From positions 1,860,001 through 1,924,000 of the forward strand of contig CM068769.1 of the NCBI GenBank assembly GCA_035084275.1: a stretch of DNA of 64,000 nt, written 5' to 3'. A program made the position numbers and the translations under genes. Below, piece by piece: positions 1-64,000 of this stretch. Positions within the stretch are counted from its first letter, which is position 1, and the number at the start of each line of letters is the position of its first letter. The notes under the pieces were generated by a model. It was given only the letters and a program-made list of their open reading frames with translations, searched no databases and was not told the DNA's origin. Origin of the DNA: Hydrolagus colliei (lineage: Eukaryota).

Positions 1-235
1 CTAGGCCTACGGTTTGTAGAACATAGCAGAATCAGAGGTGATCCTATAGAAACCTATCAGATTATTAAGCGGCACAACAGAGTTGATAGCGGGAGACAGT
101 TCCCCAGTTTGGAGAAAATATAACCAGGAACACAATATTACAATTATGGTTCAGCCCTTTCGCACTGAGTGACGGAAAAACTTCTTCTTTCAGATGTTCG
201 TGAATTGATGGAAATCTCTACACCCAAATGGCTGT
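1..235 (+). mobile_element. CR1-type LINE, 3' fragment of the RT ORF
   Basis: Degenerate translation resembling RIRGDLIETYQII...RKNFFFQ matches the better-preserved CR1 C-terminus at 12814-13119. Confidence 0.7.
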
Positions 236-299
236 ACATGCTCGGTCCTCGAAAATAATAGTCGGGGTAGGGGGAAGTGGAGGGAGAATATGAGAGGGT

Positions 300-660
300 G
301 AAGAATTAGGAGGATAACTGAAGGCACGGTCGAAGAGGAAGTTCTTGAGACCGGCCTTGAAGGAGGAAAGAGAGGAATTGAGGCAAAGGGATTGCAGGAT
401 GGACTCTCACACGGTGGGAGCAGAGAGGCTGGCCTACTCCACGACCACCGATGGTGATGCGGTTGGGGCGGTGGACGTGGAGTAAGCAGTGCCTGCTGAG
501 TGATAGAGATACACCATTTCGGAGGAATGGGCACGGGCAAGTCCTTGAATGGCCAGGAAGGTGTGGATGAGGATCTTGAATTCGACCACAGACTGACAAT
601 TTTCTCGGACTCAAATTACGCATCTGGATAGCATCTGACAAGCTCATCGCTTAAAATGGG
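300..660 (-). mobile_element. L2-type LINE 3' fragment
   Basis: Reverse complement resembles the L2 RT C-terminus (APTxWNSLPxxLR...SLxxFK) seen in other copies in the window. Confidence 0.65.
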
Positions 661-1008
661 AACACTTGTTGCTCAAGCTTATTTCTGCTTGCCCAGTCAG
701 GTCCACAGTTAGTGATTTGCCTTGCAAAATAAGCGGTACAAATACCTTATCATCAATGCCTGGCCTGGCCTTCTAAATCTTGACGGTGAGAGTTTTTGTG
801 ATCACGATGGAGAGAGACCAAGGAATTGGCTCAGAGTAGAGAGCTCCAGTTTGGAGAGAGAGCAAAGGGAGATATGTTATGGAGAGAGAGGTAGAGAGCG
901 TGAGCAAGGAATCAGATTAGAATAGAGAGCTTCAGTGCGGGAGCGAGCAACAACACAGACACGTTGCGGACACAACAAATAATGGGGTAATTGAAGCAAA
1001 GTACTTAC

Positions 1009-1027
1009 ATAGTGCTTTTCTGTTTGC
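1009..1027 (-). CDS. Candidate cytoplasmic micro-exon of the SRCR-Ig receptor ((G)KQKST)
   Basis: 19-nt exon with ttgtatttgcag acceptor and GTAAGT donor. Enters in phase 1, in frame with the TM exon, and encodes basic juxtamembrane residues. Confidence 0.45.
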
Positions 1028-1873
1028 CTGCAAATACAAAACGTAATAAAGCTTAAAAATGATTAAGTACATGTGGGGTATTGTTGCAAGATTTGTAATG
1101 ATAATCCTTCCCTTTTCTCCAATGCCAAAACTCTTCATAAGCGATCGTTGTCAATAACACTTCACTTTAAATAGCACCCCCCACACACATACATACAGAT
1201 AGAGAGCCTGTCACCAGCTTGACAAGCAATAGAACTGGATATGTAACCCTGCAGCACAACATTTTGGATCATTGTTAGCAATTCAATCGCCTCTGTTTAT
1301 CTAATAATATCAACAACAGAAACAACTGATCAACTACATCAGTAGGTACCCAAATTAGTCGATTTAGTGCGTCCATTTCCACCGGAAAATAATCCTTAAA
1401 AACTAAAAATGATAATAACAATCGGGTCAGTCAATGCACGGCTGTTGGTGAGAAACTGCTGTGCACAATTGGCATCTGAGTGAAAAAACACACGGTCAGG
1501 TCACCTGAAATTATATCCTCTGAATGTTGTTTGAGATGTATAGCAGAAGTAGTGAGCACAATATCGAATGGAAGAATTATTTCAGTAATTAACGTAATAT
1601 TGATAATTATTACTAAAGCTGGTTTTGTGGTATTACGATGAATATTATTAGCGTCACTATTATCATTATTTTTATCAATTTTTCTTTATTATCATTAGTA
1701 TTGGTGTCATTAGTATTTCTGTGATCTTTGTTGTTGCATTGTTATCGCAGTTATCAGGTAACAATCTACGGAAATGCACTGGATGGAAACAGACAGTGGT
1801 TGACTTCAATTATGCCTCTTCCTTTAGTTCCAACAATTATACTCTAAATTCCGTGACAATAATGAACATTCAC

Positions 1874-1972
1874 CACTCTGATACACATAGAATCGAAGAA
1901 TGTTCGCTATGATCAATATCGCAGTGAGTAACCCCACTGTCAGTCCTGTTGTGTGCTTCCATGTCCAGTTTG
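1874..1972 (-). CDS. Transmembrane exon of the SRCR-Ig receptor
   Basis: 99-nt phase 1-1 exon (ttccctctctag acceptor, GTGAAT donor) encoding ANWTWKHTTGLTVGLLTAILIIANILRFYVYQS, with a hydrophobic core of about 20 aa. Confidence 0.65.
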
Positions 1973-2274
1973 CTAGAGAGGGAAATAGGCAAAGTGTTAC
2001 TTGACGATTTGAAAATCAAATGTCATAACACAAATCATCATTTTAAAGATTTCAAAGAGGTACTATCTTCTCCTGACGTCTCTGGAAGTGAAAGTGAATC
2101 AGAAATGTAAATGTGTGCTTTACATTTCTGTGTTCCAATTGAAACAGTCGCATTCGCCACCAGCCTGCCCTCATTATCAACGCGATTTTCGGAAAAAAAA
2201 CTAATACTTCTAGAGCGCTATCACGTCAGGAGTACATTGCAAGGAGCCGGAAAGTCACTGAGTCAGACCCGAGC

Positions 2275-2820
2275 TGGGGATGGGGGGAAGGTACGAATTA
2301 GGAGGTCCAGTTGTGGCAAGCGAAGAGGAGGATCTTGAGGCGGGCATTGAGGCCAGGAAGGGTGTGATTCGTTGGGATTGCGGGATGGAGTTGCAGAGAT
2401 TGGGGGCAGAGCAGCTGAAGACACGTCCACCATTGGTGGGGCGGGTGGATCGCTGAACATGGAGCAAGAGTCAGAGCTTGCTGAGAGGAGGGTGGCGGGC
2501 AGGTTGATAAGGCTGCAGAAAGGCAGGGAATTAGGATGGGGTTAGACTGTGGATTGCTTTAAATATGAGGACCAAGATAGTGAATTTGATCTTCTGGATG
2601 ATGGGGAGCCAATGGAGTCGTGAGATTTTGGAGGAGATGGGGTCTCGAAGGTTGGAGCGGTAGAGTGTACGGGCCGCAGAGTTCTGGATCATCTCCAATG
2701 ATTGGACGGAGGTTTGCGGAAGGCCGACGAACAGGGCATAGGCATAATCAAGACGGGACTGAACAACAACAACACCTTGGATTTAGACAGCGCCCTCCAC
2801 GCTGATCGGCCTCTCCAACC
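2275..2820 (-). mobile_element. L2-type LINE 3' fragment
   Basis: Reverse complement resembles the L2 RT 3' region (GGRVFSCSAPNLCNSIPQS...). Confidence 0.7.
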
Positions 2821-3050
2821 GCTTTAGTGAAGTAATCAAGTCAAGTCTGAGGATTTTATCCGCCTTGGGGGTGAGTTAGTTGCGGAGTCAGACAATTTTG
2901 CAGAGACAACTTGTTCATATGTTCATATGATCCACCGCTGTAAATGGTGTTTCTAAGAGGAGCAGCTGCAATTTATCCAAAAGGAAACATGCTATTGTGT
3001 GAGAGTTTACTCAACTCTTGTCCAGTACAGAGATTTTACTGAACTCTTAT

Positions 3051-3332
3051 CCAGTACAGAGATTCCCACTCAAGCACTCTCTGGTGATGTGAATTCCCGG
3101 CCGCTTACGTGTGGTATATTTACACCAGTAGTTTCCAGCCGTGATGCTCGATGAGGTGAATTTGGCCGTGTTGTTATTCTCTGGAGCTGGGCGTTATGCG
3201 ATAAACTCGCCGTCTCTGTAGACAAAGAATGTGCTGCCAGGATAATTCCCAGAACAGGAGATCTCAGCGATTTCTCCTTCCACAAATTCCGGGAATATCT
3301 GTTCAGGGAAATGTTGGGTTTCTGGAGCGGAT
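3051..3332 (-). pseudogene. Ig C2-type (LRC/LILR-like) exon 2 of the SRCR-Ig receptor, disrupted
   Basis: 282-nt exon. Reconstructed DPLQKPNISLNRYS/EFVEGEIAEISCSGNYPGSTFFVYRDGEFIA*RPAPENNNTAKFTSSSITAGNYWCKYTT/HVSGREFTSPESA*VGISVL. Two compensating frameshifts, stops at 3194-3196 and 3070-3072, and donor GT mutated to AT. Confidence 0.8.
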
Positions 3333-3769
3333 CTGGAATTAGAACACAGTAATGTTGATAGCACTAATAAGCGCTCTTCACCACGGATAAGGATCACATC
3401 AGAGTAAAAGTGACCATTTAGTCGTATCAAGGCCTGGATGGGAGGGATTTGGGGATTGATTGGGAAGCGTAGTATTGTTGAGATTGATTGAAAAACCCCA
3501 GCGAGTTTTTATTCACACAGAGAGAGGTGGCGCGACGGTTGTGAGATGGCTGGTGGGGTTGTGCAGCGAATCAAGTGTAACAAACAGCTCCAGACTAGTG
3601 CAGGTGAAAGGCACTACAGACTGACCCTCTATAGTGATCTACAAACGTCTCTTTATACAACACAATGCAATTACAGCCAAGCAATAAAACCGAGAACATA
3701 GGAGCAAAAGCTACACATACTGTGGAGTGAGGTGAAGTGAATCACTGTCTGAAACTCATCTGAGACACA

Positions 3770-3990
3770 GCACCAGCTCAATCTCCAATCCAAGCTCAGA
3801 CACCAACGTAAGCTCCTAACCTTCCCGAAGATCAGCTCCCAAAATCATCTCAGCCCTCAACCTAACTTCAGTTCCGCTCCCAGGTTAGCGCTACATCCAA
3901 CTCAGTCCCCACAAGCAGCCCAACATCCAACCTCAGATTATCTCAACACCCAAGATCAGCCCCCACCGCAGCTCAGTAGAACCCTACTCC
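3770..3990. repeat. Degenerate minisatellite (cagctc-containing, about 17-18 bp period)
   Basis: Repeated cagctc/aagctc units; reverse-complement type of the 6170-6450 array. Confidence 0.5.
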
Positions 3991-4083
3991 AGCTCGGCTT
4001 CGATCACCAGATAATGTGTTTACCCTGGGTTGTTGAAATTCATGGACATCCTCGAGGTAAATAGTTGTATTTTATGTACCTCG

Positions 4084-4870
4084 CAGTGTCCGACGATATA
4101 TCGATATATAGGTTATCTCCGATATAATTTTTATATCGATACACAGTTATAGATACTTCAGAAAAAAATCCATATATCGACGAAGTCGGTATATCGAAAA
4201 CAACAGAATACGCGTGCACTTAACTATATCATCAAGAATGCTCATCTCTGTACATAATGCACAGACCGAGGTGCAAGCCGCCATAATGTATTCATAGTCC
4301 TCGAATGAGATAAATAGTTATGCAAGATGTGAGGGGAAAGAGGCGGCGGGGTGGCTTGGTGGGGAGGGAGAGACGGTGGGTGGGGGGGAGAGAGAGAAGG
4401 CGCGGGTGGGTTGGTTTTGGGATAGAGTGACGGCGATGGGTTGGGAGGGAGAGAGAGACGACAGGGGTGTGTGCGTTGGGGGGTGGGAGAGAGACACGGC
4501 TGGAGCTGTGTGTGTAGAGAGAGAGGGCGCGGGGGGTGGAGAGAGATGGGGGTGAGAAATGGGGGTATGTGATAATATACAGATAGATAGCAATGTTCGG
4601 AGGCGTGAGAGAGGAGAGAGAAACAGAGACACAGACAGAAAAACACAGAGATGAAGAGAGTGAGTGCGAAAAACACACAGAGAGAGAGAGAGAGATTTAC
4701 CTCCTGCAGCGATAGGCCCTGAATGCGCGCGCTCCACCGATTGCGCGAAACGTGAGCTCGCGCGCGCATGCGCAGTACGAAAACCTCGAAAATATCGATA
4801 AATAATTATATCTCGATATGAGCCCATCGATATATTTAAATCGGAAATTTTCCATATCGACGGACCATTG
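4084..4870 (+). mobile_element. Non-autonomous DNA transposon (hAT-like MITE) with internal purine-rich minisatellite
   Basis: Imperfect terminal inverted repeats (CAGTGTCCGACGATAT ... ATATCGACGGACCATTG) and multiple subterminal CGATAT repeats. Internal block is shared with 28250-28330 and 58800-58880. No clear target-site duplication. Confidence 0.6.
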
Positions 4871-5637
4871 CTGTGGTTCAATTCGACGTTATATGCGTCA
4901 CCAAATAATAACCACTGCACTTTAATTGTAGTCCTTGGAAACAGACGATGGAGCTTCTAGTTCTCCTTCAATATGTTTGTCATTCGCATAATGCATAGAA
5001 TCTGATCAAGTTATGTACTATACTGCATAATGGTTTCTCTTAAAATGAAACTAACTAAATTCAATTTGTTCTGGAAGGAATCAATTTTTTCATATTTAAA
5101 TCTCTCCTGATGCATCCTGTTGCAACGCATCCGGACGTCTACCCATGAAATGCGCTGTATAAATGTACATTTTTTGTTGTTGTTACACAGGTTTAATTAT
5201 CTCTCAGTCAAAGAATATTTCCGTGTATTGGTTCTGAAATATATCTCGACGTAAAGTATTACCTTTTTCTTATTTTTACTGTCATGTGAGCCGTCGGTTT
5301 GAAAATATTATCTTTCCTAGCGAAGCAGAATATAAAGGTCACTTCATTGTGAGTGTTCACAAGCGAGATGGGCCAAAATCAATTCCATTGTGGGAACAAA
5401 CCTGCAGAAAGCTGTTTCACTTTATGCTTACATCACAGTGTAGATGCCTGCTTTTTATTTGATTGGAGTTTCGTCGATACAATATACAGTTAATTAATCA
5501 CGTTAATAATGTGTTGCTTCTTGTACTTTAAGACGAATGAAACACCAATTTGATATCAAAAGCAAGAATTATTCTTACTATGAGACGATAACTGTTCAAA
5601 AGCCAGATTGTGGTGTGAGAATTTACTTATCGCTTAC

Positions 5638-5919
5638 AAATGACAAAGATTCTCACTCGCTCGCTCTCTGTTGATGTGAACTTCCGGCCGTCTATGCGGG
5701 CAGTATATTTACGCGAATAATTTCTTGCCCTGGTGTTCAATGGGGTGAATGTGGCCATGAAGTTATATGGATATGGCTTTGACGTGATAAATTTGCTGTC
5801 TCTGTCTAAGGAGAATTCGCTGCCAGGATAATTTCTAGAACACAAGATCAGAGGGATATCCCCTCTTGCAATCACACGGGAATATGGCTTCATGGAATTG
5901 GTGGGTATGTGGAGCAAAT
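5638..5919 (-). CDS. Ig C2-type (LRC/LILR-like) exon 1 of the SRCR-Ig receptor
   Basis: 282-nt phase 1-1 open exon with ttaatgacag acceptor and GTAAGC donor: DLLHIPTNSMKPYSRVIARGDIPLILCSRNYPGSEFSLDRDSK...NYSRKYTARIDGRKFTSTESERVRIFVI. Second Ig Cys is replaced by Arg (NYSRKY versus NYWCKY in the paralogous exon). Confidence 0.75.
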
Positions 5920-6169
5920 CTGTCATTAAAACACAATCAATAAATTCGCTCCAACACTCCCTTTTTTCTGTGCTGTGACAGTGAGCATCGGGATCGACAG
6001 TAAGCACAGCGGCATCCTCCGAGAACAAAATGAGGCTGAGGTTCAATGGGAGGCACAAATGTGCACTCTTATTACCGGTAATCCGAGACTAGATTCGACG
6101 CTGTTTTTCTGCTGCAATTGAACACATGATTATGAATTCAGTCAAAGTTGAATTCATAGTCATTTGTGA

Positions 6170-6450
6170 GCAGGGACTCAGTGTGAGCTGGGAGTCAGTG
6201 TGTGGTGGAGAAACGGTGTGAGCTGCAGATCAGTGTGAGCTGCGGGTCATTGTGAGTTCGGGTTCAATGTGAGCTGGGTGTTATTGTGTGCTAGAGTACA
6301 ATGTGAGCTGGTGGTCAATGTTAGCTGGGGGAAGTGTGAGCTGGGGGATAGTGTGAGCTGGGGGTAATTGTGAGCTGCACTACAATGTGAGCTGGGGGTG
6401 AGCAGTGAGCAGTGAGTCAGAATGAGACCTGGTTCAGTGTGAGCTGGGAG
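6170..6450. repeat. Minisatellite, about 18-bp unit (gtgtgagctggg core)
   Basis: More than 12 visible copies of tgtgagctg. Confidence 0.85.
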
Positions 6451-6585
6451 CGAATGTCAGACTGTCGCTCATCCACCCCTCTGTTGATCCCCTATACATG
6501 GGCTCAGTACCACCACGTGTCATCAGCCCATGCCCAATGATCACCCCATACTGCTGTACTGTGATGATTAGAGAGAGGTGTATAC

Positions 6586-6897
6586 CTGAGCAGTTGAAGC
6601 CGGCGTCATATTTGTGCGATATTAAGGTTCAGTCACCCCAAGGCCCTGAGCGACATTCTCTCAGAGCAGACTCATTTCCCCTGCACTGATCATGAATCGT
6701 CACAATGGGATCCGATCCTTCCCCAAAATGTGCTGCCCTTAGCGCTGACAGAGCGACACTACAGCCCAGCTCCTTACACATCACAGCCGCGTCCTCCATA
6801 TCCCAGTCAGAGTCCTCCACTGTGCCCCATTGACTAAAGTGGTAAACCTCCACTCTCACTGCACATGGGCGGCGGCCATTCATCATCCTCACATTCC
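6586..6897 (-). pseudogene. SRCR domain exon 3, with an in-frame stop
   Basis: 312-nt phase 1-1 exon GNVRMMNGRRPCAVRVEV...WGTVEDSDWD...CKELGC...QCRGNESALRECRSGPWGD*TLISHKYDAGFNCS. TGA at 6629-6631; canonical AG/GT boundaries. Confidence 0.9.
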
Positions 6898-7769
6898 CTG
6901 TAAAATACAACACGGTATATAAACTCTTTAGCCATATTTACGTGTTTAACTTCTAGTCTTCCTGATGTGAAAAGCGCTATGCAAATGTAATTGTGTTGTT
7001 GTTACCCAGTGTACATACGAGCGTAACAAAGGGAGTGTTTGTGGGGTGAACAGTGCAACAATGTCAATAACTATGAAGTTTATAGTGACCCTTGGTAGCA
7101 CACATTCCACTGATAACGACACAAAAATCCAACCAAAACCCAGCTACTCCTCCTAGTGCATCATTATATCCAGGTACAGAAACCATAGAGCACATTCCAA
7201 CCCACCCATCGCCCCCTTTCTTCCAGTGTACATGCTCATATCGCATACACCCGCAATACATTGCCATGGGTCACAGTCTACCCCACACAGTGTACAACCA
7301 AACCGGCATGTCACAGCTTTCGTACGAACACAGACAATGCTCACTCTGCTTTCAACAAGCATAAACACCCAAAGACACAACATCAGCGAACAGCGCGCTC
7401 ATCAGGGTACGCTCTGGCCATCTGCCACGCCATTCTCCCCCGCAAGGGCACAGCAATTACCATTCCAAACAGGTCCCAGCAAATCGCAAGACGAGCCAGC
7501 ACTGTCGCAGACTCCGTCTCGTATATACAGCGTGTCACCCGCCACGGGCACAGCACACGTCCAACTGGGCACATTCCCCACATTAGTCACTGAATGTCCA
7601 CAATTCAGAGCTCACACAGGAAAAGATGACACCACACAGGTCAGAACCAGACTCCAAAGCAGATGAGCCTCCAAGAACACTCCCACACCAACCAACAAAC
7701 AGCTTCCGCTTTATTGAAAATGTCACTACCTCAACAGACACAGGCTTATCTCCACAGGTCAGAGGCCCA

Positions 7770-8165
7770 AACAAAAACAATAACGTCGATTTATATAGCG
7801 CTCAACACGCCGGACGGCCTCTCAGAACGCTTCACTGTAGCCGATCCCGGGACCGAGCCAAGGCCAGGGACAGGAAGGTGAACAAAAGCTCAGTCGAAGA
7901 GAAAGGTCTTCAACTGTGATCTGAAACTGGGAAGAGAGGGGGAGAGGCGATGCGAGTTAGGAACGGAGTTCCAGAGCCTAGGGGCATAGTGGCTAAAGGC
8001 ACGGCCGCTGAGGGTGGAGCGGAGGACTCGTAGCACATGGAGGAGGCCAGAAACAGAAGAGCGAAGGCAGTGGGTGCTGGGTTGGGGGGGAGAGGAGATC
8101 AGAGAGATATGGTGGTGCAGAGTTGTGGAGGAATTTGAAAACAAGGGTGAGGATCTTGAAGTCGA
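7770..8165 (-). mobile_element. L2-type LINE 3' fragment with tail
   Basis: SGRAFSHYAPRLWNSVP...SFRSQLKTFLF, plus a gcgctatataaat-(TTG)n tail on the minus strand. Confidence 0.8.
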
Positions 8166-8993
8166 ATCCGCTAACTAAAGCCGATACCCCTAGGTAGAGC
8201 CTCGCAATTCACTAAAACCGTAATAGTAAATCATCGCGACCAACTTGGGACAGACCAAGCACTTGTCTTCCGCCACCCACCCTTCCCCAAGGGGGAACAG
8301 CAAGATAGGGTGTGAGACAGGTAGGAAGGACGGAGTGACGTGGGAGGGCAGTAGAAGGCACGATCTTAGAGGAGGATTAACCAAACATATTCGATCACTT
8401 CAGTGCGAAGCCACACCCACTCCACTAGCAACAATCCCTGCTCCCCACCCCTTCGCCCGCTGCACCATGCACAGCTACTGAATCTTTATTCACCGCCTTC
8501 CCTCTATACATAGCCGTCCAGCCTTTAGCCACAGGGCACAGCTCCGCCCGCCACGGTAGTCGGTTCCGTACGTAACAGCCTCCAACAACACAGTCACAGG
8601 CTCAGCAGCCAAAGATCCTCCTCTACGTCACAGCCTCTCCACCCAAGGCACAAACCAGCACAGCCCCATGGTGGTTTCTGCTTCCACAACTGCCCCACCA
8701 CATGGGTTCATGCCCCAGAACACAAACACGTGTTTCAGCACACAACCCTCTACCAGTTTGTTCACCCTGCCTTTGTTCAACAACCCCTTTGTTAATCCCA
8801 ATGATCACACACTCATGCTCAGCACTCCCGGCGTTGAACCGCTCCTTGGGCGTACCCCCACTTTGCTGAATACCCACCACCACAGGTAAATTCCATACCA
8901 CTCTGCCTGCGTAGCCTACAGAAACACCATCTTACCATACCAGCCAATACCCCGTATGAAATCGAGTTGATCGTCAGAGAATGTACTATTTAC

Positions 8994-9302
8994 CTGTGCA
9001 AATGACGCTGGCATCAAAGCTGTGTGACAGTTTGTAGAGATTCCAGGTCGTTGATTTACAATCCTTCAGGGCAGACTCACTCCCTGTGCATTGAACAAAA
9101 TACGTCACAATGGGACCTGATCCTTTTCCAAAGTGAGATCCTGTTGGTGCTGAACGAGCCGCTCCACAGCCCAGCTCCATACACAACACAGCTGCGTCAT
9201 TTATATCCCAGCCGTTGTCATACATTGTGCCCCATTGTCCATTGTGGTTAATCTCCTCTCTCCCAGCACATTGACGACTGCCATCCACGAGCCTCACATT
9301 CC
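8994..9302 (-). CDS. SRCR domain exon 2 (intact)
   Basis: 309-nt phase 1-1 exon GNVRLVDGSRQCAGREEINHNGQWGTMYDNGWDINDAAVLCMELGC...DASVICT, with ttttacag acceptor and GTAAAT donor. Confidence 0.92.
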
Positions 9303-10943
9303 CTGTAAAATAACACTCAAAATCTTGAAACTTTGATGCCTTTTTACTTCTCGTCAAACTTTTTGTTTGACTTCTCGTCGGCAAATATATATGGGAGGGT
9401 ATATGTCACATTACGACGGTGATTCCATGGCAAACAATACAACAGCTATAAAAATAACTTTGATGTTTGCTTTGACTGGTGGTGAAGTACAATACGAAAT
9501 GTTTTTCAAAATGACAATGGACTTTTAATATAATTATATTATAGATGATTATGCTTAAATTGTACTTGATATTAGTTTGTTATAACATATCATATTATAA
9601 TTCACGTTAATTTGTTTTGCATTATATTGTATTATTCATCAGTATATTTTACATTGTTAGTTAATTTAATCGAATAATTAGGAAGCACATAGGCAGGCCA
9701 ATCGCCCTGATCGTATATGTGCCACCACTTGGAAAAGAGCTACGAAAATCCACACCATTCTTCCAACCCTCGCATAGCTTGTTATCCCCAAACAATTGTC
9801 TTCTTCCCTCTTCAAAGTTGTTTGTCGATTCGGACTTCCAGCAACATTTCAGGCAATGCATCCCAGATACAACCAGCTGTGTGAAAAAAACGTGTTCTCT
9901 CCTCCGCTCGTTTACTTTTAGTAACTATTTTAATTCAGTGTCCTCAGATAACTGACCATGGGGACAGTTTTTACTTGGTTTACCATATCGAACCAGCTAC
10001 TGGAATGATGCATTCTACATCGTGCTCTCCTAAACTGCTCTGGTCCAAAGAGAATATTTCCATCTTCTCTAGCATCTAACATTAAATTATTATTTGAACG
10101 CTTTCCCAGCCAAAGGACCGCAGGATACGGAACAACTCACATTCAACTTGCTATCAACCAAGCTAACAGTCTCGAACCACCACGCACGGCAACGCAATCC
10201 AGGTAAAGATTCACCCCACACCCAGCTACTCCCATGGTACACAGCAACCAACGGTAGACAAATCCTCAGCCAAACCCCCAAAACACAAACACACTCCTAT
10301 AAATTTCACAGCAACATCCCATAGGCACAGACCTTACATATCTGCAGGTCGCATCCATTCATAGAAGAACTGCCGAGGTCCCTCTTCACTACTGTACCAT
10401 GCACAACAAACCCCACGGAGAACACATCCCCAGAAGCACTAGCGGTGTTGTTATCTATTTCAGGCACAGACCACTACGAAGAGAACTTCCTGCTGCTAAG
10501 GCACAACACATCTCCGCACTGTTACCCCACATAAAGGCTGCCCAACCTCTGATCGCCGCTCCCTATCCGTGCACACACCGCACCACAGCCCCATGGTGAT
10601 TTCTACTTCCACTGCCACCCCACCTCAACTTTATCAGACCGTAGTGCTCATTCAACTGCTCTCAGCCAAAAATTGCCTCCCAACCCGCCCAATTTTCTCA
10701 CCATGCTTTGTTCAACAACTACTTTTTTATCCCAACAATAACATACTCGTGCTGATTACACCTGGTATAGAACCGCCACTTGCTCTTACCCTCAATATGC
10801 GCAATTCGTCGTGCTCATCCAGAACTGTGCTGAATACCTCCAATCCATTCGATTCATAGTGATCCTACACGCACCTACTGTATTGCCATACAGCCCGCAT
10901 TCCCTACGAGATCGAGGTGATAACCAAAGCAAGTATTACTCAC

Positions 10944-11252
10944 CTGTGCATATAACGCTGGCATGAAAGTTGTGTGACGGTGTGTGGTAACTCCGAGTCT
11001 CTGATTTACAATCCTTCAGAGCAGAAACATTTCCTCTGCACTGGAAAGGATACATCCGAATCGGACTGGATCCTGCTCCTAAGTGAGCTCCTCGTGGTGC
11101 TGAAAGCGATAAACCGCAGCCCAGCTCCTTACACACCACAGCCGCGTGCAGCAGATCCCAACCATCATCATCCACTGTGCCCCATTGTCCACTGTAGTTA
11201 AGCTCCACTCTCACAGCACATCGGCCACTGCCACCCATTAGCCTTACGTTTC
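10944..11252 (-). CDS. SRCR domain exon 1 (intact)
   Basis: 309-nt phase 1-1 exon GNVRLMGGSGRCAVRVELNYSGQWGTVDDDGWD...CKELGC...HASVICT, with ttttgcag acceptor and GTGAGT donor. Confidence 0.92.
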
Positions 11253-11429
11253 CTGCAAAATATCACACACAGCATTAACATTTTGGTTTATTTTAACTTC
11301 AAGTCACCCAATATACATGGGGGGGTGCCTGTCACAATGCTAGGTTGCTTCGTGGGTAACCATTCAAAACAAAAGCAAAGATAACTGATTTTTGCTGTGA
11401 CTGATGTGACATACAATCAAACATTGTTT

Positions 11430-11750
11430 CTAACAGCAACAACAACAAAACAAATTGATAGATCGCGTCTGAAGTCGGGAGGATGTCCCAAGTCGCTGAA
11501 CAATAATGTCGTGACTCAGGCGGTGGGGTTGGGGGAGGGGGAGTGTCGGGGAAGGGGAAGGGGAATGGGAAGGAGAGTAGGGGAGCGGGAGAGTTAGGAG
11601 GGGACCAGAAGGCACGGGCGAAGAGAAAGGTCTTAAGACAGACTTTCATGGAGGAAATAGAGAAGAGAGGCGATGGGATTGCTGGATGGAATTCCACAGT
11701 GTGGGAGGAGACAGGCTATCAGCCTGGCTACCGAATTAGAGCGGTTTGGG
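11430..11750 (-). mobile_element. L2-type LINE 3' end
   Basis: EFHPAIP...SMKVCLKTFLFARAF translation and L2-type tail. Confidence 0.65.
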
Positions 11751-11759
11751 CGTTGGACG

Positions 11760-12520
11760 TGGAGCAGGGCAGAGCCTTCCTCCCTTATTTCCGTTCCATG
11801 ACCGGTACAGCGTTGCACCACCTCCGTATTATTGCCAAACGCAGCCAGTGGCTCACCCCCACTAAACTGAACATGCATCTACACTATTGGGACTTCCAGG
11901 CTCGACTACGGGAACTCTCTACTCGTCGGCCTTCCTAGTTCCTCCCTTGATGGGCTGCACGTCATTCAGAACATTGCACCTCGTGTACTCTCCCGCACCA
12001 GGAACCACGACCATATCACTCCCAGCTTCGGACGTCTCCACTGGCTCCACTTTCCACAAAGGATTGAATTCAAGATCTTTGTCCACACTTTCGAGACCAT
12101 TGTCAGCCTTGCCGCCGCGTATCTCTCCGAACTGCTCTCTCCCTACCATCCAACCTGTACAGTCCGCTCAGCAGAATCAGACCTGCTTGGAGACCACTGC
12201 ACTAACCCCCACCCACTCCACCGTCGGTGGCCTGTCTTGCAGCCTCTCTGCTCCCATACGGTGGAACTCCATCCCGCAATCCCTTCGATTCACTTCCTCT
12301 CTTTCCTTCTTCAAGGCCCGCCTTAAGATCTTCTTCTTTGAACGTGCATCATGCACCCCTCCTAACTCTTCTATTTCTCCTGATCTCCTTCCCTCGCACT
12401 AACCCCGACCCTTCCCCACGTGCCCCGGTCGCAAACTGACAGGACAACGCTTTAGGACGTCCAGTCGACGTGAAATGCGCTCAATGAATGTAATTTTGTT
12501 GTTGTTCTTGCTGTTGTTGA
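11760..12520 (+). mobile_element. L2-type LINE 3' fragment
   Basis: Degenerate RT C-terminus (RLDY...DHITP...LHWL...RIEFK...APIRWNSIP) and a gcgctcaatgaatgtaa-(TTG)n tail. Confidence 0.85.
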
Positions 12521-12724
12521 ATGAGATGACTAATACAATGAGGGAAGGATGTTGTATCAAAACGAACGTGATAATTGTTCAATTTAAGTTTGGAAAAGGA
12601 AATCCGAGCACTATCGATTCATTCAATTAGTACTGTGCAGTATCAGTATCGCGAATTAAAAATGATATCAGTGGAAGACTAATAGTAACAACGAAATGTG
12701 ACCAGATTTTGGTTACCCTAAGCA

Positions 12725-13925
12725 TACTAGATTCATAGATACATAGAATTTTACGGCACAAAAGGAGGCCATTCGGCCCATCTATTCTGTGCCGGCTCTT
12801 TGAAAAGAGCGATTTAATCAAACTGCCCTGCCCGCTCCCCATAGCCTAATAGACCTGTTCTCCCTAAATAAAGATCTAATTCCCTTTTAAAAGTTGTTAT
12901 CGAATCAGCCTCCACCACCATTTCAGCAAATGCATTCCAGATTCGAACAACTCGCTGAGTGAAAGAAGTTCTCCTAAGCTCCCCTCTACTTCGCCATGAA
13001 ACTATTTTAAAACTGTGAACACGAGTCACAGATTCACCCACGAGTGGAAATAGGTTTTCTCTATTTGCCCTGTCGAAACCCCTCATGATCTTGTAAACCT
13101 CTATTAGGTCTCCCCTCAATCTTCTCTGCTCCAGAGAGAATAACCCTAGCCTATCTAGCCTCTAATCATAGCGGAAGACCCTCAATCCTGGCACCATTAT
13201 AGTAAATCTTCTTTGTACCCTTTCCAATGCCTTCACATCCTTTCTGTAGTGTGGTGACCAGAATTGAACACAGTATTCCAGCTGAGGCCTCACCAAAGTC
13301 CTATGAAGGTTAGTCAGCACTTCCTGACTTTTGTACTCTATACCCCTATTTATAAAGCCTAGTATCCCATAAGCCTTCTTAACAGCCTTGTCTACCTGTC
13401 CTGACACCTTCAACGAGTCACTAACACAAATCCCCAGGTCTCTCTGTTCCTTCACACCTTTTAAAATTGTACTATCTAGCCTATATTGCCTCCCTTCATT
13501 TCTTCTCCCAAAATGCATCACCTCACACTTCTCTGCATTAAACATCATCTGCCATGTTTCTGCCCACTTTACCAATTTGTCTATATCCTCTTGCAGATGG
13601 CTACGATCCTCCTCACTATTTACTATTCTCCCTAACCTAGTGTCATCTGCAAACTTGGAAACTGTACTCCGTACACCCAAGTCCAGATCATTGATGTAGA
13701 TTACAAACAGCAATGGTCCCAAAACTGATCCCAGTGGCACACCACTGCTCACTTCCCTCCAATCTGAAAAACAGCCGCTCACTACAACCCTCTGCTTTTT
13801 GTCTCGCAGCCAGTTGTGGATCCACGCTGCCACTGTCACTTTTACGGCATGGGGCTTTAATTTCATAATAAGTCTCTCATGTGGCACTTTGTCAAATGCC
13901 TTTTGAAAGTCCATGTAAACTACAT
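12725..13925 (-). mobile_element. CR1-type LINE, 3' part of the reverse transcriptase ORF
   Basis: ORF 13162-13914 has DFQKAFDKVPH, GVPLGSVLGPLLF, FADDT and LVRPQLEYCVQFWSP. It continues in 12814-13119 (RGDLIEVYKIM...FTQRVV). Confidence 0.95.
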
Positions 13926-15666
13926 GGACATGAATGCGAAATTAAAATAATGTGGCTTTACAGTCTGCAAAAAAGTTAACGAGATCAAATAGCTTAATAA
14001 AAGTTTGAGAAACACAGTGATATAAACAGAAATGACAGCAGATGGTCTGTCCAATTGGCAAAGCTGGCATGTGGCATGTGAAGCATTTGAAATGCAGAGG
14101 ATATACGAGCCAAAATGTAGGCCAAACAAATTGGAAAATGCGGCAAATTTTGATTAGATCTCCATATCAGGTGTTGAGCAACAGCTACAAACGAATGCTG
14201 TCAGTGCAACTATATGGGATTATGCAGAAATTGACAAGTAAATCAAAGGTTTTATAGCCGATCCAAATCGCAAAGCAAACCGATGGAAGACAGTAGAAGT
14301 GGTCAAATAACATGAGGGGAGCCAGAACTAGAAAACTAACCCAAGTGAATATGAAAGGGAGACACCTCCGATGTAGATTACAGTGAAAATGAACAAGAAG
14401 AGAAGTAAAACATCGAGACAAAAAAAAATCAAAAGTGAATCGGTGGTTGTGTGTGGATATTTGAGGTGTCTGGAAGCAAGGAAACTAATTTAGTGCAAGT
14501 TAGATATAGGGACACAGACCAGCATGATGGCATCTTGGGATTCTAGTTCCAGAGAATCAGAACCTAATAAGCCTGGTAAAGGTGCAAATGATTTTGTGAC
14601 AATAAGTATGATATAAGAAATACACAAATGATTAAAGATTGTTATCTAATAGTAAATTCTCGTACAATATATAATATAACATGGGTCGAGACTCAGAGTA
14701 ATACCCAATGAATTCTGCAGAAAGCTGATTTTTCCAGGTATTGTTCAGTAATATGGTCAATCTCCGTTATACTCACACAAACCAATAGTACCCTCTTTCC
14801 TTCTCTAATTCTTCGCTGGACCTGAGCCCAATTATACTATTCTCTGAAAATGACCGTTGACCTTATCTGAACTATGTCCCAAATTAGATAATGTGTCATT
14901 CTCTTTGTGCTGTCTAGAAAGTACATCTTATCTCAGGAACCTACTGGTATTGGGCTTGAATAGCTTGTTAGTGCATGCTATCCATTTTGTCCGCATTCCT
15001 ATATCGTGCATTTCAGACTTTGTGTCGGTTTTCACTTTTAATTCAGGTTCTCATTACTTTTGCTGAATACGCTTTTCAGTCTATATGAAACCTATCCTAT
15101 CCTCCTACCTACAACACATGGCAAGTATATGTAAAATTTGGAGAACCAAATAATGAAAAGATAGTGAAAGGAAAGATAAATAAATGGTGTTCATTAATGG
15201 AAAATATTAAATAGTGGTCAGAGTAGCGAAATGAGCTGTATACAAGGGAGATAATATAGAATTAGTAATGCATAGTAAACAGAAAATACAATAATTTATC
15301 GGGATTGGAACGCAGCATAAAATATATAGTGACAAACATTAGGTATGTGACAAGTCAGAGGATGTGTGAGACATTAAAGAGAGAAATGCATGTAATTTAA
15401 TGGCGACTTAGATAGAAAACGTGGCATGGAAAAAATAGGAAGACATTTGTTCAGTTATACTGAGAATTGATTTTATTGTAGCTCGAATTATAGCCAAATA
15501 GCATAAGGATATTACACAGCTGCAGGAAGCGTGATAGATAAGACTGAATAAATATTAGCCAGATAAGATGTAGGAATTAATCAGTGATAATGCGCCACAC
15601 AATTGGCGAGCACTGAATTTTTCTTAAAACAGAAAACGTTGGGTTCTAGAGTACAGTACACCTTAC

Positions 15667-15715
15667 TACATGTTCCACGAAGCTAAGGAATGGAGCAAAG
15701 AGCCTTGCAATAATA
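15667..15715 (-). pseudogene. Candidate second leader exon of the SRCR-Ig receptor
   Basis: attctgcag acceptor and GTAAGG donor. Joined to 18538-18562 it gives the signal-peptide-like MKLIFFFIVLLQGSLLHSLASWNM, but it is 49 nt, one base off phase 1-1. Confidence 0.35.
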
Positions 15716-15734
15716 CTGCAGAATTATACCAACA

Positions 15735-15950
15735 GATGACCAGTGACAAAACATAAAATACTACAGACGCTGGAAACCTGAAACAGAAACAGAAGTTACT
15801 TGTAAAACTCAGCAGGTTAGGCAGCATCCATGGAGAAAAGATAGTGAATCTACATTTCGTGTCCACCACACACATTCAGAACAGGTTGTGGTCGAAGGGA
15901 GCTGCCGATATGCTGAGTTTTCTCATCAATTTCTATTTTATTTCAGATAA
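15735..15950 (-). mobile_element. Penelope-like element 3' terminal fragment
   Basis: Reverse complement of the ggatgctgcc...ctgctga(g/c)ttt...gttt terminus seen at 32100-32190 and 62960-63040. Confidence 0.6.
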
Positions 15951-16639
15951 CCAAGGACAGACACCAACACAGATGAAGGTGTGCTGAATATGAAGAGATG
16001 GGTTAATGTGCCTGGACACAAAACTCCGACCATAGGTACAGAGATAAATATATTGGAAGATACAATGTCAATTGCAAAAGAAGGGAAAACAAACTTTAAA
16101 AAAAGGAGAGACAACTAAAAACAGAAGGATGGATCAAAGTAAAAAAGTAGGAGTATGTTACGTAAACGTAATCCTAATATCTATAACATGAACAAGAAAC
16201 ATTACGTAGACGAATATCATGAGAAATCAAACAAAATACAGCGAAGAAAATACAGGAAATAAATTAAAAGTAGGAGCAAGGTCGAGGAGTGACAGAAAGT
16301 GTAAGAAGAACGAACTGCGGGAGAGGAATCAACAATCCACAAAGAATGACAGGACGAGATTGAACAAACAGAGGATAAACTAAAATTAAGAAGGTACTGC
16401 ACATTGCTTTCAGGGCATCAGTGGGAATTGAATATGGATGCCACACTGGTGGAAGAATTTTGCTAAATGGATTAACCAGATTTGAAAGAAGCTGATTTGT
16501 ATAGTTCGAAATAAAGGATTGAGGGAATTTATATTGTGCTTTGGGTGAAATAAAATTACAATCTTACTTGCAGATTCCTCCATCCTTCTCTCCAGAAATA
16601 TCACTATACAAGAAAACAAACCAAGATCAGAACAGAGAA

Positions 16640-17085
16640 TGGAACAACAACAACAATTACAAGGATTTGTAGCGTGCTTCATGCCGAATGGCGTCTCAGA
16701 GCGCTTCTCAATAACGGATCCCGGTGCAAACCACTAGGAGAGGGAAGAAGATGACCGAAAGCGCGGTCGAAAAGAAAGGTCTTTAGCCGAGACCTGAAAA
16801 TACGAAAGGAGGGGGCGAGGCAAAGTGAACGAGGAAGGGAGTTCGAGAGCCTCGGGGTCTAGTGGCTGAAGGCACGACCGGCAATGGTGGAGCGGATAAT
16901 TCGGGCGACCAGGAAGAGGGCAGGCTCAGTGGAGCGAAAGCAACGGGTAATATTCTGAGGACGGGAGGCCAAAGTAGCAGGGGATGCAGAGGAGCGGAGG
17001 CATTCAAATACAAGCATGAGGATCTTGAAATTGTTACTCTCTGCGATAGAGAGCCAGTGCAGTCTGGCAAGAATTATGAATAAAG
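16640..17085 (-). mobile_element. L2-type LINE 3' fragment
   Basis: L2-like 3' sequence and tail. Confidence 0.7.
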
Positions 17086-17304
17086 TAATTTACACAATCA
17101 AGTAGCTGAGCTGCCTGGTTTCTCAGTACATTAAGGTCATTAACTATGGTGCAACTATCTGGGGCCAGCACCATAAAGGCTCTCGAAGGGTTGCGAAAAA
17201 TACCGTACCATAACAATGTTGAGCGAGACACTGCAACGATACGATAGGGACACCATTTGTGACTTAAAACAAATCGCATTCATAGAACCCCAACATCCAG
17301 CAAC

Positions 17305-17310
17305 ACACAC

Positions 17311-17369
<59 letters not shown>

Positions 17370-17370
17370 T
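17305..17370. repeat. (CA)n microsatellite
   Basis: Direct observation. Confidence 0.95.
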
Positions 17371-18537
17371 TGTCTGGACGGCCTTTTGCTGTGCGAGGAT
17401 TGTTTGTGCTTGTGATTCATGTCTCCCAGAAGAATAGTTTCAGTTTACAGCCACAAACCAGAAACTCCTCTCCCCATGCTGCTTTTCCCTCTCTCGGCCT
17501 CTCATGTCCCGTTACTTCTCTCCCTCGTTCTGCCTATACTCTCGGTCTTCCTCTGTGCTCTCAACTACTTCTGCATTAACTCTATCACGTCTCTCTCCTC
17601 ACTCATCTACCACTACCTCCCTCCTCTTATGGCATCCTTTCTCTCTCCTTTCCCATGTGTCTGCACGGATTATCTCTTTTCTTTGAATTCATCTTTCCAC
17701 TCCTATTTCCTCTCCCATCTTATCTTTCCTTCCCGCTCTCTCCATTCTTGGAACACGGGAACACGAATATGCAGTTCATTTATTGGAGTCTCTTCAATCG
17801 TGCGATTAGCTTGTGTGATATGCAATCTTAGCTATATCTCTACTAATCCTTTCAATTCAAATTTCTCCACATGTTCCTTAAAACCCCGAGTTATCCACCA
17901 TGTACCAATCTCATTCTTGAAGGGATAAATGGATAAAGCATTCAGTACATCTACATAGAGGGAAATCCAGCTTCCTGCAATCCCGTGAGTGAAAAACAAT
18001 ACTTCCTGCTTTCACAATTAAATGGCCTGATTCTAGTTTTAAGACTATGGCCCATTGTTGTGCAGTCGCCCTCCAGAGAAATTCCCCTCTGCTCTCCTCT
18101 CCCTGCTATTATTCTTCCTTCTCACCTCGCTATTCTGTCCTTATTCTTCTTCTCTCTCCTCTCTCTGTCAGGGACAACAACAACAATAATTACATTTTAT
18201 ACAGCGCATATAGCGGCAGATGGACGTTCCAAAGCGAAGAGTGTAGGATCTGTAGCCTAACACTAACCCTAGGGATGGTGATATAGATGGTATGGACTAG
18301 GAAACTTGTCGAGGGACTTGAGGCGTGGCATGCAGGAAGCAAGGAAGTGAGTGAGGGGGAATACGTGTGGGATGGAGTTCACAATATTGGTGCAGCTAGG
18401 CTGAAGGGGTTAATGATAGTGCGATGGATATGAAAGGTGGAATAGGTCAAGGAGCAGAATAGAGGGTTAATTAAAAGCTGTGATGAAAACAGGATTCCGA
18501 GGCGAATTTCGGATACATGATTAGAAACCACACTCAC

Positions 18538-18562
18538 CGATGAAGAAAAAGATCAGTTTCAT
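18538..18562 (-). CDS. Candidate first leader exon of the SRCR-Ig receptor (MKLIFFFI)
   Basis: ATG followed by hydrophobic codons and a strong phase-1 G/GTGAGT donor. Assignment to this gene is inferred from position and strand. Confidence 0.4.
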
Positions 18563-21095
18563 CTTGACTACTTGGAACACTTGTTGAGGAGCAGCCAGTT
18601 TAGGTGAGTGGGTGTATCCCTGTGGGATTCCACGTATTTGGGGCGAAACCTTACGGAGAAGGTCTGAGGAGCTGCTCCTGACTTGACCACTCCATCTGAC
18701 TGATCTCTGTGATCTTGAATCATACACTTCACTGTGACACGGGCAAACGCTGAGACTCAGTCTCTCTCTAAGCTGACCACATAATAGCAGAACTGATCAT
18801 GTTCTCTCTTCTTGGAACGACTGTCATCAGCACCCCCACCCACTGAGAATCTGCAGTTTTTGCAAACACTCAGAGGCCTGATCGTAGGGACGGACGGTCT
18901 GAACTCGACAAACAGTGGAAGTTCAACAGTGTCCACATGGGACAAGCTATGTGGCTTTAGTGCCTTAACCGTCAGCAATTACACCTACCCTATGAGGGAT
19001 ATAAAGGCACTGAATATGGTGTAGATGAGATTTACCAGGATGGAAACTATAGGAACTGGTATTGTCTCAGAGTAGAACATTTTGAAATGATCGTTAAAAG
19101 ATTTATTCAAAATTAGAAAAGGTTTTGCAAAAGTAGAGACGGAAAACGTGTTTTGAGTTAATTGACAACAAATACCAGTTGGGATCCAAAACAAGCAGAT
19201 GCATGTTTTTTTTAATAAAACATAGCCCTAAAGTTAAGACCTCAACCTGACCCTTAGCCTAATCCTCCCCAGAAACCCCATCATTAGAGTTTTCAGTTGA
19301 TTTGTTGGAAGTTAACAAAAAGAGAAAATTTGAAACATAAAAATAGACAAAATTGTGAGAATCTGAAAGAGGAAGAATGGGTGACGAAAAGGGGCTGAGC
19401 TGTGAAATCGGATCTCTGTAGTTGAAATTTATATAGATATCTTCACAGTTATTGCGACACTTCATCAGAGCATTATATTGCAAAACTCTGCAAAGGCTGC
19501 TCAAAAGAAAAAATGAATCTCACTTATTTGTCTCTTTCTTTTTCTGTTTCATTGCCCCTCATTTGTTCTCTCTCTCTCTCTCCATCTTTCTCTCTCACTC
19601 ACACACAAACGCATATACACATGCATACACATACCGTGTTTTCACAGTCCGATTCACTATCTAACTCTCAGTCTTTCTCTCACACACTGCTTCTCTCAAA
19701 CTCTCAGTCCTTCACTCTCCTGCTGAGCGTCTCACAATCTTAGTTAATCACTTATTGACACTTGTCTCTGAAACTCCCAGTCGCTATCGCTCTCTGTGTC
19801 ACACAAACTGTCCCTTACACTCTATCTCACTGTTACTCCATGTCGGTCTGCTTCTATGAGCCTGTCATGCCAGATGATAAATTTGAGTTACAATTTATTC
19901 CATGTCGATGATGTTATCGATGCTGCAATGCTTTTGCTAAAAGGGAAATGAGATTCTGCATGTGTTAGAATCCATACCAGCACATTGTGAGCTGTCTGAA
20001 AGGGCTATTCTTGAACATGGGACATAATTGCAAAGGCTGATGTGTAGCTGAACAACTATGGTAGGTTTATCCAGCGTTACCGGATAAGAAGCACAAACCT
20101 GCAAAGGGTGCGAATACATTTAAAGTGATAGTTATCTGGACACTAATCAAGTCTCAAAGGTTAATATTATTAATCATTCGATTTGATATAGCGCCTTATC
20201 ACGCGTTCTATGTATCTCAAAGCGCTTCACAGAATATATTGTAAAATGAATTATTCGTAGATTTTTGGGCGAAATGCAGTTGCCCACAGCAGTCATTACT
20301 TGAAATAACCGAATTATTATTCTAATTTTTTGAGTCAGTCTCTTTCTCTCTTTATCCATCTCGGTGTTTCTGTCGGTTTCCTTCTCTGAACGTCTTGTGT
20401 GAGATCGTAGGATTGGGGTCCAGTTTGTGCAATGTTTAGGAGAGATGTTCAAGATACTGCACAGCATTTCCTAAAAGGAGAAGTGAGTTTCTATGTGAAT
20501 TACACTTCACACATCTCAATTCATGTCGTATGAAAGGGTTAATGCTGAACATAAAAAAGAAATATTATTTAAATTTGTAGAGCGCCTTTCACTTCGGGAG
20601 GACTGTGTGATGTGTAGCTGAACCACTGTTGTAGTTTTAGCTGAGCATCGTCACCGGATGTAAAACACAAACGACACAAACCTCCTAAAAAAGGGCTCCC
20701 ACATTTCCCTGCAAAAGAGAGAGTGGGAGGCTGTATGTGGGGGAGGGGAACTTTATCTGTGTGTGTGTGTGATAGAGAGAGGGGAGGCTGTGTGTACGTA
20801 GGGGTGCGGGAGTTTTGTATATGTTGAGGCTCTGTGTGTATGTGGGCGGGCTGTGTATATGAGGCGACGGTGTTTGGGGGGGGTGTGGGTCCGGCCTCTT
20901 TGTGTATGTGAGAATTGGGGCTTTGTGTTTGTGGGACGCTGTGTATGTGTATGTGAGTTTATTGCTTGTCCATTTATTTCTGTGAGGGGGACTGTGTTTA
21001 GTGCGTGCATCGGTGCGCTGCGTATGTTAGAGGAATGTGTGTGTGGTATTGGTGGAGTGGGAGATGGGGAGACGGGCGACTGTATGTGTGGAGGG

Positions 21096-21350
21096 GAGTG
21101 GGTTCTCCACATGTCAATCACTAGTTACCAGAGGCAGAGTGGGCGTGTCCCACACTCCTGCCAATCACTGGTTACCAAAGACAGCGTGAGCGTGTCCCAC
21201 AGTCCTGCCAATCACTATTTACCAGGCAGTCAGTGGGCAGGTCCCTCCCACACAGCCTCGCGGCTCATACCGTTATGACATCACTTGCGTCTTGTCCGTT
21301 GGCGGCAGCGGCTCAAGAGAAAAAAGCAGCAGCAACAATGGCGGCGACAG
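21096..21350 (+). promoter_or_regulatory. Promoter-like cassette 1: about 3.5 tandem 46-bp units (GGGCGTGTC / CCAATC / GGTTACCA), TGACATCA, then AACAATGGCGGCG
   Basis: Motifs read directly. TGACATCA at 21276-21283 and ATGGCGGCG at 21338-21346. Function is inferred. Confidence 0.5.
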
Positions 21351-23279
21351 AGAGCGAGATTCTGAGACCCTGCAGAGAGAGAGAGGGGGTCACACTGAGG
21401 GATAGAGACATGTGTGTGTGTGTGACGGATGATGGTGGGCTGTGCGTGTGAGTGGGCACGTGTGTGTGAGAAGTTTTGTGTTGTGGGGCTATGTGTTGGG
21501 TGGGTTGTATGTGTCTATGTGTATGTTTATGAGTTGGAGCTGTGTGGGGGTGGGTATGAATAATAGACACAGGGAGAGATATAATGTTATCATTGTCTGT
21601 GTGTGTCTCTCCCTGTCAATGTATGTGGGTTCGAGGACGGGTGTTGGGGGGGTATTCCGCGTATGCGTGTGGGAAGTGTGTGTGCGAAGGGTGTTGGGGC
21701 CTGGTTGATTGCCCTGGGGGTTTTTTAATTATAGTGTATTGGTGTGTATTTGTATACATGGGATTGGGATGCTGTGTGCGGGATACAGAGAGAGATAGAC
21801 AAAGGCTAGTGTGTGTGTATGTCTCGGGTTGTTTGTGTGTCAGCGCCTTGTGACATCCTCCCAACGTCACAAGCGCTCTATCAATCTACCTTTGTTGTTA
21901 TTTTGTTGTTTGTGTGTCTCAGAGACACGGAGTCAGATGTGGGTCTCTGTTTTAGTAGATCACAGGCTGTTGAGAGGTCTCTATCTCTCTCGGTGTCTCC
22001 TGAAGGCCGGAAGCATAGGGAGAGTGACACTATTGTTCTGTTTGCAGCCTGAGATACACTCACAGAGAGAGTGAGACACCCGCAAACACATACTCACAGG
22101 CCTCTGTCTCTCCATGTCTCACGCACACAGCCCGCGTTCACTAACCATCAGATGTCACAGACATTCACTTGGATAAACTTACGTACACATCTACACACAC
22201 ACAGACACATTGTAGTCCGTTCCCCCCTCCCCATGTTTCTCTGATAATAATATTGGACGCTGTTGGACGCATCTTATCGTTTTTACAGGATACACTTTAA
22301 AGTGCAGTGACTGTGTTTGGTGGGCGAAACATTGCAGTGAATTGTGCAGAGCAACAACTTATGAATAGTCATGGATTGAGCGACAACAGTATTGTTATTA
22401 TTAAGGGACCGTTAGCCAGGTAAAGCGATCACTAATCGACGAGCAAGCATTTTCGGAACTACTGGTAGCTCAGGGAAAAACCTTGCACAAGTTTTCTTAC
22501 TCCACAAACAGGCCTGATAAAAACACATATCGATCACTTCAATCCACGACTGTTGTGGGACAGTCTTGTGCAATTGAAGGCTACGATTCACCCACAAACC
22601 TATAGTCGCTTCACTTTACTGTATATTACACGCAGAGCTTTAAGATGTCTAGAATACATGATAAGGCACTATATCAAAAGCAAGGATTATTATTATCACT
22701 GTTGGTCAACATACAATTATGGAAAGTAAAGAAAACAACTCCAAATTTAATCTTATCCTACCTAGGAATCCAGCCTAGGCCCTCTCACTAGCTAATTGTA
22801 ATGTACACATACACACACCCAAACACGCAATCTCTCATTCCCACACTCATATACACTCCCTCTCACATTCACGCACTCTCACGTACACACACACTGACGA
22901 GACAAACAGTCATGTACATTGACTCTCACACACGACAAAGACAGAAACATTGGCTTCCATATTTTGCTCACAAAACATACAGTCATCTTAAACTGTTGTA
23001 TATGCAGTAAAGCATTTTGAGATGTCCCAAAGATGGGATAAAGTGCTATATCAAATGCAAAGTTTATTATTGTGATTAGACACAGAGAAACATAGCGAGA
23101 GGGGCCTAAAGTGTTTCGCTGTATGTGTGTGTGAGAGAATGACTGAATGCGCAATGTCATTTGTGATTTCTGATTTCCAGAGACAGAGGCCTGTATGTGA
23201 GAGACAAACAAAAAGGCCTGCGTGAGTGTCTCTAATTGGTTGTATTTCAGTCTATAGAGAGATTGTTAGTGTTTCTCTC

Positions 23280-23311
<32 letters not shown>

Positions 23312-23559
23312 TGTTACGGTCTCAGTAATATAGAGACACATTGAGGCAGAGAGAGGGGATTCCAATGTTTTTCTGTGTCTGTACGTATGTCTTTGTCTTC
23401 CATTGTGTGACTCTCTCGCTGTGTGTAACTCAGTGTATGTAAGTCCCCGAAACACAGAGACCACCAATGTATATGATTGAGTGGCAATTGTATCTGTGCA
23501 TTTGTGCACCCTGCATTTGTGTGTCAATCGCTGTCTTGAATATGTTCAAGAAATGAGCA

Positions 23560-24300
23560 TCCGCAGCACTTCGGGATTGAGAGTTCCGTAAAGTTACTAC
23601 AATCTGAGCGAATAAATGTTTTCTCCACTCAGTGCAAAATGATTCACCCCTAATCTTCAGACTGTCACCCCTTGTTACAGTTTCTCCAACCAGGTTCTAC
23701 TCTGTCTGCCCCCTTAATAATCTGATACTTTTCTGTAAGAAGACCTCCAATTCTTCTATATTCTAGAGCATATAGGCCTAGATCGCTCAACCTATCCAAT
23801 TAGCTCATTCCATTCATCCCAGGTACCAAACTAATGAAGCTAAATTGTACCCACTCCAAGGCGAGCACATATTTTCTAAAATATGGAGACCAAAACTTGA
23901 CACAGTATTCCAGATGTGGTCTCACCAAGACCCTAAAAAACTGCAGCAAGCCTTCCTTACACTTATATTCTAACCATTTTATAATGAACGCCAACATACT
24001 GTTAGGCTTCCTAACTGCTTTCTGTATTTGCAAGCTAACTTTTTGTTACTTGTGTGCAAAGACAACCAAGTCCCTCTGAAAGGTAACACAATTTAGTCTC
24101 TCGCCTTATAAAGAATAATCTGCAATACAGTTTTTACCATCTAGTTGGATGAATTCACACTTCCCTACGTTATACTTCATCTGCCACCTACTTGTCCATT
24201 CAACAAGCGTAACTATGTCGCGCTGCATTTTACAAATGTGACCACTGGTGTTTAGTCTCCTTCGTAATTTAGTTTCATCCGCGAATTAGGATATTTTAAC
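23560..24300 (-). mobile_element. CR1-type LINE RT fragment
   Basis: ORF 23800-24033 contains LVRPHLEYCVKFWSPYFRKYVLALEWVQ. Confidence 0.9.
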
Positions 24301-25869
24301 TATGGGTACAGGTTTTTGGTTGAGGTGTGTGCGTACTTGTGTTGGGAGTGTTAACGGGGTTTGTGTGTTTGAGGGTTGTGTGTGTGAAGGAGGCTTGTGT
24401 TGTTGACGGGGTTTAGTTGTGTGAGGTGGTGCGTGTGTAAAGGGGTGTTGTCTGTAAGTGAGGGTTTGTGTGTGAGGGGAAATTTGTGTGTGTGAGGGTT
24501 GTTGTGTGTCAGGGATTGCGCGTGTGTGTGTGGGGGGGGGGGATTGTGTTCCTGAGATGGTGTTGAGTGTGTGAGGGAGGCATATGTGTTTGGAGTGTTG
24601 TGTTTGAGAAACAGGGAGGTATTGTTTAAGTGAGGTGGGGATGTATGTGTGAGAGGAGTTTTGTGTGTTTAAGGGAGAATGTGTTGGAGTGGGTTCTCTG
24701 TGTGGGATGTATGTGAGATGGGTGTGTAGTAGGCTTGGGTGTGTATTTGGTGGTGTGGTTCGTTGTGCGCATGTGGGAAGATGTGTGTGGGCGGGAGGGG
24801 TTTCTGTGGAGTGTATGCAGGTTGTATGCTTGTGGGGATGGAGTGTGTGTGGGGCTGTTGTGTGGGATGGGTGTGCATGGGTTTGTGTGTATGGGTTGTT
24901 TGAGGAGCATGTATGGGTATATGATGTAGTGGTGGGTGTGTGTGGAGGTAGGTTTTTGTGGGGGGACTACAAGTTGGTGCATATGTGTATTTGTGTGAGG
25001 GAGCGTGTATAGGGAGGATATGTGTGTGTGAATGTGTTCCCATTGAGTGTCTGTGTCTGCGTTTCCTGATGACCACAAGCACGTGCATGTGTGCGAGAAC
25101 CAAAGAGAAACAGACACAGGGGCATGTGAGGGTGTGTGTGTGTGTCTCCCTCTCTCTATCTGTATGTGTGTTTCTCCCTCTCTCTCTCTCTCCCACACGT
25201 TCAGCATGTGTGGCCTGTGTGTATGTGTCTCCCTCTCTTTCGATTTGTGAGTCTTGTGAGACTATGTGTTTTGGTATGACTCTCCACTTGGAGACTATGA
25301 GTTTCATTCCCTCTGTGTGAATATGTATGTGTGTCTCACCTCTCTATCTGTATGTGTGGGTATGTCCTCCACTCTCTCTGTATGTGTGTGCTTCCCCGAT
25401 CTCTCTCTGCATGCGTCTCCTCCATCTCGCTCTATAAGTGTGTTTTTAACCTCTACCCACCGCCCTCTCTCTCATTATATGCTTGCATCCCTTTCCCAGT
25501 GTGTTTAAGGCCCGTGAGTGTGTTGCTCTCAGTATAGGAGGCTGCGAGTATATTTCCATGTGTGTCTCCATCTCTCGGGTTTGTTTGCGTGCCCCAGAGA
25601 CACCGTGTTTTACACAGACTGTGGTTGTCTCTCCACGTCTGCACGTTTCTCCCTCTGTGAGTGTGTGTGTGTGTGTGTGTGTGTATTTCAGGCTGCTGTG
25701 TGATCTCTCTCTCTTCCTGTATATGTCAGGATATATAAATATGTATCTCTTTCACACATCTATGTATATATGTATATCTCCCTCTCTGCCACATTCTCTC
25801 CCTCTCCCTGCCTGTGTGCTTCAGACTGTAGAGAACTCTCTGTGTCTCACCTTCTCTCCATTGTCTCTG

Positions 25870-26420
25870 TCGCTGCCATTTCGGACTTCAATCACGTGAC
25901 GGGTTCAAGCAGATTCATGAAGCAGCTTGTCTCACGCCCACCCGTGACGTCAGCACCTAACCGATCTACTCTCCCCCTACACGCCCACCCGGACCCTCCG
26001 TTCAACAGGACTTGGCCTACTCCAAGTCCCCCGCCCGAACCGCCCCACCATCGGAGACCGGGCCTTCAGTTTCTCCGCTCCCACCTTATGAAATGCCATC
26101 CCTCAATCCCTGCGTTTCGCCTCTTCCGTTTCCTCTTTCAAGGCCGGTTTGAATACTTTCCTCTGCGATCGTACCTTTTGTTCCACAACGAACTCTTTTA
26201 CCTCCCCTTCGTGTTTCACCCCTTCCCAAACACTTCACTCCCAGCTCGGGTCACACGCCTCTAGTTCAGCGCCTTGCGACGTCCTCCCGACGTGAAAGGC
26301 GCTCTATAAATGTAATTTGTTGTTGTTGTTGTTGTCTCCTCCATCCCCCGCTGAGATGGACAGTCGCGTTTCCCTGGTAACCGATGATTGGCAGAAGAGG
26401 CGGGGAGACACGCCCACATA
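25870..26420 (-). promoter_or_regulatory. Promoter-like cassette 2 (single X-box/ATTGG/GC-box unit, CRE and E-box), split by an L2 insertion
   Basis: ccctggtaaccgatgattggc...gacacgcccac at about 26370-26415, TGACGTCA at 25945-25952 and TCACGTGAC near 25893. Confidence 0.4.
25955..26335 (+). mobile_element. L2-type LINE 3' fragment with (TTG)n tail
   Basis: Same family as 40040-40745. Confidence 0.8.
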
Positions 26421-26958
26421 CAATAGCTTATACAGTATGCATAAGTGTTTGTTTCGGTAATGTTATTATTGCTTCTGTTTTATTACTGTTTCGGTTAAGG
26501 CTGCTGTTGTTATTGTTAATCTCAGTGAAGTCTAGAGCTCTTCGGATTCTGCCCCGGCGGGACCTTCTTCAACAAAGAGCTCTCCGGAAATTCTGCCAGG
26601 GCAAGAAATAATTCAAAGACAACAATCGCCTATTACTGTGGTTCTCTTGTTGTTTGCAGTGTTTTATAAGGTGCTGCGTTTTTATTTGTGGTGTTTTATA
26701 ATGAGTTTGACAACTAAGAATAAAAACAAAATTCAACCAACAATCTATCATCAGTTATGTTCCAGCGTTAAAGATTGAGATCAATGCACCGGTCTTTAAC
26801 AGTGGTATGTGACAATGCGATTCTATGTGAGAGATGTGAGTGCGTGGTGTATAGTGGATGAGTGCGTCTGTGTGGGGACATATTTACGTGGGATATGTGT
26901 GTGAGGTATGGTTGTGTGTGTGGTCGGTGGCGGGGTGATTGATTAAAGCGTTTCTGTG

Positions 26959-26997
<39 letters not shown>

Positions 26998-29499
26998 GTG
27001 TTTGTCGGAGAGTGTGTGTACGAGCGGAGGTGTATGTGTCTGAGGCTTGTATCAGTCACAGACAAGGAGAGAGATACCGTAACTTGTGAGTGTATATATG
27101 TGTGTCTCTCTGTCTTTCTGTTTATGTGTGTGTGTCCCTTTCCCCATGTGTTTGTGCATCTCAGAGTCACATGGTCAGATACAGAGGACTGAGTGTGTTT
27201 CTCTCCCACTTTCACTTGGGCACACAGAGTCAGACACAGATGCCTGTATTTGAGAGATGCTGAGTCAATCTATCTCAGTCTATAGATTGGATTTCACTGT
27301 TTCTCTCACTCTCTCAATGTGTACATAGACACATTGAATCGGAGGGAGGGGATTTGTAAGTATGTCTGTGTCTTTCTCTGTGTGACTCATTCTCCCTCAG
27401 TGTGTATCAGTACCCCAGAGAAACGCAAAGGCCAATGCATTTGTTTGATACTAAATAGTGGGTGAGTTGCCTCTCTATATTTCTCTCGCTGTTACCTTCA
27501 CTCCCTCTCTCCCTCAACTTCTGTCTTTCCACATTCACTTACTTTATCTCTCTGTGTCTGCCTTTCACTTTCTCTCTCGTTCCTCCTCTCCATCTTTGTT
27601 ACATTCTCTCTCTTTCACATTTCCTCGTACTCCATCTCACATTCTCATCTTCTCTCTCAATTCTCTCTTTATTTCACTTTCTTTCTCTCTCCTTCAAACT
27701 TATCTCTCATCTCTCACGTTATCTCTCTCTCTCTCTCTTTCATCTTCACTCACTCTCTCTCTCACGCTGTATACCTCTCGCGCAACTCCTCTCTTTGGCT
27801 CTTTCTCTCACATTTTCTCTTTCAACTTTATTTTTTTCTCTCTCTCCCTCTCTCATTTTCTCTCTATCTCTTTCAACTTGTCTCGATTATCTTCTCTCTC
27901 TGTCAGCCACCTTCTCTCTCTCATCCTCACTCTCTCTCTCTCTCTGTCGCCTTTACTTTCTCTCTCCTTCGCATGTTTCTCTCACACCTACGCTATTTCA
28001 CCATCTCTCTCTCAAACTCACTCACTCACTCACTCACTCATTTACTCAGTCCCTCCCTCTCTCTCTCACTCCCTCCCTCCCTCTCTCTCACACTCCATCC
28101 CTCCCTCACTCACTCACTGAATCACTATCAGTCACCTCCTCTCTCACACACACCCACCTTCTCTCACTTTTGTGCTCAGTCGGTCGCCTCCACCACGGAC
28201 ACATGACTCACGTAACAGGAAGACTGTATCTCAGGCACTGAACTGAAAAGAGAACTGGAATGCTCATCTCCATTCACAATGCACAGACAGAGGTGTCGTC
28301 GTCAATCCGCCATATTACATAGTCCTCGAATACAATATTCAGGTATACAAGGGGTGGGGGAGAGTGGGAGGGGGGGCGAGGGAGGGAGAGAAAGGGAGAG
28401 AGGGGGAGAGACAAGGGGACAGGGAGGAGCGGGGCAGAGAGTGAGATACCGGGGAGAGATACAAGGGGGCAGAGAGGGAGGTGGGGCAGAGAGACAGGGG
28501 GAGAAGAGAACCAAGGGGACAGGGAGGGAGGGGGTTGGGGAGAGAGTGTGGGGGAAAGTGATAGTATACAATATGTATGATAGATGGATAGATGGATAGA
28601 TGGATAGATAGATAGATAGATAGACGGACGGACGGACTATCTCCCCCCTCTCCCTCTCTCTCCCTTCTCACACTCTCTCCCCTGTCACACTCTCTACCCG
28701 TCCCCCTCTCCCTCTCTCTCCCCTGTCACACTCTCTCCCCTCTCTCTTTTTCTCTCTCCCGTATCCCTCTCTCTCCTGTCACACACACTCTAGACGCATC
28801 GAGGACTAACCAAAATGTCTATCTCGGAAAATCAGTAGCGACACTTTGTGGAGTAGATGAGCATTTCATGTCTCTTTTCAGTTCAGTGATCATAGGTCGT
28901 CGCCGATTGATGACACGTTTTGTCTGCGCGACAGTTTTGTGTTTGACAGGAATTAAGGCACCACTCCCCAACCGGGAGCCGCCATTTTGTACGACACTGC
29001 ATATCCCCCGCCGCTGGTGGAGTCGCCATGTTGTACGGTACTGCACGCCCCTCCCCCCACCACCCACACGCCGCGCTGGGAGCCGTCATGTTGTTAGGCA
29101 GCAATTCGCCACCCCGCTTGGAGGGGAGCCGCCATGTTTTTTGGCACATCTCTTCCCACACCCCCCCCCCCCCTCATCTTGAATCCGCCATGTTGTACGG
29201 CATAGCTTCCTCGCTCTGTGTGTGTACCTCTTGGTGCGCACTCGCTCACCTGATTTCGTCAGCATTTCTGTGCTCACTTTCTGTGGTGAAAGTTTATTGA
29301 TCAATTGATCAAGCTACATCAAATGAGTTCTGCTGGAGTTATTGACAATTATTTTACCATCAGATTTCACTTCAAATATATACATTATATATGTCCAGAA
29401 GTTGTGATAAAGCGCTGTGTCAAATTCAAGGATTATTATTATTATATATATCTCCCAAACTTCCCCTTCGTCCCTCTCTCTCACCATAAATCATCACGT

Positions 29500-29965
29500 C
29501 GATTGTCTCAGTCTCAGTCAGGCCATCTCAGGTGACGTCAACACATCTAAAATGCCTTTCTGACTCAAGTGACCTCTGCTGCTCCCTCTCATTATCTCAT
29601 GAAAGGTCAACGCATCAATCTTCTTGCGCCCTCCTATGAGGTCAGATCAGTAGTCCAGCCGCGACTCGCTGGTATCCAATGATAGACAGGAGAGGGACCC
29701 GCCGACTGTCCTCCTGGTAACTAGAGATTCACAGGAGAGAGGGAGACACGCCCACGTTCTCCTTGGTAACCAGTGTTTGCCAGGAGAGAGAGAACCGCCC
29801 ACTGTGTCCCTGTTAAGCAGTCAATAGGTGGACAGAGAGAGACCCGCCCACTGTCTCCCAGGTATTCAGTCATTTACAGATTAAAGACCTGCCCACTGTC
29901 TCCCAGGCAACCAGCGATTGACAGGAGAGAGAGAGAGAGACTCGCCCACTGTCCTATTCATGTAT
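29500..29965 (-). promoter_or_regulatory. Promoter-like cassette 3: about 6 tandem units plus CRE
   Basis: Units (cccgcccactg...ggtaaccag...attg) are the reverse complement of those at 21.1 kb. TGACGTCA at 29533-29540. Confidence 0.5.
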
Positions 29966-31204
29966 TGTGGAGATTATTCTTCTGTGTGTGAGCTCTTTCT
30001 CCCACACATTTTCTATCACTCAGTAAAGTAGAGTGACTGTGTGTTTGGGGGGAGCGTGAAGTGCAGTGGCTTTCTGTTTGGTGTCTCCCTCACACACACA
30101 CACAGTGGGGCAGACTGTTGTGAGATGGATCAAGAATCACATCTTTAATAACCAGTCATTACAATGTACAGATTACATTACACTAACAATGATTATTATA
30201 CATTGTGTGGACAGTCACTGCTTCAGTCGCAGTCTCAATAACACACTCAGCTCAGCTGTGGATTCCCGCAGTGTCACCAACTTTCTCTGTCCTTCTGCAC
30301 TGATTCCACCTCCCAACACACATCCCTATCCACCAAGCCTGAAAAAAATTAAACAGCAAATAAAACATCGGATCACAATATAGACTGCAAACTCTTCACA
30401 TTGCAGGTTAACCAATCAATAAATCCCCACAAACTGTTTCCATCCGGATACCTAACTCGTTCTCTGTGTGTTTATCACATCAATCACTGGCAAAAACAGT
30501 CACCAGTTTCTCCCCAGGATGGTGCAGCTCCGCAAAAGCGGGAAAGATAGTGGATAGAGCCGCCTGTGAAAGCGTTAATCTCCAATCCCAGTTCCCTCAG
30601 TGAGCGGTTTGTACTGAGAGCAGAGACGAGATCATCAGTGCAGTCATCGCTCAGTCTGATCGAGCTTGGAGATCAGACACACAGATACAAAGCAGGGATC
30701 AATTCGAGGCGCAGGGACACAGAGAGTGTGCTAGGGAGGGAGAGGTTCAGTAACTGTTGGAGTATAAGCAGCTAAAGCTGCAGAACTTCGTCTGTGATGC
30801 CCTTTCTGGGACACCTCCCCCTGTTTCTTGGCTGGGATCCTCCTCCCAACCTGCAAATACTGTCGTATTAACAGGAACTGTGTGTGAACAATCTCTGCTC
30901 CCATTGATTTCCTCTCCACATCCTGTCACTGAGCCAGTCCTTGTACGTTAGGATCTCAGCATCATTATTACTGCCCACACCGGCTCTGGATAATAATAAT
31001 CGGAGTGTATATCCAGCTATTGAAAACTAGTCCACAGTCTGTTACTTAGTCCAGTTCCAGTATTCTACTCTCCGGCTGCCTCGGAGCCTCACAATTCTCT
31101 TTTCTCCAGAATCTCCCAGTTTACTGCCTGGATACAGAGACAGAGATACAGTGGATATAGTGTATCAATAAAATACACATTGGCAGTTATATACAGGAGT
31201 ATTT

Positions 31205-32200
31205 GACGTGGACCCACCCACCAAATATGTATTTCCATTACCGCCCCTCTCCGCATTCCGAAGTGATTTTTCCCTCCGGGATTTTTTGTTTCATTCCATC
31301 GTCAGCAACACCAGCTGCTCTCCATCCCGTGGCACCTTCCCGTGCCAACACAGGAGATGTAATACCTGCCCTTTCACCTCTACCCAAACCACAATCCAGG
31401 GACAAAACAGCTTCCATATGCGACAGGATTCACATGTTTTACCAACAATGTAGTATACTGCATCTGCTGTTCACGATGTGGTCTACGCTACAATGCGGCA
31501 GGCTAAGCGCAGATTGGGAGACCGATTTGCATTGCATATTCACTCTGTACGGAAGGTCAACCCTCATGTTCCTGTATCCCTCCATTTCAACTTCGCTCAC
31601 ATTCAGAGGATGGTTTTACCATCCACGGTTTACTGTTTTCCAGTGGCCCACAGTGAAAGCTTGATGAACAACACCTCATCTATCTTCTGGGGACCCTACA
31701 GCCCTCTGGCCTCAACATTCATTTCAGCCACTTCAGGCGAAATTCTCCCTCCACCATCACAATCGTTACCCAGACACCGCTTGCCTCTCTGGTGTTTTGT
31801 TTGTTTATCACCAATAAACACGCCTTCTCCCCAGTTTCGTTTAAACACAACCCCTATTTTTTCTCCCACTTACATCGTTATAAAATTTTCAATCCACCAC
31901 TTAACATACTCTTTTTCTTTATTTTTATTTGTCGTTTGACTTCTTTGTCTCATTTTTCTTCCATGCCCTGCCCTCTCAACCCCACCCACCAGCCCCACCC
32001 CCACCACCACTACGCTCCGCGTCTCTAACTTGTCCTTAATAACCTCTCCCTCCCAACATGCCCCAGTTCCGACAAAGGGTCGTGGAACCTAAAAGTTAAC
32101 TCCTTTTCCTTTTTCTATGGATGCTGCCTGTCCTGCTGACTTTTCCCACAAATACCTGTTTTTGTATCCGATTTCCATCTTCTGTAATATTGTATGTTTT
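31205..32200 (+). mobile_element. Penelope-like retroelement, GIY-YIG endonuclease 3' region and terminus
   Basis: Frame-broken translation GTFPCQHRRCNTCPF...NNVVYCICCSRCGLRY...KRRLGDRF..H...PVSLHFN, typical of Penelope endonuclease. Confidence 0.85.
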
Positions 32201-32490
32201 ATTTTATAGAAGCATGGTAGGAGCATCCACGATTACTTGACCCGCCGGGTATCGAATCAAACTCAATGGATTGTGACGTGAGTGCTCTACCGAGGATTTA
32301 CACAACTCTACTGTTTATTTTAACGCTGTGCATTTATGTTCAAAAACAAGTCTTCAATAGACAGCTTGGCTTGTGGTGAAAGCAGATCCTGTGAGACATA
32401 CATCACTGCGGGCAGAACGCTCGCTCCAATACTGCCTCACAAAGCCAGAGTAGTTATTGTACGAGTCTGTCACTGATTCACAACACTGTG

Positions 32491-33609
32491 GAGCTGAATG
32501 CACAGTAATACACAGCCGAGTCAGACAGCTCCAAATTGGAGATAGTTAAACCTGTGAATTTTCTTGAAGTCTGCAGCACAATCGAGAAACGAATTTGAGC
32601 AAAAGCTGATTTATCTTCATATGTAGTAGTACATCTCTGTAGGATATATTGGGGTTGACCCGCTATGAGTTGTCGATACCAGAATAAACAATAGTCTGTC
32701 AGTGATGTTGCATATTTATAATCCAAATTCATCTCTCCTCCTGCTGTCCCAGTCACCGAAGGCACCGACTGAGAAACAGAATCTCCGCGGATCATTTCTG
32801 AAAAACAAGTGTCAAACAGAACCAGCATTAACGAGATCCTGATAAACAAATTTTGGTAGTTTGGTGCAGCGTCTTAGCACGTAGTTCAGACATCTCAATT
32901 CCTTTCCATCGATATGCTGTAAAATAATTTAACTGTAAATATATTTTTGGTTAAAATGTGGCAGCTAATTTTGCACAGAAGTTTTCAAATAGTCGCGGAA
33001 TAATTGAACAATTTATCATTATGTTTGTTTTTTAAAGTATAACTAGCTCTTTTTAAAAGAGGGGTAGACATTTATTTTAGGAGGATGGGTTTTGCGAGGT
33101 TATGCTCAGCAAACTGGAGTGTGCGATTAAACTGCTCTTTTTAAAGTGCCAGCGCAGACTCGCTTGACGAAATGTCTTCCATTTTTGCCGTAAGATTCCA
33201 TGATTTTATCCCTCAAAACAATATACGTCAATCGACATATAGCGTGATTTCCTTACTGATTGCTAGGTAAATAGAGACGAGTGGAGTAATAACAAAATTA
33301 CGTTGAATTATGTCTAAAGTAAGGAAAGTTGCCGAATAATTTGCCTTACGGGAATCGAACCCGGCTTCTCTTTTTTGCGGGACTTTCCCTCCGAGCACTG
33401 CGCTACATGACTCCAATAATTAATTCCACAACCCTTTATTGTGAGGCGCTCTGAGAAGCTCTCCAGCGTGGAGGGCGCTCTACATATCGAATTTCGTATT
33501 GTTGTAAAAGCTGGTGAACAATGACTCAATCATTGACTATTTGACTCAATGGATTACCATTGGCTGTCAGAAAGGCAGCCAGTGAGACCCAGATCACAAA
33601 CCCCCCCAT
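32491..33609 (-). CDS. TCR alpha/delta-type V segment V1 (delta-like; open frame but Cys23>Tyr)
   Basis: Leader 33558-33609 (MGGFVIWVSLAAFLTAN) and V exon 32491-32797 (DSVSQ...MNLDYKY...YCLFWYRQ...LTISNLELSDSAVYYCAFS). 23-RSS: CACAGTG 32484-32490, ACAATAACT 32452-32460. Confidence 0.9.
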
Positions 33610-33934
33610 CCTAACAGCTCTATCTGAAGATGCGCATTATTTGTCTATAAGTTATTTATGGTCTTTGGCTACAGGTCCCGGAAGTGATGACGTGTGCTGT
33701 CATTTGCGTCGTCCAATGGGTAAAGTGGCAAACATCCACGTCAGGAACACTTACTCATCAATTACTTGTAGATGATAGTAAGAAACCGTACCAAGATACG
33801 ATCGTGGAGTATCACTGAACAGAAGGAAGCCAATGAGCCCCATTCACACAAATATGTGTTCCATTGTAAATAGCTGACCAATTGCTTTGTCAAATCGTAT
33901 TATGCAAATTCTGAAACATAACAGCAACAACTTC

Positions 33935-34285
33935 AACCACATTTCATCTGTAGAGCGGCTTTCGTGTCGGGGGAACACCAAAAGTCGCTGACCAGTTAGG
34001 TCGGGATACGAAATGGATGAGAGTGCTTCGAGTCAAGTGCAATGGGACGAATAGTGGGAAAGCGGGGAGAGCTAGTAGGGGAGGGAGAGTGCTGGCAGCG
34101 CAGGGAGAGAATTGGGAGGGGAGGGAGAGAGTTGGTAGTGTAGTGAGAGAGTTGGGAAAGGAGGGAGAGAGTTAGGATGGCACGGTCGAAGAGGAAGTTC
34201 TGGAGAACGGCCTTGAAGGAGGAAATTAGTGGAAGGGATTGCGGGATGGATTTCCAGATTATCTCTGGGTTAAAGTCAAGCGTCT
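33935..34285 (-). mobile_element. L2-type LINE 3' fragment
   Basis: IIWKSIPQSLPLISSFKAVLQNFLFDRA translation. Confidence 0.75.
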
Positions 34286-34619
34286 GGGTTAAAGCATACA
34301 ACTTCTGCATATTTTCTCAATTATCTGTAATCCGCTCAACAAATTCAGAAGCTGAAAATATATTAGGTCAGGTGTATCTCATTCAGCGTTTTCCCTTTTC
34401 TCTCCCTTTTCCCCAATAACATTCACGTCAACAGTACGCCCAGGGGCTCTGAAATAAGCGCAAAGTAAGCAAAGTTGGCTTTACACGCTTCAGTGACATA
34501 TTGTAAACATAAAGTGCATCTGTTAATGTTTAAGAGTTTTTATCGGAATAAAGTATCCGTTAAAATTACGTTTCACACACAAAACACGAAGGTCATATAA
34601 GTTTATGTCCCTGATGTTT

Positions 34620-35260
34620 GTACAGTCAAGCTTCACTGATACCAAGAGAAGTAAAATCTGTTGCCGGCTTATACATGGCTTCATCATATCTCGGCTCCAC
34701 TACAGAAAATCTCCACGTCGGCCTCCCCAGCTTCTCCATTCACAGGCTGCAGATCATTCAGAACTCTGCAGCGCCGATAATCTCCAGCTCTAGTCTCCGC
34801 GACCACATCACTGCCACCATGGTCAATCTCCTTTGGTTACACATCACCCAGAGGATGGAATTCATGATCCTCGTCCTCACCTTCATGTCAATTTACGGAC
34901 TTGCCCACGCCTACCTCTCCGACCAGATCAGCCTGCCCACCTCGTCCACTCAGCAGACTCTGGTCTACTCCGCGTCCACCGCCCTAGCCGCCTAACCATT
35001 GGTAGGCCGAGCTTTCAGTCTAGCTGCCTCCACTCTTTGGCATTCCATTCCGCAATCCCTTTGCCTCGCCGCCACCTTTCCCTCCATCAATGCCGGTCGC
35101 AAGAACTTCACCTTCGACCGCGCTTTTGGCTCACCTCCAAACTGTTCCCCCTCTCCCACTCTCCTTCCCCCGACCCTGATTCTGCCCCCACCCTAGCTCC
35201 GGTCCTGATCTGAATATTCAGCGTCTTGGGACGTCCTCCCGACGTGAAAGTGTAAATGTT
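34620..35260 (+). mobile_element. L2-type LINE 3' fragment
   Basis: IHRLQIIQNSAA...RDHIT...LLWL...GRAFSLAASTLWHSIPQSL. Confidence 0.85.
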
Positions 35261-35969
35261 AAAATGTATAATTCCCGTATCAATGTTTCTTTTTGCTGTT
35301 TTTTCTGCCAAATATGCAAAAGTATTGAGAAAGTAATATTAGATGAAGTATAAGTGGATGTATTATTCAGTTAATTTCACAGCGAATTCACTGAACAGTA
35401 CATTAAGTGTAGCATATTGAGGCGACTCGCAGCCATGATGAAGCTCTGTATCAAATATAATAATTATTGTTATTCATTTCACTCTTTCCCTACATGAACC
35501 AGTCTATCATTGCTTCTGTTTGTGGTTGGAAATCAGTCAAGAGGTTCCTCTGAGACACAGCGGCAGAGTCAACATTTTGTCAAATAGTTCAACAGTCAGT
35601 CCAGCCATCTGTGCTGAGATTAAACAATTTATCTCCTATTACCAGGTTAATGTAAAGTGGGGCAGACTGACAGCGGTCTGATTGTAACATGGCTTGTGTG
35701 GTCGCATGTTAACACGTGGCTGTGTTAGATGCAGCCACAGTGACAGTCAATCACTTCAGATGGTAACGTATAATGATGTGAGAGATTAGCTGAGAAGCTG
35801 ATGGGAGGGGAATGTGGTTTCCTCTTAGTCTGGCTGCTGAAGTACCTGCTCCCCGCAGGGCCTCAAGGCATGACCAAGACTCCGCACACGTTTCAAACAG
35901 ACGGATCATCCCTATGTATAAAATGAAGGCAGTTTTTGGACGAGCCCTGCAGTGTAGTCAACCACAGTG

Positions 35970-36250
35970 TAGAGCCAAAAGGCACAGTAATACACTGCGA
36001 TGTCAGATACCAGCAGCTCAGAGATGGATAATCTGGTGGAAAAAGTAGAATTCTGAAGTTGAGCAGAAAATCGGATTCCAAATCCTATTCGTTTAGCTGA
36101 ATTATTACCCCCTGAATTTCTCCATATTATAAAGTCTGGATGTTTGGCAGGGCAATGTCTTTACCAGAAGAGAAAGTAACATCGTGCTATATTGTTGTAG
36201 CTACATATATATTTGTCTGTTACTCCATCTTTCTTCTTTCTGACAAATTC
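35970..36250 (-). pseudogene. TCR alpha/delta-type V pseudogene
   Basis: CSYNNIARCYFLFW*RHCPAKHPDFIIWRNSGG...RFSAQLQ...LSISELLVSDIAVYYCAFWL, with a stop after Trp41 and an N-terminal frameshift. RSS: CACTGTG 35963-35969, 23-bp spacer, CCAAAAACT. No convincing leader. Confidence 0.85.
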
Positions 36251-36289
36251 CTGAATGACAGAATCGCCAACACAGAGTTCTATAATTAT

Positions 36290-36640
36290 AACAAAAGTAA
36301 CAATAAAATTACATTGATATAGCGTCATTCACGCCTGGCTGACTTCTCAGTGTGCTGAACGTTTAGGCTGGGACCCTAGCAGGGGTGGAATGGTCAGGGT
36401 ATGGTGAGGCGACAGTAGGAAAGAGTGGAGAGTTAGGAGGACAGCAGAAGCCACGGTCGAACAGGAGGGTCATGAGACCGGCCTCGAAGGAGGAAAGGGA
36501 GGACGCGAGGCGAAGGGATTGCAGGATGGAGTTCCGGAGTGTGGAGCCAGAAAGGCTGCAAGCCCGGCCACCGCTGGTGGGGCGGGGGACTTGGAGAAGG
36601 CCAAAGAGCGCTTAACGGAGGGGAAGTGCAGGCTGATAGT
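36290..36640 (-). mobile_element. L2-type LINE 3' fragment
   Basis: Reverse-complement L2 3' end and tail. Confidence 0.7.
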
Positions 36641-36862
36641 CAGACAGCAGTTTCACTTCACGGTACATTATGTGAAGCACTTTGACGAGTCTTACTATCA
36701 ACTAGGCGTATGGTTCACCTCTGGTGGTGGTTTCATGTCTGTGTGATAATCACTTGTGCTGTGATCCCATTCCTGTATGAAAGTCAGAGAGACAGGAATG
36801 CCAAGCCGCTACTAATCACCGTCAGTTTGTGTACGAGTCTCCAACTGGTTGCCATCACTGTG

Positions 36863-37864
36863 CGTTTCGAGTGCGCAGTAATACACAGCGCTGTCAGGCA
36901 GCTCCAACCTTGAGATTGTTAAACGGGTGTGTTTGGTCGAGGTGTAGAGCTCAACAGAGATTCGATTTTCTGCAAAACGCGCTTGATCAGTTACGCCACG
37001 AGAATTCTTGTAAAGTATATACTGGATATGTTTGGCTTGTTGTTTTCGATACCAGTGCACGTAGTAGTTCCTCGAGTACGTATCGTAATGACATCCCATG
37101 GTTACACTTCCTCTCTCGTTCTCAGTCACTGAAGCCACATTCTGTGTAACAGTATTTCCATGCGTCAGGCCTGAAGCAAAAGACCATGCACTCCTGTGGT
37201 AGATTCTTTATAATAATATAATAATAAAAATTATGTTTGCATTTCGTAGAGCGCATATCACAACTGGTCGATTGAGTCCCAAAGCGCTTCACAAAATATT
37301 CTGTAACGTGGATTGAATGTAAATTTGTGGGCGAAACGCATTAGATTTGATTAGTGATTAGTGATTAGTGATTCTGCGCACAACAGATTCACTAATCACT
37401 AATCCACGAAAGCTTGTAGTGATTCTGCGCACAGCAGAATCACTACAAGCTTTCGTGGATTGAAATGACCTATTTTTTTACGTTGGATTTTGGTTTGGAC
37501 GGATTGTTATTATGCATGTTTAGAGCATTCGCTTCGCAAATAATTAAGTATGCGTTTGATTCACATCCATGAAAGCACAAACGCGTAGGCAAGTTTACTG
37601 ATTGCACGCACATCTGATTGTTACCTCACAGTAAGTAGCAAGCTAGTTGCTAGTGTATTAGCAATCCCTTTCGTAGGGAAACATAATTCTTTCCAAACCG
37701 TGCCGAAAAAAACTAATAAGGCGACTCATCTAAAGAAGAAAAATACAAACCGATTAAACAAAACTCTATTTGAAAATCGATTGCAATGTTCACCATTCTT
37801 ACCAAGGATTACCTGTTAAAATGGTAGCCATAGCCATACATGCACTGATTCCCCCCATCCCCAT
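36863..37864 (-). CDS. TCR alpha/delta-type V segment V2 (delta-like, apparently functional)
   Basis: Leader 37813-37864 (MGMGGISACMAMATILT) and V exon 36863-37170 with C23, W41 and YYC intact. 23-RSS: CACAGTG 36856-36862, ACACAAACT 36824-36832. Confidence 0.92.
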
Positions 37865-38854
37865 CACACATTCCACAGCTAGGCTGTTTGTTGGTAGGAT
37901 ACTTGTGTTGGTCTGAGCCATTCAGCACTGAGACGGGTGAATCTTGATCGCAATGAACTCACTTCCTAACCATGTGACGTGGATATCAGCAAGGCAGTGA
38001 TGCTAACCTGTCTCAGATGTTCCTGATGCTAGGGGGGCTGTTGGAAGCGTGAGTGTGCGTCCTTCGAGCCAATTCAGTTTGTTGAGTGGCCTGGCAGGGA
38101 AATGCGGACCCGATTTGTAGTGACTCAATATTACGTGTGAAGGCATCACAGAGGTAGGATGAGACAATGTCGTGGAGGGATTTGAAGGTGAGTGTGAAGC
38201 GTTTCAATTCAATCAGATAGGGTTTGGAAGGCATTGGTTATCGATTTGGGTCAGTGCATACACTCGCGGAATCATGTTTGTTAAAAGTGCAGCATCAAGT
38301 TAACAAACTCAAATTCAGGACGGTGTGAATGTCGCATTGCCACGAACCACGAGATAAAAGTCATCACACATTTTACGAATATTGATGGGAAAGTTATGGA
38401 GTTCAAATTGCCTATTGTGTTTGCCTACCCAATATAGAGAAAAACGTTTATGTTAAACGCACATTAAATTCATTTGCTACCGCATCATTTTTTAAATTAT
38501 TATTGACTATAATAAGTAGTATTTTTATGATCATTATTATCTCTAACTTGAACATCGCTGCAGAAAACTCAAGGTTTATCAATACAGTATTAGTATTGGC
38601 AATAGTATTATTCATATCGTTATCCTGCTCTATTTGGAATTTGATACAATGCAATAAGCATTTGGTCACCTTTCTCACCCTGCTCCAGGCTCGTGCTCGG
38701 GATCCGTTATTGTGAAGCTCTCTGAGACGCCGTCCGTCGTGAGGGCGCTATATTAATCGAATTTGTTGTTATTACCTGTTGCAGCTGCCAAGGAAATTAC
38801 TTGTGGACAGCGACGTTGGCAAATTGCATCAGTTGTAGTTGACGTATCATTAGT

Positions 38855-38886
38855 TCGCCATCTGGTGGTGGGATACAGCTACAGCA
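38855..38886 (-). promoter_or_regulatory. CTCF-like site with upstream motif
   Basis: Minus strand TGCTGTAGC-9nt-CCACCAGATGGCGA matches the CTCF core CCASYAGRKGGCR plus an upstream motif. Confidence 0.6.
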
Positions 38887-39460
38887 CGTCAATAATTGAT
38901 AATATTTGACAGCAAACTGCTATCCGGCTCGCTTTTCCCTCCCCTTTGATGAATCACGTTGTGTTTTTTGATGTTTTCCTACATTGTAAAATACACTTGC
39001 GTGTAACAGGACTCCCAGGAATCACGATCTTTGACCTTAGCTATGTGAGAATAACAATAGTATATTGAACATTTATAATCTTCGCATTTTAAATTGGTCC
39101 ACAGCCCACGTTTGATTTCTTGTATCCTCATATCGTTTTCAGAAGAATGTATTATCAACGAATTGACTTACGTACTTCAGAGTTCCATCGATGTGAGTGA
39201 CCGATTTATTGTTGGCAGCAGTATTAATTTTGAACAAGTGTTATCATTGTTGAAGCGAGTATTTTCCCAGTAAACTGATATATCAAGCGACTATCAAGTG
39301 TTTTGCTTGGTGTTACAGCAGGCGTTTGCGTTAAGGAAACAATGTTTTTATCTTTCATGACTGAACCCAGGTGTTCTCACTTGCAAGGCTATTGCTGCAA
39401 CCACTGAGCTGCAGGTATGTGTGTTTTTTTATGGCAGAAACACTGATCTGTTCCTCTGTG

Positions 39461-40864
39461 GGTCTCAGTGCACAGTAGTACACCGCGGATTCTGGATATC
39501 CCACTTGGGATATAGTTAATGGCAGGGTTTTCTCCACGTTATCCACCTTCGTTGAAAAACGTTTTCCTGGGAATTCTGCATGACGCTGGCCTTTGCTGCT
39601 GGAGAATATCTGAACGATATATTCTGGAGCTTTGTTGATATAGAGAAGGTATCAGTACATGTACGTATTGGTGTCGCTTCTCGTGAAATTACACTGCAGG
39701 TGCACATCCTCGCCTTCGTCCATTGCCACAGTTGATTGGGGCTATGTTACACTATCTTCTACACAATGCACTGGAAACGAGACACATTTGAGCGTTCAGC
39801 AAAATAACAACAATAATAATATTTCAACACGTGGTTGTGGCATGTAACTTCATCTAGACCACTCAAACTCGCGATACACTACAAACAACAATGATTGTGG
39901 GGTAAGTAAATATGCCTAATATATCACCTTTTTGGACCCGAGAATCGAACCCAGATAATCTCGCGTGTGAGTAGAATACTCTACATTTTTACGTACAGGA
40001 CTCGACAAGTCAATGAGTAATGTTACGTATTACTCCCCCACATCCGTGCCTTGACCGGCAGCACTTACTTCCACCTGCGCAACATTGCAAGGCTCCGCAA
40101 TTATCTTACCCACCAGGCTGCCGAAACACTCGTGCACGCATACATCACCTCAAGGCTGGACTACGGAAACTTTCTCCTCGTCGGCCTTCCCAGCTCCTCC
40201 ATTCACAGGCTGCAGGTCGTGCAAAACTCTGCGGCACTTGTATTATCCCGCAACCCGCCTCCGCGACCATATAACCCCCACCCTCGCTCGTCTCCACTGG
40301 CTCTCCATTCTCCAGAGGATCGAGTTCAAGATCCTCGTCCTCATCTTCAAGGCCTTACATGGCCTTGCCCCGCCATTTTTAACCATTTTACTCCCCCCCT
40401 ACAAGCCCACCCGGACCCTCGATCAGCAGGAGTTGGCCTGCTCCAAGCCCCCCGCGCGAACCGCCCCACAATCGGAGGCCGGGCCTTCAGTTTTTCTGCT
40501 CCGACCCTATGGAATTCCATCCCTCCGTCTCGTTTCTTCCATTTCCTCTTTCAAGGCCGGTTTGAAGACTTTCCTCTTCGACCGTGCCTTTTGTTCAACC
40601 CAGAATTTTTCGACCTCCCCTACGTGTGTCACCCCTCCCTGTACACTTTGCTCCCAGCTCGGGTCACACGCATCCTGTGCAGCGCCTTCGGACGTCCTCC
40701 CGAGGTAAAAGGCTCTTTATAAGTGTAATTTGTTGTTGTTGTTGTATTGATTACTTTGTACAAGAAAAGATGGGGTGGATAATATGTCTTATCAGCAGAA
40801 ATATATAATAAGTGTGTGTCTTACCTGACAAGGTAATGATGGCTACTATCATGTAGATCGCCAT
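39461..40864 (-). pseudogene. TCR alpha/delta-type V pseudogene V3
   Basis: Leader 40825-40864 (MAIYMIVAIITLS) and V exon 39461-39770 with a TAG in FR1 and TGA at Trp41, ending ESAVYYCALRP. 23-RSS CACAGAG/AAAAAAACA. L2 insertion in the intron. Confidence 0.88.
40040..40745 (+). mobile_element. L2-type LINE 3' fragment in the V3 intron
   Basis: ORF 40051-40722: FHLRNIARLRNYL...ITSRLDYGN...RLQVVQNSAA...GGRAFSFSAPTLWNSIP, with (TTG)n tail. Confidence 0.92.
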
Positions 40865-42436
40865 ATGTATTTAATGCCCGGAATGCTAAGAGAGTGATGA
40901 TGCTTTGGTTGGAAATGTTGGTCGGGAAGCATTGAGATGCCGGGAGGAGGGCTGAACAGTAAATGAATTACACAGGTTGCCATACACTGTGAGTGAGCTG
41001 GTCTGAGATTTATGTATGACAAAGTTTATCTATGTAATTGAGCGTCATTTGCGCTGCTCTTCCGTCTCGCTCCTCCCTTGGTTCTCCTCCAACACTGACA
41101 TGTCTTTGATCAACCAGGTGTCTGACACATGCAGCAAATTACACCAATAATCCTGTTACAATTCGTCCAAACACATACATGATATTCACGCAACTGTACT
41201 ATCTACGGATTCATTTTGCTTAGTGGTATCAACACACACTCCACAAGCAACGCGCCTGTGATAGATTCTTGTAGGGCGAAATCTTGGATACGTTTCCTTA
41301 CTCTACCAAAACAAATTTTGTTTGCCCAGCAATCAATATCAGTTATTTCTTGATTGATCTAGTTGTGTTCCAGTGTTAATAATAAGCAATTGAATATAAC
41401 ACTGTTTGTGTGACATTGCTGTGCACAATTGGCTGTCTGGTTTCGCCTGCAAATCGCCGAGTCACTACATGTTACAGTGTAGTCTATCAGGCGATCAGTG
41501 ACGTCACAAGGCAGGCCGAGGTAATCAGTGGAAGCCACTGAGTATGTACACAGGGCTAGACAATGACCTAATGTGTGTTGGCTTCACATACCCTGCGTGC
41601 AGCTGGCAATTGGGTAACGAGGTGAAACCAGCCATTGAGAGGGTTTCAAAGCCAAAGAGGAGGAGCCCACGTGGCGTCAGCAGTTTCTCAGATGTCTCTG
41701 CCCCTCTTGGTTGAAAGTTTCCTTCATGCCTCGTTTCCGCTCCAGGCTTCCGGGTTCCAGCACTTTGGGCAATAAAGACACACTTTTCCAGCATAACTCT
41801 CATTTCTCATGCCTGCAAATTATGTGCTGTGCATTTTATGTCAATCAACTCGACTTCATATACAAACAAGCATATATGTAAACCGTGTGTCTCAAACATG
41901 GGGAAAACCATCGAAATATTTAAGAGATTTTACATGAAGCTTTGTGTCAGAATAATCCTTCATTTTGATAAGGCACCATATCAAGTCTTCAAAACTTCTC
42001 TAAACGCTTCACATGATATATTGTAAAGTGTAGCATTCGTGTATTTTGTGGCAGAGAACTACACACAGCATTGTCTCACAAAAATGATGGATCGAGGCAA
42101 CAATTTTTGTTTCATCGATTATTACACACTGGAAGGCTCTCCACCAAATGTCCGTCACCCGGGATCCAACTTTCTGCTCGGCAGAGAATGAGCAATAATA
42201 ATAATAATACTTGCATTTGATGCAACACCTTGTGAAGTCTACGAGACATTACAAAGCGCTTTACTAGTTGTACAGTGTAACTCTATATGTTACCGGCTGT
42301 AATTGGCAGCCAATTGCACACAGAAGTGTTCCACAAATGCTCAAGGATCGAAAAGGCGAGTGGTATATCCAGTGAGCTACAGTAACATAGAGCAGCATGT
42401 TTTTGTACAGGCTCCTCTTAGAAACGCAGCACTGTG

Positions 42437-42894
42437 CTCTCCGCTGCACAGAAGTAAGTGGCGGTGTCTGTCAATCCCACATCTCTGATTGTCAGTGTGC
42501 TGTTCTTCTCTTTTGTATCAGCCAAAGCACTTATCCTCTCCTCCACCTTGATCTCTCTGGTTCCCTTCACCAGTAAATCGATGGTGCCGTTTCCATTGCG
42601 TTTGTACCATTGGAAGTAAGGGTCCTTTATAGTGGTTCTGCACTCTACAGATACATTCCCATTTTCATTCTGTGTCAGTGCCTGAGGACTCTGTGATACT
42701 TCACTATCAGCCAAGGCACCTGAGGAATACAAATGATATTTTTTGGAAAGAAATACGGAAAATATCTGCAAATAAGCTTGTCATTAGTCACTCGGGTAAC
42801 AATATTTTTTTCTATCCAAACTCACACTCTACTTACAGAAGAGCGACAGCATGAATTTAAAAATAATACACGTTGCTTGGTAACGCAGTATCAT
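42437..42894 (-). CDS. TCR alpha-type V segment V4 (apparently functional)
   Basis: Leader 42837-42894 (MILRYQATCIIFKFMLSLF) and V exon 42437-42719 (EVSQSP...VECRTT...FQWYKR...DTATYFCAAE). 23-RSS: CACAGTG 42430-42436, ACAAAAACA. Confidence 0.93.
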
Positions 42895-43984
42895 TCTCAA
42901 TCCTCGTCGATTCATGTCAGAACCTCCAGGTGAAATGCAAGTGGACACGAGCTAACTGCTGATAAACATTCATGAATGTTTGTCGAGTGCCGCTAACTGA
43001 GTAGGTTATGACTTTACTCTCGGTAACGCCTCAACCGACGTCTCATTGCCTGTATGTTTGCTTCTGTGACATTCATTCCCCAATCGGCTACCAACAGAGT
43101 TCGTTTAGTCCACAGAATAGGAAGTTACTGCATTTTGCAGTATATTCGTTCAATCAATTTGAATCACGTGAATGAAATAATCCAGCTACATCGAATTCAG
43201 TCAAATACAGCTGTTACTGTTATTAACATAATTATTATAAGTTTCTAAGAGAATGCACTATCGGAAGACATATTCCTTTAAGCACTTATTTAAGTTTAAC
43301 ATTGTTTTGCATACATCGTTATCAAATCAATTCATGGAAGATTCCTGTAAGTCCACACAGGCTTTTCTATCGAGGGCAGAGATTCTGTGGTTGGCAACGT
43401 CATCGGCTGATGTATTTAAAATAATGTTCCCTCAATCATCTGTGAAGTGAACAAACAATTGTACTGATGGAATGCCTGCCCAGTGACCAGGCGAAAGCCT
43501 GGTATTGCTCTCGCAGGGACATGGGATTATTACCGACCCTTTTTACAAACCAACTGGATCTCTGTTTGATGGTTCAACAGAAGGGCAACTTATCTGACAT
43601 TTCTAGACACACACAGATCTGCACTGGAGTATCAGCCCAGTACATTCTTCAAGAATCTAATATATCATACAAAGCATGTAAGTCGCTTTTAAGTGTTATG
43701 TGGAAGTTAGAAGTTTGACAGTTATTATATGGTACTGCAACAATAATTTTAAAAATAACTTTCGGTTTGATAAAGCGACATTTTTCACATGTCTCGTAGG
43801 GCTTCACAGAATCTAGTGTAATGTGTCTTGAGAGTGTTTGTCTTGGTGGAAGAAACACTGGCAGGCCAATGAGCAAAGCAGTGTCCTACAAACTTACGTG
43901 GATAGAGTAATTACATTTATATTATTATGTTTATGTAACGGATTATAAAACCAGGGAAAGCGATCCACCCATGGACTAACAGGA

Positions 43985-44125
43985 AGGTTCTAAGCAAATG
44001 GTAAGTAAAGTTGCATGTTCTTCCAGAGTGTGGAGAACTGCCTAATGATTCACAACGCTTGGGATTGAAACCGGGGTCCACTCGGGAGCAAGGCGAGTAC
44101 TCCAACATCTGCACTACACTCCACA
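43985..44125 (-). mobile_element. tRNA-derived SINE head
   Basis: Reverse complement has A-box-like and B-box-like (ggtttcaatccc) sequence. Similar fragments lie near 32230, 33340, 39930, 51410, 52600, 56750, 61250 and 63550. Confidence 0.55.
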
Positions 44126-44264
44126 GCCTCTGTCCACCGCCCTCCCTGTTATAATAGTGTAGCCACCTCAGTGTGTTGGCAGCAAGCAGTTGAATGTTTG
44201 AGAGGAAGTAACGATTGTCTGCTGAATTTTTTGTACAGTGTATCTGGCCTCCTGTCACAGTGTG

Positions 44265-45137
44265 GGCTGCAGGGCACAGTAATACATGGCGCCGTCACCC
44301 ACAACAGCCCTGAGTATTTGCAAGTTAAGTACTTTATTCTCCTTGTTCAGCTTGGCAGTGAATCGGTCAGGAATATAAGGAGCTTTGTCTACAGTTCCCG
44401 AGCTAAATATCATAAGCAGGTACTGAAGACCTCCACCGCGATATTGCCTATACCAGAAGGCGGTGTTTATTGTGGAATAATTGCAGTTTATTCTCGCGTC
44501 TTGCCCTTCAAATTCCTCAATCTCAGGAGGATATTGGAATATTACATCTTTTCCGCTAACTTCTGCAATAAAAAAACAACGTAATTTTCACAAGACAAAA
44601 ATAAATTTATTACTGGAATAATACAAATGATAACTGCGTTAGTTTTGAGATTTTTCACAACAATCAGAGGATAGAAAAATCATGCAGACAAAACACCCAG
44701 AGAACAAATCATCAAATGAATTGTCTCCATACTTTGTAGGCAAAACGCGGCAGCCAATTGCACACAGCGGTGTCACACACAGAGTCGTAGAGTGAGAGCT
44801 CAAATTAATGCTTTTGTAAGTATTATTTTGGTTGGAATGATAATGTATGGAAAGTGATCCGCTTACTAATTACTGGTAGAATTACAAAGGCGTGTGTATG
44901 GTGTAAAGCGACTTGTCCAACAATTAGCCATGACGTGAGCCAAAATACGGTATTCTCTTTTTCAATGGTTGTCGTCTAACTAACTACTCTAACGAAATCA
45001 TAGAACCATAATAATAATACTTATATCAGATATACTTCTTTTCACATCTTGTAATACAAAATCACATGAACTAGGCATGTCCACACATACTTACTGGCTA
45101 TGGTGAGGATTAACAGTAACTGACAGTGACCTGTCAT
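44265..45137 (-). CDS. TCR alpha/delta-type V segment V5 (apparently functional; absent from the ORF track)
   Basis: Leader 45095-45137 (MTGHCQLLLILTIA) and open V exon 44265-44562 (VSGKDVIFQYPPEIEEFEGQDARINCNYSTINTAFWYRQYRGGGLQYLL...DRFTAKL...GDGAMYYCALQP). 23-RSS CACACTG/ACAAAAAAT. Confidence 0.92.
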
Positions 45138-46157
45138 GCTGGCTGCTGAGGTGAGGGCAGATAGTGGAATCTCTTCCTCTTTATATGCCTGTTCGACTGC
45201 TTCAGTTACAAGTATTGAGGCAGAGGCTTATGTGATGTGTGCAGGCAGTGGGTTACTCAATAATATTGTAGGCGTTTCATACTAACCAGTGTATCTTTGC
45301 CTTAATCAGCTGATGATTAGCTACAAGTGATCAGCTCTAGAATGGAAGGAATAGGGGTATGTTTCATGCAAAGGTTTACTTGCTGTAATCAAGTTGACAA
45401 ATTACCTGTGTTGCCGGTAGTGCACCTAATGAGCCGGGAGGGTTTTGGTTCAAGGTTCAAGACTGTAAATTGAGTTGATGGTCTGGACTGAAATTCTAAT
45501 TGATGACTGTGTCAAGGGTATATTATCAAGAAAACTTAAATTGAGCCACAATTCGTGAATAGTTCTGTGCGAGTCACTGTTTTCCAATTGCCCATTGTAT
45601 TTGTCTTCAACGTGCATACATTTGCTTTTTAATTATTCATAATGAACGCTTTATTTGCAACTCCTACATGAAGGCATTTTGTACAATGCAGGGACTCTTG
45701 TAACTTTTATCACTTTGCAGTCCTGTTTGGAAATGCATCCAAGGCAGGAGGGCCCAAACTAAGAAATAGCATTACTCCTGCAACATAACATTTAACAGAA
45801 AATTATTATTCTCCTTCCCCCAATTAAGTAACGAAAGTGCCCATATAGACATTGAGAAAACTTAACTTGTTGAAGATCAGAGTGAGAGCTACTCAATAGA
45901 GGCTGATTGTTTTTGGGGAAAGACAATAAGATAGAAAACGTGTTACACCAATTGATTCTGGAACAAGAATAACATGATTCATATTTAACCAAACAAACAT
46001 TACCACTTTCCAGCTGCAGAGGCCATAGTGTCTATGAAGATCCAACATCAACTGTAACAGGAAGCACCTGCTATAGCTCACAAGTATGTTAGCTACAGAA
46101 AGGAATGAGGTAAATTATATCAGTTGCAGTTCATGTTAGATACTGTATGTGCTTAGT

Positions 46158-46189
46158 GCGCCATCTGGTGGTGGATTGCAGGTACAGAA
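46158..46189 (-). promoter_or_regulatory. CTCF-like site with upstream motif
   Basis: Minus strand TTCTGTACC-9nt-CCACCAGATGGCGC, a near-consensus core. Confidence 0.65.
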
Positions 46190-46830
46190 CGTGGACAATT
46201 GAAGACATTTCATATGAAATGTTTTCCAGCCAAGCTCAACATTCCCTTTCTGAATGGCGCTGTATAAACTCAAGCTATTGATTTATATACTTTTTAAATG
46301 TTTTACAATCTATTAGAATACAATTTAGTAGGCACGTGTATGAGGCAGGTCTCACCAAAACACAGGAACTTTGAGAATATATCTGTGACAATACCATCAT
46401 TGTGTTTAATAAAAATATAAATATTCCTTGCGTTTGATATAGCGCCATATCATATCTTAGATGTGCATAAAGAGCTTTGCAGAATGTATTGTAAACGATT
46501 TGACATGTTGTTGTGTGGGAGAAACGCGAAAATCAAGTTTGCAAATCAGAGATCCATTGGATTTAAGGAGCAATTTATTAATATCATCAATAGACTGAAG
46601 AATTCTTACCACCGAAAAAGCGAGTCACTAATCCACTAACTACATAGTTCCGACTTACTGTCATGTAAACAGCCGCGTATATGTGGAGTAAGGAAACTTG
46701 GCCCACATTTCGCTCATCCGTGAATTCAAACCCTTGTATCTTGCCCGTGAGGTGAATGCTGGAAAAACTGAGGTATAACACTCCACATGGTAGTTTTTGT
46801 CGGGCGGTAACGCTGATCTGTGTCTCTGTG

Positions 46831-47667
46831 GGGCTCAGTGTACAATAATACACCGCAGAGTCTGTGACTCTCACTTGGCATATATTTAATGGCACGGTTC
46901 TCCCCACTTTATCCACTGTTGCTGAGAAATGTCCTTTGGCAAAGTGTGCATATTGTGGTCTGTTGCTGTTGGATGTGCTGATTATATATTCTGGAGCTGA
47001 GTGGGGATAGTGACGGTACCAGAACAGATACATTCCGATGTCAATTGTAGCAGTATAATTACACTGCAATATTGCATCCCCCCCTACGTATGCTGTCGTA
47101 ATATATTGGTGCTGTGTCACAGCGTCGCTTTCACAATGTACTAGAAACAAGATAGATAAATAATAATATTGTGAATAATAATAATAATAACAAAAATATT
47201 GATGTTAATAATTCTTTCATTTACTGCAACGCCTTATTAGCCCGTATCCGCGACAGCACAAAGCGCTTCACAGAACATTAATTTAGCAAATGTTCTGGGA
47301 AAAACGACAGAATCAATTGCGCGTATCAGTTTCCCCAAAACACTAGGTAATTGATTGATTTATATACGATTAAATGTTTGGAATTCAATGCTTCGGAGAC
47401 GCTATCGGTAAGTTTACCTACATTAGGGTTCATATCTAAAACTACTGAAACATGGACGCGTGTGTGCCGCAAGTAAACTTGCCAGCAGATTCGCCCTCCC
47501 TACTCGTTGAGTTACAGGACGCTACCGATTGTCAAGTCCTGTAGTTTATTGGGTAATTCATGGAATAAGAAAAATTACGCATTGGGTAATATGTGCAGGA
47601 ATATAATGATATACGTTTACGGCTTACTTACGAAGATAAAGATGGCTGCTGCCAGGTAATTATACAT
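46831..47667 (-). CDS. TCR alpha/delta-type V segment V6 (apparently functional)
   Basis: Leader 47628-47667 (MYNYLAAAIFIFV) and V exon 46831-47140 (DAVTQ...LQCNYT...LFWYRHYP...DSAVYYCTLSP). 23-RSS: CACAGAG 46824-46830, ACAAAAACT. Confidence 0.92.
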
Positions 47668-48808
47668 TGTGGTACGTGTGTTTCGTGGCATGTGTTGTCG
47701 AGGGAACGTTGATGGTGGAGTTCCACACCGTTGGCTGGGAGACAGATAGATGCAGTATGGAGGGCAGAACAAGATATGGCATATATAGTTTACTGAGCAG
47801 GTCTGAAGGTTATTCATAACACTTATGTCTCTGTCACTTTCCATCACTCACTCTGTTCTTCCAACTTGCTCCCCTATTGGTTCATTTCCATTTATATGGT
47901 AAAGAGCTTAAATGGTTCATTGAGAGGGTTCAGAGCCAATGGGCAGAAGACACGTTACATCACCAGTTTCTTTGATGTCTCTGCCCTTGTAACTTGAAAG
48001 TTTCCTTCCTGCCCCATTTCCTGCAGAAGCTTTGGTTTACAGCCGTTCGTGTATAAATCACAAGATTTATTTAGCACAATTAAGCGCCAATACTTGGTTT
48101 ATTTCGTATGTTACTAAGCAGTGTGTAAACATGTGACGAACACATCTGATGCTTTCTAGCGAACGAATCAAAATTTGAAGTACAATATATGTTGTTGTGT
48201 TTGATGTAGCATTTTATCTCAGCTTTCAAACATCTATAATCTCTTCCATGGGTAGCGATCATGTATTTTCTCAATAAAATACACGACAGCCAATTATACT
48301 CAGTCTTGTCTAGCAAAACGTAATGGAACGTCATTATTTTTCTTATTTGATTATTGCCCCAGGAAAGGCTATCGGCCGGTCGTCTATCAGCCGGTTTCGT
48401 ACATAATGCTCTGCATTTGTGTAATTATAAACTTTGCATTCTAAATTTTGCCTGATTCATTATTCACAGTTCTGCTGTGAAGTGAATTGAACTGAAATGT
48501 TGGGCTAATAGCAGCAGGCAATGTGGGCAGAGCAGCGTCTCACAAACAGTCGTGGATTGAAGTCAACATGTTTCATTTTAAAACTTATTAGGACTTTTCC
48601 AGGAAAGCGATCCCTCAAACGACTGAGAACCAGGTAACTACAAACTTGATTTATCGACAGAGACTTTTAGAATAAGGACAATCGCCCAATACTTTGCCCA
48701 GCCAAGAATCGAACCCCACCTCTATTTGTTTGCGAGTTCTTTGCGCATTGATCTGCAGCGACATATTCCTGTTTTTGTACAGGCTCCTCTGAGACACGCA
48801 GCACTGTG

Positions 48809-49267
48809 CTCGTTGCACAGAAGTAAGTGGCGGTGTCTGTCACTCGCACGTCTTTGATTGATAGTGTGCTGGTTTTCTCGTTTGTGTCAGCCAAGGCACT
48901 TATCCTCGCCCCTTCCTTCATCTCTCTGGTTCCCATCACCAAGTATTGAATGGAACCATTTCCATACTGTTTGTACCAATGAAAGTATTTGACGTATCCA
49001 GTGGTTCTGCACTCCATAGATACATTTCCATTTGCATTCTCTGTCAGTGCCAGAGGATTCTGTGACACCTCACGTTCAGCTAAGACACCTGGGGAATAGA
49101 AATGTACAATCTTTGAAATAAATTTGAATGAAATCAGTAAAGCTAATTTCTACTTAATCAGCAGTGGAACGTGAAAATACTGTTTTTTTCTAACACATAA
49201 CCCACTTACACAAAAATAATACAAATAAATTAATAACAGCGTACATTGCAGCGAAATGCTGCATCAT
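48809..49267 (-). CDS. TCR alpha-type V segment V7 (apparently functional; paralog of V4)
   Basis: Leader 49210-49267 (MMQHFAAMYAVINLFVLFL) and V exon 48809-49088. 23-RSS: CACAGTG 48802-48808, ACAAAAACA. Confidence 0.93.
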
Positions 49268-49389
49268 TTTCAACAGGCGTTGAATCACAATGAAGCGGTT
49301 GTTCGAAATGCAGCGATAATCAGCTAGAAGTCAGTGCCTCGATTATAAACATTTGTTCATTCGAGGAGTCGATAATGAGCCATGCGTCA

Positions 49390-49680
49390 TTACCTTGTCT
49401 TTGTACATTGTTGCAGACATTTTACAACTCCTCCTATCACTTTCCATTGTGTTCCGAGTAACTCTGCCTCCCCTTGCCTCCTTACCCTGCAACCATTAAG
49501 GCACATCTCAAAGCCTTCCTCTTCGACATGATCATTGGTAACCAACGTGATACCCCAACACTCCTTCCTCACCAAAGTTGACCACCAGTTATTGCCCAAA
49601 TACCAGACTCTACAGCAACTTGGGACGATTTCCTGATGTGAAAGTCACGGGACAAATGTAGTATTGCGTTGTATTGTAAA
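49390..49680 (+). mobile_element. Degenerate L2-type 3' fragment
   Basis: aggcacatctcaaagccttcctcttcgac... and a gggacgatttcctgatgtgaaag tail. Confidence 0.55.
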
Positions 49681-51046
49681 TGTATTCATTTGAATCCACA
49701 AAAAAATCCTGTTGAAATGAAATGTCAGCTCAGGTCTAATTTTGATTTAGGACTTTTTGTTTTAACAAAAATGTTGTTTTTTTGCCTGTCTGTCACAAGA
49801 GTTTCTCAGAAAGAGAAATGTATCAATTGAACCGAACCTATTTCTCTATTTCAGCAGTTCTTCTGTTAAAGTGACATTAGATGTTTACCATCCACCTGAT
49901 GCACAGAAACCACCTCTGTTTGATGACTCGCCTTGGAATGTCCCCGTGACATGAAAGTATCTCTCTAAATGCAATGCTATTGTTGTTTGATGATGTCGTA
50001 CAAGACGAAACGCATATCCAAATAATTAGGCCCGTTATTGGCAATAATGTAGGTGGATTACATTAAATGCAGTGACTTCCAATTCATGAATCAGTGTTTG
50101 AACCCAATATCATCTGACGAACAGGCAAATGCACTGTAAATAGATCAAGACTGACAAACTCAATGAACGACACTCACCATAAAGTTTATTTAATCTTCAC
50201 TCTATGTACACAGATTAGAATTATTCTGACTACTTGTCAGATGTATTAGAGAAAGGATTCCTGAAACACTGAGTGAAAGAGACACTGCAGAAATATTTGC
50301 TTACAAAGACTAAATTTTCGATGAAAATCGTGACAATGGGAATAGATGCATTGGATTATTCGCCTTACCATGTCTTCTTGGGGACTCGAAGCGCTTCACT
50401 GATTATATTCTGGAGTGAGTTTCCCATCTATCTTGAAGGCGAAATCTGCAAGACAATTGCGCACACCAGTCTACCACAAACAGTATAATTGGATGAAAGT
50501 CCTCTTTGTTCTGCTTAATTATTATTTTTGAACAAACTGTTACCCCCTGTAAAGCGATTCAGCAATCCAATAAAAATAAATTCCCTATTTATTCCTGGGG
50601 TAACTAGGGGGTCATGGATTTAAAATTAGGGGTAAGCATTTTCGCACAGAAATAAGTGCACAATTCGTCACTCACACAGTACTAAATTTTGGAATATTTG
50701 ACCCCGTACCCCCCTACAAAAAAGCTGTAGATGCTCAGTCATATTCATATTAATATTCGAGACTGTAATTGATAGATTTTTTAATATATAAACGGATTAA
50801 GCGACATGCGGATAAGGCGGGAGCAGCTGGTGTAAGATATGAGGAACAGCTATAACCATTTGAATGGCGGAGCGGGCTAGAGATGCCGAGTGGACGTTTA
50901 CTGCTGCTTATTCTCATATTCTTGTAATTAAACATGTATGAATGCTGCTTATTTTTTGTTGAAGCAATGATGCCCCCACGCGGTTTAGCAGCGAATTAAC
51001 CAGTTGATGTTTTTGTACAGAGCACCCATAACACAGCAGCAGTGTG

Positions 51047-51350
51047 GGCGACATGGCACAGTAATACATAGCAATGTCCCTGATCAGGACTATGCCAATC
51101 CTCAATACGAAATCTTCACTCGATTTATTGGCAGTGGAGGAAAATCGAGCTGGGGAGTCAGGGTTCCTGTGAACGTTAGTCGCTGTCCCCAGAAATAGAT
51201 ACACAGGAGCATGGCTGGAAGCTTGTCTGCACCAGAAGAGAGCATACGCATCACTGATTTTCTTGAAGCTGCAGGACAATTTCACATCTTGTGCCTCTAG
51301 AATCGATATTTCAGTCATGGATTCTTTCCCCAATTCCTGCAGGCTGCTTC
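51047..51350 (-). CDS. TCR alpha/delta-type V exon V8 (open; leader not confidently found)
   Basis: Open exon DVKLSCSF...ALFWCRQ...RFSSTANK...DIAMYYCAMSP. 23-RSS: CACACTG 51040-51046, ACAAAAACA. Confidence 0.85.
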
Positions 51351-52019
51351 CTGTGATTGAAAACGACATTGTTATTGAGAAGCAAGTTTGTATTACTTAG
51401 GGAACCTGATGCTCGCTGGTTAGAACACTAGCCACATAAGAGAGTGGAGCCAGATTCGATTCCTCGGCAGTGCAATACCCCAGCTAAACTTCTTTACTCT
51501 ACATGCCTCTGTGATCCTACTAGTAACTAGAAATCAAGGTGTTAGAAAATTGATGCTCTGGAGATAATCATTCACAAATTTAAATCAATAAAAATAACAT
51601 GAATTTCGTTACTAAATCCGTCCAGGTTTTTGAGGCACTGGTGAGCGAATTTGGCTGTCACGTTGCACCCAGAGAATACATTGTCAATTCGCTTTACAGT
51701 ACACTGTGGAGCGCGTTGAGTCGCCTCAAATTTGTTATGAAGCACTTTATCAATCCAATTTATCATTAATTTGATTAGCTGTTTTGCTCTACAGCAGCCT
51801 TTAGCAGATATGGCGGGAAAATAGTAAAGCTATAAAAAGGTTACATACGAGGAAATGAGATGAGAGTTACTGAAAGCACAGCGCACTTCCCCCACAGGAG
51901 CATTTTAATCCTGTGTCTGACATTAACTCTCCAACATGTGGCTGTTTATATAGTGTATGTGGATGAAATGTAGAGACGCTCACTCACTGCCCCGCCCACA
52001 TGGAAACACGCCCACATTG

Positions 52020-52165
52020 ACAACGCTCCGCCCAAACAGAGCATCGTACACACAGAGCCGCGCCCACACAGAGCCGCGCCCACACAGAGCCGCACCCACA
52101 CATAGCGCCGCCCACATGTAGCCCCCCCCACACAGAGCCCCGCCCAAAAGGATGCCCGCCCACTC
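52020..52165. repeat. GC-rich 16-bp minisatellite (cacagagccgcgccca)
   Basis: Several tandem copies visible. Confidence 0.85.
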
Positions 52166-52729
52166 AGTCACTGCCACTCACAGACAAAGCTCTTCCCACA
52201 AAAGTGAGTTGGACACCGCCTCCACCCTCCTCCTCCTCCTCCTCCTCCTCCTCCTGGGTCATATTCTGCTTTGGTGTGAAGCGTCTTGTTCACCTACGAC
52301 TTACACAGGGACATACGTGATCACTCGATCAAGGATACCTGGATTAGAGCTATAATTGTAGTTTCTCAGGAATATAGAAGAGTTAAAGGTAATTTCACAC
52401 CCAACTTTCAAATTGTTATTTACCGATAAATGCGGAATCCAATTCCGCACATGGGCGTCCCACAAGTGTGTTGGATTGGAGAGCTACAACTTCTTCACAT
52501 GAATTCTTATCCCCAGGACAGCGATTCTGTCAATCGATCAAAAACCGAGCTACTCCATATTTCAACGTAAATAGATGTGTGTGGAGTAAGGAAGGCGGTT
52601 TGCTGAGTGTTTCACCATGCGCGATTCCAGCTCACTTTCTCTTGATTCCAAAGCAGGTACTCTAACCAATGAGCTGCAATAACCCCAGCATGTTATTGTA
52701 CAGGTCCTTCGTAAACACACATCACTGTG

Positions 52730-53165
52730 CTCTCCTCACAGAAGTAAGTGGCGGAGTCAGACACTCGCACGTCTCGGATCGATAACGTGCTATTTTTTCC
52801 AACAGTCAATGCATTTATTCTCTCCTTCGGCTTCATCTATCTTCATGCCAACACTATTAATTGGATGGAGCCGTTTCCATATTGTTTGTACCATTGAAAG
52901 TTTGGGCCGATCGTAGTGGTGCTACACTCCATAGATACATTTCCATTTTCTTTCTCTGTCATGGAGAGTGGTCTCTCTGTCGCTTCATTGTCAGCCTGGG
53001 GGAACATACATGGACATTCTAGCAAACAAACTTGGAAAAAAGCTATAACACAAATTTAGTTAATAGGAAAAAGAGAAAGTGTTTGTCCATACTGGGGCTT
53101 TACTTACAGCAGATCAGAACCATTAAAGTAAGAAAAATATGCATTGCGGTGTAAACTGGCTTCAT
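52730..53165 (-). pseudogene. TCR alpha-type V pseudogene V9 (V4/V7 family)
   Basis: Leader 53108-53165 (MKPVYTAMHIFLTLMVLIC) and V exon 52730-52995, which lacks about 8 nt at its start and carries TGA and TAG in the CDR2 region. 23-RSS CACAGTG/ACAATAACA. Confidence 0.88.
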
Positions 53166-56100
53166 TCTCAATCCTCGCTGAGTCAAGTCAAAATCTGTCA
53201 GAGACCTGCATCGGGAAATCATCCAAAGCCTGATAAACGTTTATGAATATTTGTCGAATGCTTTTAACTTTGCAGGTAATAACTATATGTTGAGTGAAGG
53301 CTTCTCTGATATTCCACTTCCTGTATGTTGGCTTGTGCTCCATTCATTCGTTAGTCGACTGTCATTAGGGTTCACACTCACAGCTGGAAAAACAGAGGCA
53401 TGTTTGTGGATGACGAAAACACACCTAGTGTTTTCCTGCTCGAAAGATGACACACTTAAGAGGCAAGCTTTCTAACCATTAAAGTAAAGGACATCTCCTT
53501 GTTTATTCCAAGCAAGCAGGGCGATAGACTGGATGTCATTAAATATCTGGATAAAGACAGTGGAGGAATCGTGAAGGTTCCAAGATTTGTGCTGATCTGC
53601 CCTACAAAAGTCCTGGCGATAAGCCAGGCTGGGCTGTTGTCATCAGCAGTGGGAATAACTGGGAAGAATTCTTACAATGTGTTACCAACCTACAGATAAA
53701 GTCTGCTCATACATGTTCTTCTCTGCTAAATGAGGACAAGGGATTTTACTCAGAACATAGTGAGAAATTACACAGTGCATCGCCGCCATCTGGGGTAGTA
53801 AGGTGATACTGCCGATTATTATCGTTAAGTTGAACACAAAAAGGAGGCCATTCGGCGCATTGATTGGGTGCCGGGTTTATGAAAAGAGCAACTCAATCCC
53901 ATTCTCCAGTTCTTTCCCCAAAACCGCGCAATCCCGTACTCCCCAAATCAATGTATACCGGATATATCTTGATCAGAAATCAGACTAGAGACTGTCGCAG
54001 ATGGTTCGGGAGTGTGTGGCGGGGTTTGAATGGAAGTTATGAATGATTCTGACAACGTGTTGCCTAGCTGTAGATCAGGTCTTGTCAAACTTTCTCTTCT
54101 CAGCTCAAGGAGACCAAGGAATTTCACTTGTGTGCAGTTACACAGCGCATCGCCACCATCTGTCGGTAGTAATGCAGGATTTTTGTTATCGTTAATTCAA
54201 CACAAACAAACTGCACAATAGCATCAGGGGAGATGTACTCGGCTTTAAGTCTCTCTAAAATTTGATAATATTAAACTGACCTGAGGCGCAAAGCAATAAT
54301 AATTATCATTGCATTTCATACAACTCTTTCCATGTTCTCCACATATCTTGTGGGAACCTCACATCATTTAAGGTAAAGTGTATTAGCCGTACGTTTGTGA
54401 TGGAATCTGTCAGAGAATTGAGCAAATCAGATTCCCACAAAAGTTGCTGGATGGAAGTGACCAATTCATCAATTTTGTTATGATGAATAAAAGTAATGTC
54501 CTGGGATTCAATTGCGACATGATTAATTATATAACCACGTGATAACTAATGAAGATGTATTGGAACTTTACAATAGAACACTGAGAAAAATTCAAAACTT
54601 GATCCTACGCAATCTGTGAGGAAGAAACCCATACAGTTTGCGTTTTTTTTTGGAAAAAATAATAAAATCTGAACTGAATAAACTTAGAGCTATAATACCG
54701 CATTCAGCCACTGGGCAGTTATTGTTTTGTGAACACAAGGAGTGAATACAGTGCAACACCGCCAAATGTTGGACATGTGGTTGTACTACAGACCTTCATG
54801 TCAATTCCCATCTGCCTGGACTTGGGAAACATTGTATTCCCTCTTCACCCCCCCCCCACCCCCCCCATTCTGTGCCTTATTTCTTTCAGTTATTGGGGGA
54901 GTCAGGAAACTGGCAATAAGGTGCACTGCGGAATTTTAACTAAATATTTTTATCCCTGCTGTCAGCACATATTTGTCATTCTTATCAACGGGTTCTGTGT
55001 TTAAATTGCTTCTGTGTATTTTGAATGATAGCAACGACAGCATATACTTAGATAGTACTGCTGAAACAGAGTAGTGTGTCAGAGCTGGACACAGTTGTGA
55101 AACCTGACGCAAGGTCAGAATGAATGGGGAGAGAATCGGAGGTACAACCACCCCTACAGACATCCGATCACCATCCTCACACAACTCAACCAGCTTCTCC
55201 CCATTCTCGCATTCTCGCAGGCCATCTCAATCTTTTATATTTACGCGAAGTGTATGTAACTACCAACTGTTTTACATTGTGCTCAACTGTGTCTCCTATT
55301 GGACCTCAAAATATTTAGAGAATCCAAACAAATCCCTGCTAATTTTGTGCAATCCACCTAATCATGGGATTTCCAATCTACTCGAATGGAGTGTGCTCTC
55401 CGTCTCAAAGGAAAACATGCATTCAAGTTAGCCATTTGCAAAGAGTATAAAGTTTCCTAACCGCACTCCACTGAAAACAATGCCTAACAAAACAACACTA
55501 CATTGTTCATGTTAATTCATGTCTGAGTGTTGGACACTGCTGTGTGCATTTGGCTGCCGCAGTTCATATACATTTTACTGTATATGCTGTGAGGAGCCAT
55601 GGGATGGCAAGACAGCATGAAAAGCTCCATATCAAATTGAAAGAATATTATTGTTATTATTATTGTAATGATGATTGTTAATCTCGTCCCCCTTTTTAGT
55701 GTGTTTCATGTCCCCGGCACTTACTACACCAGCATTGACAATTCTGTTATCAGCCTATTCTCTCCCAAATTCAGGAACTCCATCCTAGATTCACTTTGCA
55801 TTCCCACGTAGCATTCTGACTTTCAGGTCGTCCTCAAAAAGTTCCTCTTTGAATCATCATTATCAGTACCCCCACCTTCCCCTCCCCAACACACACACCT
55901 CCCCTCACTCCCCCCAGCACCACCACCAGCTCCGATACAAACCCCTCACTGTGCAGTCACTTGGGACGTGGTTTCAAAAGAAAAAAGTTACTGTATACAT
56001 TTGATTTTTTGTTGTTATCTCGTCTTGACACAGGCATTTACATGCGACTCTATAGAAAGCTGATGACAGACCAGCCCGGCTGGCTGATAGATAGGTCTGA

Positions 56101-56394
56101 ACTGCTGTTGACTGAACATGTTGGAATATGATATGAACTGTAAACTAAATCACTGCCAATTAAATGAAACAATTTTTTTGTAACAATAGTGATAGTTCTT
56201 GCATTGCTATTGCATCTTTGCAGACCTCAACGACGTTTCAAGGCGGTTCACAGAACCAAAATGAAAAGTGAATATACTGTAAATTGTGCAGTCAAAATTC
56301 GGCACGCCATTTCCGCAAAGCAGTGTCAATCGTGGATTGAAATGAACAATTGCAATATTGTTGTTGTTTTTCGACGAATTCTTCTTGCAATCTG

Positions 56395-56695
56395 GAGAAA
56401 CCAAGCTGGGGAGACCTGTGTTCCAATCCAGGCAGGTCAGGGCGAAACCTTGTGCAATTATCCTTACTCCACACGCCTAATAATAATCCGTCAAAAAACA
56501 AACACAATAATAAAATCGGTCATTTCAATCCACGACTGATTGTGGGACACTGCTGTGCGCAAATGGCTGCCGCGATTCGCCCACAAATAAACAGACAATT
56601 CACTTTACGATATATTCTGTGAAGCGCTTTGTGAAATTGATAAGGTGTGGAAAGCGCTATATCGAATGCAGGATTATTATTATTATTATATTATT
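56395..56695 (+). mobile_element. Near-complete tRNA-derived SINE with L2-like tail
   Basis: B-box-like head, core ctgtgcgcaaatggctgccgcg, ctgtgaagcgcttt...gcgctatat and (ATT)n tail. Many partial copies occur in the window. Confidence 0.7.
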
Positions 56696-57951
56696 AGGCG
56701 TGTGTGTGGAGTTAGGAAACTAGCACAAGGTTTCGTCCTGATCTGCCTGGATACGAACACAGGTCTCCTGCGTATGTGTGTGAGTGCTCTAATCATTGAG
56801 CGACATGAGCTACAGACTTTCAGAGTTAGAGCTCAGAGATAATCAAACTCACAGAGGCTTGTGGTACTGCATGAATGTAACTTTTATATAATCACGAGAA
56901 TGTGAAGATACGTAGCGTTGCTAATCTGTATCTGCTGCCCTTTCCTCCCTCTGGAGAATGTTCATCTTGACGCCAGTGAGTGAGCAATACACACTGCGGA
57001 ATTTTACTGATCTATTTGCTCAACTCTCTAACCTTTAGTATCGATTAATTTACCGCAATGCAGTACGCAGACCATGTCATCAAAATAACCCTTCCCTACT
57101 GGAACAACATCAGTACAAACAAGAGCAGTAGGGGACCACAGCTAGTTTTCAGAATCCCACCAACTCCAACTCCACATCACAGGTCATGTCTTACCACCAA
57201 CCAAAACATTTGCTTCTTTTCGTACATTGTTCATCTAAATCATCTCCTATTACATTCTTTATCCTCGCAAACAGGCTTGAAGAAGCAAGGGAATCTATAT
57301 ATATGTATATGTATGTATATATTTAAATCAAACTTTGGAACGTTACAGTCTTCAAATCAACCTCGATGCTAAACATGGGATCAAACTGTCGTGGGTTGTA
57401 ATGAACAATTTTATACTGTGGGTTTTTTGGGACAGATTATAATTAGCCTCGTGGAGTAAGGAAACTAACCCAAAGGTTTTCATCACAAAGGTTTACACAT
57501 TGCTCAGCGAGTTTGTTTTTGTAAGGTGATCTTTATTAATGTAAAATACATAGCAAAACATCATTGAAAATTCCATTAACAGATTTTAAATTGTTCATTT
57601 CAAAAAATAGTTACAAATATATTTTAGCAACGCTTACTGAAAGAACATCTACAATCCAGTAAACATTAATAAAGTGCTTTGAAACATTTTACTGAAGCGA
57701 ACGCTGCAAAGTAAAACGTGACAGTTATTACTGTACTTGAAATTTTCTGGTGCATGTAGCCGCACAGCCTTCAAGCGGTCAAATCCACATCACACGTCAC
57801 AGGAGACAGACAGAGAATTTGGAAGTGAGTGGATAAAAGCATGCGAGCAAAGGCAAAGGCGGGAAATTATATCAAGATTAAGATAAAGATGCCATGGAAT
57901 GACAAAGAGGATGAAATGGAGACCGGCTGGATTCTGATGTTTGAGAGGAGA

Positions 57952-59106
57952 TCAGTGGAGAGCTTGGCGCGATTCTTCAATAAGCCTTTCTTGACGCTTG
58001 TCTGGTTTCATTGGTCGGCATTCGATCACCAGCACCACAATAATAGCCAGCAACACTACGATAGCCGGGCTGATCCGGACACAGTTGATGATTTCCATCA
58101 TATTCCAGGAACCTGTGAGATAGATATGTTTAGTCAATTAATCATGATTACAATTGCCAGCTGGGTGTCCAACAAAATGGACATCAAACAACTTCAATTT
58201 GCATACCGCCCTCCTCGCAGGATGGCGCGTCTCAACCCATTACCGTATTTAAATATATTCAATGAAGTTTGATAGCGACACATCTGAATACTTCAATGTG
58301 CAGTGAAATGGATTTGAAGTTATTTAGAAGGGATAGCACGGAAACAACGACAACAACATTTTGTTGTCATCCCCTCTCCGCCCCCCCCCCCCCTCGCCGT
58401 CTCTCTCTCCCTTCCCCCCATCCGTCTCTCTCCCCCTCTCCCACCCAGCCATCTCTCTCCCCCACTCCCCTCCAGCCATCGCTCTCCCCCTCTCCCGCCC
58501 CCCAGCCGTCTCTCAACCCATCTCCACACCCCAGTCGTCTCTCACCCCCTCTACTCCACCCCCCAGCCGTCTCTCTTCCCCTCTCCTCCCCCCCAGCCGT
58601 CTCTCCCCCTCTCCTCCACCACCTCAGCCGTCTCACTCCCCCTCTGCTCCCCCCAGCCGTCTCTCTCCCCCTCCCCCCAGCAGTCTCTCTCCCCCTCATC
58701 CCCACCCTAGTCGTCTATCTCCCACCCCCACAAGCAGTCTCTCTCCCCCTCACCCCCGCCCCAACCACAGCCGTATCTCACCCCCCACCCCTTGAATACC
58801 TAAATATTGTATTCGAGGACTATGAATACAAAATGGCTCCTTTGCACCTCTGTCTGTGCATTGTGTACAGAAATGAGCATTCTGGGTCTTGGAGTTGATT
58901 GTGCTAGCATCCCGATTTTGTAACTCGATATACCGGGTTTCGATATATCGGTATTTTGTAAATGTCTATATCGGCATATCGATAGGAAAATCATATCGGT
59001 TTTTAACGTGATATACCGATATATTGCCGTTCCCTATGAACTATCTCAACACGGCCTCACCTGCCGTAAAGGTTCCCAGCACTAGACAGACAGCAAACAG
59101 CCTCAT
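57952..59106 (-). CDS. Putative two-exon type I membrane micro-protein: leader plus LRC-activating-type TM exon with Arg (68 aa)
   Basis: Exon 59061-59106 (MRLFAVCLVLGTFTA, G/GTGAGG donor) joins in frame to exon 57952-58112 (ctcacag acceptor; GSWNMMEIINCVRISPAIVVLLAIIVVLVIECRPMKPDKRQERLIEESRQALH*). Each exon is seen directly; the pairing is inferred. Confidence 0.5.
58265..59035 (-). mobile_element. hAT-like MITE copy (reverse orientation) with internal C/T-rich minisatellite
   Basis: 58800-58880 is the reverse complement of the 4235-4310 block, and CGATAT subterminal repeats lie at 58925-59025. Confidence 0.6.
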
Positions 59107-59960
59107 TCCTGCTCTTCAGCCTTCGCTGTTGTGTCTGTGACATCAGTTTGCTGGGAACCAACAGCAATATGCGTCACTAGCAGATCCCACAGTCCCACGT
59201 CACCTCATTGACATCTCAATTGCTTTTACATTGTGCATTACTCCATTATTGTCTTTGTTATTGTGGCGGGTGTGTGGTGGTGGTGGGCGGGTGGGATGTG
59301 GGGAGCAGGGAATCCTCCCACTCAGCTCCTGGCAACCTTACAAACAAAACTTCCAAATATACACTTAACAGTATATATTACGTGAAGCGCTTTTAGAAGT
59401 CGATAATCTGTGGGAAAAGCGCTATTTTACCTTTATAATCAAATTGAAGAATTATTCATCTTATTCTAATCCAATAAATAATGGTCATGAATATCGGATT
59501 AGTTTACGTATACACAAATCGATAGAGCGTTTTTAATTTCATTCCAAGTAAAATTTGTACTAATTCAAACACTTACTCCAACTTATAGCTCAATAAGTGA
59601 GGTTAACACTTTTATTTAGATTTCTAACAGTTGTAAAATTACATTTTTCATCCATTCGAAGATCATCATGTACCTCCAATGATTCGTGGATTACTCATTT
59701 CCTGAATGATCATTGTTATATTAATAATTGTTTACTTTGTTATAGTGTTTTAAAATAATTCCCGACATGAAGCCGTGTGACTTGCTGTGGCCATTGTTTT
59801 ATTGCATGTGGTTGCGAATTAATCATGTGATTCCTCTGAGACACACAGCAGCAAAGTCAAATAGGTGAACTGACAGGAATGACATCTATGCTGTGATTAA
59901 ACACATTAACTCCTCTTTGTAGGTTTATGTGCGGTGGTGTAGCCTGAAGTAAACACGGTG

Positions 59961-60409
59961 CGAGTGATCCAAGAATAGTTTGTGGCTGCATCAGATAGAG
60001 CCGCAGCCAGCACAGTTACAGTGGATGTCTTGCTGCTCGTGTCCAAACTAGTGGTGAAAAGACCTTCAGCAAATTCAGCTCTGAAAGTGTCCCCATCATG
60101 ATCGTGTCTCAGTGTGTACAGAGGAGGCTGCTCTGGATACTGACGGTACTAGTACATGTAAACAATGGTATAACGAGCAGAATAGGTCCATCTCAGTGTC
60201 ACAGTCTGGCCTTCAGTGACAGACACTTCCCTCTGTGATGGTACAACTTGATCTGCATTCGCTGTCGCTGTTGCCAGAGAGAACAGGTTATTCACTGTAA
60301 CGCACGCACCAGAGGTATATCTCCAAACAATTTTCAGAACGAAAGTAAATTACTTACATAAAAGGACCAATAACGTTAACATGTGCAAAGCAATATGTTT
60401 ACTCTCCAT
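59961..60409 (-). pseudogene. TCR alpha/delta-type V pseudogene V10
   Basis: Leader 60358-60409 (MESKHIALHMLTLLVLL) and V exon 59961-60267 with C23>W, W41>stop and C104>S. 23-RSS CACCGTG/ACATAAACC. Confidence 0.87.
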
Positions 60410-61021
60410 GTTTCCAAGCGAGCAAGTCATTCGATGGGAGCTTTTTGAGATGAGAGATTATGGCCTGAATTGTGACTCAAAGCAGAGTGAGGAGCAGTTC
60501 GGACCACAGCACTAATGTATGAGCCTCTATGTCAGATAAACACAGTTTCAACCCCCACCACCGGATTTGTGAAACCTAGCTAGTCAGATGTTGCTCCAAC
60601 GCCTTGTGATGCAGAAATAACAATGGAAATGTATGTTTGTTTTTCTGATGCAATACTGCCAGTTTACTGTTATATTTGAAATATAATTTTTCTACTCTCC
60701 GTCATCCTTCCCCGAACCATCCCCCGTGCTCTTGTCTCTATCCAACTGTACATCATCATGGGACGTCCTCTCCACGTGAAAGGTGCTGAGGAAATGTAAG
60801 CTTTAAGTGATTGATTTACAAAACTGTGAAGTCCTATAGATCAGTGGTAAAATAATCCTATCACAAGCGAGACCCAAAGTAGTGTAATTAAGTTGTTTGA
60901 TGAAAACATTGTGGTAATAATAAATATATTCGTTGTGTTTGATGAAGCGCTTTTCGCCTCTTGTCGACAGAACAAAAAGCGCTTCACACGATATACTGTT
61001 AAGTGAATTGACTGTATGCTT

Positions 61022-61176
61022 GTGAGCGAATCGCGGCAGCCAATTGCGCACAACAGCGTCCCCCACAAACAGTAGAGTATTAAAATTACGTATTTTAGTG
61101 AGCGAAACGCGGCAGCCAATTGCGCACAACAGCGTCCCCCACAAACAGTAGAGTATTAAAATTACGTATTTTAGTG
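61022..61176. repeat. 76-bp tandem duplication inside a SINE
   Basis: Two copies that differ at one base. Confidence 0.95.
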
Positions 61177-61520
61177 TTGTATTTTTTCTTGGAGAGATTA
61201 CTTTTACACGTGTTTAGTAAGGAAACTTGATCAACGTATCGCCCTGAGCTGCCTGGATTCGAACACAGGTCTAAAATTTGCAATGTAAATGTTCTAACCA
61301 CTGAGCTACATGAGCTAAGCAATGGTGTATGTGATTGAAAGTCAATAAAAAAACACCGTGTTACATAGAGATTGTATTTTGAACAACAAAAGCTTGTGAT
61401 AGTCATCTTACTGATAAAGCTTTGTACAAATCGGATGAAGCAGCAATAGTGTATGTGAGGGAAACAATGTCAACTGAATCAGGAAACAGCTGTGTTAGCT
61501 GCCTATGTCGTGTGTTTTGT

Positions 61521-61552
61521 CCGCCACCTGTTGTTGGTTTGCAGCTACAGCA
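61521..61552 (-). promoter_or_regulatory. Weaker CTCF-like site with upstream motif
   Basis: Minus strand TGCTGTAGC-9nt-ACAACAGGTGGCGG; homologous to 38855 and 46158. Confidence 0.45.
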
Positions 61553-62384
61553 GATTTACAATGGAGACATTCGAAAGCAAATTATTTTAGGACTGTCTTG
61601 AATTGTCTCGTCCTTTCTCCTCCCGTGGAAGGGTTTACCTTCGTCTCGTTTCTCTGCTTGTTCCTCATGTTTTCCTAGTGTTCCTAGAAAACTGGACCGA
61701 ATTTAATCAAGAATATATTTCTGTGGTGTGTTCCTGCTCATTCGTGAGCCCCTACACTCCCTTCCCCACCTTCCCAGTTGAGTTAACTATTTGATGAATT
61801 GCTCTTACTTGTTTATATTATTTGACTTCAAAGTGAGTTGACATTGGTCGTGCTACAGTACCAGAACAATAAATTTACCTTTACAAAGCAATGTTCCCAT
61901 TAGGAGAAGTTCCAACTGCATTATGTTCATGAGTCAGATTATTCATTAGAATAATTAGATAATTATTTAGTTTCATAATTCGGTTTTAGATCAATAATGC
62001 AATTTACGTTCTCTCTTTGCCGATTTTCCGATGGGTATCAACATGCGTTTACTGTGCACTTTGATTCCAGCCGTTCAGTGACCCATTTATAAGTAAACTG
62101 TGTGAATCACTATTCCATGCTTCGTAAGAAGGGTATTCTCAATCTCATATGTTTAACAGAAGACAGAAGGGTGAACCTCAATGTGTTTACGAGTAAAATT
62201 CTTGTTACAGCATTAGTTACAACCAGTCTTGGAGCGATGCATGTGCTTTCACACTGTGAATAAAAGTGGACGCTAAGCATTGCAAATTTCCGACTATATC
62301 CATCTCGCTTGCCAGCCCGCACCACCCTCCCCCCCCCCCCCCCACCCACCAATTACCTCTCTTCACATTCACCCTAAAAATTTA

Positions 62385-63050
62385 CTAAGCACAAATTGTG
62401 AGATCGATTTGCAGAACATTTTCATCTGATCGGACGGTCAACCCTGATCTTCCAGTCTACCTCCATTTCAGCATTCAGATGCTGATTTTTTGAACCATGG
62501 GCCCTGCGATGTTCAAGTAACGCATAACGGAAGCTTGAGGAACAGCACCTCAACTATCTACTTGGGACACTGCAGCCGTCTGTCCTTAACACTGCGTTCA
62601 GCCATTTCAGTGCGTAAGAGTTTACCCGCACACCACACACAAATCCTCACACGATCACAATCATAACTCCAGACACCCATTGAATCTATGTTGTTTTGTT
62701 TGTTCTATCACGATTAACAACTCTTCTCCCCAGTTTCGTTTAAACCCACCCCCTTCTGTTTCTCCCCTTGAAGTCCTTAACACATATTCAACACGTCAGT
62801 TAACACACTGTTTTTTTCATTTTCCTTTGTCTGCTTTGTCTCGTTTGTCTTTCATGCCTTGCCTCTCAATCTTTAACGTCGTTAAGAATCCCCTCCGCCC
62901 ATACAAGTCCCAGTACTGACAACTTGTTGTGCACTCGAAACGTTGACTATTTTTCCTTTCTACATTGATGCTGCCTGACCTGCTTAATTTCCCCAGCTAC
63001 TTTAGTTTTTGTTTCAGATTCCCAGTTTCTGTAGTATTTTGTTTTTTGTT
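62385..63050 (+). mobile_element. Penelope-like element 3' fragment
   Basis: Homologous to 31500-32190 (gatcgatttgcagaaca..., gaggaacagcacctc..., gatgctgcctgacctgct). Confidence 0.75.
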
Positions 63051-64000
63051 CATGTTATTTGCAGCCCGTGGAATAGGTGTCATTATTGCACAATCTGCTG
63101 GTGAGCAGGAATAACATCACCGGTACAATTGGATACATGTGATCGCGAATTGTTTTTCGGCGTGTCTTCACTTCCCTGATCCTACCACCTGCAAGTTTAT
63201 ACATTGATCTCATTTCTCTCCTCATTCCTCAGGTTGGAGGGAAATTCGACTCCAATCCGATTTGCACTGCTGGGCGTTTCGTTGACATAAATACTTTTAA
63301 TTCACTTTATAGTGTATTTTGTGAAGCAAGTTCATACGTCTAGAATACATGAAAAGCGATATATCAAAGGCGAGGATTATTATTAATTACATTCCGTATC
63401 TTTTATCTGCTGATACATAATCCCCCAAATCAATTTGTTTCGCTAGAACTTTCCATTATTCTTTCTTGTCAACACCAATTCGCTCTGAAAATGTTCAACT
63501 CTCTTGTTAAATCCTTCCGCCTTGCCCCGATTTACACCGTATCATGTGGCCTACTGTAGTTCAATGGTTAGAACGCTTGCCTTATAGCTTGAGCCCTTTG
63601 TTTCGAAGCCAGGTAGTACAGGGCGAAACCTTGGGCAAGTTTTCTTAACTACATGCCTTCTAATAATCCGTCTCCAAATTCCGATTTTAGCAAGACCTTT
63701 TAAAGTTATATAAGTCAAAATAATATATACTTAGCAACACTAATCCTTACGTTTGACAATACGCTGTATCAAATCTTCGAGATGCAACAAAGCAATTTGC
63801 AGCATGTATTTCAAACGATTTAACTGCACATATTGTGGAGGAAGCACTGCAGCTGTTTGCTCGCAGCAGTCATCCATTGGAAAGAATGTTCAATTTATTA
63901 TTGGTGGTATTTGTAGTATTATTTAGAAGGAAGTTATGCCCCTGGAAAAATGATTCACTGATCAACTATCTACGGTTTCCTAGTTATTGTTGAGAAAACC

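What the first reader, a model, noticed from the sequence alone, without database searches (positions are those of the whole stretch)
1009..18562. SRCR x3 - LRC-like Ig x2 - TM hybrid receptor next to the TCR alpha/delta V cluster
Seen: same-strand phase 1-1 exons in the order leader(s), SRCR, SRCR, SRCR, IgC2, IgC2, TM, cytoplasmic micro-exon. Known: group B SRCR receptors (CD163, WC1, SCART, CD5/CD6) act on T cells, with WC1 as a gamma-delta co-receptor, while Ig domains with KP-x-IS, F-x-x-Y-R/K-x-G and G-x-Y-x-C-x-Y belong to LRC receptors (LILR, GPVI, NKp46). In mammals these are separate families on different chromosomes. Inference: this is a chimeric immune receptor family sitting at an antigen-receptor locus. 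I do not recall a described vertebrate receptor with this architecture, but I could not search.
Basis: partly seen in the sequence, partly recalled or inferred. Interest (0 to 1): 0.82.

Follow-up and report, generated by a model that had tools for sequence, protein, structure and literature searches.

The report
Broken SRCR–Ig hybrid receptor gene
This is a damaged copy of a fish immune-receptor gene family that joins scavenger-receptor (SRCR) domains to LILR/KIR-like Ig domains; it lies beside T-cell-receptor V segments, and intact relatives exist in chimaeras, sharks, rays and bony fish, but I found no paper describing the family.

Summary
The exons are real. On the minus strand, from 18562 to 1009, lie two leader exons (25 nt and 36 nt), three SRCR exons, two Ig exons, a TM exon and a 19-nt cytoplasmic micro-exon. 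All domain exons are phase 1-1, and every splice site is canonical except the Ig2 donor. This order matches, exon for exon, an intact Callorhinchus milii gene (XP_042201732.1): SRCR x3, Ig x2, TM and an ITIM tail.

At least 72 retrieved proteins combine SRCR with this Ig type. They come from chimaera, sharks, rays and teleosts. The Ig domains are closest to PIR-B, LILR, KIR, OSCAR and NKp46. Family members carry a 36-bp second leader exon, ITIM tails or NxxR transmembrane segments.

The window's own copy is decayed:
- SRCR3 has an in-frame TGA.
- Ig2 has two frameshifts, two stops and a GT-to-AT donor.
- Ig1 has lost its second cysteine.

It is most likely a pseudogene. Seven germline V segments, TCR alpha/delta-like with 23-bp-spacer RSS, lie 18-33 kb upstream on the same strand.

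Mouse FCRLS is a partial precedent (Ig plus SRCR, soluble). Ten literature searches found no description of this family.

The parts
18538..18562 (-). Leader exon 1: ATG plus 7 codons plus 1 nt (MKLIFFFI), donor GTGAGT
   Evidence: Read. It has the same 25-nt structure as exon 1 of the intact C. milii gene in L001.
16568..16603 (-). Leader exon 2, 36 bp (VIFLERRMEESA), phase 1-1
   Evidence: blastn-short match to exon 2 of the L001 gene, 27 nt at 89%, E = 0.006. Sequence and splice sites read. The paralogous genes in L001 and L003 also have a 36-bp exon 2.
12817..13941 (-). LINE reverse-transcriptase fragment inside the intron between leader exon 2 and SRCR1 (an insertion, not part of the gene product)
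   Evidence: Stop-free segments. Pfam RVT_1, E = 1.7e-22.
10944..11252 (-). SRCR exon 1: open reading frame, six-Cys variant (keeps C1-C4, C3-C8 and C5-C6; lacks C2-C7)
   Evidence: Pfam SRCR, E = 6.7e-23. Splice sites read.
8994..9302 (-). SRCR exon 2: open reading frame, same six-Cys variant
   Evidence: Pfam SRCR, E = 3.1e-25. Splice sites read.
6586..6897 (-). SRCR exon 3: splice sites intact, but an in-frame TGA at 6631-6629
   Evidence: Pfam SRCR, E = 5.5e-21 for the part before the stop. Stop read. Homology continues after the stop (SHKYDAGFNCSG).
5638..5919 (-). Ig exon 1: open reading frame with intact splice sites. The second canonical Cys codon is CGT (Arg) at 5713-5711, and there is a 3-nt in-frame deletion relative to the paralog.
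   Evidence: 57-60% identical to Ig domains of C. milii family proteins, E about 1e-25.
3051..3332 (-). Ig exon 2, a pseudo-exon: 1-nt deletion near 3290, 2-nt deletion near 3113, TAA at 3196-3194 (homologous frame), TGA at 3072-3070 (actual frame), donor AT instead of GT at 3050-3049
   Evidence: Three-frame reading. Nucleotide alignment to two intact Ig exons of L001. The pieces are about 78% identical to family Ig domains.
1874..1972 (-). Transmembrane exon, 99 nt (ANWTWKHTTGLTVGLLTAILIIANILRFYVYQSG). It has no NxxR motif and resembles the long-tailed (ITIM) paralogs.
   Evidence: Same 99-nt exon in L001. 50-59% identical to family TM segments.
1009..1027 (-). Cytoplasmic micro-exon, 19 nt (G-KQKST), donor GTAAGT. 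It corresponds to the 28-nt KQKSSSGER exon of the paralogs. Further tail exons were not found in 1-1008 and probably lie beyond the window edge.
36815..51369 (-). Cluster of seven germline V gene segments (context, not part of the gene). They are on the same strand and upstream of the receptor gene. Six were checked and have 23-bp-spacer RSS.
   Evidence: Regex and ORFs. RSS read. Pfam V-set, E = 1e-10 to 4e-13, for five of them. The best single-domain PDB matches for two of them are TCR V-delta1 and V-alpha chains.

Best explanation
The region holds one member of a multigene family of type I membrane receptors, probably in Callorhinchus milii or a close holocephalan relative. In this family, N-terminal group-B-like SRCR domains (a six-cysteine variant) are spliced directly onto LILR/KIR/PIR-type C2 Ig domains, a transmembrane segment and a cytoplasmic tail.

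Intact members come in two forms.
- Inhibitory form: a long tail with VTYATV and IIYANL ITIMs plus a terminal P[IV]YATV motif. It would presumably recruit SHP-1, SHP-2 or SHIP.
- Presumptive activating form: a short tail and an NxxR motif in the TM. By analogy with LRC receptors it would pair with an FcR-gamma-like adaptor.

The SRCR head is the likely ligand-binding or pattern-recognition part. The Ig domains would act as a stalk or second binding module.

The copy in this window derives from the long-tailed (inhibitory) lineage, judged from its TM and its KQKS micro-exon. It has decayed. SRCR3 carries a premature TGA with intact splice sites, so its inclusion would truncate the protein or trigger nonsense-mediated decay. 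Ig2 is scrambled by two frameshifts, holds stops and has lost its donor. Ig1 has lost the disulfide cysteine. It is therefore most likely a non-functional pseudogene embedded in the TCR alpha/delta V-segment cluster.

Shown here: the exon anatomy, the domain identities, the lesions, the existence and architecture of the family, the motifs in paralogs and the V-segment neighbours. Inferred: signalling mode, ligand binding, loss of function and species.
For: - Exon anatomy, phases and lesions.
- SRCR identity: (E = 1e-21 to 1e-25).
- The Ig profile finds 269 proteins at E <= 1e-3. The top hits are all C. milii.
- XP_042201732.1 (P0274) has SRCR x3, Ig x2, TM and ITIMs. Its gene has the same exon plan: 25-nt L1, 36-nt L2, one exon per domain, a 99-nt TM exon and a micro-exon.
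- Pfam confirms SRCR plus Ig_2, Ig_3 and ig above threshold in intact paralogs.
- 72 retrieved proteins have both SRCR and this Ig type, and most have a C-terminal TM. They come from chimaera, sharks, rays and teleosts.
- The Ig profile against PDB gives PIR-B 1.4e-46, LILRB2 3.7e-29, LILRA6, LILRB1, LILRB3, OSCAR, NKp46 and KIR3DL1.
- NxxR TM motifs occur in P0144 and P0285 (NVAR) and in P0282 (NTMR). NxxR is described as the LRC activating-TM motif in PMC6557307.
- No leader-like exon lies between SRCR3 and Ig1, which are about 670 nt apart.
- No annotated protein matches the window's own SRCR exons above 55% identity. This is consistent with an unannotated or pseudogene locus.
Against: - Every domain exon is phase 1-1, so skipping SRCR3 and Ig2 would keep the frame. 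A shorter product (SRCR x2, Ig1, TM) cannot be excluded without RNA data.
- The paralogous gene in L001 also holds an Ig-like exon that is not used in P0274. Pseudo-exons therefore coexist with function in this family.
- The first Ig2 frameshift lies in a short C run and could be an assembly error.
- The tail exons, and so the ITIMs, of this copy were not found in the window.
- The species of origin was not proven. The V-segment protein search returned nothing.
- Signalling and ligand binding are inferred from motifs only.
- Most family members are computer-predicted proteins.
Confidence: 0.72

Rival explanations
1. The locus is still a working gene. SRCR3 and Ig2 are pseudo-exons that are skipped, as KIR2DL genes skip their pseudo-exon 3. 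The product would be leader, SRCR1, SRCR2, Ig1, TM and tail.
For: - All domain exons are phase 1-1, so skipping keeps the frame.
- The Ig2 donor is destroyed, which favours skipping.
- L1, L2, SRCR1, SRCR2, Ig1, TM and the micro-exon are all open with good splice sites.
- An unused Ig-like exon exists in the intact paralog gene.
Against: - SRCR3 keeps a strong acceptor and donor, so it should be included and bring in the TGA.
- Ig1 has lost the conserved second Cys, which is invariant in 32 of 32 family Ig domains.
- No annotated protein from this locus was found.
Confidence: 0.2
2. There are two separate genes or gene fragments that merely lie side by side: an SRCR-only gene fragment and an Ig-TM (LRC-like) gene. 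The database 'hybrids' would then be gene-model fusions.
For: - Most family proteins are automatic predictions.
- One model (P0284: SRCR, Ig, PRY/SPRY) looks like a possible fusion.
- SRCR-only and Ig-only relatives also exist in C. milii.
Against: - There is only one leader pair, and it lies upstream of SRCR1. No leader-like exon lies in the roughly 670-nt SRCR3-Ig1 intron.
- The same SRCR-to-Ig order occurs in more than 70 proteins from more than 12 species and from different annotation sources (NCBI, Ensembl/UniProt, EukProt).
- UniProt V9KHJ3 has a signal peptide, then SRCR, Ig x4 and TM. To my knowledge, not verified here, that accession series is transcript-derived.
- Exon phases are compatible throughout.
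Confidence: 0.04
3. The apparent lesions are assembly or sequencing errors, and the gene is intact in the animal.
For: The 1-nt deletion in Ig2 lies in a C run, which is a typical long-read error.
Against: At least seven independent lesions are of different kinds: three stop substitutions, a 2-nt deletion outside any homopolymer, a donor GT-to-AT change and a Cys-to-Arg change. No gaps or N are nearby.
Confidence: 0.03

Closest known systems
LRC paired Ig-like receptors (LILR/PIR, KIR, OSCAR, NKp46, GPVI, FcalphaRI; chicken CHIR)
   Same: - The C2-type Ig domains are most similar to these by profile search.
- One exon per domain, phase 1-1.
- Split signal peptide with a 36-bp second exon. That this is an LRC hallmark is my own knowledge.
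- Family members carry either ITIM tails or NxxR TM segments (PMC6557307).
   Different: - LRC receptors have Ig-only ectodomains; here one to several SRCR domains sit on top.
- The neighbours here are TCR V segments, and none of the genes that frame the LRC is in the window.
- FCRL5 also scores high, so LRC versus FCRL cannot be separated on sequence alone.
Group B SRCR receptors of the CD163/WC1/SCART family (also CD5L, DMBT1)
   Same: - SRCR domains are each encoded by one exon.
- The C1-C4 pair typical of group B is present.
- The best solved-structure matches are CD163, CD5L, CD6 and DMBT1.
- Both are type I membrane proteins of the immune system.
   Different: - The domains here lack the C2-C7 cysteine pair (six Cys).
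- The ectodomain continues with Ig domains.
- The paralogs' tails are LRC-like ITIM tails, not WC1- or CD163-type tails.
[quoted passage not shown]
   Same: [quoted passage not shown] PMC7940838 calls it 'unique', and PMC4016189 also describes it. It shows that exon shuffling between these two families does happen.
   Different: - FCRLS is soluble and has no TM.
- Its domain order is Ig first, then a single C-terminal SRCR.
- Its Ig domains are FCRL-type.
- The FCR/FCRL family has a 21-bp second leader exon (PMC7940838, PMC2413239), not 36 bp.
Teleost leukocyte immune-type receptors (LITR) and other fish paired Ig receptors
   Same: They are polygenic, paired (ITIM or charged-TM) Ig-type receptors of fish with distant LRC/FcR affinities.
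   Different: As far as I know, the described LITRs have Ig-only ectodomains, and a search for papers mentioning both SRCR and LITR found none linking them. Some teleost 'IGSF1-like' predicted proteins found here do carry SRCR domains, but they are uncharacterised.

Membership tests
SRCR-Ig-TM receptor family of Callorhinchus milii (predicted proteins such as XP_042201732.1; no published name found) | Collinear exon plan: 25-nt L1, 36-nt L2, SRCR exons, Ig exons, 99-nt TM exon and a KQKS micro-exon, with all domain exons phase 1-1 | tested here: met
   Window exons compared with the L001 gene map and the L003 map.
SRCR-Ig-TM receptor family of Callorhinchus milii (predicted proteins such as XP_042201732.1; no published name found) | Sequence similarity of every exon to family members | tested here: met
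   SRCR 52-66%, Ig1 57-60%, Ig2 pieces about 78% and TM 50-59% identity. Nucleotide identity is 68-79% over exons only.
SRCR-Ig-TM receptor family of Callorhinchus milii (predicted proteins such as XP_042201732.1; no published name found) | Uninterrupted reading frame (a functional member) | tested here: not met
   TGA in SRCR3. Ig2 has two frameshifts, TAA, TGA and a lost donor. Ig1 has Cys changed to Arg.
Leukocyte receptor complex (LRC) Ig-like receptors | LRC-type C2 Ig domains | tested here: met
   Family Ig profile against PDB: PIR-B 1.4e-46, LILRB2 3.7e-29, LILRA6, LILRB1, LILRB3, OSCAR, NKp46 and KIR3DL1. The single-sequence search gave the same ranking. FCRL5 also scores 1.7e-40, so LRC versus FCRL is not resolved.
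Leukocyte receptor complex (LRC) Ig-like receptors | Split signal peptide with a 36-bp second exon (FCR/FCRL genes have 21 bp) | tested here: met
   36 bp in the window, in L001 and in L003. The 21-bp rule for FCR/FCRL comes from PMC7940838 and PMC2413239. The 36-bp rule for LRC genes is my own knowledge; I could not confirm it in the papers held.
Leukocyte receptor complex (LRC) Ig-like receptors | ITIM-bearing tail or NxxR-motif TM | tested here: inconclusive
   Met in paralogs: VTYATV and IIYANL, NVAR and NTMR. In the window's copy the TM has no NxxR, and the tail exons were not found within the window.
Leukocyte receptor complex (LRC) Ig-like receptors | Ig-only ectodomain | tested here: not met
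   Three SRCR exons precede the Ig exons.
Leukocyte receptor complex (LRC) Ig-like receptors | Conserved synteny with LRC framing genes | tested here: not met
   The only recognisable neighbours in 64 kb are TCR-like V segments and repeats. The wider chromosome context cannot be tested here.
Group B SRCR receptors (CD163/WC1/SCART) | SRCR domains each on one exon, with the group B C1-C4 pair | tested here: met
   C1 (RC.VRVE) and C4 (LGC) are present in all three domains.
Group B SRCR receptors (CD163/WC1/SCART) | Full eight-cysteine pattern and an SRCR-only ectodomain | tested here: not met
   C2 (WGTV-C) and C7 are replaced in all three domains and in the N-terminal domains of the paralogs. 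Ig exons follow the SRCR exons.
FCRLS | Ig domains followed by one C-terminal SRCR, no TM, 21-bp second leader exon | tested here: not met
   The order is reversed, a TM exon is present and L2 is 36 bp (PMC7940838).
TCR alpha/delta V gene segments (the neighbours) | V-set exon ending in YxC, followed by a heptamer, 23-bp spacer and nonamer; best similarity to V-alpha or V-delta | tested here: met
   Pfam V-set. RSS read. PDB best single-domain hits are V-delta1 and V-alpha. The chain type rests on similarity only; no J or C segment is in the window.

The most novel reading that the evidence does not exclude
SRCR-headed, LRC-type paired receptors (ITIM or NxxR forms) are an ancient gnathostome family that predates the split between cartilaginous and bony fish. 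They would be the oldest recognisable relatives of LILR, KIR and PIR. In holocephalans they are physically interspersed with TCR alpha/delta V segments and act on T cells as pattern-recognising co-receptors, in the manner of WC1 and SCART.
Probability: 0.12. Interest if true: 0.85.

Novelty: new variant of a known kind. Interest (0 to 1): 0.6.

Why it matters
Published surveys state that no LRC or FcR-like homologues could be found in cartilaginous fish (PMC4016189). They also call mouse FCRLS 'unique' as an Ig/SRCR chimera (PMC7940838).

The evidence here points the other way. Chimaeras, sharks and rays have a sizeable family whose Ig domains, 36-bp leader exon, ITIM tails and NxxR transmembrane motifs all resemble LRC receptors. 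These features are fused to SRCR domains, and similar mosaics exist in teleosts.

This makes the origin of paired Ig-like receptors, and the question of what their ancestral ligand-binding module was, directly testable with existing genomes and RNA-seq. At least two family members sit among TCR V segments, which raises an untested idea of co-regulation with, or use by, T cells.

The window's own copy adds little beyond being the pointer to the family. It is probably dead.

Tried and rejected
- Pfam and PDB searches of the window's Ig pieces alone gave nothing. The pieces are too short or too degraded, so a profile of the pieces kept as separate rows was used instead.
- The first alignment of the pieces (A1) misplaced one piece and was discarded.
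- The SRCR-based homologue search was dominated by SRCR-only proteins and capped by length, so it did not reveal the hybrids.
- A search for more copies of SRCR, Ig or TM exons elsewhere in the window found none.
- A search for the ITIM tail exons in 1-1008 gave only chance-level matches. One example is EALYSNL at 942-889, E = 0.66, with no acceptor. I do not claim it.
- A strict RSS regular expression found nothing. Reading the sequence downstream of each V showed the RSS.
- Species confirmation through a V-segment protein search returned no candidates.
- The window does not overlap any of the four fetched loci. It shares only interspersed repeats with them, at up to 85% identity.
- V segments were looked for next to other family genes. 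They were found only in L001, not in L002, L003 or the catshark locus L004.
- I could not find a paper stating the 36-bp LRC leader-exon rule.
- I considered calling the family FCRL-like. I rejected this because the leader exon is 36 bp rather than 21 bp and LRC proteins dominate the profile hits.

Full report
**1. What is in the sequence**

The window has no N. All exons of the finding lie on the minus strand. Reading the three frames with their splice sites gives these exons:
- L1, 18562-18538: ATG plus 7 codons plus 1 nt, MKLIFFFI, donor GTGAGT.
- L2, 16603-16568: 36 nt, VIFLERRMEESA.
- SRCR1, 11252-10944.
- SRCR2, 9302-8994.
- SRCR3, 6897-6586.
- Ig1, 5919-5638.
- Ig2, 3332-3051.
- TM, 1972-1874: ANWTWKHTTGLTVGLLTAILIIANILRFYVYQSG.
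- Micro-exon, 1027-1009: 19 nt, G-KQKST.

Every domain exon is a multiple of 3 nt and phase 1-1. A LINE reverse-transcriptase fragment sits in the L2-SRCR1 intron (12817-13941; Pfam RVT_1, E = 1.7e-22).

**2. Domain identities**

The three SRCR exons hit Pfam SRCR at E = 6.7e-23, 3.1e-25 and 5.5e-21. Their closest solved relatives are CD163, CD5L, CD6 and DMBT1. All three keep the group B C1-C4 pair but lack the C2-C7 pair (direct reading). The N-terminal SRCR domains of the chondrichthyan relatives show the same pattern.

The Ig exons gave no Pfam or PDB hit as isolated pieces. They are paralogous to each other (47% over 59 aa, E = 1.75e-10). No further copies of any of these exons occur elsewhere in the window.

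**3. This copy is damaged**

- SRCR3 has an in-frame TGA at 6631-6629. Homology continues after it, and both splice sites are intact.
- Alignment of Ig2 to two intact Ig exons of a paralogous gene shows five lesions:
  - a 1-nt deletion near 3290;
  - a 2-nt deletion near 3113;
  - a TAA at 3196-3194, in the homologous frame;
  - a TGA at 3072-3070, in the actual reading frame;
  - a donor that reads AT instead of GT.
- Ig1 is open, but its second structural cysteine codon reads CGT (5713-5711). That cysteine is invariant in 32 of 32 family Ig domains.
- Because the tools take no protein read through a stop, all searches used the pieces separately.

**4. Are SRCR and Ig really one gene type?**

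I built a profile from Ig1 and three Ig2 pieces, kept as separate rows (A2), and searched 1.84 billion representative proteins. It found 269 proteins at E <= 1e-3 and 133 at E <= 1e-10. The best hits are all Callorhinchus milii, and many carry SRCR domains.

- XP_042201732.1 (P0274, 616 aa) has leader, SRCR x3, Ig x2, TM (ANWTWKHITGL...) and a tail with VTYATV, IIYANL and PIYATV.
- P0122 has SRCR, Ig x4, TM and an ITIM tail.
- UniProt V9KHJ3 (P0276) has a signal peptide, SRCR, Ig x4 and TM.
- Pfam confirms SRCR plus Ig_2, Ig_3 and ig above threshold in these proteins.

I fetched the P0274 gene (L001, scaffold MU249905.1) and mapped it. Its plan is the same as the window's: 25-nt L1, 36-nt L2, one exon per domain, a 99-nt TM exon, a KQKS micro-exon and then three more tail exons. 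A third family gene (L003) again has the 36-bp L2.

In the window, no leader-like exon lies between SRCR3 and Ig1, which are about 670 nt apart. The two-gene reading is therefore very unlikely.

**5. How wide is the family?**

Of the proteins retrieved, 72 contain both SRCR and this Ig type. They often alternate (for example S-I-I-S-I-I...), and most end in a TM segment. Named sources:
- Chimaera: C. milii.
- Rays: Narcine bancroftii, Pristis pectinata.
- Sharks: Scyliorhinus canicula and S. torazame, Heptranchias perlo, Cetorhinus maximus.
- Teleosts: Sardina, Engraulis, Epinephelus, Leuresthes, Salminus, Chanodichthys, Prochilodus.

All carry automatic names such as 'IGSF1-like', 'A1BG-like', 'DMBT1-like' or 'uncharacterized'.

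**6. Affinity of the Ig domains**

A profile of 32 family Ig domains (A3) was searched against PDB sequences. The ranking was PIR-B (1.4e-46), FCRL5 (1.7e-40), LILRB2, LILRA6, LILRB1, LILRB3, then LILRB4, OSCAR, NKp46 and KIR3DL1. Classical Fc receptors are not in the top 60.

Further LRC-like traits:
- The 36-bp second leader exon. FCR/FCRL genes have 21 bp (PMC7940838, PMC2413239). That LRC genes have 36 bp is my own knowledge and is not confirmed in the papers held.
- ITIM tails.
- NxxR motifs in the TM of short-tailed members: NVAR in P0144 and P0285, NTMR in P0282. NxxR is cited as the LRC activating-TM motif in PMC6557307.

The family therefore looks like paired inhibitory and activating receptors of LRC type with SRCR heads. 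The window's TM and micro-exon resemble the long-tailed, ITIM-bearing form. Its own tail exons were not found in the last 1 kb and probably lie beyond the window edge.

**7. Context**

Seven germline V segments lie on the same strand at 36.8-51.4 kb. Five were run through Pfam and are V-set. The six whose downstream sequence I read have a heptamer, 23-bp spacer and nonamer RSS. For the two searched, the best single-domain PDB matches are V-delta1 and V-alpha.

The paralogous gene in L001 also has a V pseudogene and a V fragment 1-2.4 kb beyond its 3' end. Linkage of this family with TCR V segments is thus seen twice. It was not seen within 10 kb of the genes in L002, L003 or the catshark locus L004.

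**8. Species**

The window does not overlap the fetched C. milii scaffolds. It shares only interspersed repeats with them, at up to 85% identity. Its exons are as divergent from C. milii family members (50-78% aa) as those members are from each other. A holocephalan origin, probably C. milii, is likely but not proven (one search returned nothing).

**9. Mechanism**

Shown: the anatomy, the lesions, the family and the motifs.

Inferred: intact members are type I receptors whose SRCR domains bind ligand. Long-tailed forms would signal through ITIMs and SHP phosphatases, and NxxR forms through an FcR-gamma-like adaptor. The window's copy most likely makes no functional protein. A frame-preserving product that skips SRCR3 and Ig2 remains possible (about 20%).

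**10. Literature**

[quoted passage not shown] A 2014 survey reported no LRC or FcRL homologues in sharks (PMC4016189). Ten full-text searches found no description of an SRCR-Ig-TM family in fish. The library lacks most subscription journals, so a prior description cannot be excluded.

**11. Verdict**

I rate the novelty as a new variant of a known kind and the interest as 0.6.

Noticed in passing
window 36815-51369 (minus strand): Seven germline V segments. V exons end near 36889, 39486, 42462, 44290, 46856, 48831 and about 51000. Six were checked and have a heptamer, 23-bp spacer and nonamer. Two (42.4-42.8 kb and 48.7-49.1 kb) are close duplicates of each other, including their RSS spacers. 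The RSS of the seventh (50914-51369) and the leader exons were not examined.
   Followed up: partly
L001 29908-31213 (C. milii scaffold MU249905.1): A V segment with an in-frame stop just before the YxC motif, plus a truncated V fragment 63% identical to the window's V at 36.8 kb. Both lie on the opposite strand, 1-2.4 kb beyond the 3' end of the intact SRCR-Ig gene. A second family member is therefore also embedded among TCR-like V segments.
   Followed up: partly
L001 21933-22233: An extra Ig-like exon lies between the two Ig exons used in XP_042201732.1 and is not part of that protein. Unused or pseudo-exons seem common in this family.
   Followed up: no
protein P0284 (C. milii, named 'TRIM17-like'): A predicted protein with SRCR, Ig x2 and PRY/SPRY (B30.2) domains and no obvious TM. 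It is either a gene-model fusion or a butyrophilin-like variant of the family.
   Followed up: no
proteins P0125 (Narcine, 2368 aa) and P0130 (Pristis, 3218 aa): Giant predicted membrane proteins with up to about 18-22 of these Ig domains interleaved with 5-6 SRCR domains. They may be real mega-receptors or merged tandem genes.
   Followed up: no
window 12817-13941 (minus strand): A LINE reverse-transcriptase fragment (Pfam RVT_1, E = 1.7e-22) inserted in the intron between leader exon 2 and SRCR1.
   Followed up: yes
window 2534-2782, 7893-8174, 11922-12167, 16862-17089 (minus strand); 40051-40722 (plus strand): Several copies of an interspersed repeat whose translation holds a conserved '...SRLDY.N.LL...LQ.(I/V)QNSAAR...' stretch. 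It has no Pfam hit. Copies lie in at least four introns of the receptor gene and among the V segments.
   Followed up: partly
window 6179-6399 and 58374-58763: A minisatellite (84-nt period, 2.6 copies) lies in the short SRCR3-Ig1 intron. A C/T-rich array with a 27-30-nt period (about 13 copies) lies near 58.5 kb. A (TG)n microsatellite lies near 17.2-17.4 kb.
   Followed up: no

What the first reader, a model, noticed from the sequence alone, without database searches (positions are those of the whole stretch)
57952..59106. Ig-less micro-receptor with an LRC-activating-type Arg transmembrane segment inside the V cluster
Seen: an open, acceptor-flanked exon GSWNMMEIINCVRISPAIVVLLAIIVVLVIECRPMKPDKRQERLIEESRQALH*. 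An in-phase leader exon MRLFAVCLVLGTFTA with CRE-like upstream motifs lies about 950 bp upstream; the intron is mostly a MITE and holds no Ig exon. Known: N-x-x-R at the start of the TM followed by an acidic residue at its end, with a short tail, is the signature of FcR-gamma-coupled LRC receptors (GPVI NLVRI, NKp46 NLLRM, LILRA NLIRM). Inference: either a 68-aa membrane peptide driven by a TCR-V-like promoter that could engage FcR-gamma or CD3-zeta adaptors, or the terminal exon of a receptor whose ectodomain exons lie further right, or a splice target for germline V transcripts.
Basis: partly seen in the sequence, partly recalled or inferred. Interest (0 to 1): 0.8.

Follow-up and report, generated by a model that had tools for sequence, protein, structure and literature searches.

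The report
Unsupported two-exon membrane mini-ORF
A neat two-exon reading frame (signal peptide plus one membrane-spanning helix carrying an arginine) really sits among T-cell-receptor V genes of a cartilaginous fish, but nothing shows it is a conserved or expressed gene, so it is a candidate and not a discovery.

Summary
The sequence features are real and at the stated coordinates, on the minus strand. They are an ATG leader exon (59106-59061, MRLFAVCLVLGTFTA, donor CAG|GTGAGG, phase 1), a 948-nt intron, and an acceptor-flanked terminal ORF (58112-57952) that reads GSWNMMEIINCVRISPAIVVLLAIIVVLVIECRPMKPDKRQERLIEESRQALH*.

- **Intron:** about 69% of it is a dispersed repeat with a G-rich minisatellite. 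It is not a demonstrable MITE. A V-domain profile finds no Ig relic in it.
- **Setting:** the locus lies in a minus-strand cluster of 11 TCR V or pseudo-V segments. Nine have a 23-spacer RSS-like signal.
- **Quality of the model:** it is the best of 8 loose "signal peptide + TM" two-exon models in the window, and the only one that passes strict criteria.
- **Homology:** none found, in 1.84 billion representative proteins, Pfam or PDB.
- **Limits:** orthologous DNA and transcripts could not be reached, because the source species is not in the databases.
- **NxxR motif:** of the published features of the FcRγ-coupling "NxxR" TM exon, the NxxR motif, the C-terminal acidic residue and the single TM-plus-short-tail exon are present. 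The DYT motif, the Ig exons and detectable homology are absent.

My best reading (about 0.5) is an orphan IgSF or V-type leader and promoter facing a fortuitous or very young hydrophobic ORF. A real micro-protein gets about 0.25 and a receptor relic about 0.15.

The parts
59138..59205 (-). Cluster of three CRE-like sites (TGACGTGG, TGACGCAT, TGATGTCA) 39-96 nt upstream of the ATG. Candidate promoter element.
   Evidence: It is one of two such triple clusters in 64 kb. Only one other identified V promoter here (V48) has even one such site.
59061..59106 (-). Leader exon coding part: MRLFAVCLVLGTFTA plus G of a split Gly codon. Phase-1 donor CAG|GTGAGG at 59060-59055.
   Evidence: It is the only exon in 128 kb (both strands) that passes the strict signal-peptide-plus-donor criteria. 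Chance expectation is 0.17-0.32 per window.
58113..59060 (-). Intron, 948 nt: 36 nt unique, then the repeat, then 261 nt unique. It holds no Ig or V relic.
58374..59024 (-). Dispersed repeat with an internal G-rich minisatellite (58374-58757, period about 28-30 nt). Other copies lie at 4096-~4560 (+) and 28258-28360.
   Evidence: No inverted-repeat pair across 58100-59150.
58113..58140 (-). Acceptor region: possible branch point TTAAT, a moderate pyrimidine tract and CAG|G.
   Evidence: By a crude 3' splice-site score (0.9) it is the best acceptor in the first about 1.35 kb after the donor. Three of four neighbouring V-exon acceptors score 3.6-5.6; V50 scores 1.5.
57952..58112 (-). Terminal exon ORF, GSWNMM...QALH plus TGA. 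Asn is at 58086-58084, Arg at 58077-58075, the hydrophobic core ISPAIVVLLAIIVVLVI at 58074-58024 and Glu at 58023-58021. The tail is basic and has no tyrosine.
57532..57537 (-). AATAAA about 415 nt downstream of the stop. Possible poly(A) signal, in an AT-rich stretch.
   Evidence: read directly from the sequence. It carries little weight on its own.
59922..60409 (-). Neighbouring pseudo-V gene just upstream, with leader, V exon and 23-spacer RSS. It shows that the sequence to the right is a rearranging V segment and not a receptor ectodomain exon.
   Evidence: Cys23 is replaced by Trp, the conserved Trp by TAG (60151-60149), and YYC by NYSW. The RSS is CACCGTG-23-ACATAAACC.

Best explanation
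The locus is a structurally complete but unsupported gene model. A genuine-looking IgSF or V-type signal-peptide exon has a promoter-like CRE cluster and a consensus donor, but no V or Ig exon follows it. The best acceptor downstream of that donor opens a 53-codon ORF. That ORF happens to encode a very hydrophobic helix with an Arg near its outer end and a basic tail. If the promoter fires, the donor would most plausibly join this acceptor and yield a 68-aa type-I membrane peptide. On this reading the peptide is a by-product, or at most a very young lineage-specific micro-ORF, and not a conserved LRC-type receptor.

- **Shown:** the exons, the phases, the splice signals, the repeat in the intron, the absence of Ig relics and the absence of detectable homologues.
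- **Inferred:** that the leader is a real exon, that the TM ORF is fortuitous, and that it has no selected function.
For: - **No homology.** phmmer against 1.84 billion representatives gave one hit, a concatenated protocadherin model matched only through its nine TM copies. Pfam and PDB gave nothing.
- **Hydrophobic ORFs are common here.** There are 40 peaks with a 19-residue Kyte-Doolittle mean of at least 2.3, and this one ranks 10th.
- **Loose two-exon models are common.** Eight loci in the window give a signal-peptide-plus-TM model.
- **Any phase-1 ORF here finds a leader.** Every V leader identified in the cluster is phase 1, so it is automatically in phase with any phase-1 acceptor. The pseudo-V60 leader also fits the 58112 acceptor.
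- **The acceptor is weak.** It scores 0.9, against 3.6-5.6 for three of four neighbouring V-exon acceptors and 1.5 for V50.
- **A defining motif is missing.** The DYT motif of the NxxR TM class is absent.
- **No paralogue** of the exon exists in the window.
Against: - Three separate signals are each the best or near-best of their kind in the window, and all lie within 1.2 kb: the leader with its donor, the TM with its basic tail, and the CRE cluster.
- No paired model appeared in 120 simulated windows.
- By my rough estimate, a real orphan leader followed by a chance in-phase TM exon within 2 kb has a probability of about 1e-4 to 3e-3 per window. That is not clearly higher than the prior for an unknown small gene.
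- Start codon, donor, acceptor and 68 codons are all intact, although the intron carries a repeat whose copies are only about 72% identical. That would be surprising for an old neutral sequence.
- The exon has three of the four published sequence features of NxxR TM exons, and their exon architecture.
Confidence: 0.5

Rival explanations
1. It is a real two-exon gene for a 68-aa type-I membrane micro-protein. After signal-peptide cleavage, predicted after Gly16, the mature protein is about 52 aa. It has a 9-12-residue ectodomain with one Cys, a TM with an outer-leaflet Arg, and a 22-aa basic tail with no signalling motif. It would act through its TM helix, either pairing its Arg with the TM Asp of an ITAM adaptor (CD3-zeta or FcR-gamma type) or competing for that Asp.
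For: - The gene anatomy is complete and intact.
- It is unique under strict criteria, and it is the top model under loose ones.
- No such pair appeared in 120 simulations.
- A CRE cluster lies directly upstream of the ATG.
- The 58112 acceptor is the best one within reach of the donor.
- NxxR, an acidic TM end, and TM plus short tail on one exon match the FcRγ-coupling TM1 class.
- CD3 chains exist in cartilaginous fish (PMC6795676).
Against: - No homologue was found anywhere.
- No expression or conservation data could be reached.
- I defined the criteria after seeing the candidate.
- The pyrimidine tract is weak.
- The DYT motif is absent.
- No known receptor of this class lacks an ectodomain.
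Confidence: 0.25
2. It is the leader and terminal TM exon of an IgSF activating receptor of the NxxR TM1 type. The Ig exon or exons were either deleted, leaving a recent relic, or lie outside the window to the right. In the second case the nearby leader would be unrelated.
For: - The phase-1 acceptor, and TM plus short tail on one terminal exon, are exactly the TM1 exon design.
- The NxxR motif and the acidic TM end are present.
- Families that use this exon evolve by extensive exon shuffling.
Against: - No Ig relic lies in the intron or anywhere in 57400-59150. Without the repeat the intron is only about 300 nt.
- The 4.9 kb to the right hold only a pseudo-V with an RSS, and no other Ig or C-type exon.
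- An old relic would not be expected to keep 68 codons and both splice sites intact.
- No homology to annotated shark or ray receptors was found, although the database does hold annotated proteins of sharks and rays.
Confidence: 0.15
3. The exon mainly serves as a splice target and terminator for germline (sterile) transcripts that start at V promoters upstream. The ORF would be irrelevant.
For: - The V leaders identified here are phase 1.
- The pseudo-V60 leader donor is compatible with the 58112 acceptor.
- An AATAAA lies about 415 nt downstream.
Against: - V leaders have their own strong V-exon acceptors about 100 nt away.
- V exons carry no donor at their 3' end.
- Nothing requires an open TM-coding frame for this role.
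Confidence: 0.05

Closest known systems
NxxR-motif ('TM1') transmembrane exons of FcR-gamma-coupled receptors: LILRA, NCR1/NKp46, FCAR, GPVI, OSCAR and TARM1, plus Xenopus FCRL-like and SLAM-like receptors (PMC6557307, PMC2413239)
   Same: - Arg sits near the N-terminal end of the TM, with Asn three residues before it.
- An acidic residue closes the TM.
- The TM and a short tyrosine-free tail lie on one terminal exon.
- The acceptor is phase 1.
   Different: - There is no DYT motif before the NxxR.
- There is no detectable sequence homology.
- There is no Ig-like ectodomain at all.
- The class is documented in mammals, birds and amphibians (PMC6557307), not in cartilaginous fish.
- The locus is a TCR V cluster, not an LRC, FCRL or SLAM cluster.
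Leader (L-part1) exon and promoter of TCR/Ig V gene segments
   Same: - It is a 46-nt signal-peptide exon that ends in phase 1 inside a Gly codon.
- It lies on the same strand as, and between, V segments.
- One CRE-like site (TGACGCAT) is shared with the V48 promoter.
   Different: - No V exon and no RSS follow it.
- The DNA does not align with the neighbouring V leaders or promoters.
- The donor is much closer to consensus than those of the V genes here.
Disulphide-linked ITAM adaptors with very short ectodomains (CD3-zeta, FcR-gamma, DAP12, DAP10). Comparison from general knowledge.
   Same: - The layout is a signal peptide, an ectodomain of about 10 residues with a Cys, and a single TM with one charged residue.
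   Different: - The charge is basic (Arg) where these adaptors carry an acidic Asp.
- There is no ITAM or YxxM in the tail.
- There is no homology.
Fortuitous or de novo hydrophobic micro-ORFs in non-coding DNA
   Same: - It is lineage-restricted and has no homologues.
- Its core consists of Val, Ile, Leu and Ala codons.
- Many comparable hydrophobic ORFs occur in the same window.
   Different: It comes with an unusually good signal-peptide exon, splice sites and a promoter-like cluster.

Membership tests
NxxR-type (TM1) FcR-gamma-coupling transmembrane exon | Arg in the N-terminal part of the TM, embedded in N-x-x-R | tested here: met
   N-C-V-R: Asn at 58086-58084 and Arg at 58077-58075. Feature defined in PMC6557307 and PMC2413239.
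NxxR-type (TM1) FcR-gamma-coupling transmembrane exon | [quoted passage not shown] | tested here: met
   Glu at 58023-58021, 17 hydrophobic residues after the Arg. Feature from PMC6557307.
NxxR-type (TM1) FcR-gamma-coupling transmembrane exon | Consensus DYT motif N-terminal to the NxxR | tested here: not met
   The residues before the Asn are W-N-M-M-E-I-I, with no D-Y-T. Feature from PMC6557307.
NxxR-type (TM1) FcR-gamma-coupling transmembrane exon | TM and a very short, tyrosine-motif-free tail encoded by the same (terminal) exon | tested here: met
   One exon, 58112-57952, carries the TM, a 22-aa tail without Tyr, and the stop. Feature from PMC2413239.
NxxR-type (TM1) FcR-gamma-coupling transmembrane exon | Recognisable sequence homology to other TM1 exons ('strongly conserved') | tested here: inconclusive
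   phmmer against 1.84 billion representatives and against PDB found no receptor. A 20-30-residue TM match could never reach significance in a library of that size, and no curated TM1 set was available.
NxxR-type (TM1) FcR-gamma-coupling transmembrane exon | Belongs to a receptor with Ig-like ectodomain exons | tested here: not met
   There is no Ig or V signal between the leader and the TM exon. To the right, up to 64000, the only signal is a pseudo-V with an RSS.
NxxR-type (TM1) FcR-gamma-coupling transmembrane exon | Physical or functional association with FcR-gamma that depends on the Arg | not testable with these tools
   Needs co-expression and co-immunoprecipitation with an Arg-to-Ala control.
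TCR V gene segment (leader taken as L-part1) | Short leader exon ending in phase 1 | tested here: met
   59106-59061, with G|GT split across the intron. It has the same phase as the V42, V48, V52 and V60 leaders.
TCR V gene segment (leader taken as L-part1) | V exon about 100-300 nt downstream, followed by a 23-spacer RSS | tested here: not met
   The V HMM and tblastn find nothing in 57400-59150. I read 58380-57700 by eye for a heptamer and nonamer and found no convincing RSS.
TCR V gene segment (leader taken as L-part1) | Leader and promoter similar to neighbouring V genes | tested here: not met
   Alignment A1: V42, V48 and V52 align with one another and the candidate does not. blastn against the window gives no hit outside the repeats.
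TCR alpha/delta constant-region TM exon | Arg and Lys five residues apart in the TM (CD3 assembly motif; general knowledge) | tested here: not met
   The sequence after the Arg is I-S-P-A-I, with no Lys in the TM. PDB holds full-length TCR chains and phmmer gave no hit at E up to 10.
ITAM adaptor (CD3-zeta, FcR-gamma, DAP12) | Asp in the TM and an ITAM in the tail (general knowledge) | tested here: not met
   The TM carries Arg and no Asp, and the tail has no Tyr.

The most novel reading that the evidence does not exclude
A cartilaginous fish expresses, from inside its TCR V cluster, an Ig-less 68-aa type-I membrane peptide. Its NxxR-type helix would pair with, or compete for, the TM Asp of ITAM adaptors (CD3-zeta or FcR-gamma). 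It would be a natural 'ectodomain-free' modulator of antigen-receptor assembly. It would also be evidence that the NxxR TM module predates tetrapods.
Probability: 0.1. Interest if true: 0.8.

Novelty: not a real feature. Interest (0 to 1): 0.3.

Why it matters
**If it is real.** It would be the first receptor-class TM module known to exist without any ligand-binding domain. It would move the origin of the FcRγ-coupling NxxR transmembrane exon from the mammals, birds and amphibians in which PMC6557307 documents it back to the jawed-vertebrate ancestor. It would also suggest a new way of tuning TCR and adaptor assembly.

**If it is not real**, which I judge slightly more likely. It is a useful caution. 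In a V cluster every leader identified is phase 1. Any open hydrophobic frame behind a phase-1 acceptor can therefore be assembled into a convincing-looking 'receptor'.

Tried and rejected
1. **Homology of the TM exon.** I tried phmmer against 1.84 billion representatives, Pfam and PDB. The only hit was a protocadherin TM artefact.
2. **Reaching orthologous DNA.**
   - I searched with the 147-aa antisense ORF that covers the exon, in case an ORF caller had recorded it. No hits.
   - I searched with the neighbouring V48. It hit only Callorhinchus milii V domains at about 60% identity, and those have no contigs on record. Conservation and dN/dS could therefore not be tested.
3. **Decayed V exon.** The idea that the TM exon or the intron is a decayed V exon is rejected by the V HMM with positive controls and by tblastn.
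4. **RSS relic downstream of the leader.** I read the sequence by eye and found none convincing.
5. **Diverged TCR-delta or TCR-alpha constant TM exon.** This lead came from my memory of an 'NMM...R' stretch in human TRDC. I rejected it because there is no Lys five residues after the Arg, and because PDB, which holds full-length TCR chains, gave no hit.
6. **Leader or TM exon as part of the repeat.** Rejected. Homology with the 4-kb copy starts 36 nt after the donor and ends at the minisatellite.
7. **MITE label.** No inverted-repeat pair was found across 58100-59150.
8. **Paralogue of the exon in the window.** None.
9. **Structured RNA in 55500-62000.** No Rfam match.
10. **CpG content as a sign of constraint.** The exon region has a CpG observed/expected ratio of 0.77 against a window mean of 0.62, which is unremarkable.

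Full report
**1. What is there**

All features are on the minus strand.
- An ATG at 59106 opens MRLFAVCLVLGTFTA and ends after one extra G at a consensus donor, CAG|GTGAGG (59061/59060).
- 948 nt further on, the acceptor ...tatctatctcacag|GT (58113/58112) opens a frame that joins the leader in phase 1. It reads GSWNMMEIINCVRISPAIVVLLAIIVVLVIECRPMKPDKRQERLIEESRQALH and stops at TGA 57954-57952.
- The predicted product has 68 aa. Its signal peptide has an n-region (MR), an h-region (LFAVCLVLG) and small residues at -3 and -1 if it is cleaved after Gly16. This is my reading of the sequence, since no SignalP was available.
- The mature product would have about 12 extracellular residues with one Cys and no N-glycosylation sequon. 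Its hydrophobic core has 17 residues and a 19-residue Kyte-Doolittle mean of 2.94. The tail has 22 residues, is basic and has no tyrosine.
- An AATAAA lies about 415 nt after the stop.
- An unspliced transcript could also start at the ATG ATG at 58101-58096 and give a 49-aa peptide without a leader.

**2. The intron**
- It consists of 36 nt of unique sequence, then a dispersed repeat (59024-58374), then 261 nt of unique sequence.
- The repeat's 3' part is a G-rich minisatellite of 28-30-nt units (58374-58757).
- The repeat has a second copy at 4096-~4560 on the plus strand, about 72% identical, and a fragment at 28258-28360.
- Homology between the copies begins after the donor and ends at the minisatellite, so neither exon is part of the repeat.
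- No inverted-repeat pair was found across 58100-59150, so 'MITE' is not supported.
- A V-domain HMM built from the window's own V exons and five Callorhinchus V domains finds every pseudo-V fragment used as a control at 15-69 bits. It finds nothing above 4 bits anywhere in 57400-59150 on either strand. tblastn agrees. The gene model really has no Ig exon.

**3. Surroundings**
- The window carries 11 V or pseudo-V segments, all on the minus strand, at about 32.5, 36.0, 36.8, 39.5, 42.4, 44.3, 46.8, 48.8, 51.0, 52.7 and 60.0 kb.
- Nine of them have a 23-spacer RSS-like signal in the scan. The pseudo-V60 RSS was read by hand. V36 showed only a weak 12-spacer match. The V exons match the Pfam V-set family.
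- Immediately upstream of the leader lies a pseudo-V (60409-59922). Its Cys23 is replaced by Trp, its conserved Trp by TAG and its YYC by NYSW. Its RSS, CACCGTG-23-ACATAAACC, is intact. The sequence to the right is therefore a rearranging segment and not a receptor ectodomain exon. No other Ig or C-type exon lies between 53.2 and 64 kb.
- The nearest database relatives are Callorhinchus milii sequences. Its V domains are about 60% identical to the V42/V48/V52 family, and a C. milii reverse transcriptase is 70% identical to the LINE fragment at 13.2-13.9 kb. Sharks and rays are further away.
- The source is therefore a cartilaginous fish, probably of the chimaera lineage, whose own proteins are not in the searchable collections.

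**4. Is it more than chance?**
- The hydrophobic stretch alone is not special. It ranks 10th of 40 hydrophobic peaks in the six frames. Most of the others come from simple repeats.
- I then applied strict composite criteria: an acceptor with a pyrimidine tract, an open frame, a hydrophobicity mean of at least 2.5 that is not low-complexity, and at least four Lys or Arg after the helix. This is the only candidate in the window. Markov simulations of the window give 0.05-0.07 per window.
- With strict leader criteria, the 59106 exon is the only hit in 128 kb. Simulation gives 0.17-0.32 per window.
- No simulated window out of 120 had a TM exon with an in-phase leader.
- The three CRE-like sites at -96, -70 and -39 form one of only two such clusters in the window.
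- The 58112 acceptor is the best within 1.35 kb of the donor by a crude score. It is weak, at 0.9, against 3.6-5.6 for three of four neighbouring V-exon acceptors and 1.5 for V50.
- Two cautions apply. I set all these criteria after seeing the candidate. With loose criteria, 8 loci in the window give a signal-peptide-plus-TM two-exon model, although this one is first on every measure.
- In a V cluster the relevant null is not pure chance. It is a real phase-1 leader followed by a chance phase-1 hydrophobic ORF. I estimate that at roughly 1e-4 to 3e-3 per window. That is the same order as a reasonable prior for an unknown small membrane-protein gene. The evidence therefore leaves about even odds.

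**5. Homology and conservation**
- phmmer with the exon against 1.84 billion representative proteins returned one hit. It is a 1824-aa concatenated protocadherin model, matched only because it holds nine copies of a TM segment.
- Pfam and PDB gave nothing.
- There is no paralogue in the window.
- Attempts to reach orthologous DNA failed, both through the antisense ORF and through neighbouring V proteins.
- The absence of hits is weak evidence. A TM-only match cannot become significant in so large a library. The source species is also not represented, because not even its own V48 was found.

**6. Comparison with the NxxR class**
- The published definition of the FcRγ-coupling TM subtype lists four sequence features (PMC6557307). 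They are the essential Arg, the invariant residue that makes up N-x-x-R, a DYT consensus at the N-terminus, and acidic residue(s) at the C-end.
- In Xenopus FcR-like genes, the TM and the very short tail lie on the same exon (PMC2413239).
- The candidate has NxxR, the acidic end (Glu 17 residues after the Arg) and the single-exon TM-plus-short-tail design with a phase-1 acceptor.
- It lacks DYT, any Ig exon and any detectable homology.
- It therefore looks like such an exon, but it cannot be filed as a member of the class.
- It is not a TCR constant TM exon, because there is no Lys five residues after the Arg. It is not an ITAM adaptor, because it has no Asp in the TM and no tyrosine.
- The promoter and leader do not align with neighbouring V promoters, and only V48 shares a single TGACGCAT site. 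'V-like promoter' therefore remains an analogy.

**7. Verdict**
- The most likely explanation (about 0.5) is an orphan IgSF or V-type leader and promoter whose strong donor faces a fortuitous or very young hydrophobic ORF.
- A real 68-aa membrane micro-protein gets about 0.25. The adaptor-pairing mechanism is only one part of that.
- A relic or terminal exon of an NxxR-type receptor gets about 0.15.
- A mere splice sink for germline V transcripts gets about 0.05.
- One point speaks against an old relic and slightly in favour of function. The ATG, both splice sites and all 68 codons are intact, although the intron carries a repeat whose copies have diverged to about 72% identity. The age of that insertion is not known, however.
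- The question would be settled by junction reads, a whole-genome search for paralogues, and the syntenic sequence in related species. None of these could be reached here.

Noticed in passing
window 6629-6913, 8986-9384, 10936-11238 (minus strand): Three single-exon SRCR domains (Pfam PF00530, E 7e-21 to 6e-25) lie on the same strand as, and downstream of, the TCR V cluster. They look like a group-B-style SRCR receptor gene next to the V segments.
   Followed up: no
window 59922-60409 (minus strand): A pseudo-V gene with an intact leader and 23-spacer RSS. It has Cys23 replaced by Trp, the conserved Trp replaced by TAG (60151-60149), and YYC replaced by NYSW.
   Followed up: yes
window 52714-53165 (minus strand): The V52 segment is a pseudogene with two in-frame stops (LIVLA*R*MKPK), but it keeps its leader and RSS. 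It belongs to the V42/V48 family, which is about 60% identical to Callorhinchus milii V domains.
   Followed up: partly
window 4096-~4560 (+), 28258-28360, 58374-59024 (-): A dispersed repeat family with a CGATAT-rich 5' part and an internal G-rich minisatellite of 28-30-nt units. The copies are about 72-81% identical.
   Followed up: partly
window 13162-13914 (minus strand): A LINE reverse-transcriptase fragment (Pfam RVT_1). Its best database hit is a Callorhinchus milii RT at 70% identity. Sharks and rays give 54-61%.
   Followed up: partly
window 57829-58272 (plus strand): A 147-aa ORF runs exactly antisense to the TM exon. It is the mirror image of the hydrophobic codons and has no homologues.
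   Followed up: yes
window around 25897: The only other cluster of three CRE-like half sites in the window. It lies in a microsatellite-rich stretch (20-28 kb).
   Followed up: no
window 59359-59425, 56610-56660, 60975-61008, and 57401-57462 with 56461-56523: Short interspersed repeat fragments (containing ...AAAGCGCTTCAC...) flank the 1.9-kb unit that holds the leader and the TM exon. tRNA-like SINE sequence lies near 56.7-56.8 kb.
   Followed up: no
protein P0001 (database, not the window): An 1824-aa database protein is a concatenation of repeated protocadherin pieces. It reached E = 3e-8 only because nine TM copies were summed. This is a trap for short TM queries.
   Followed up: yes
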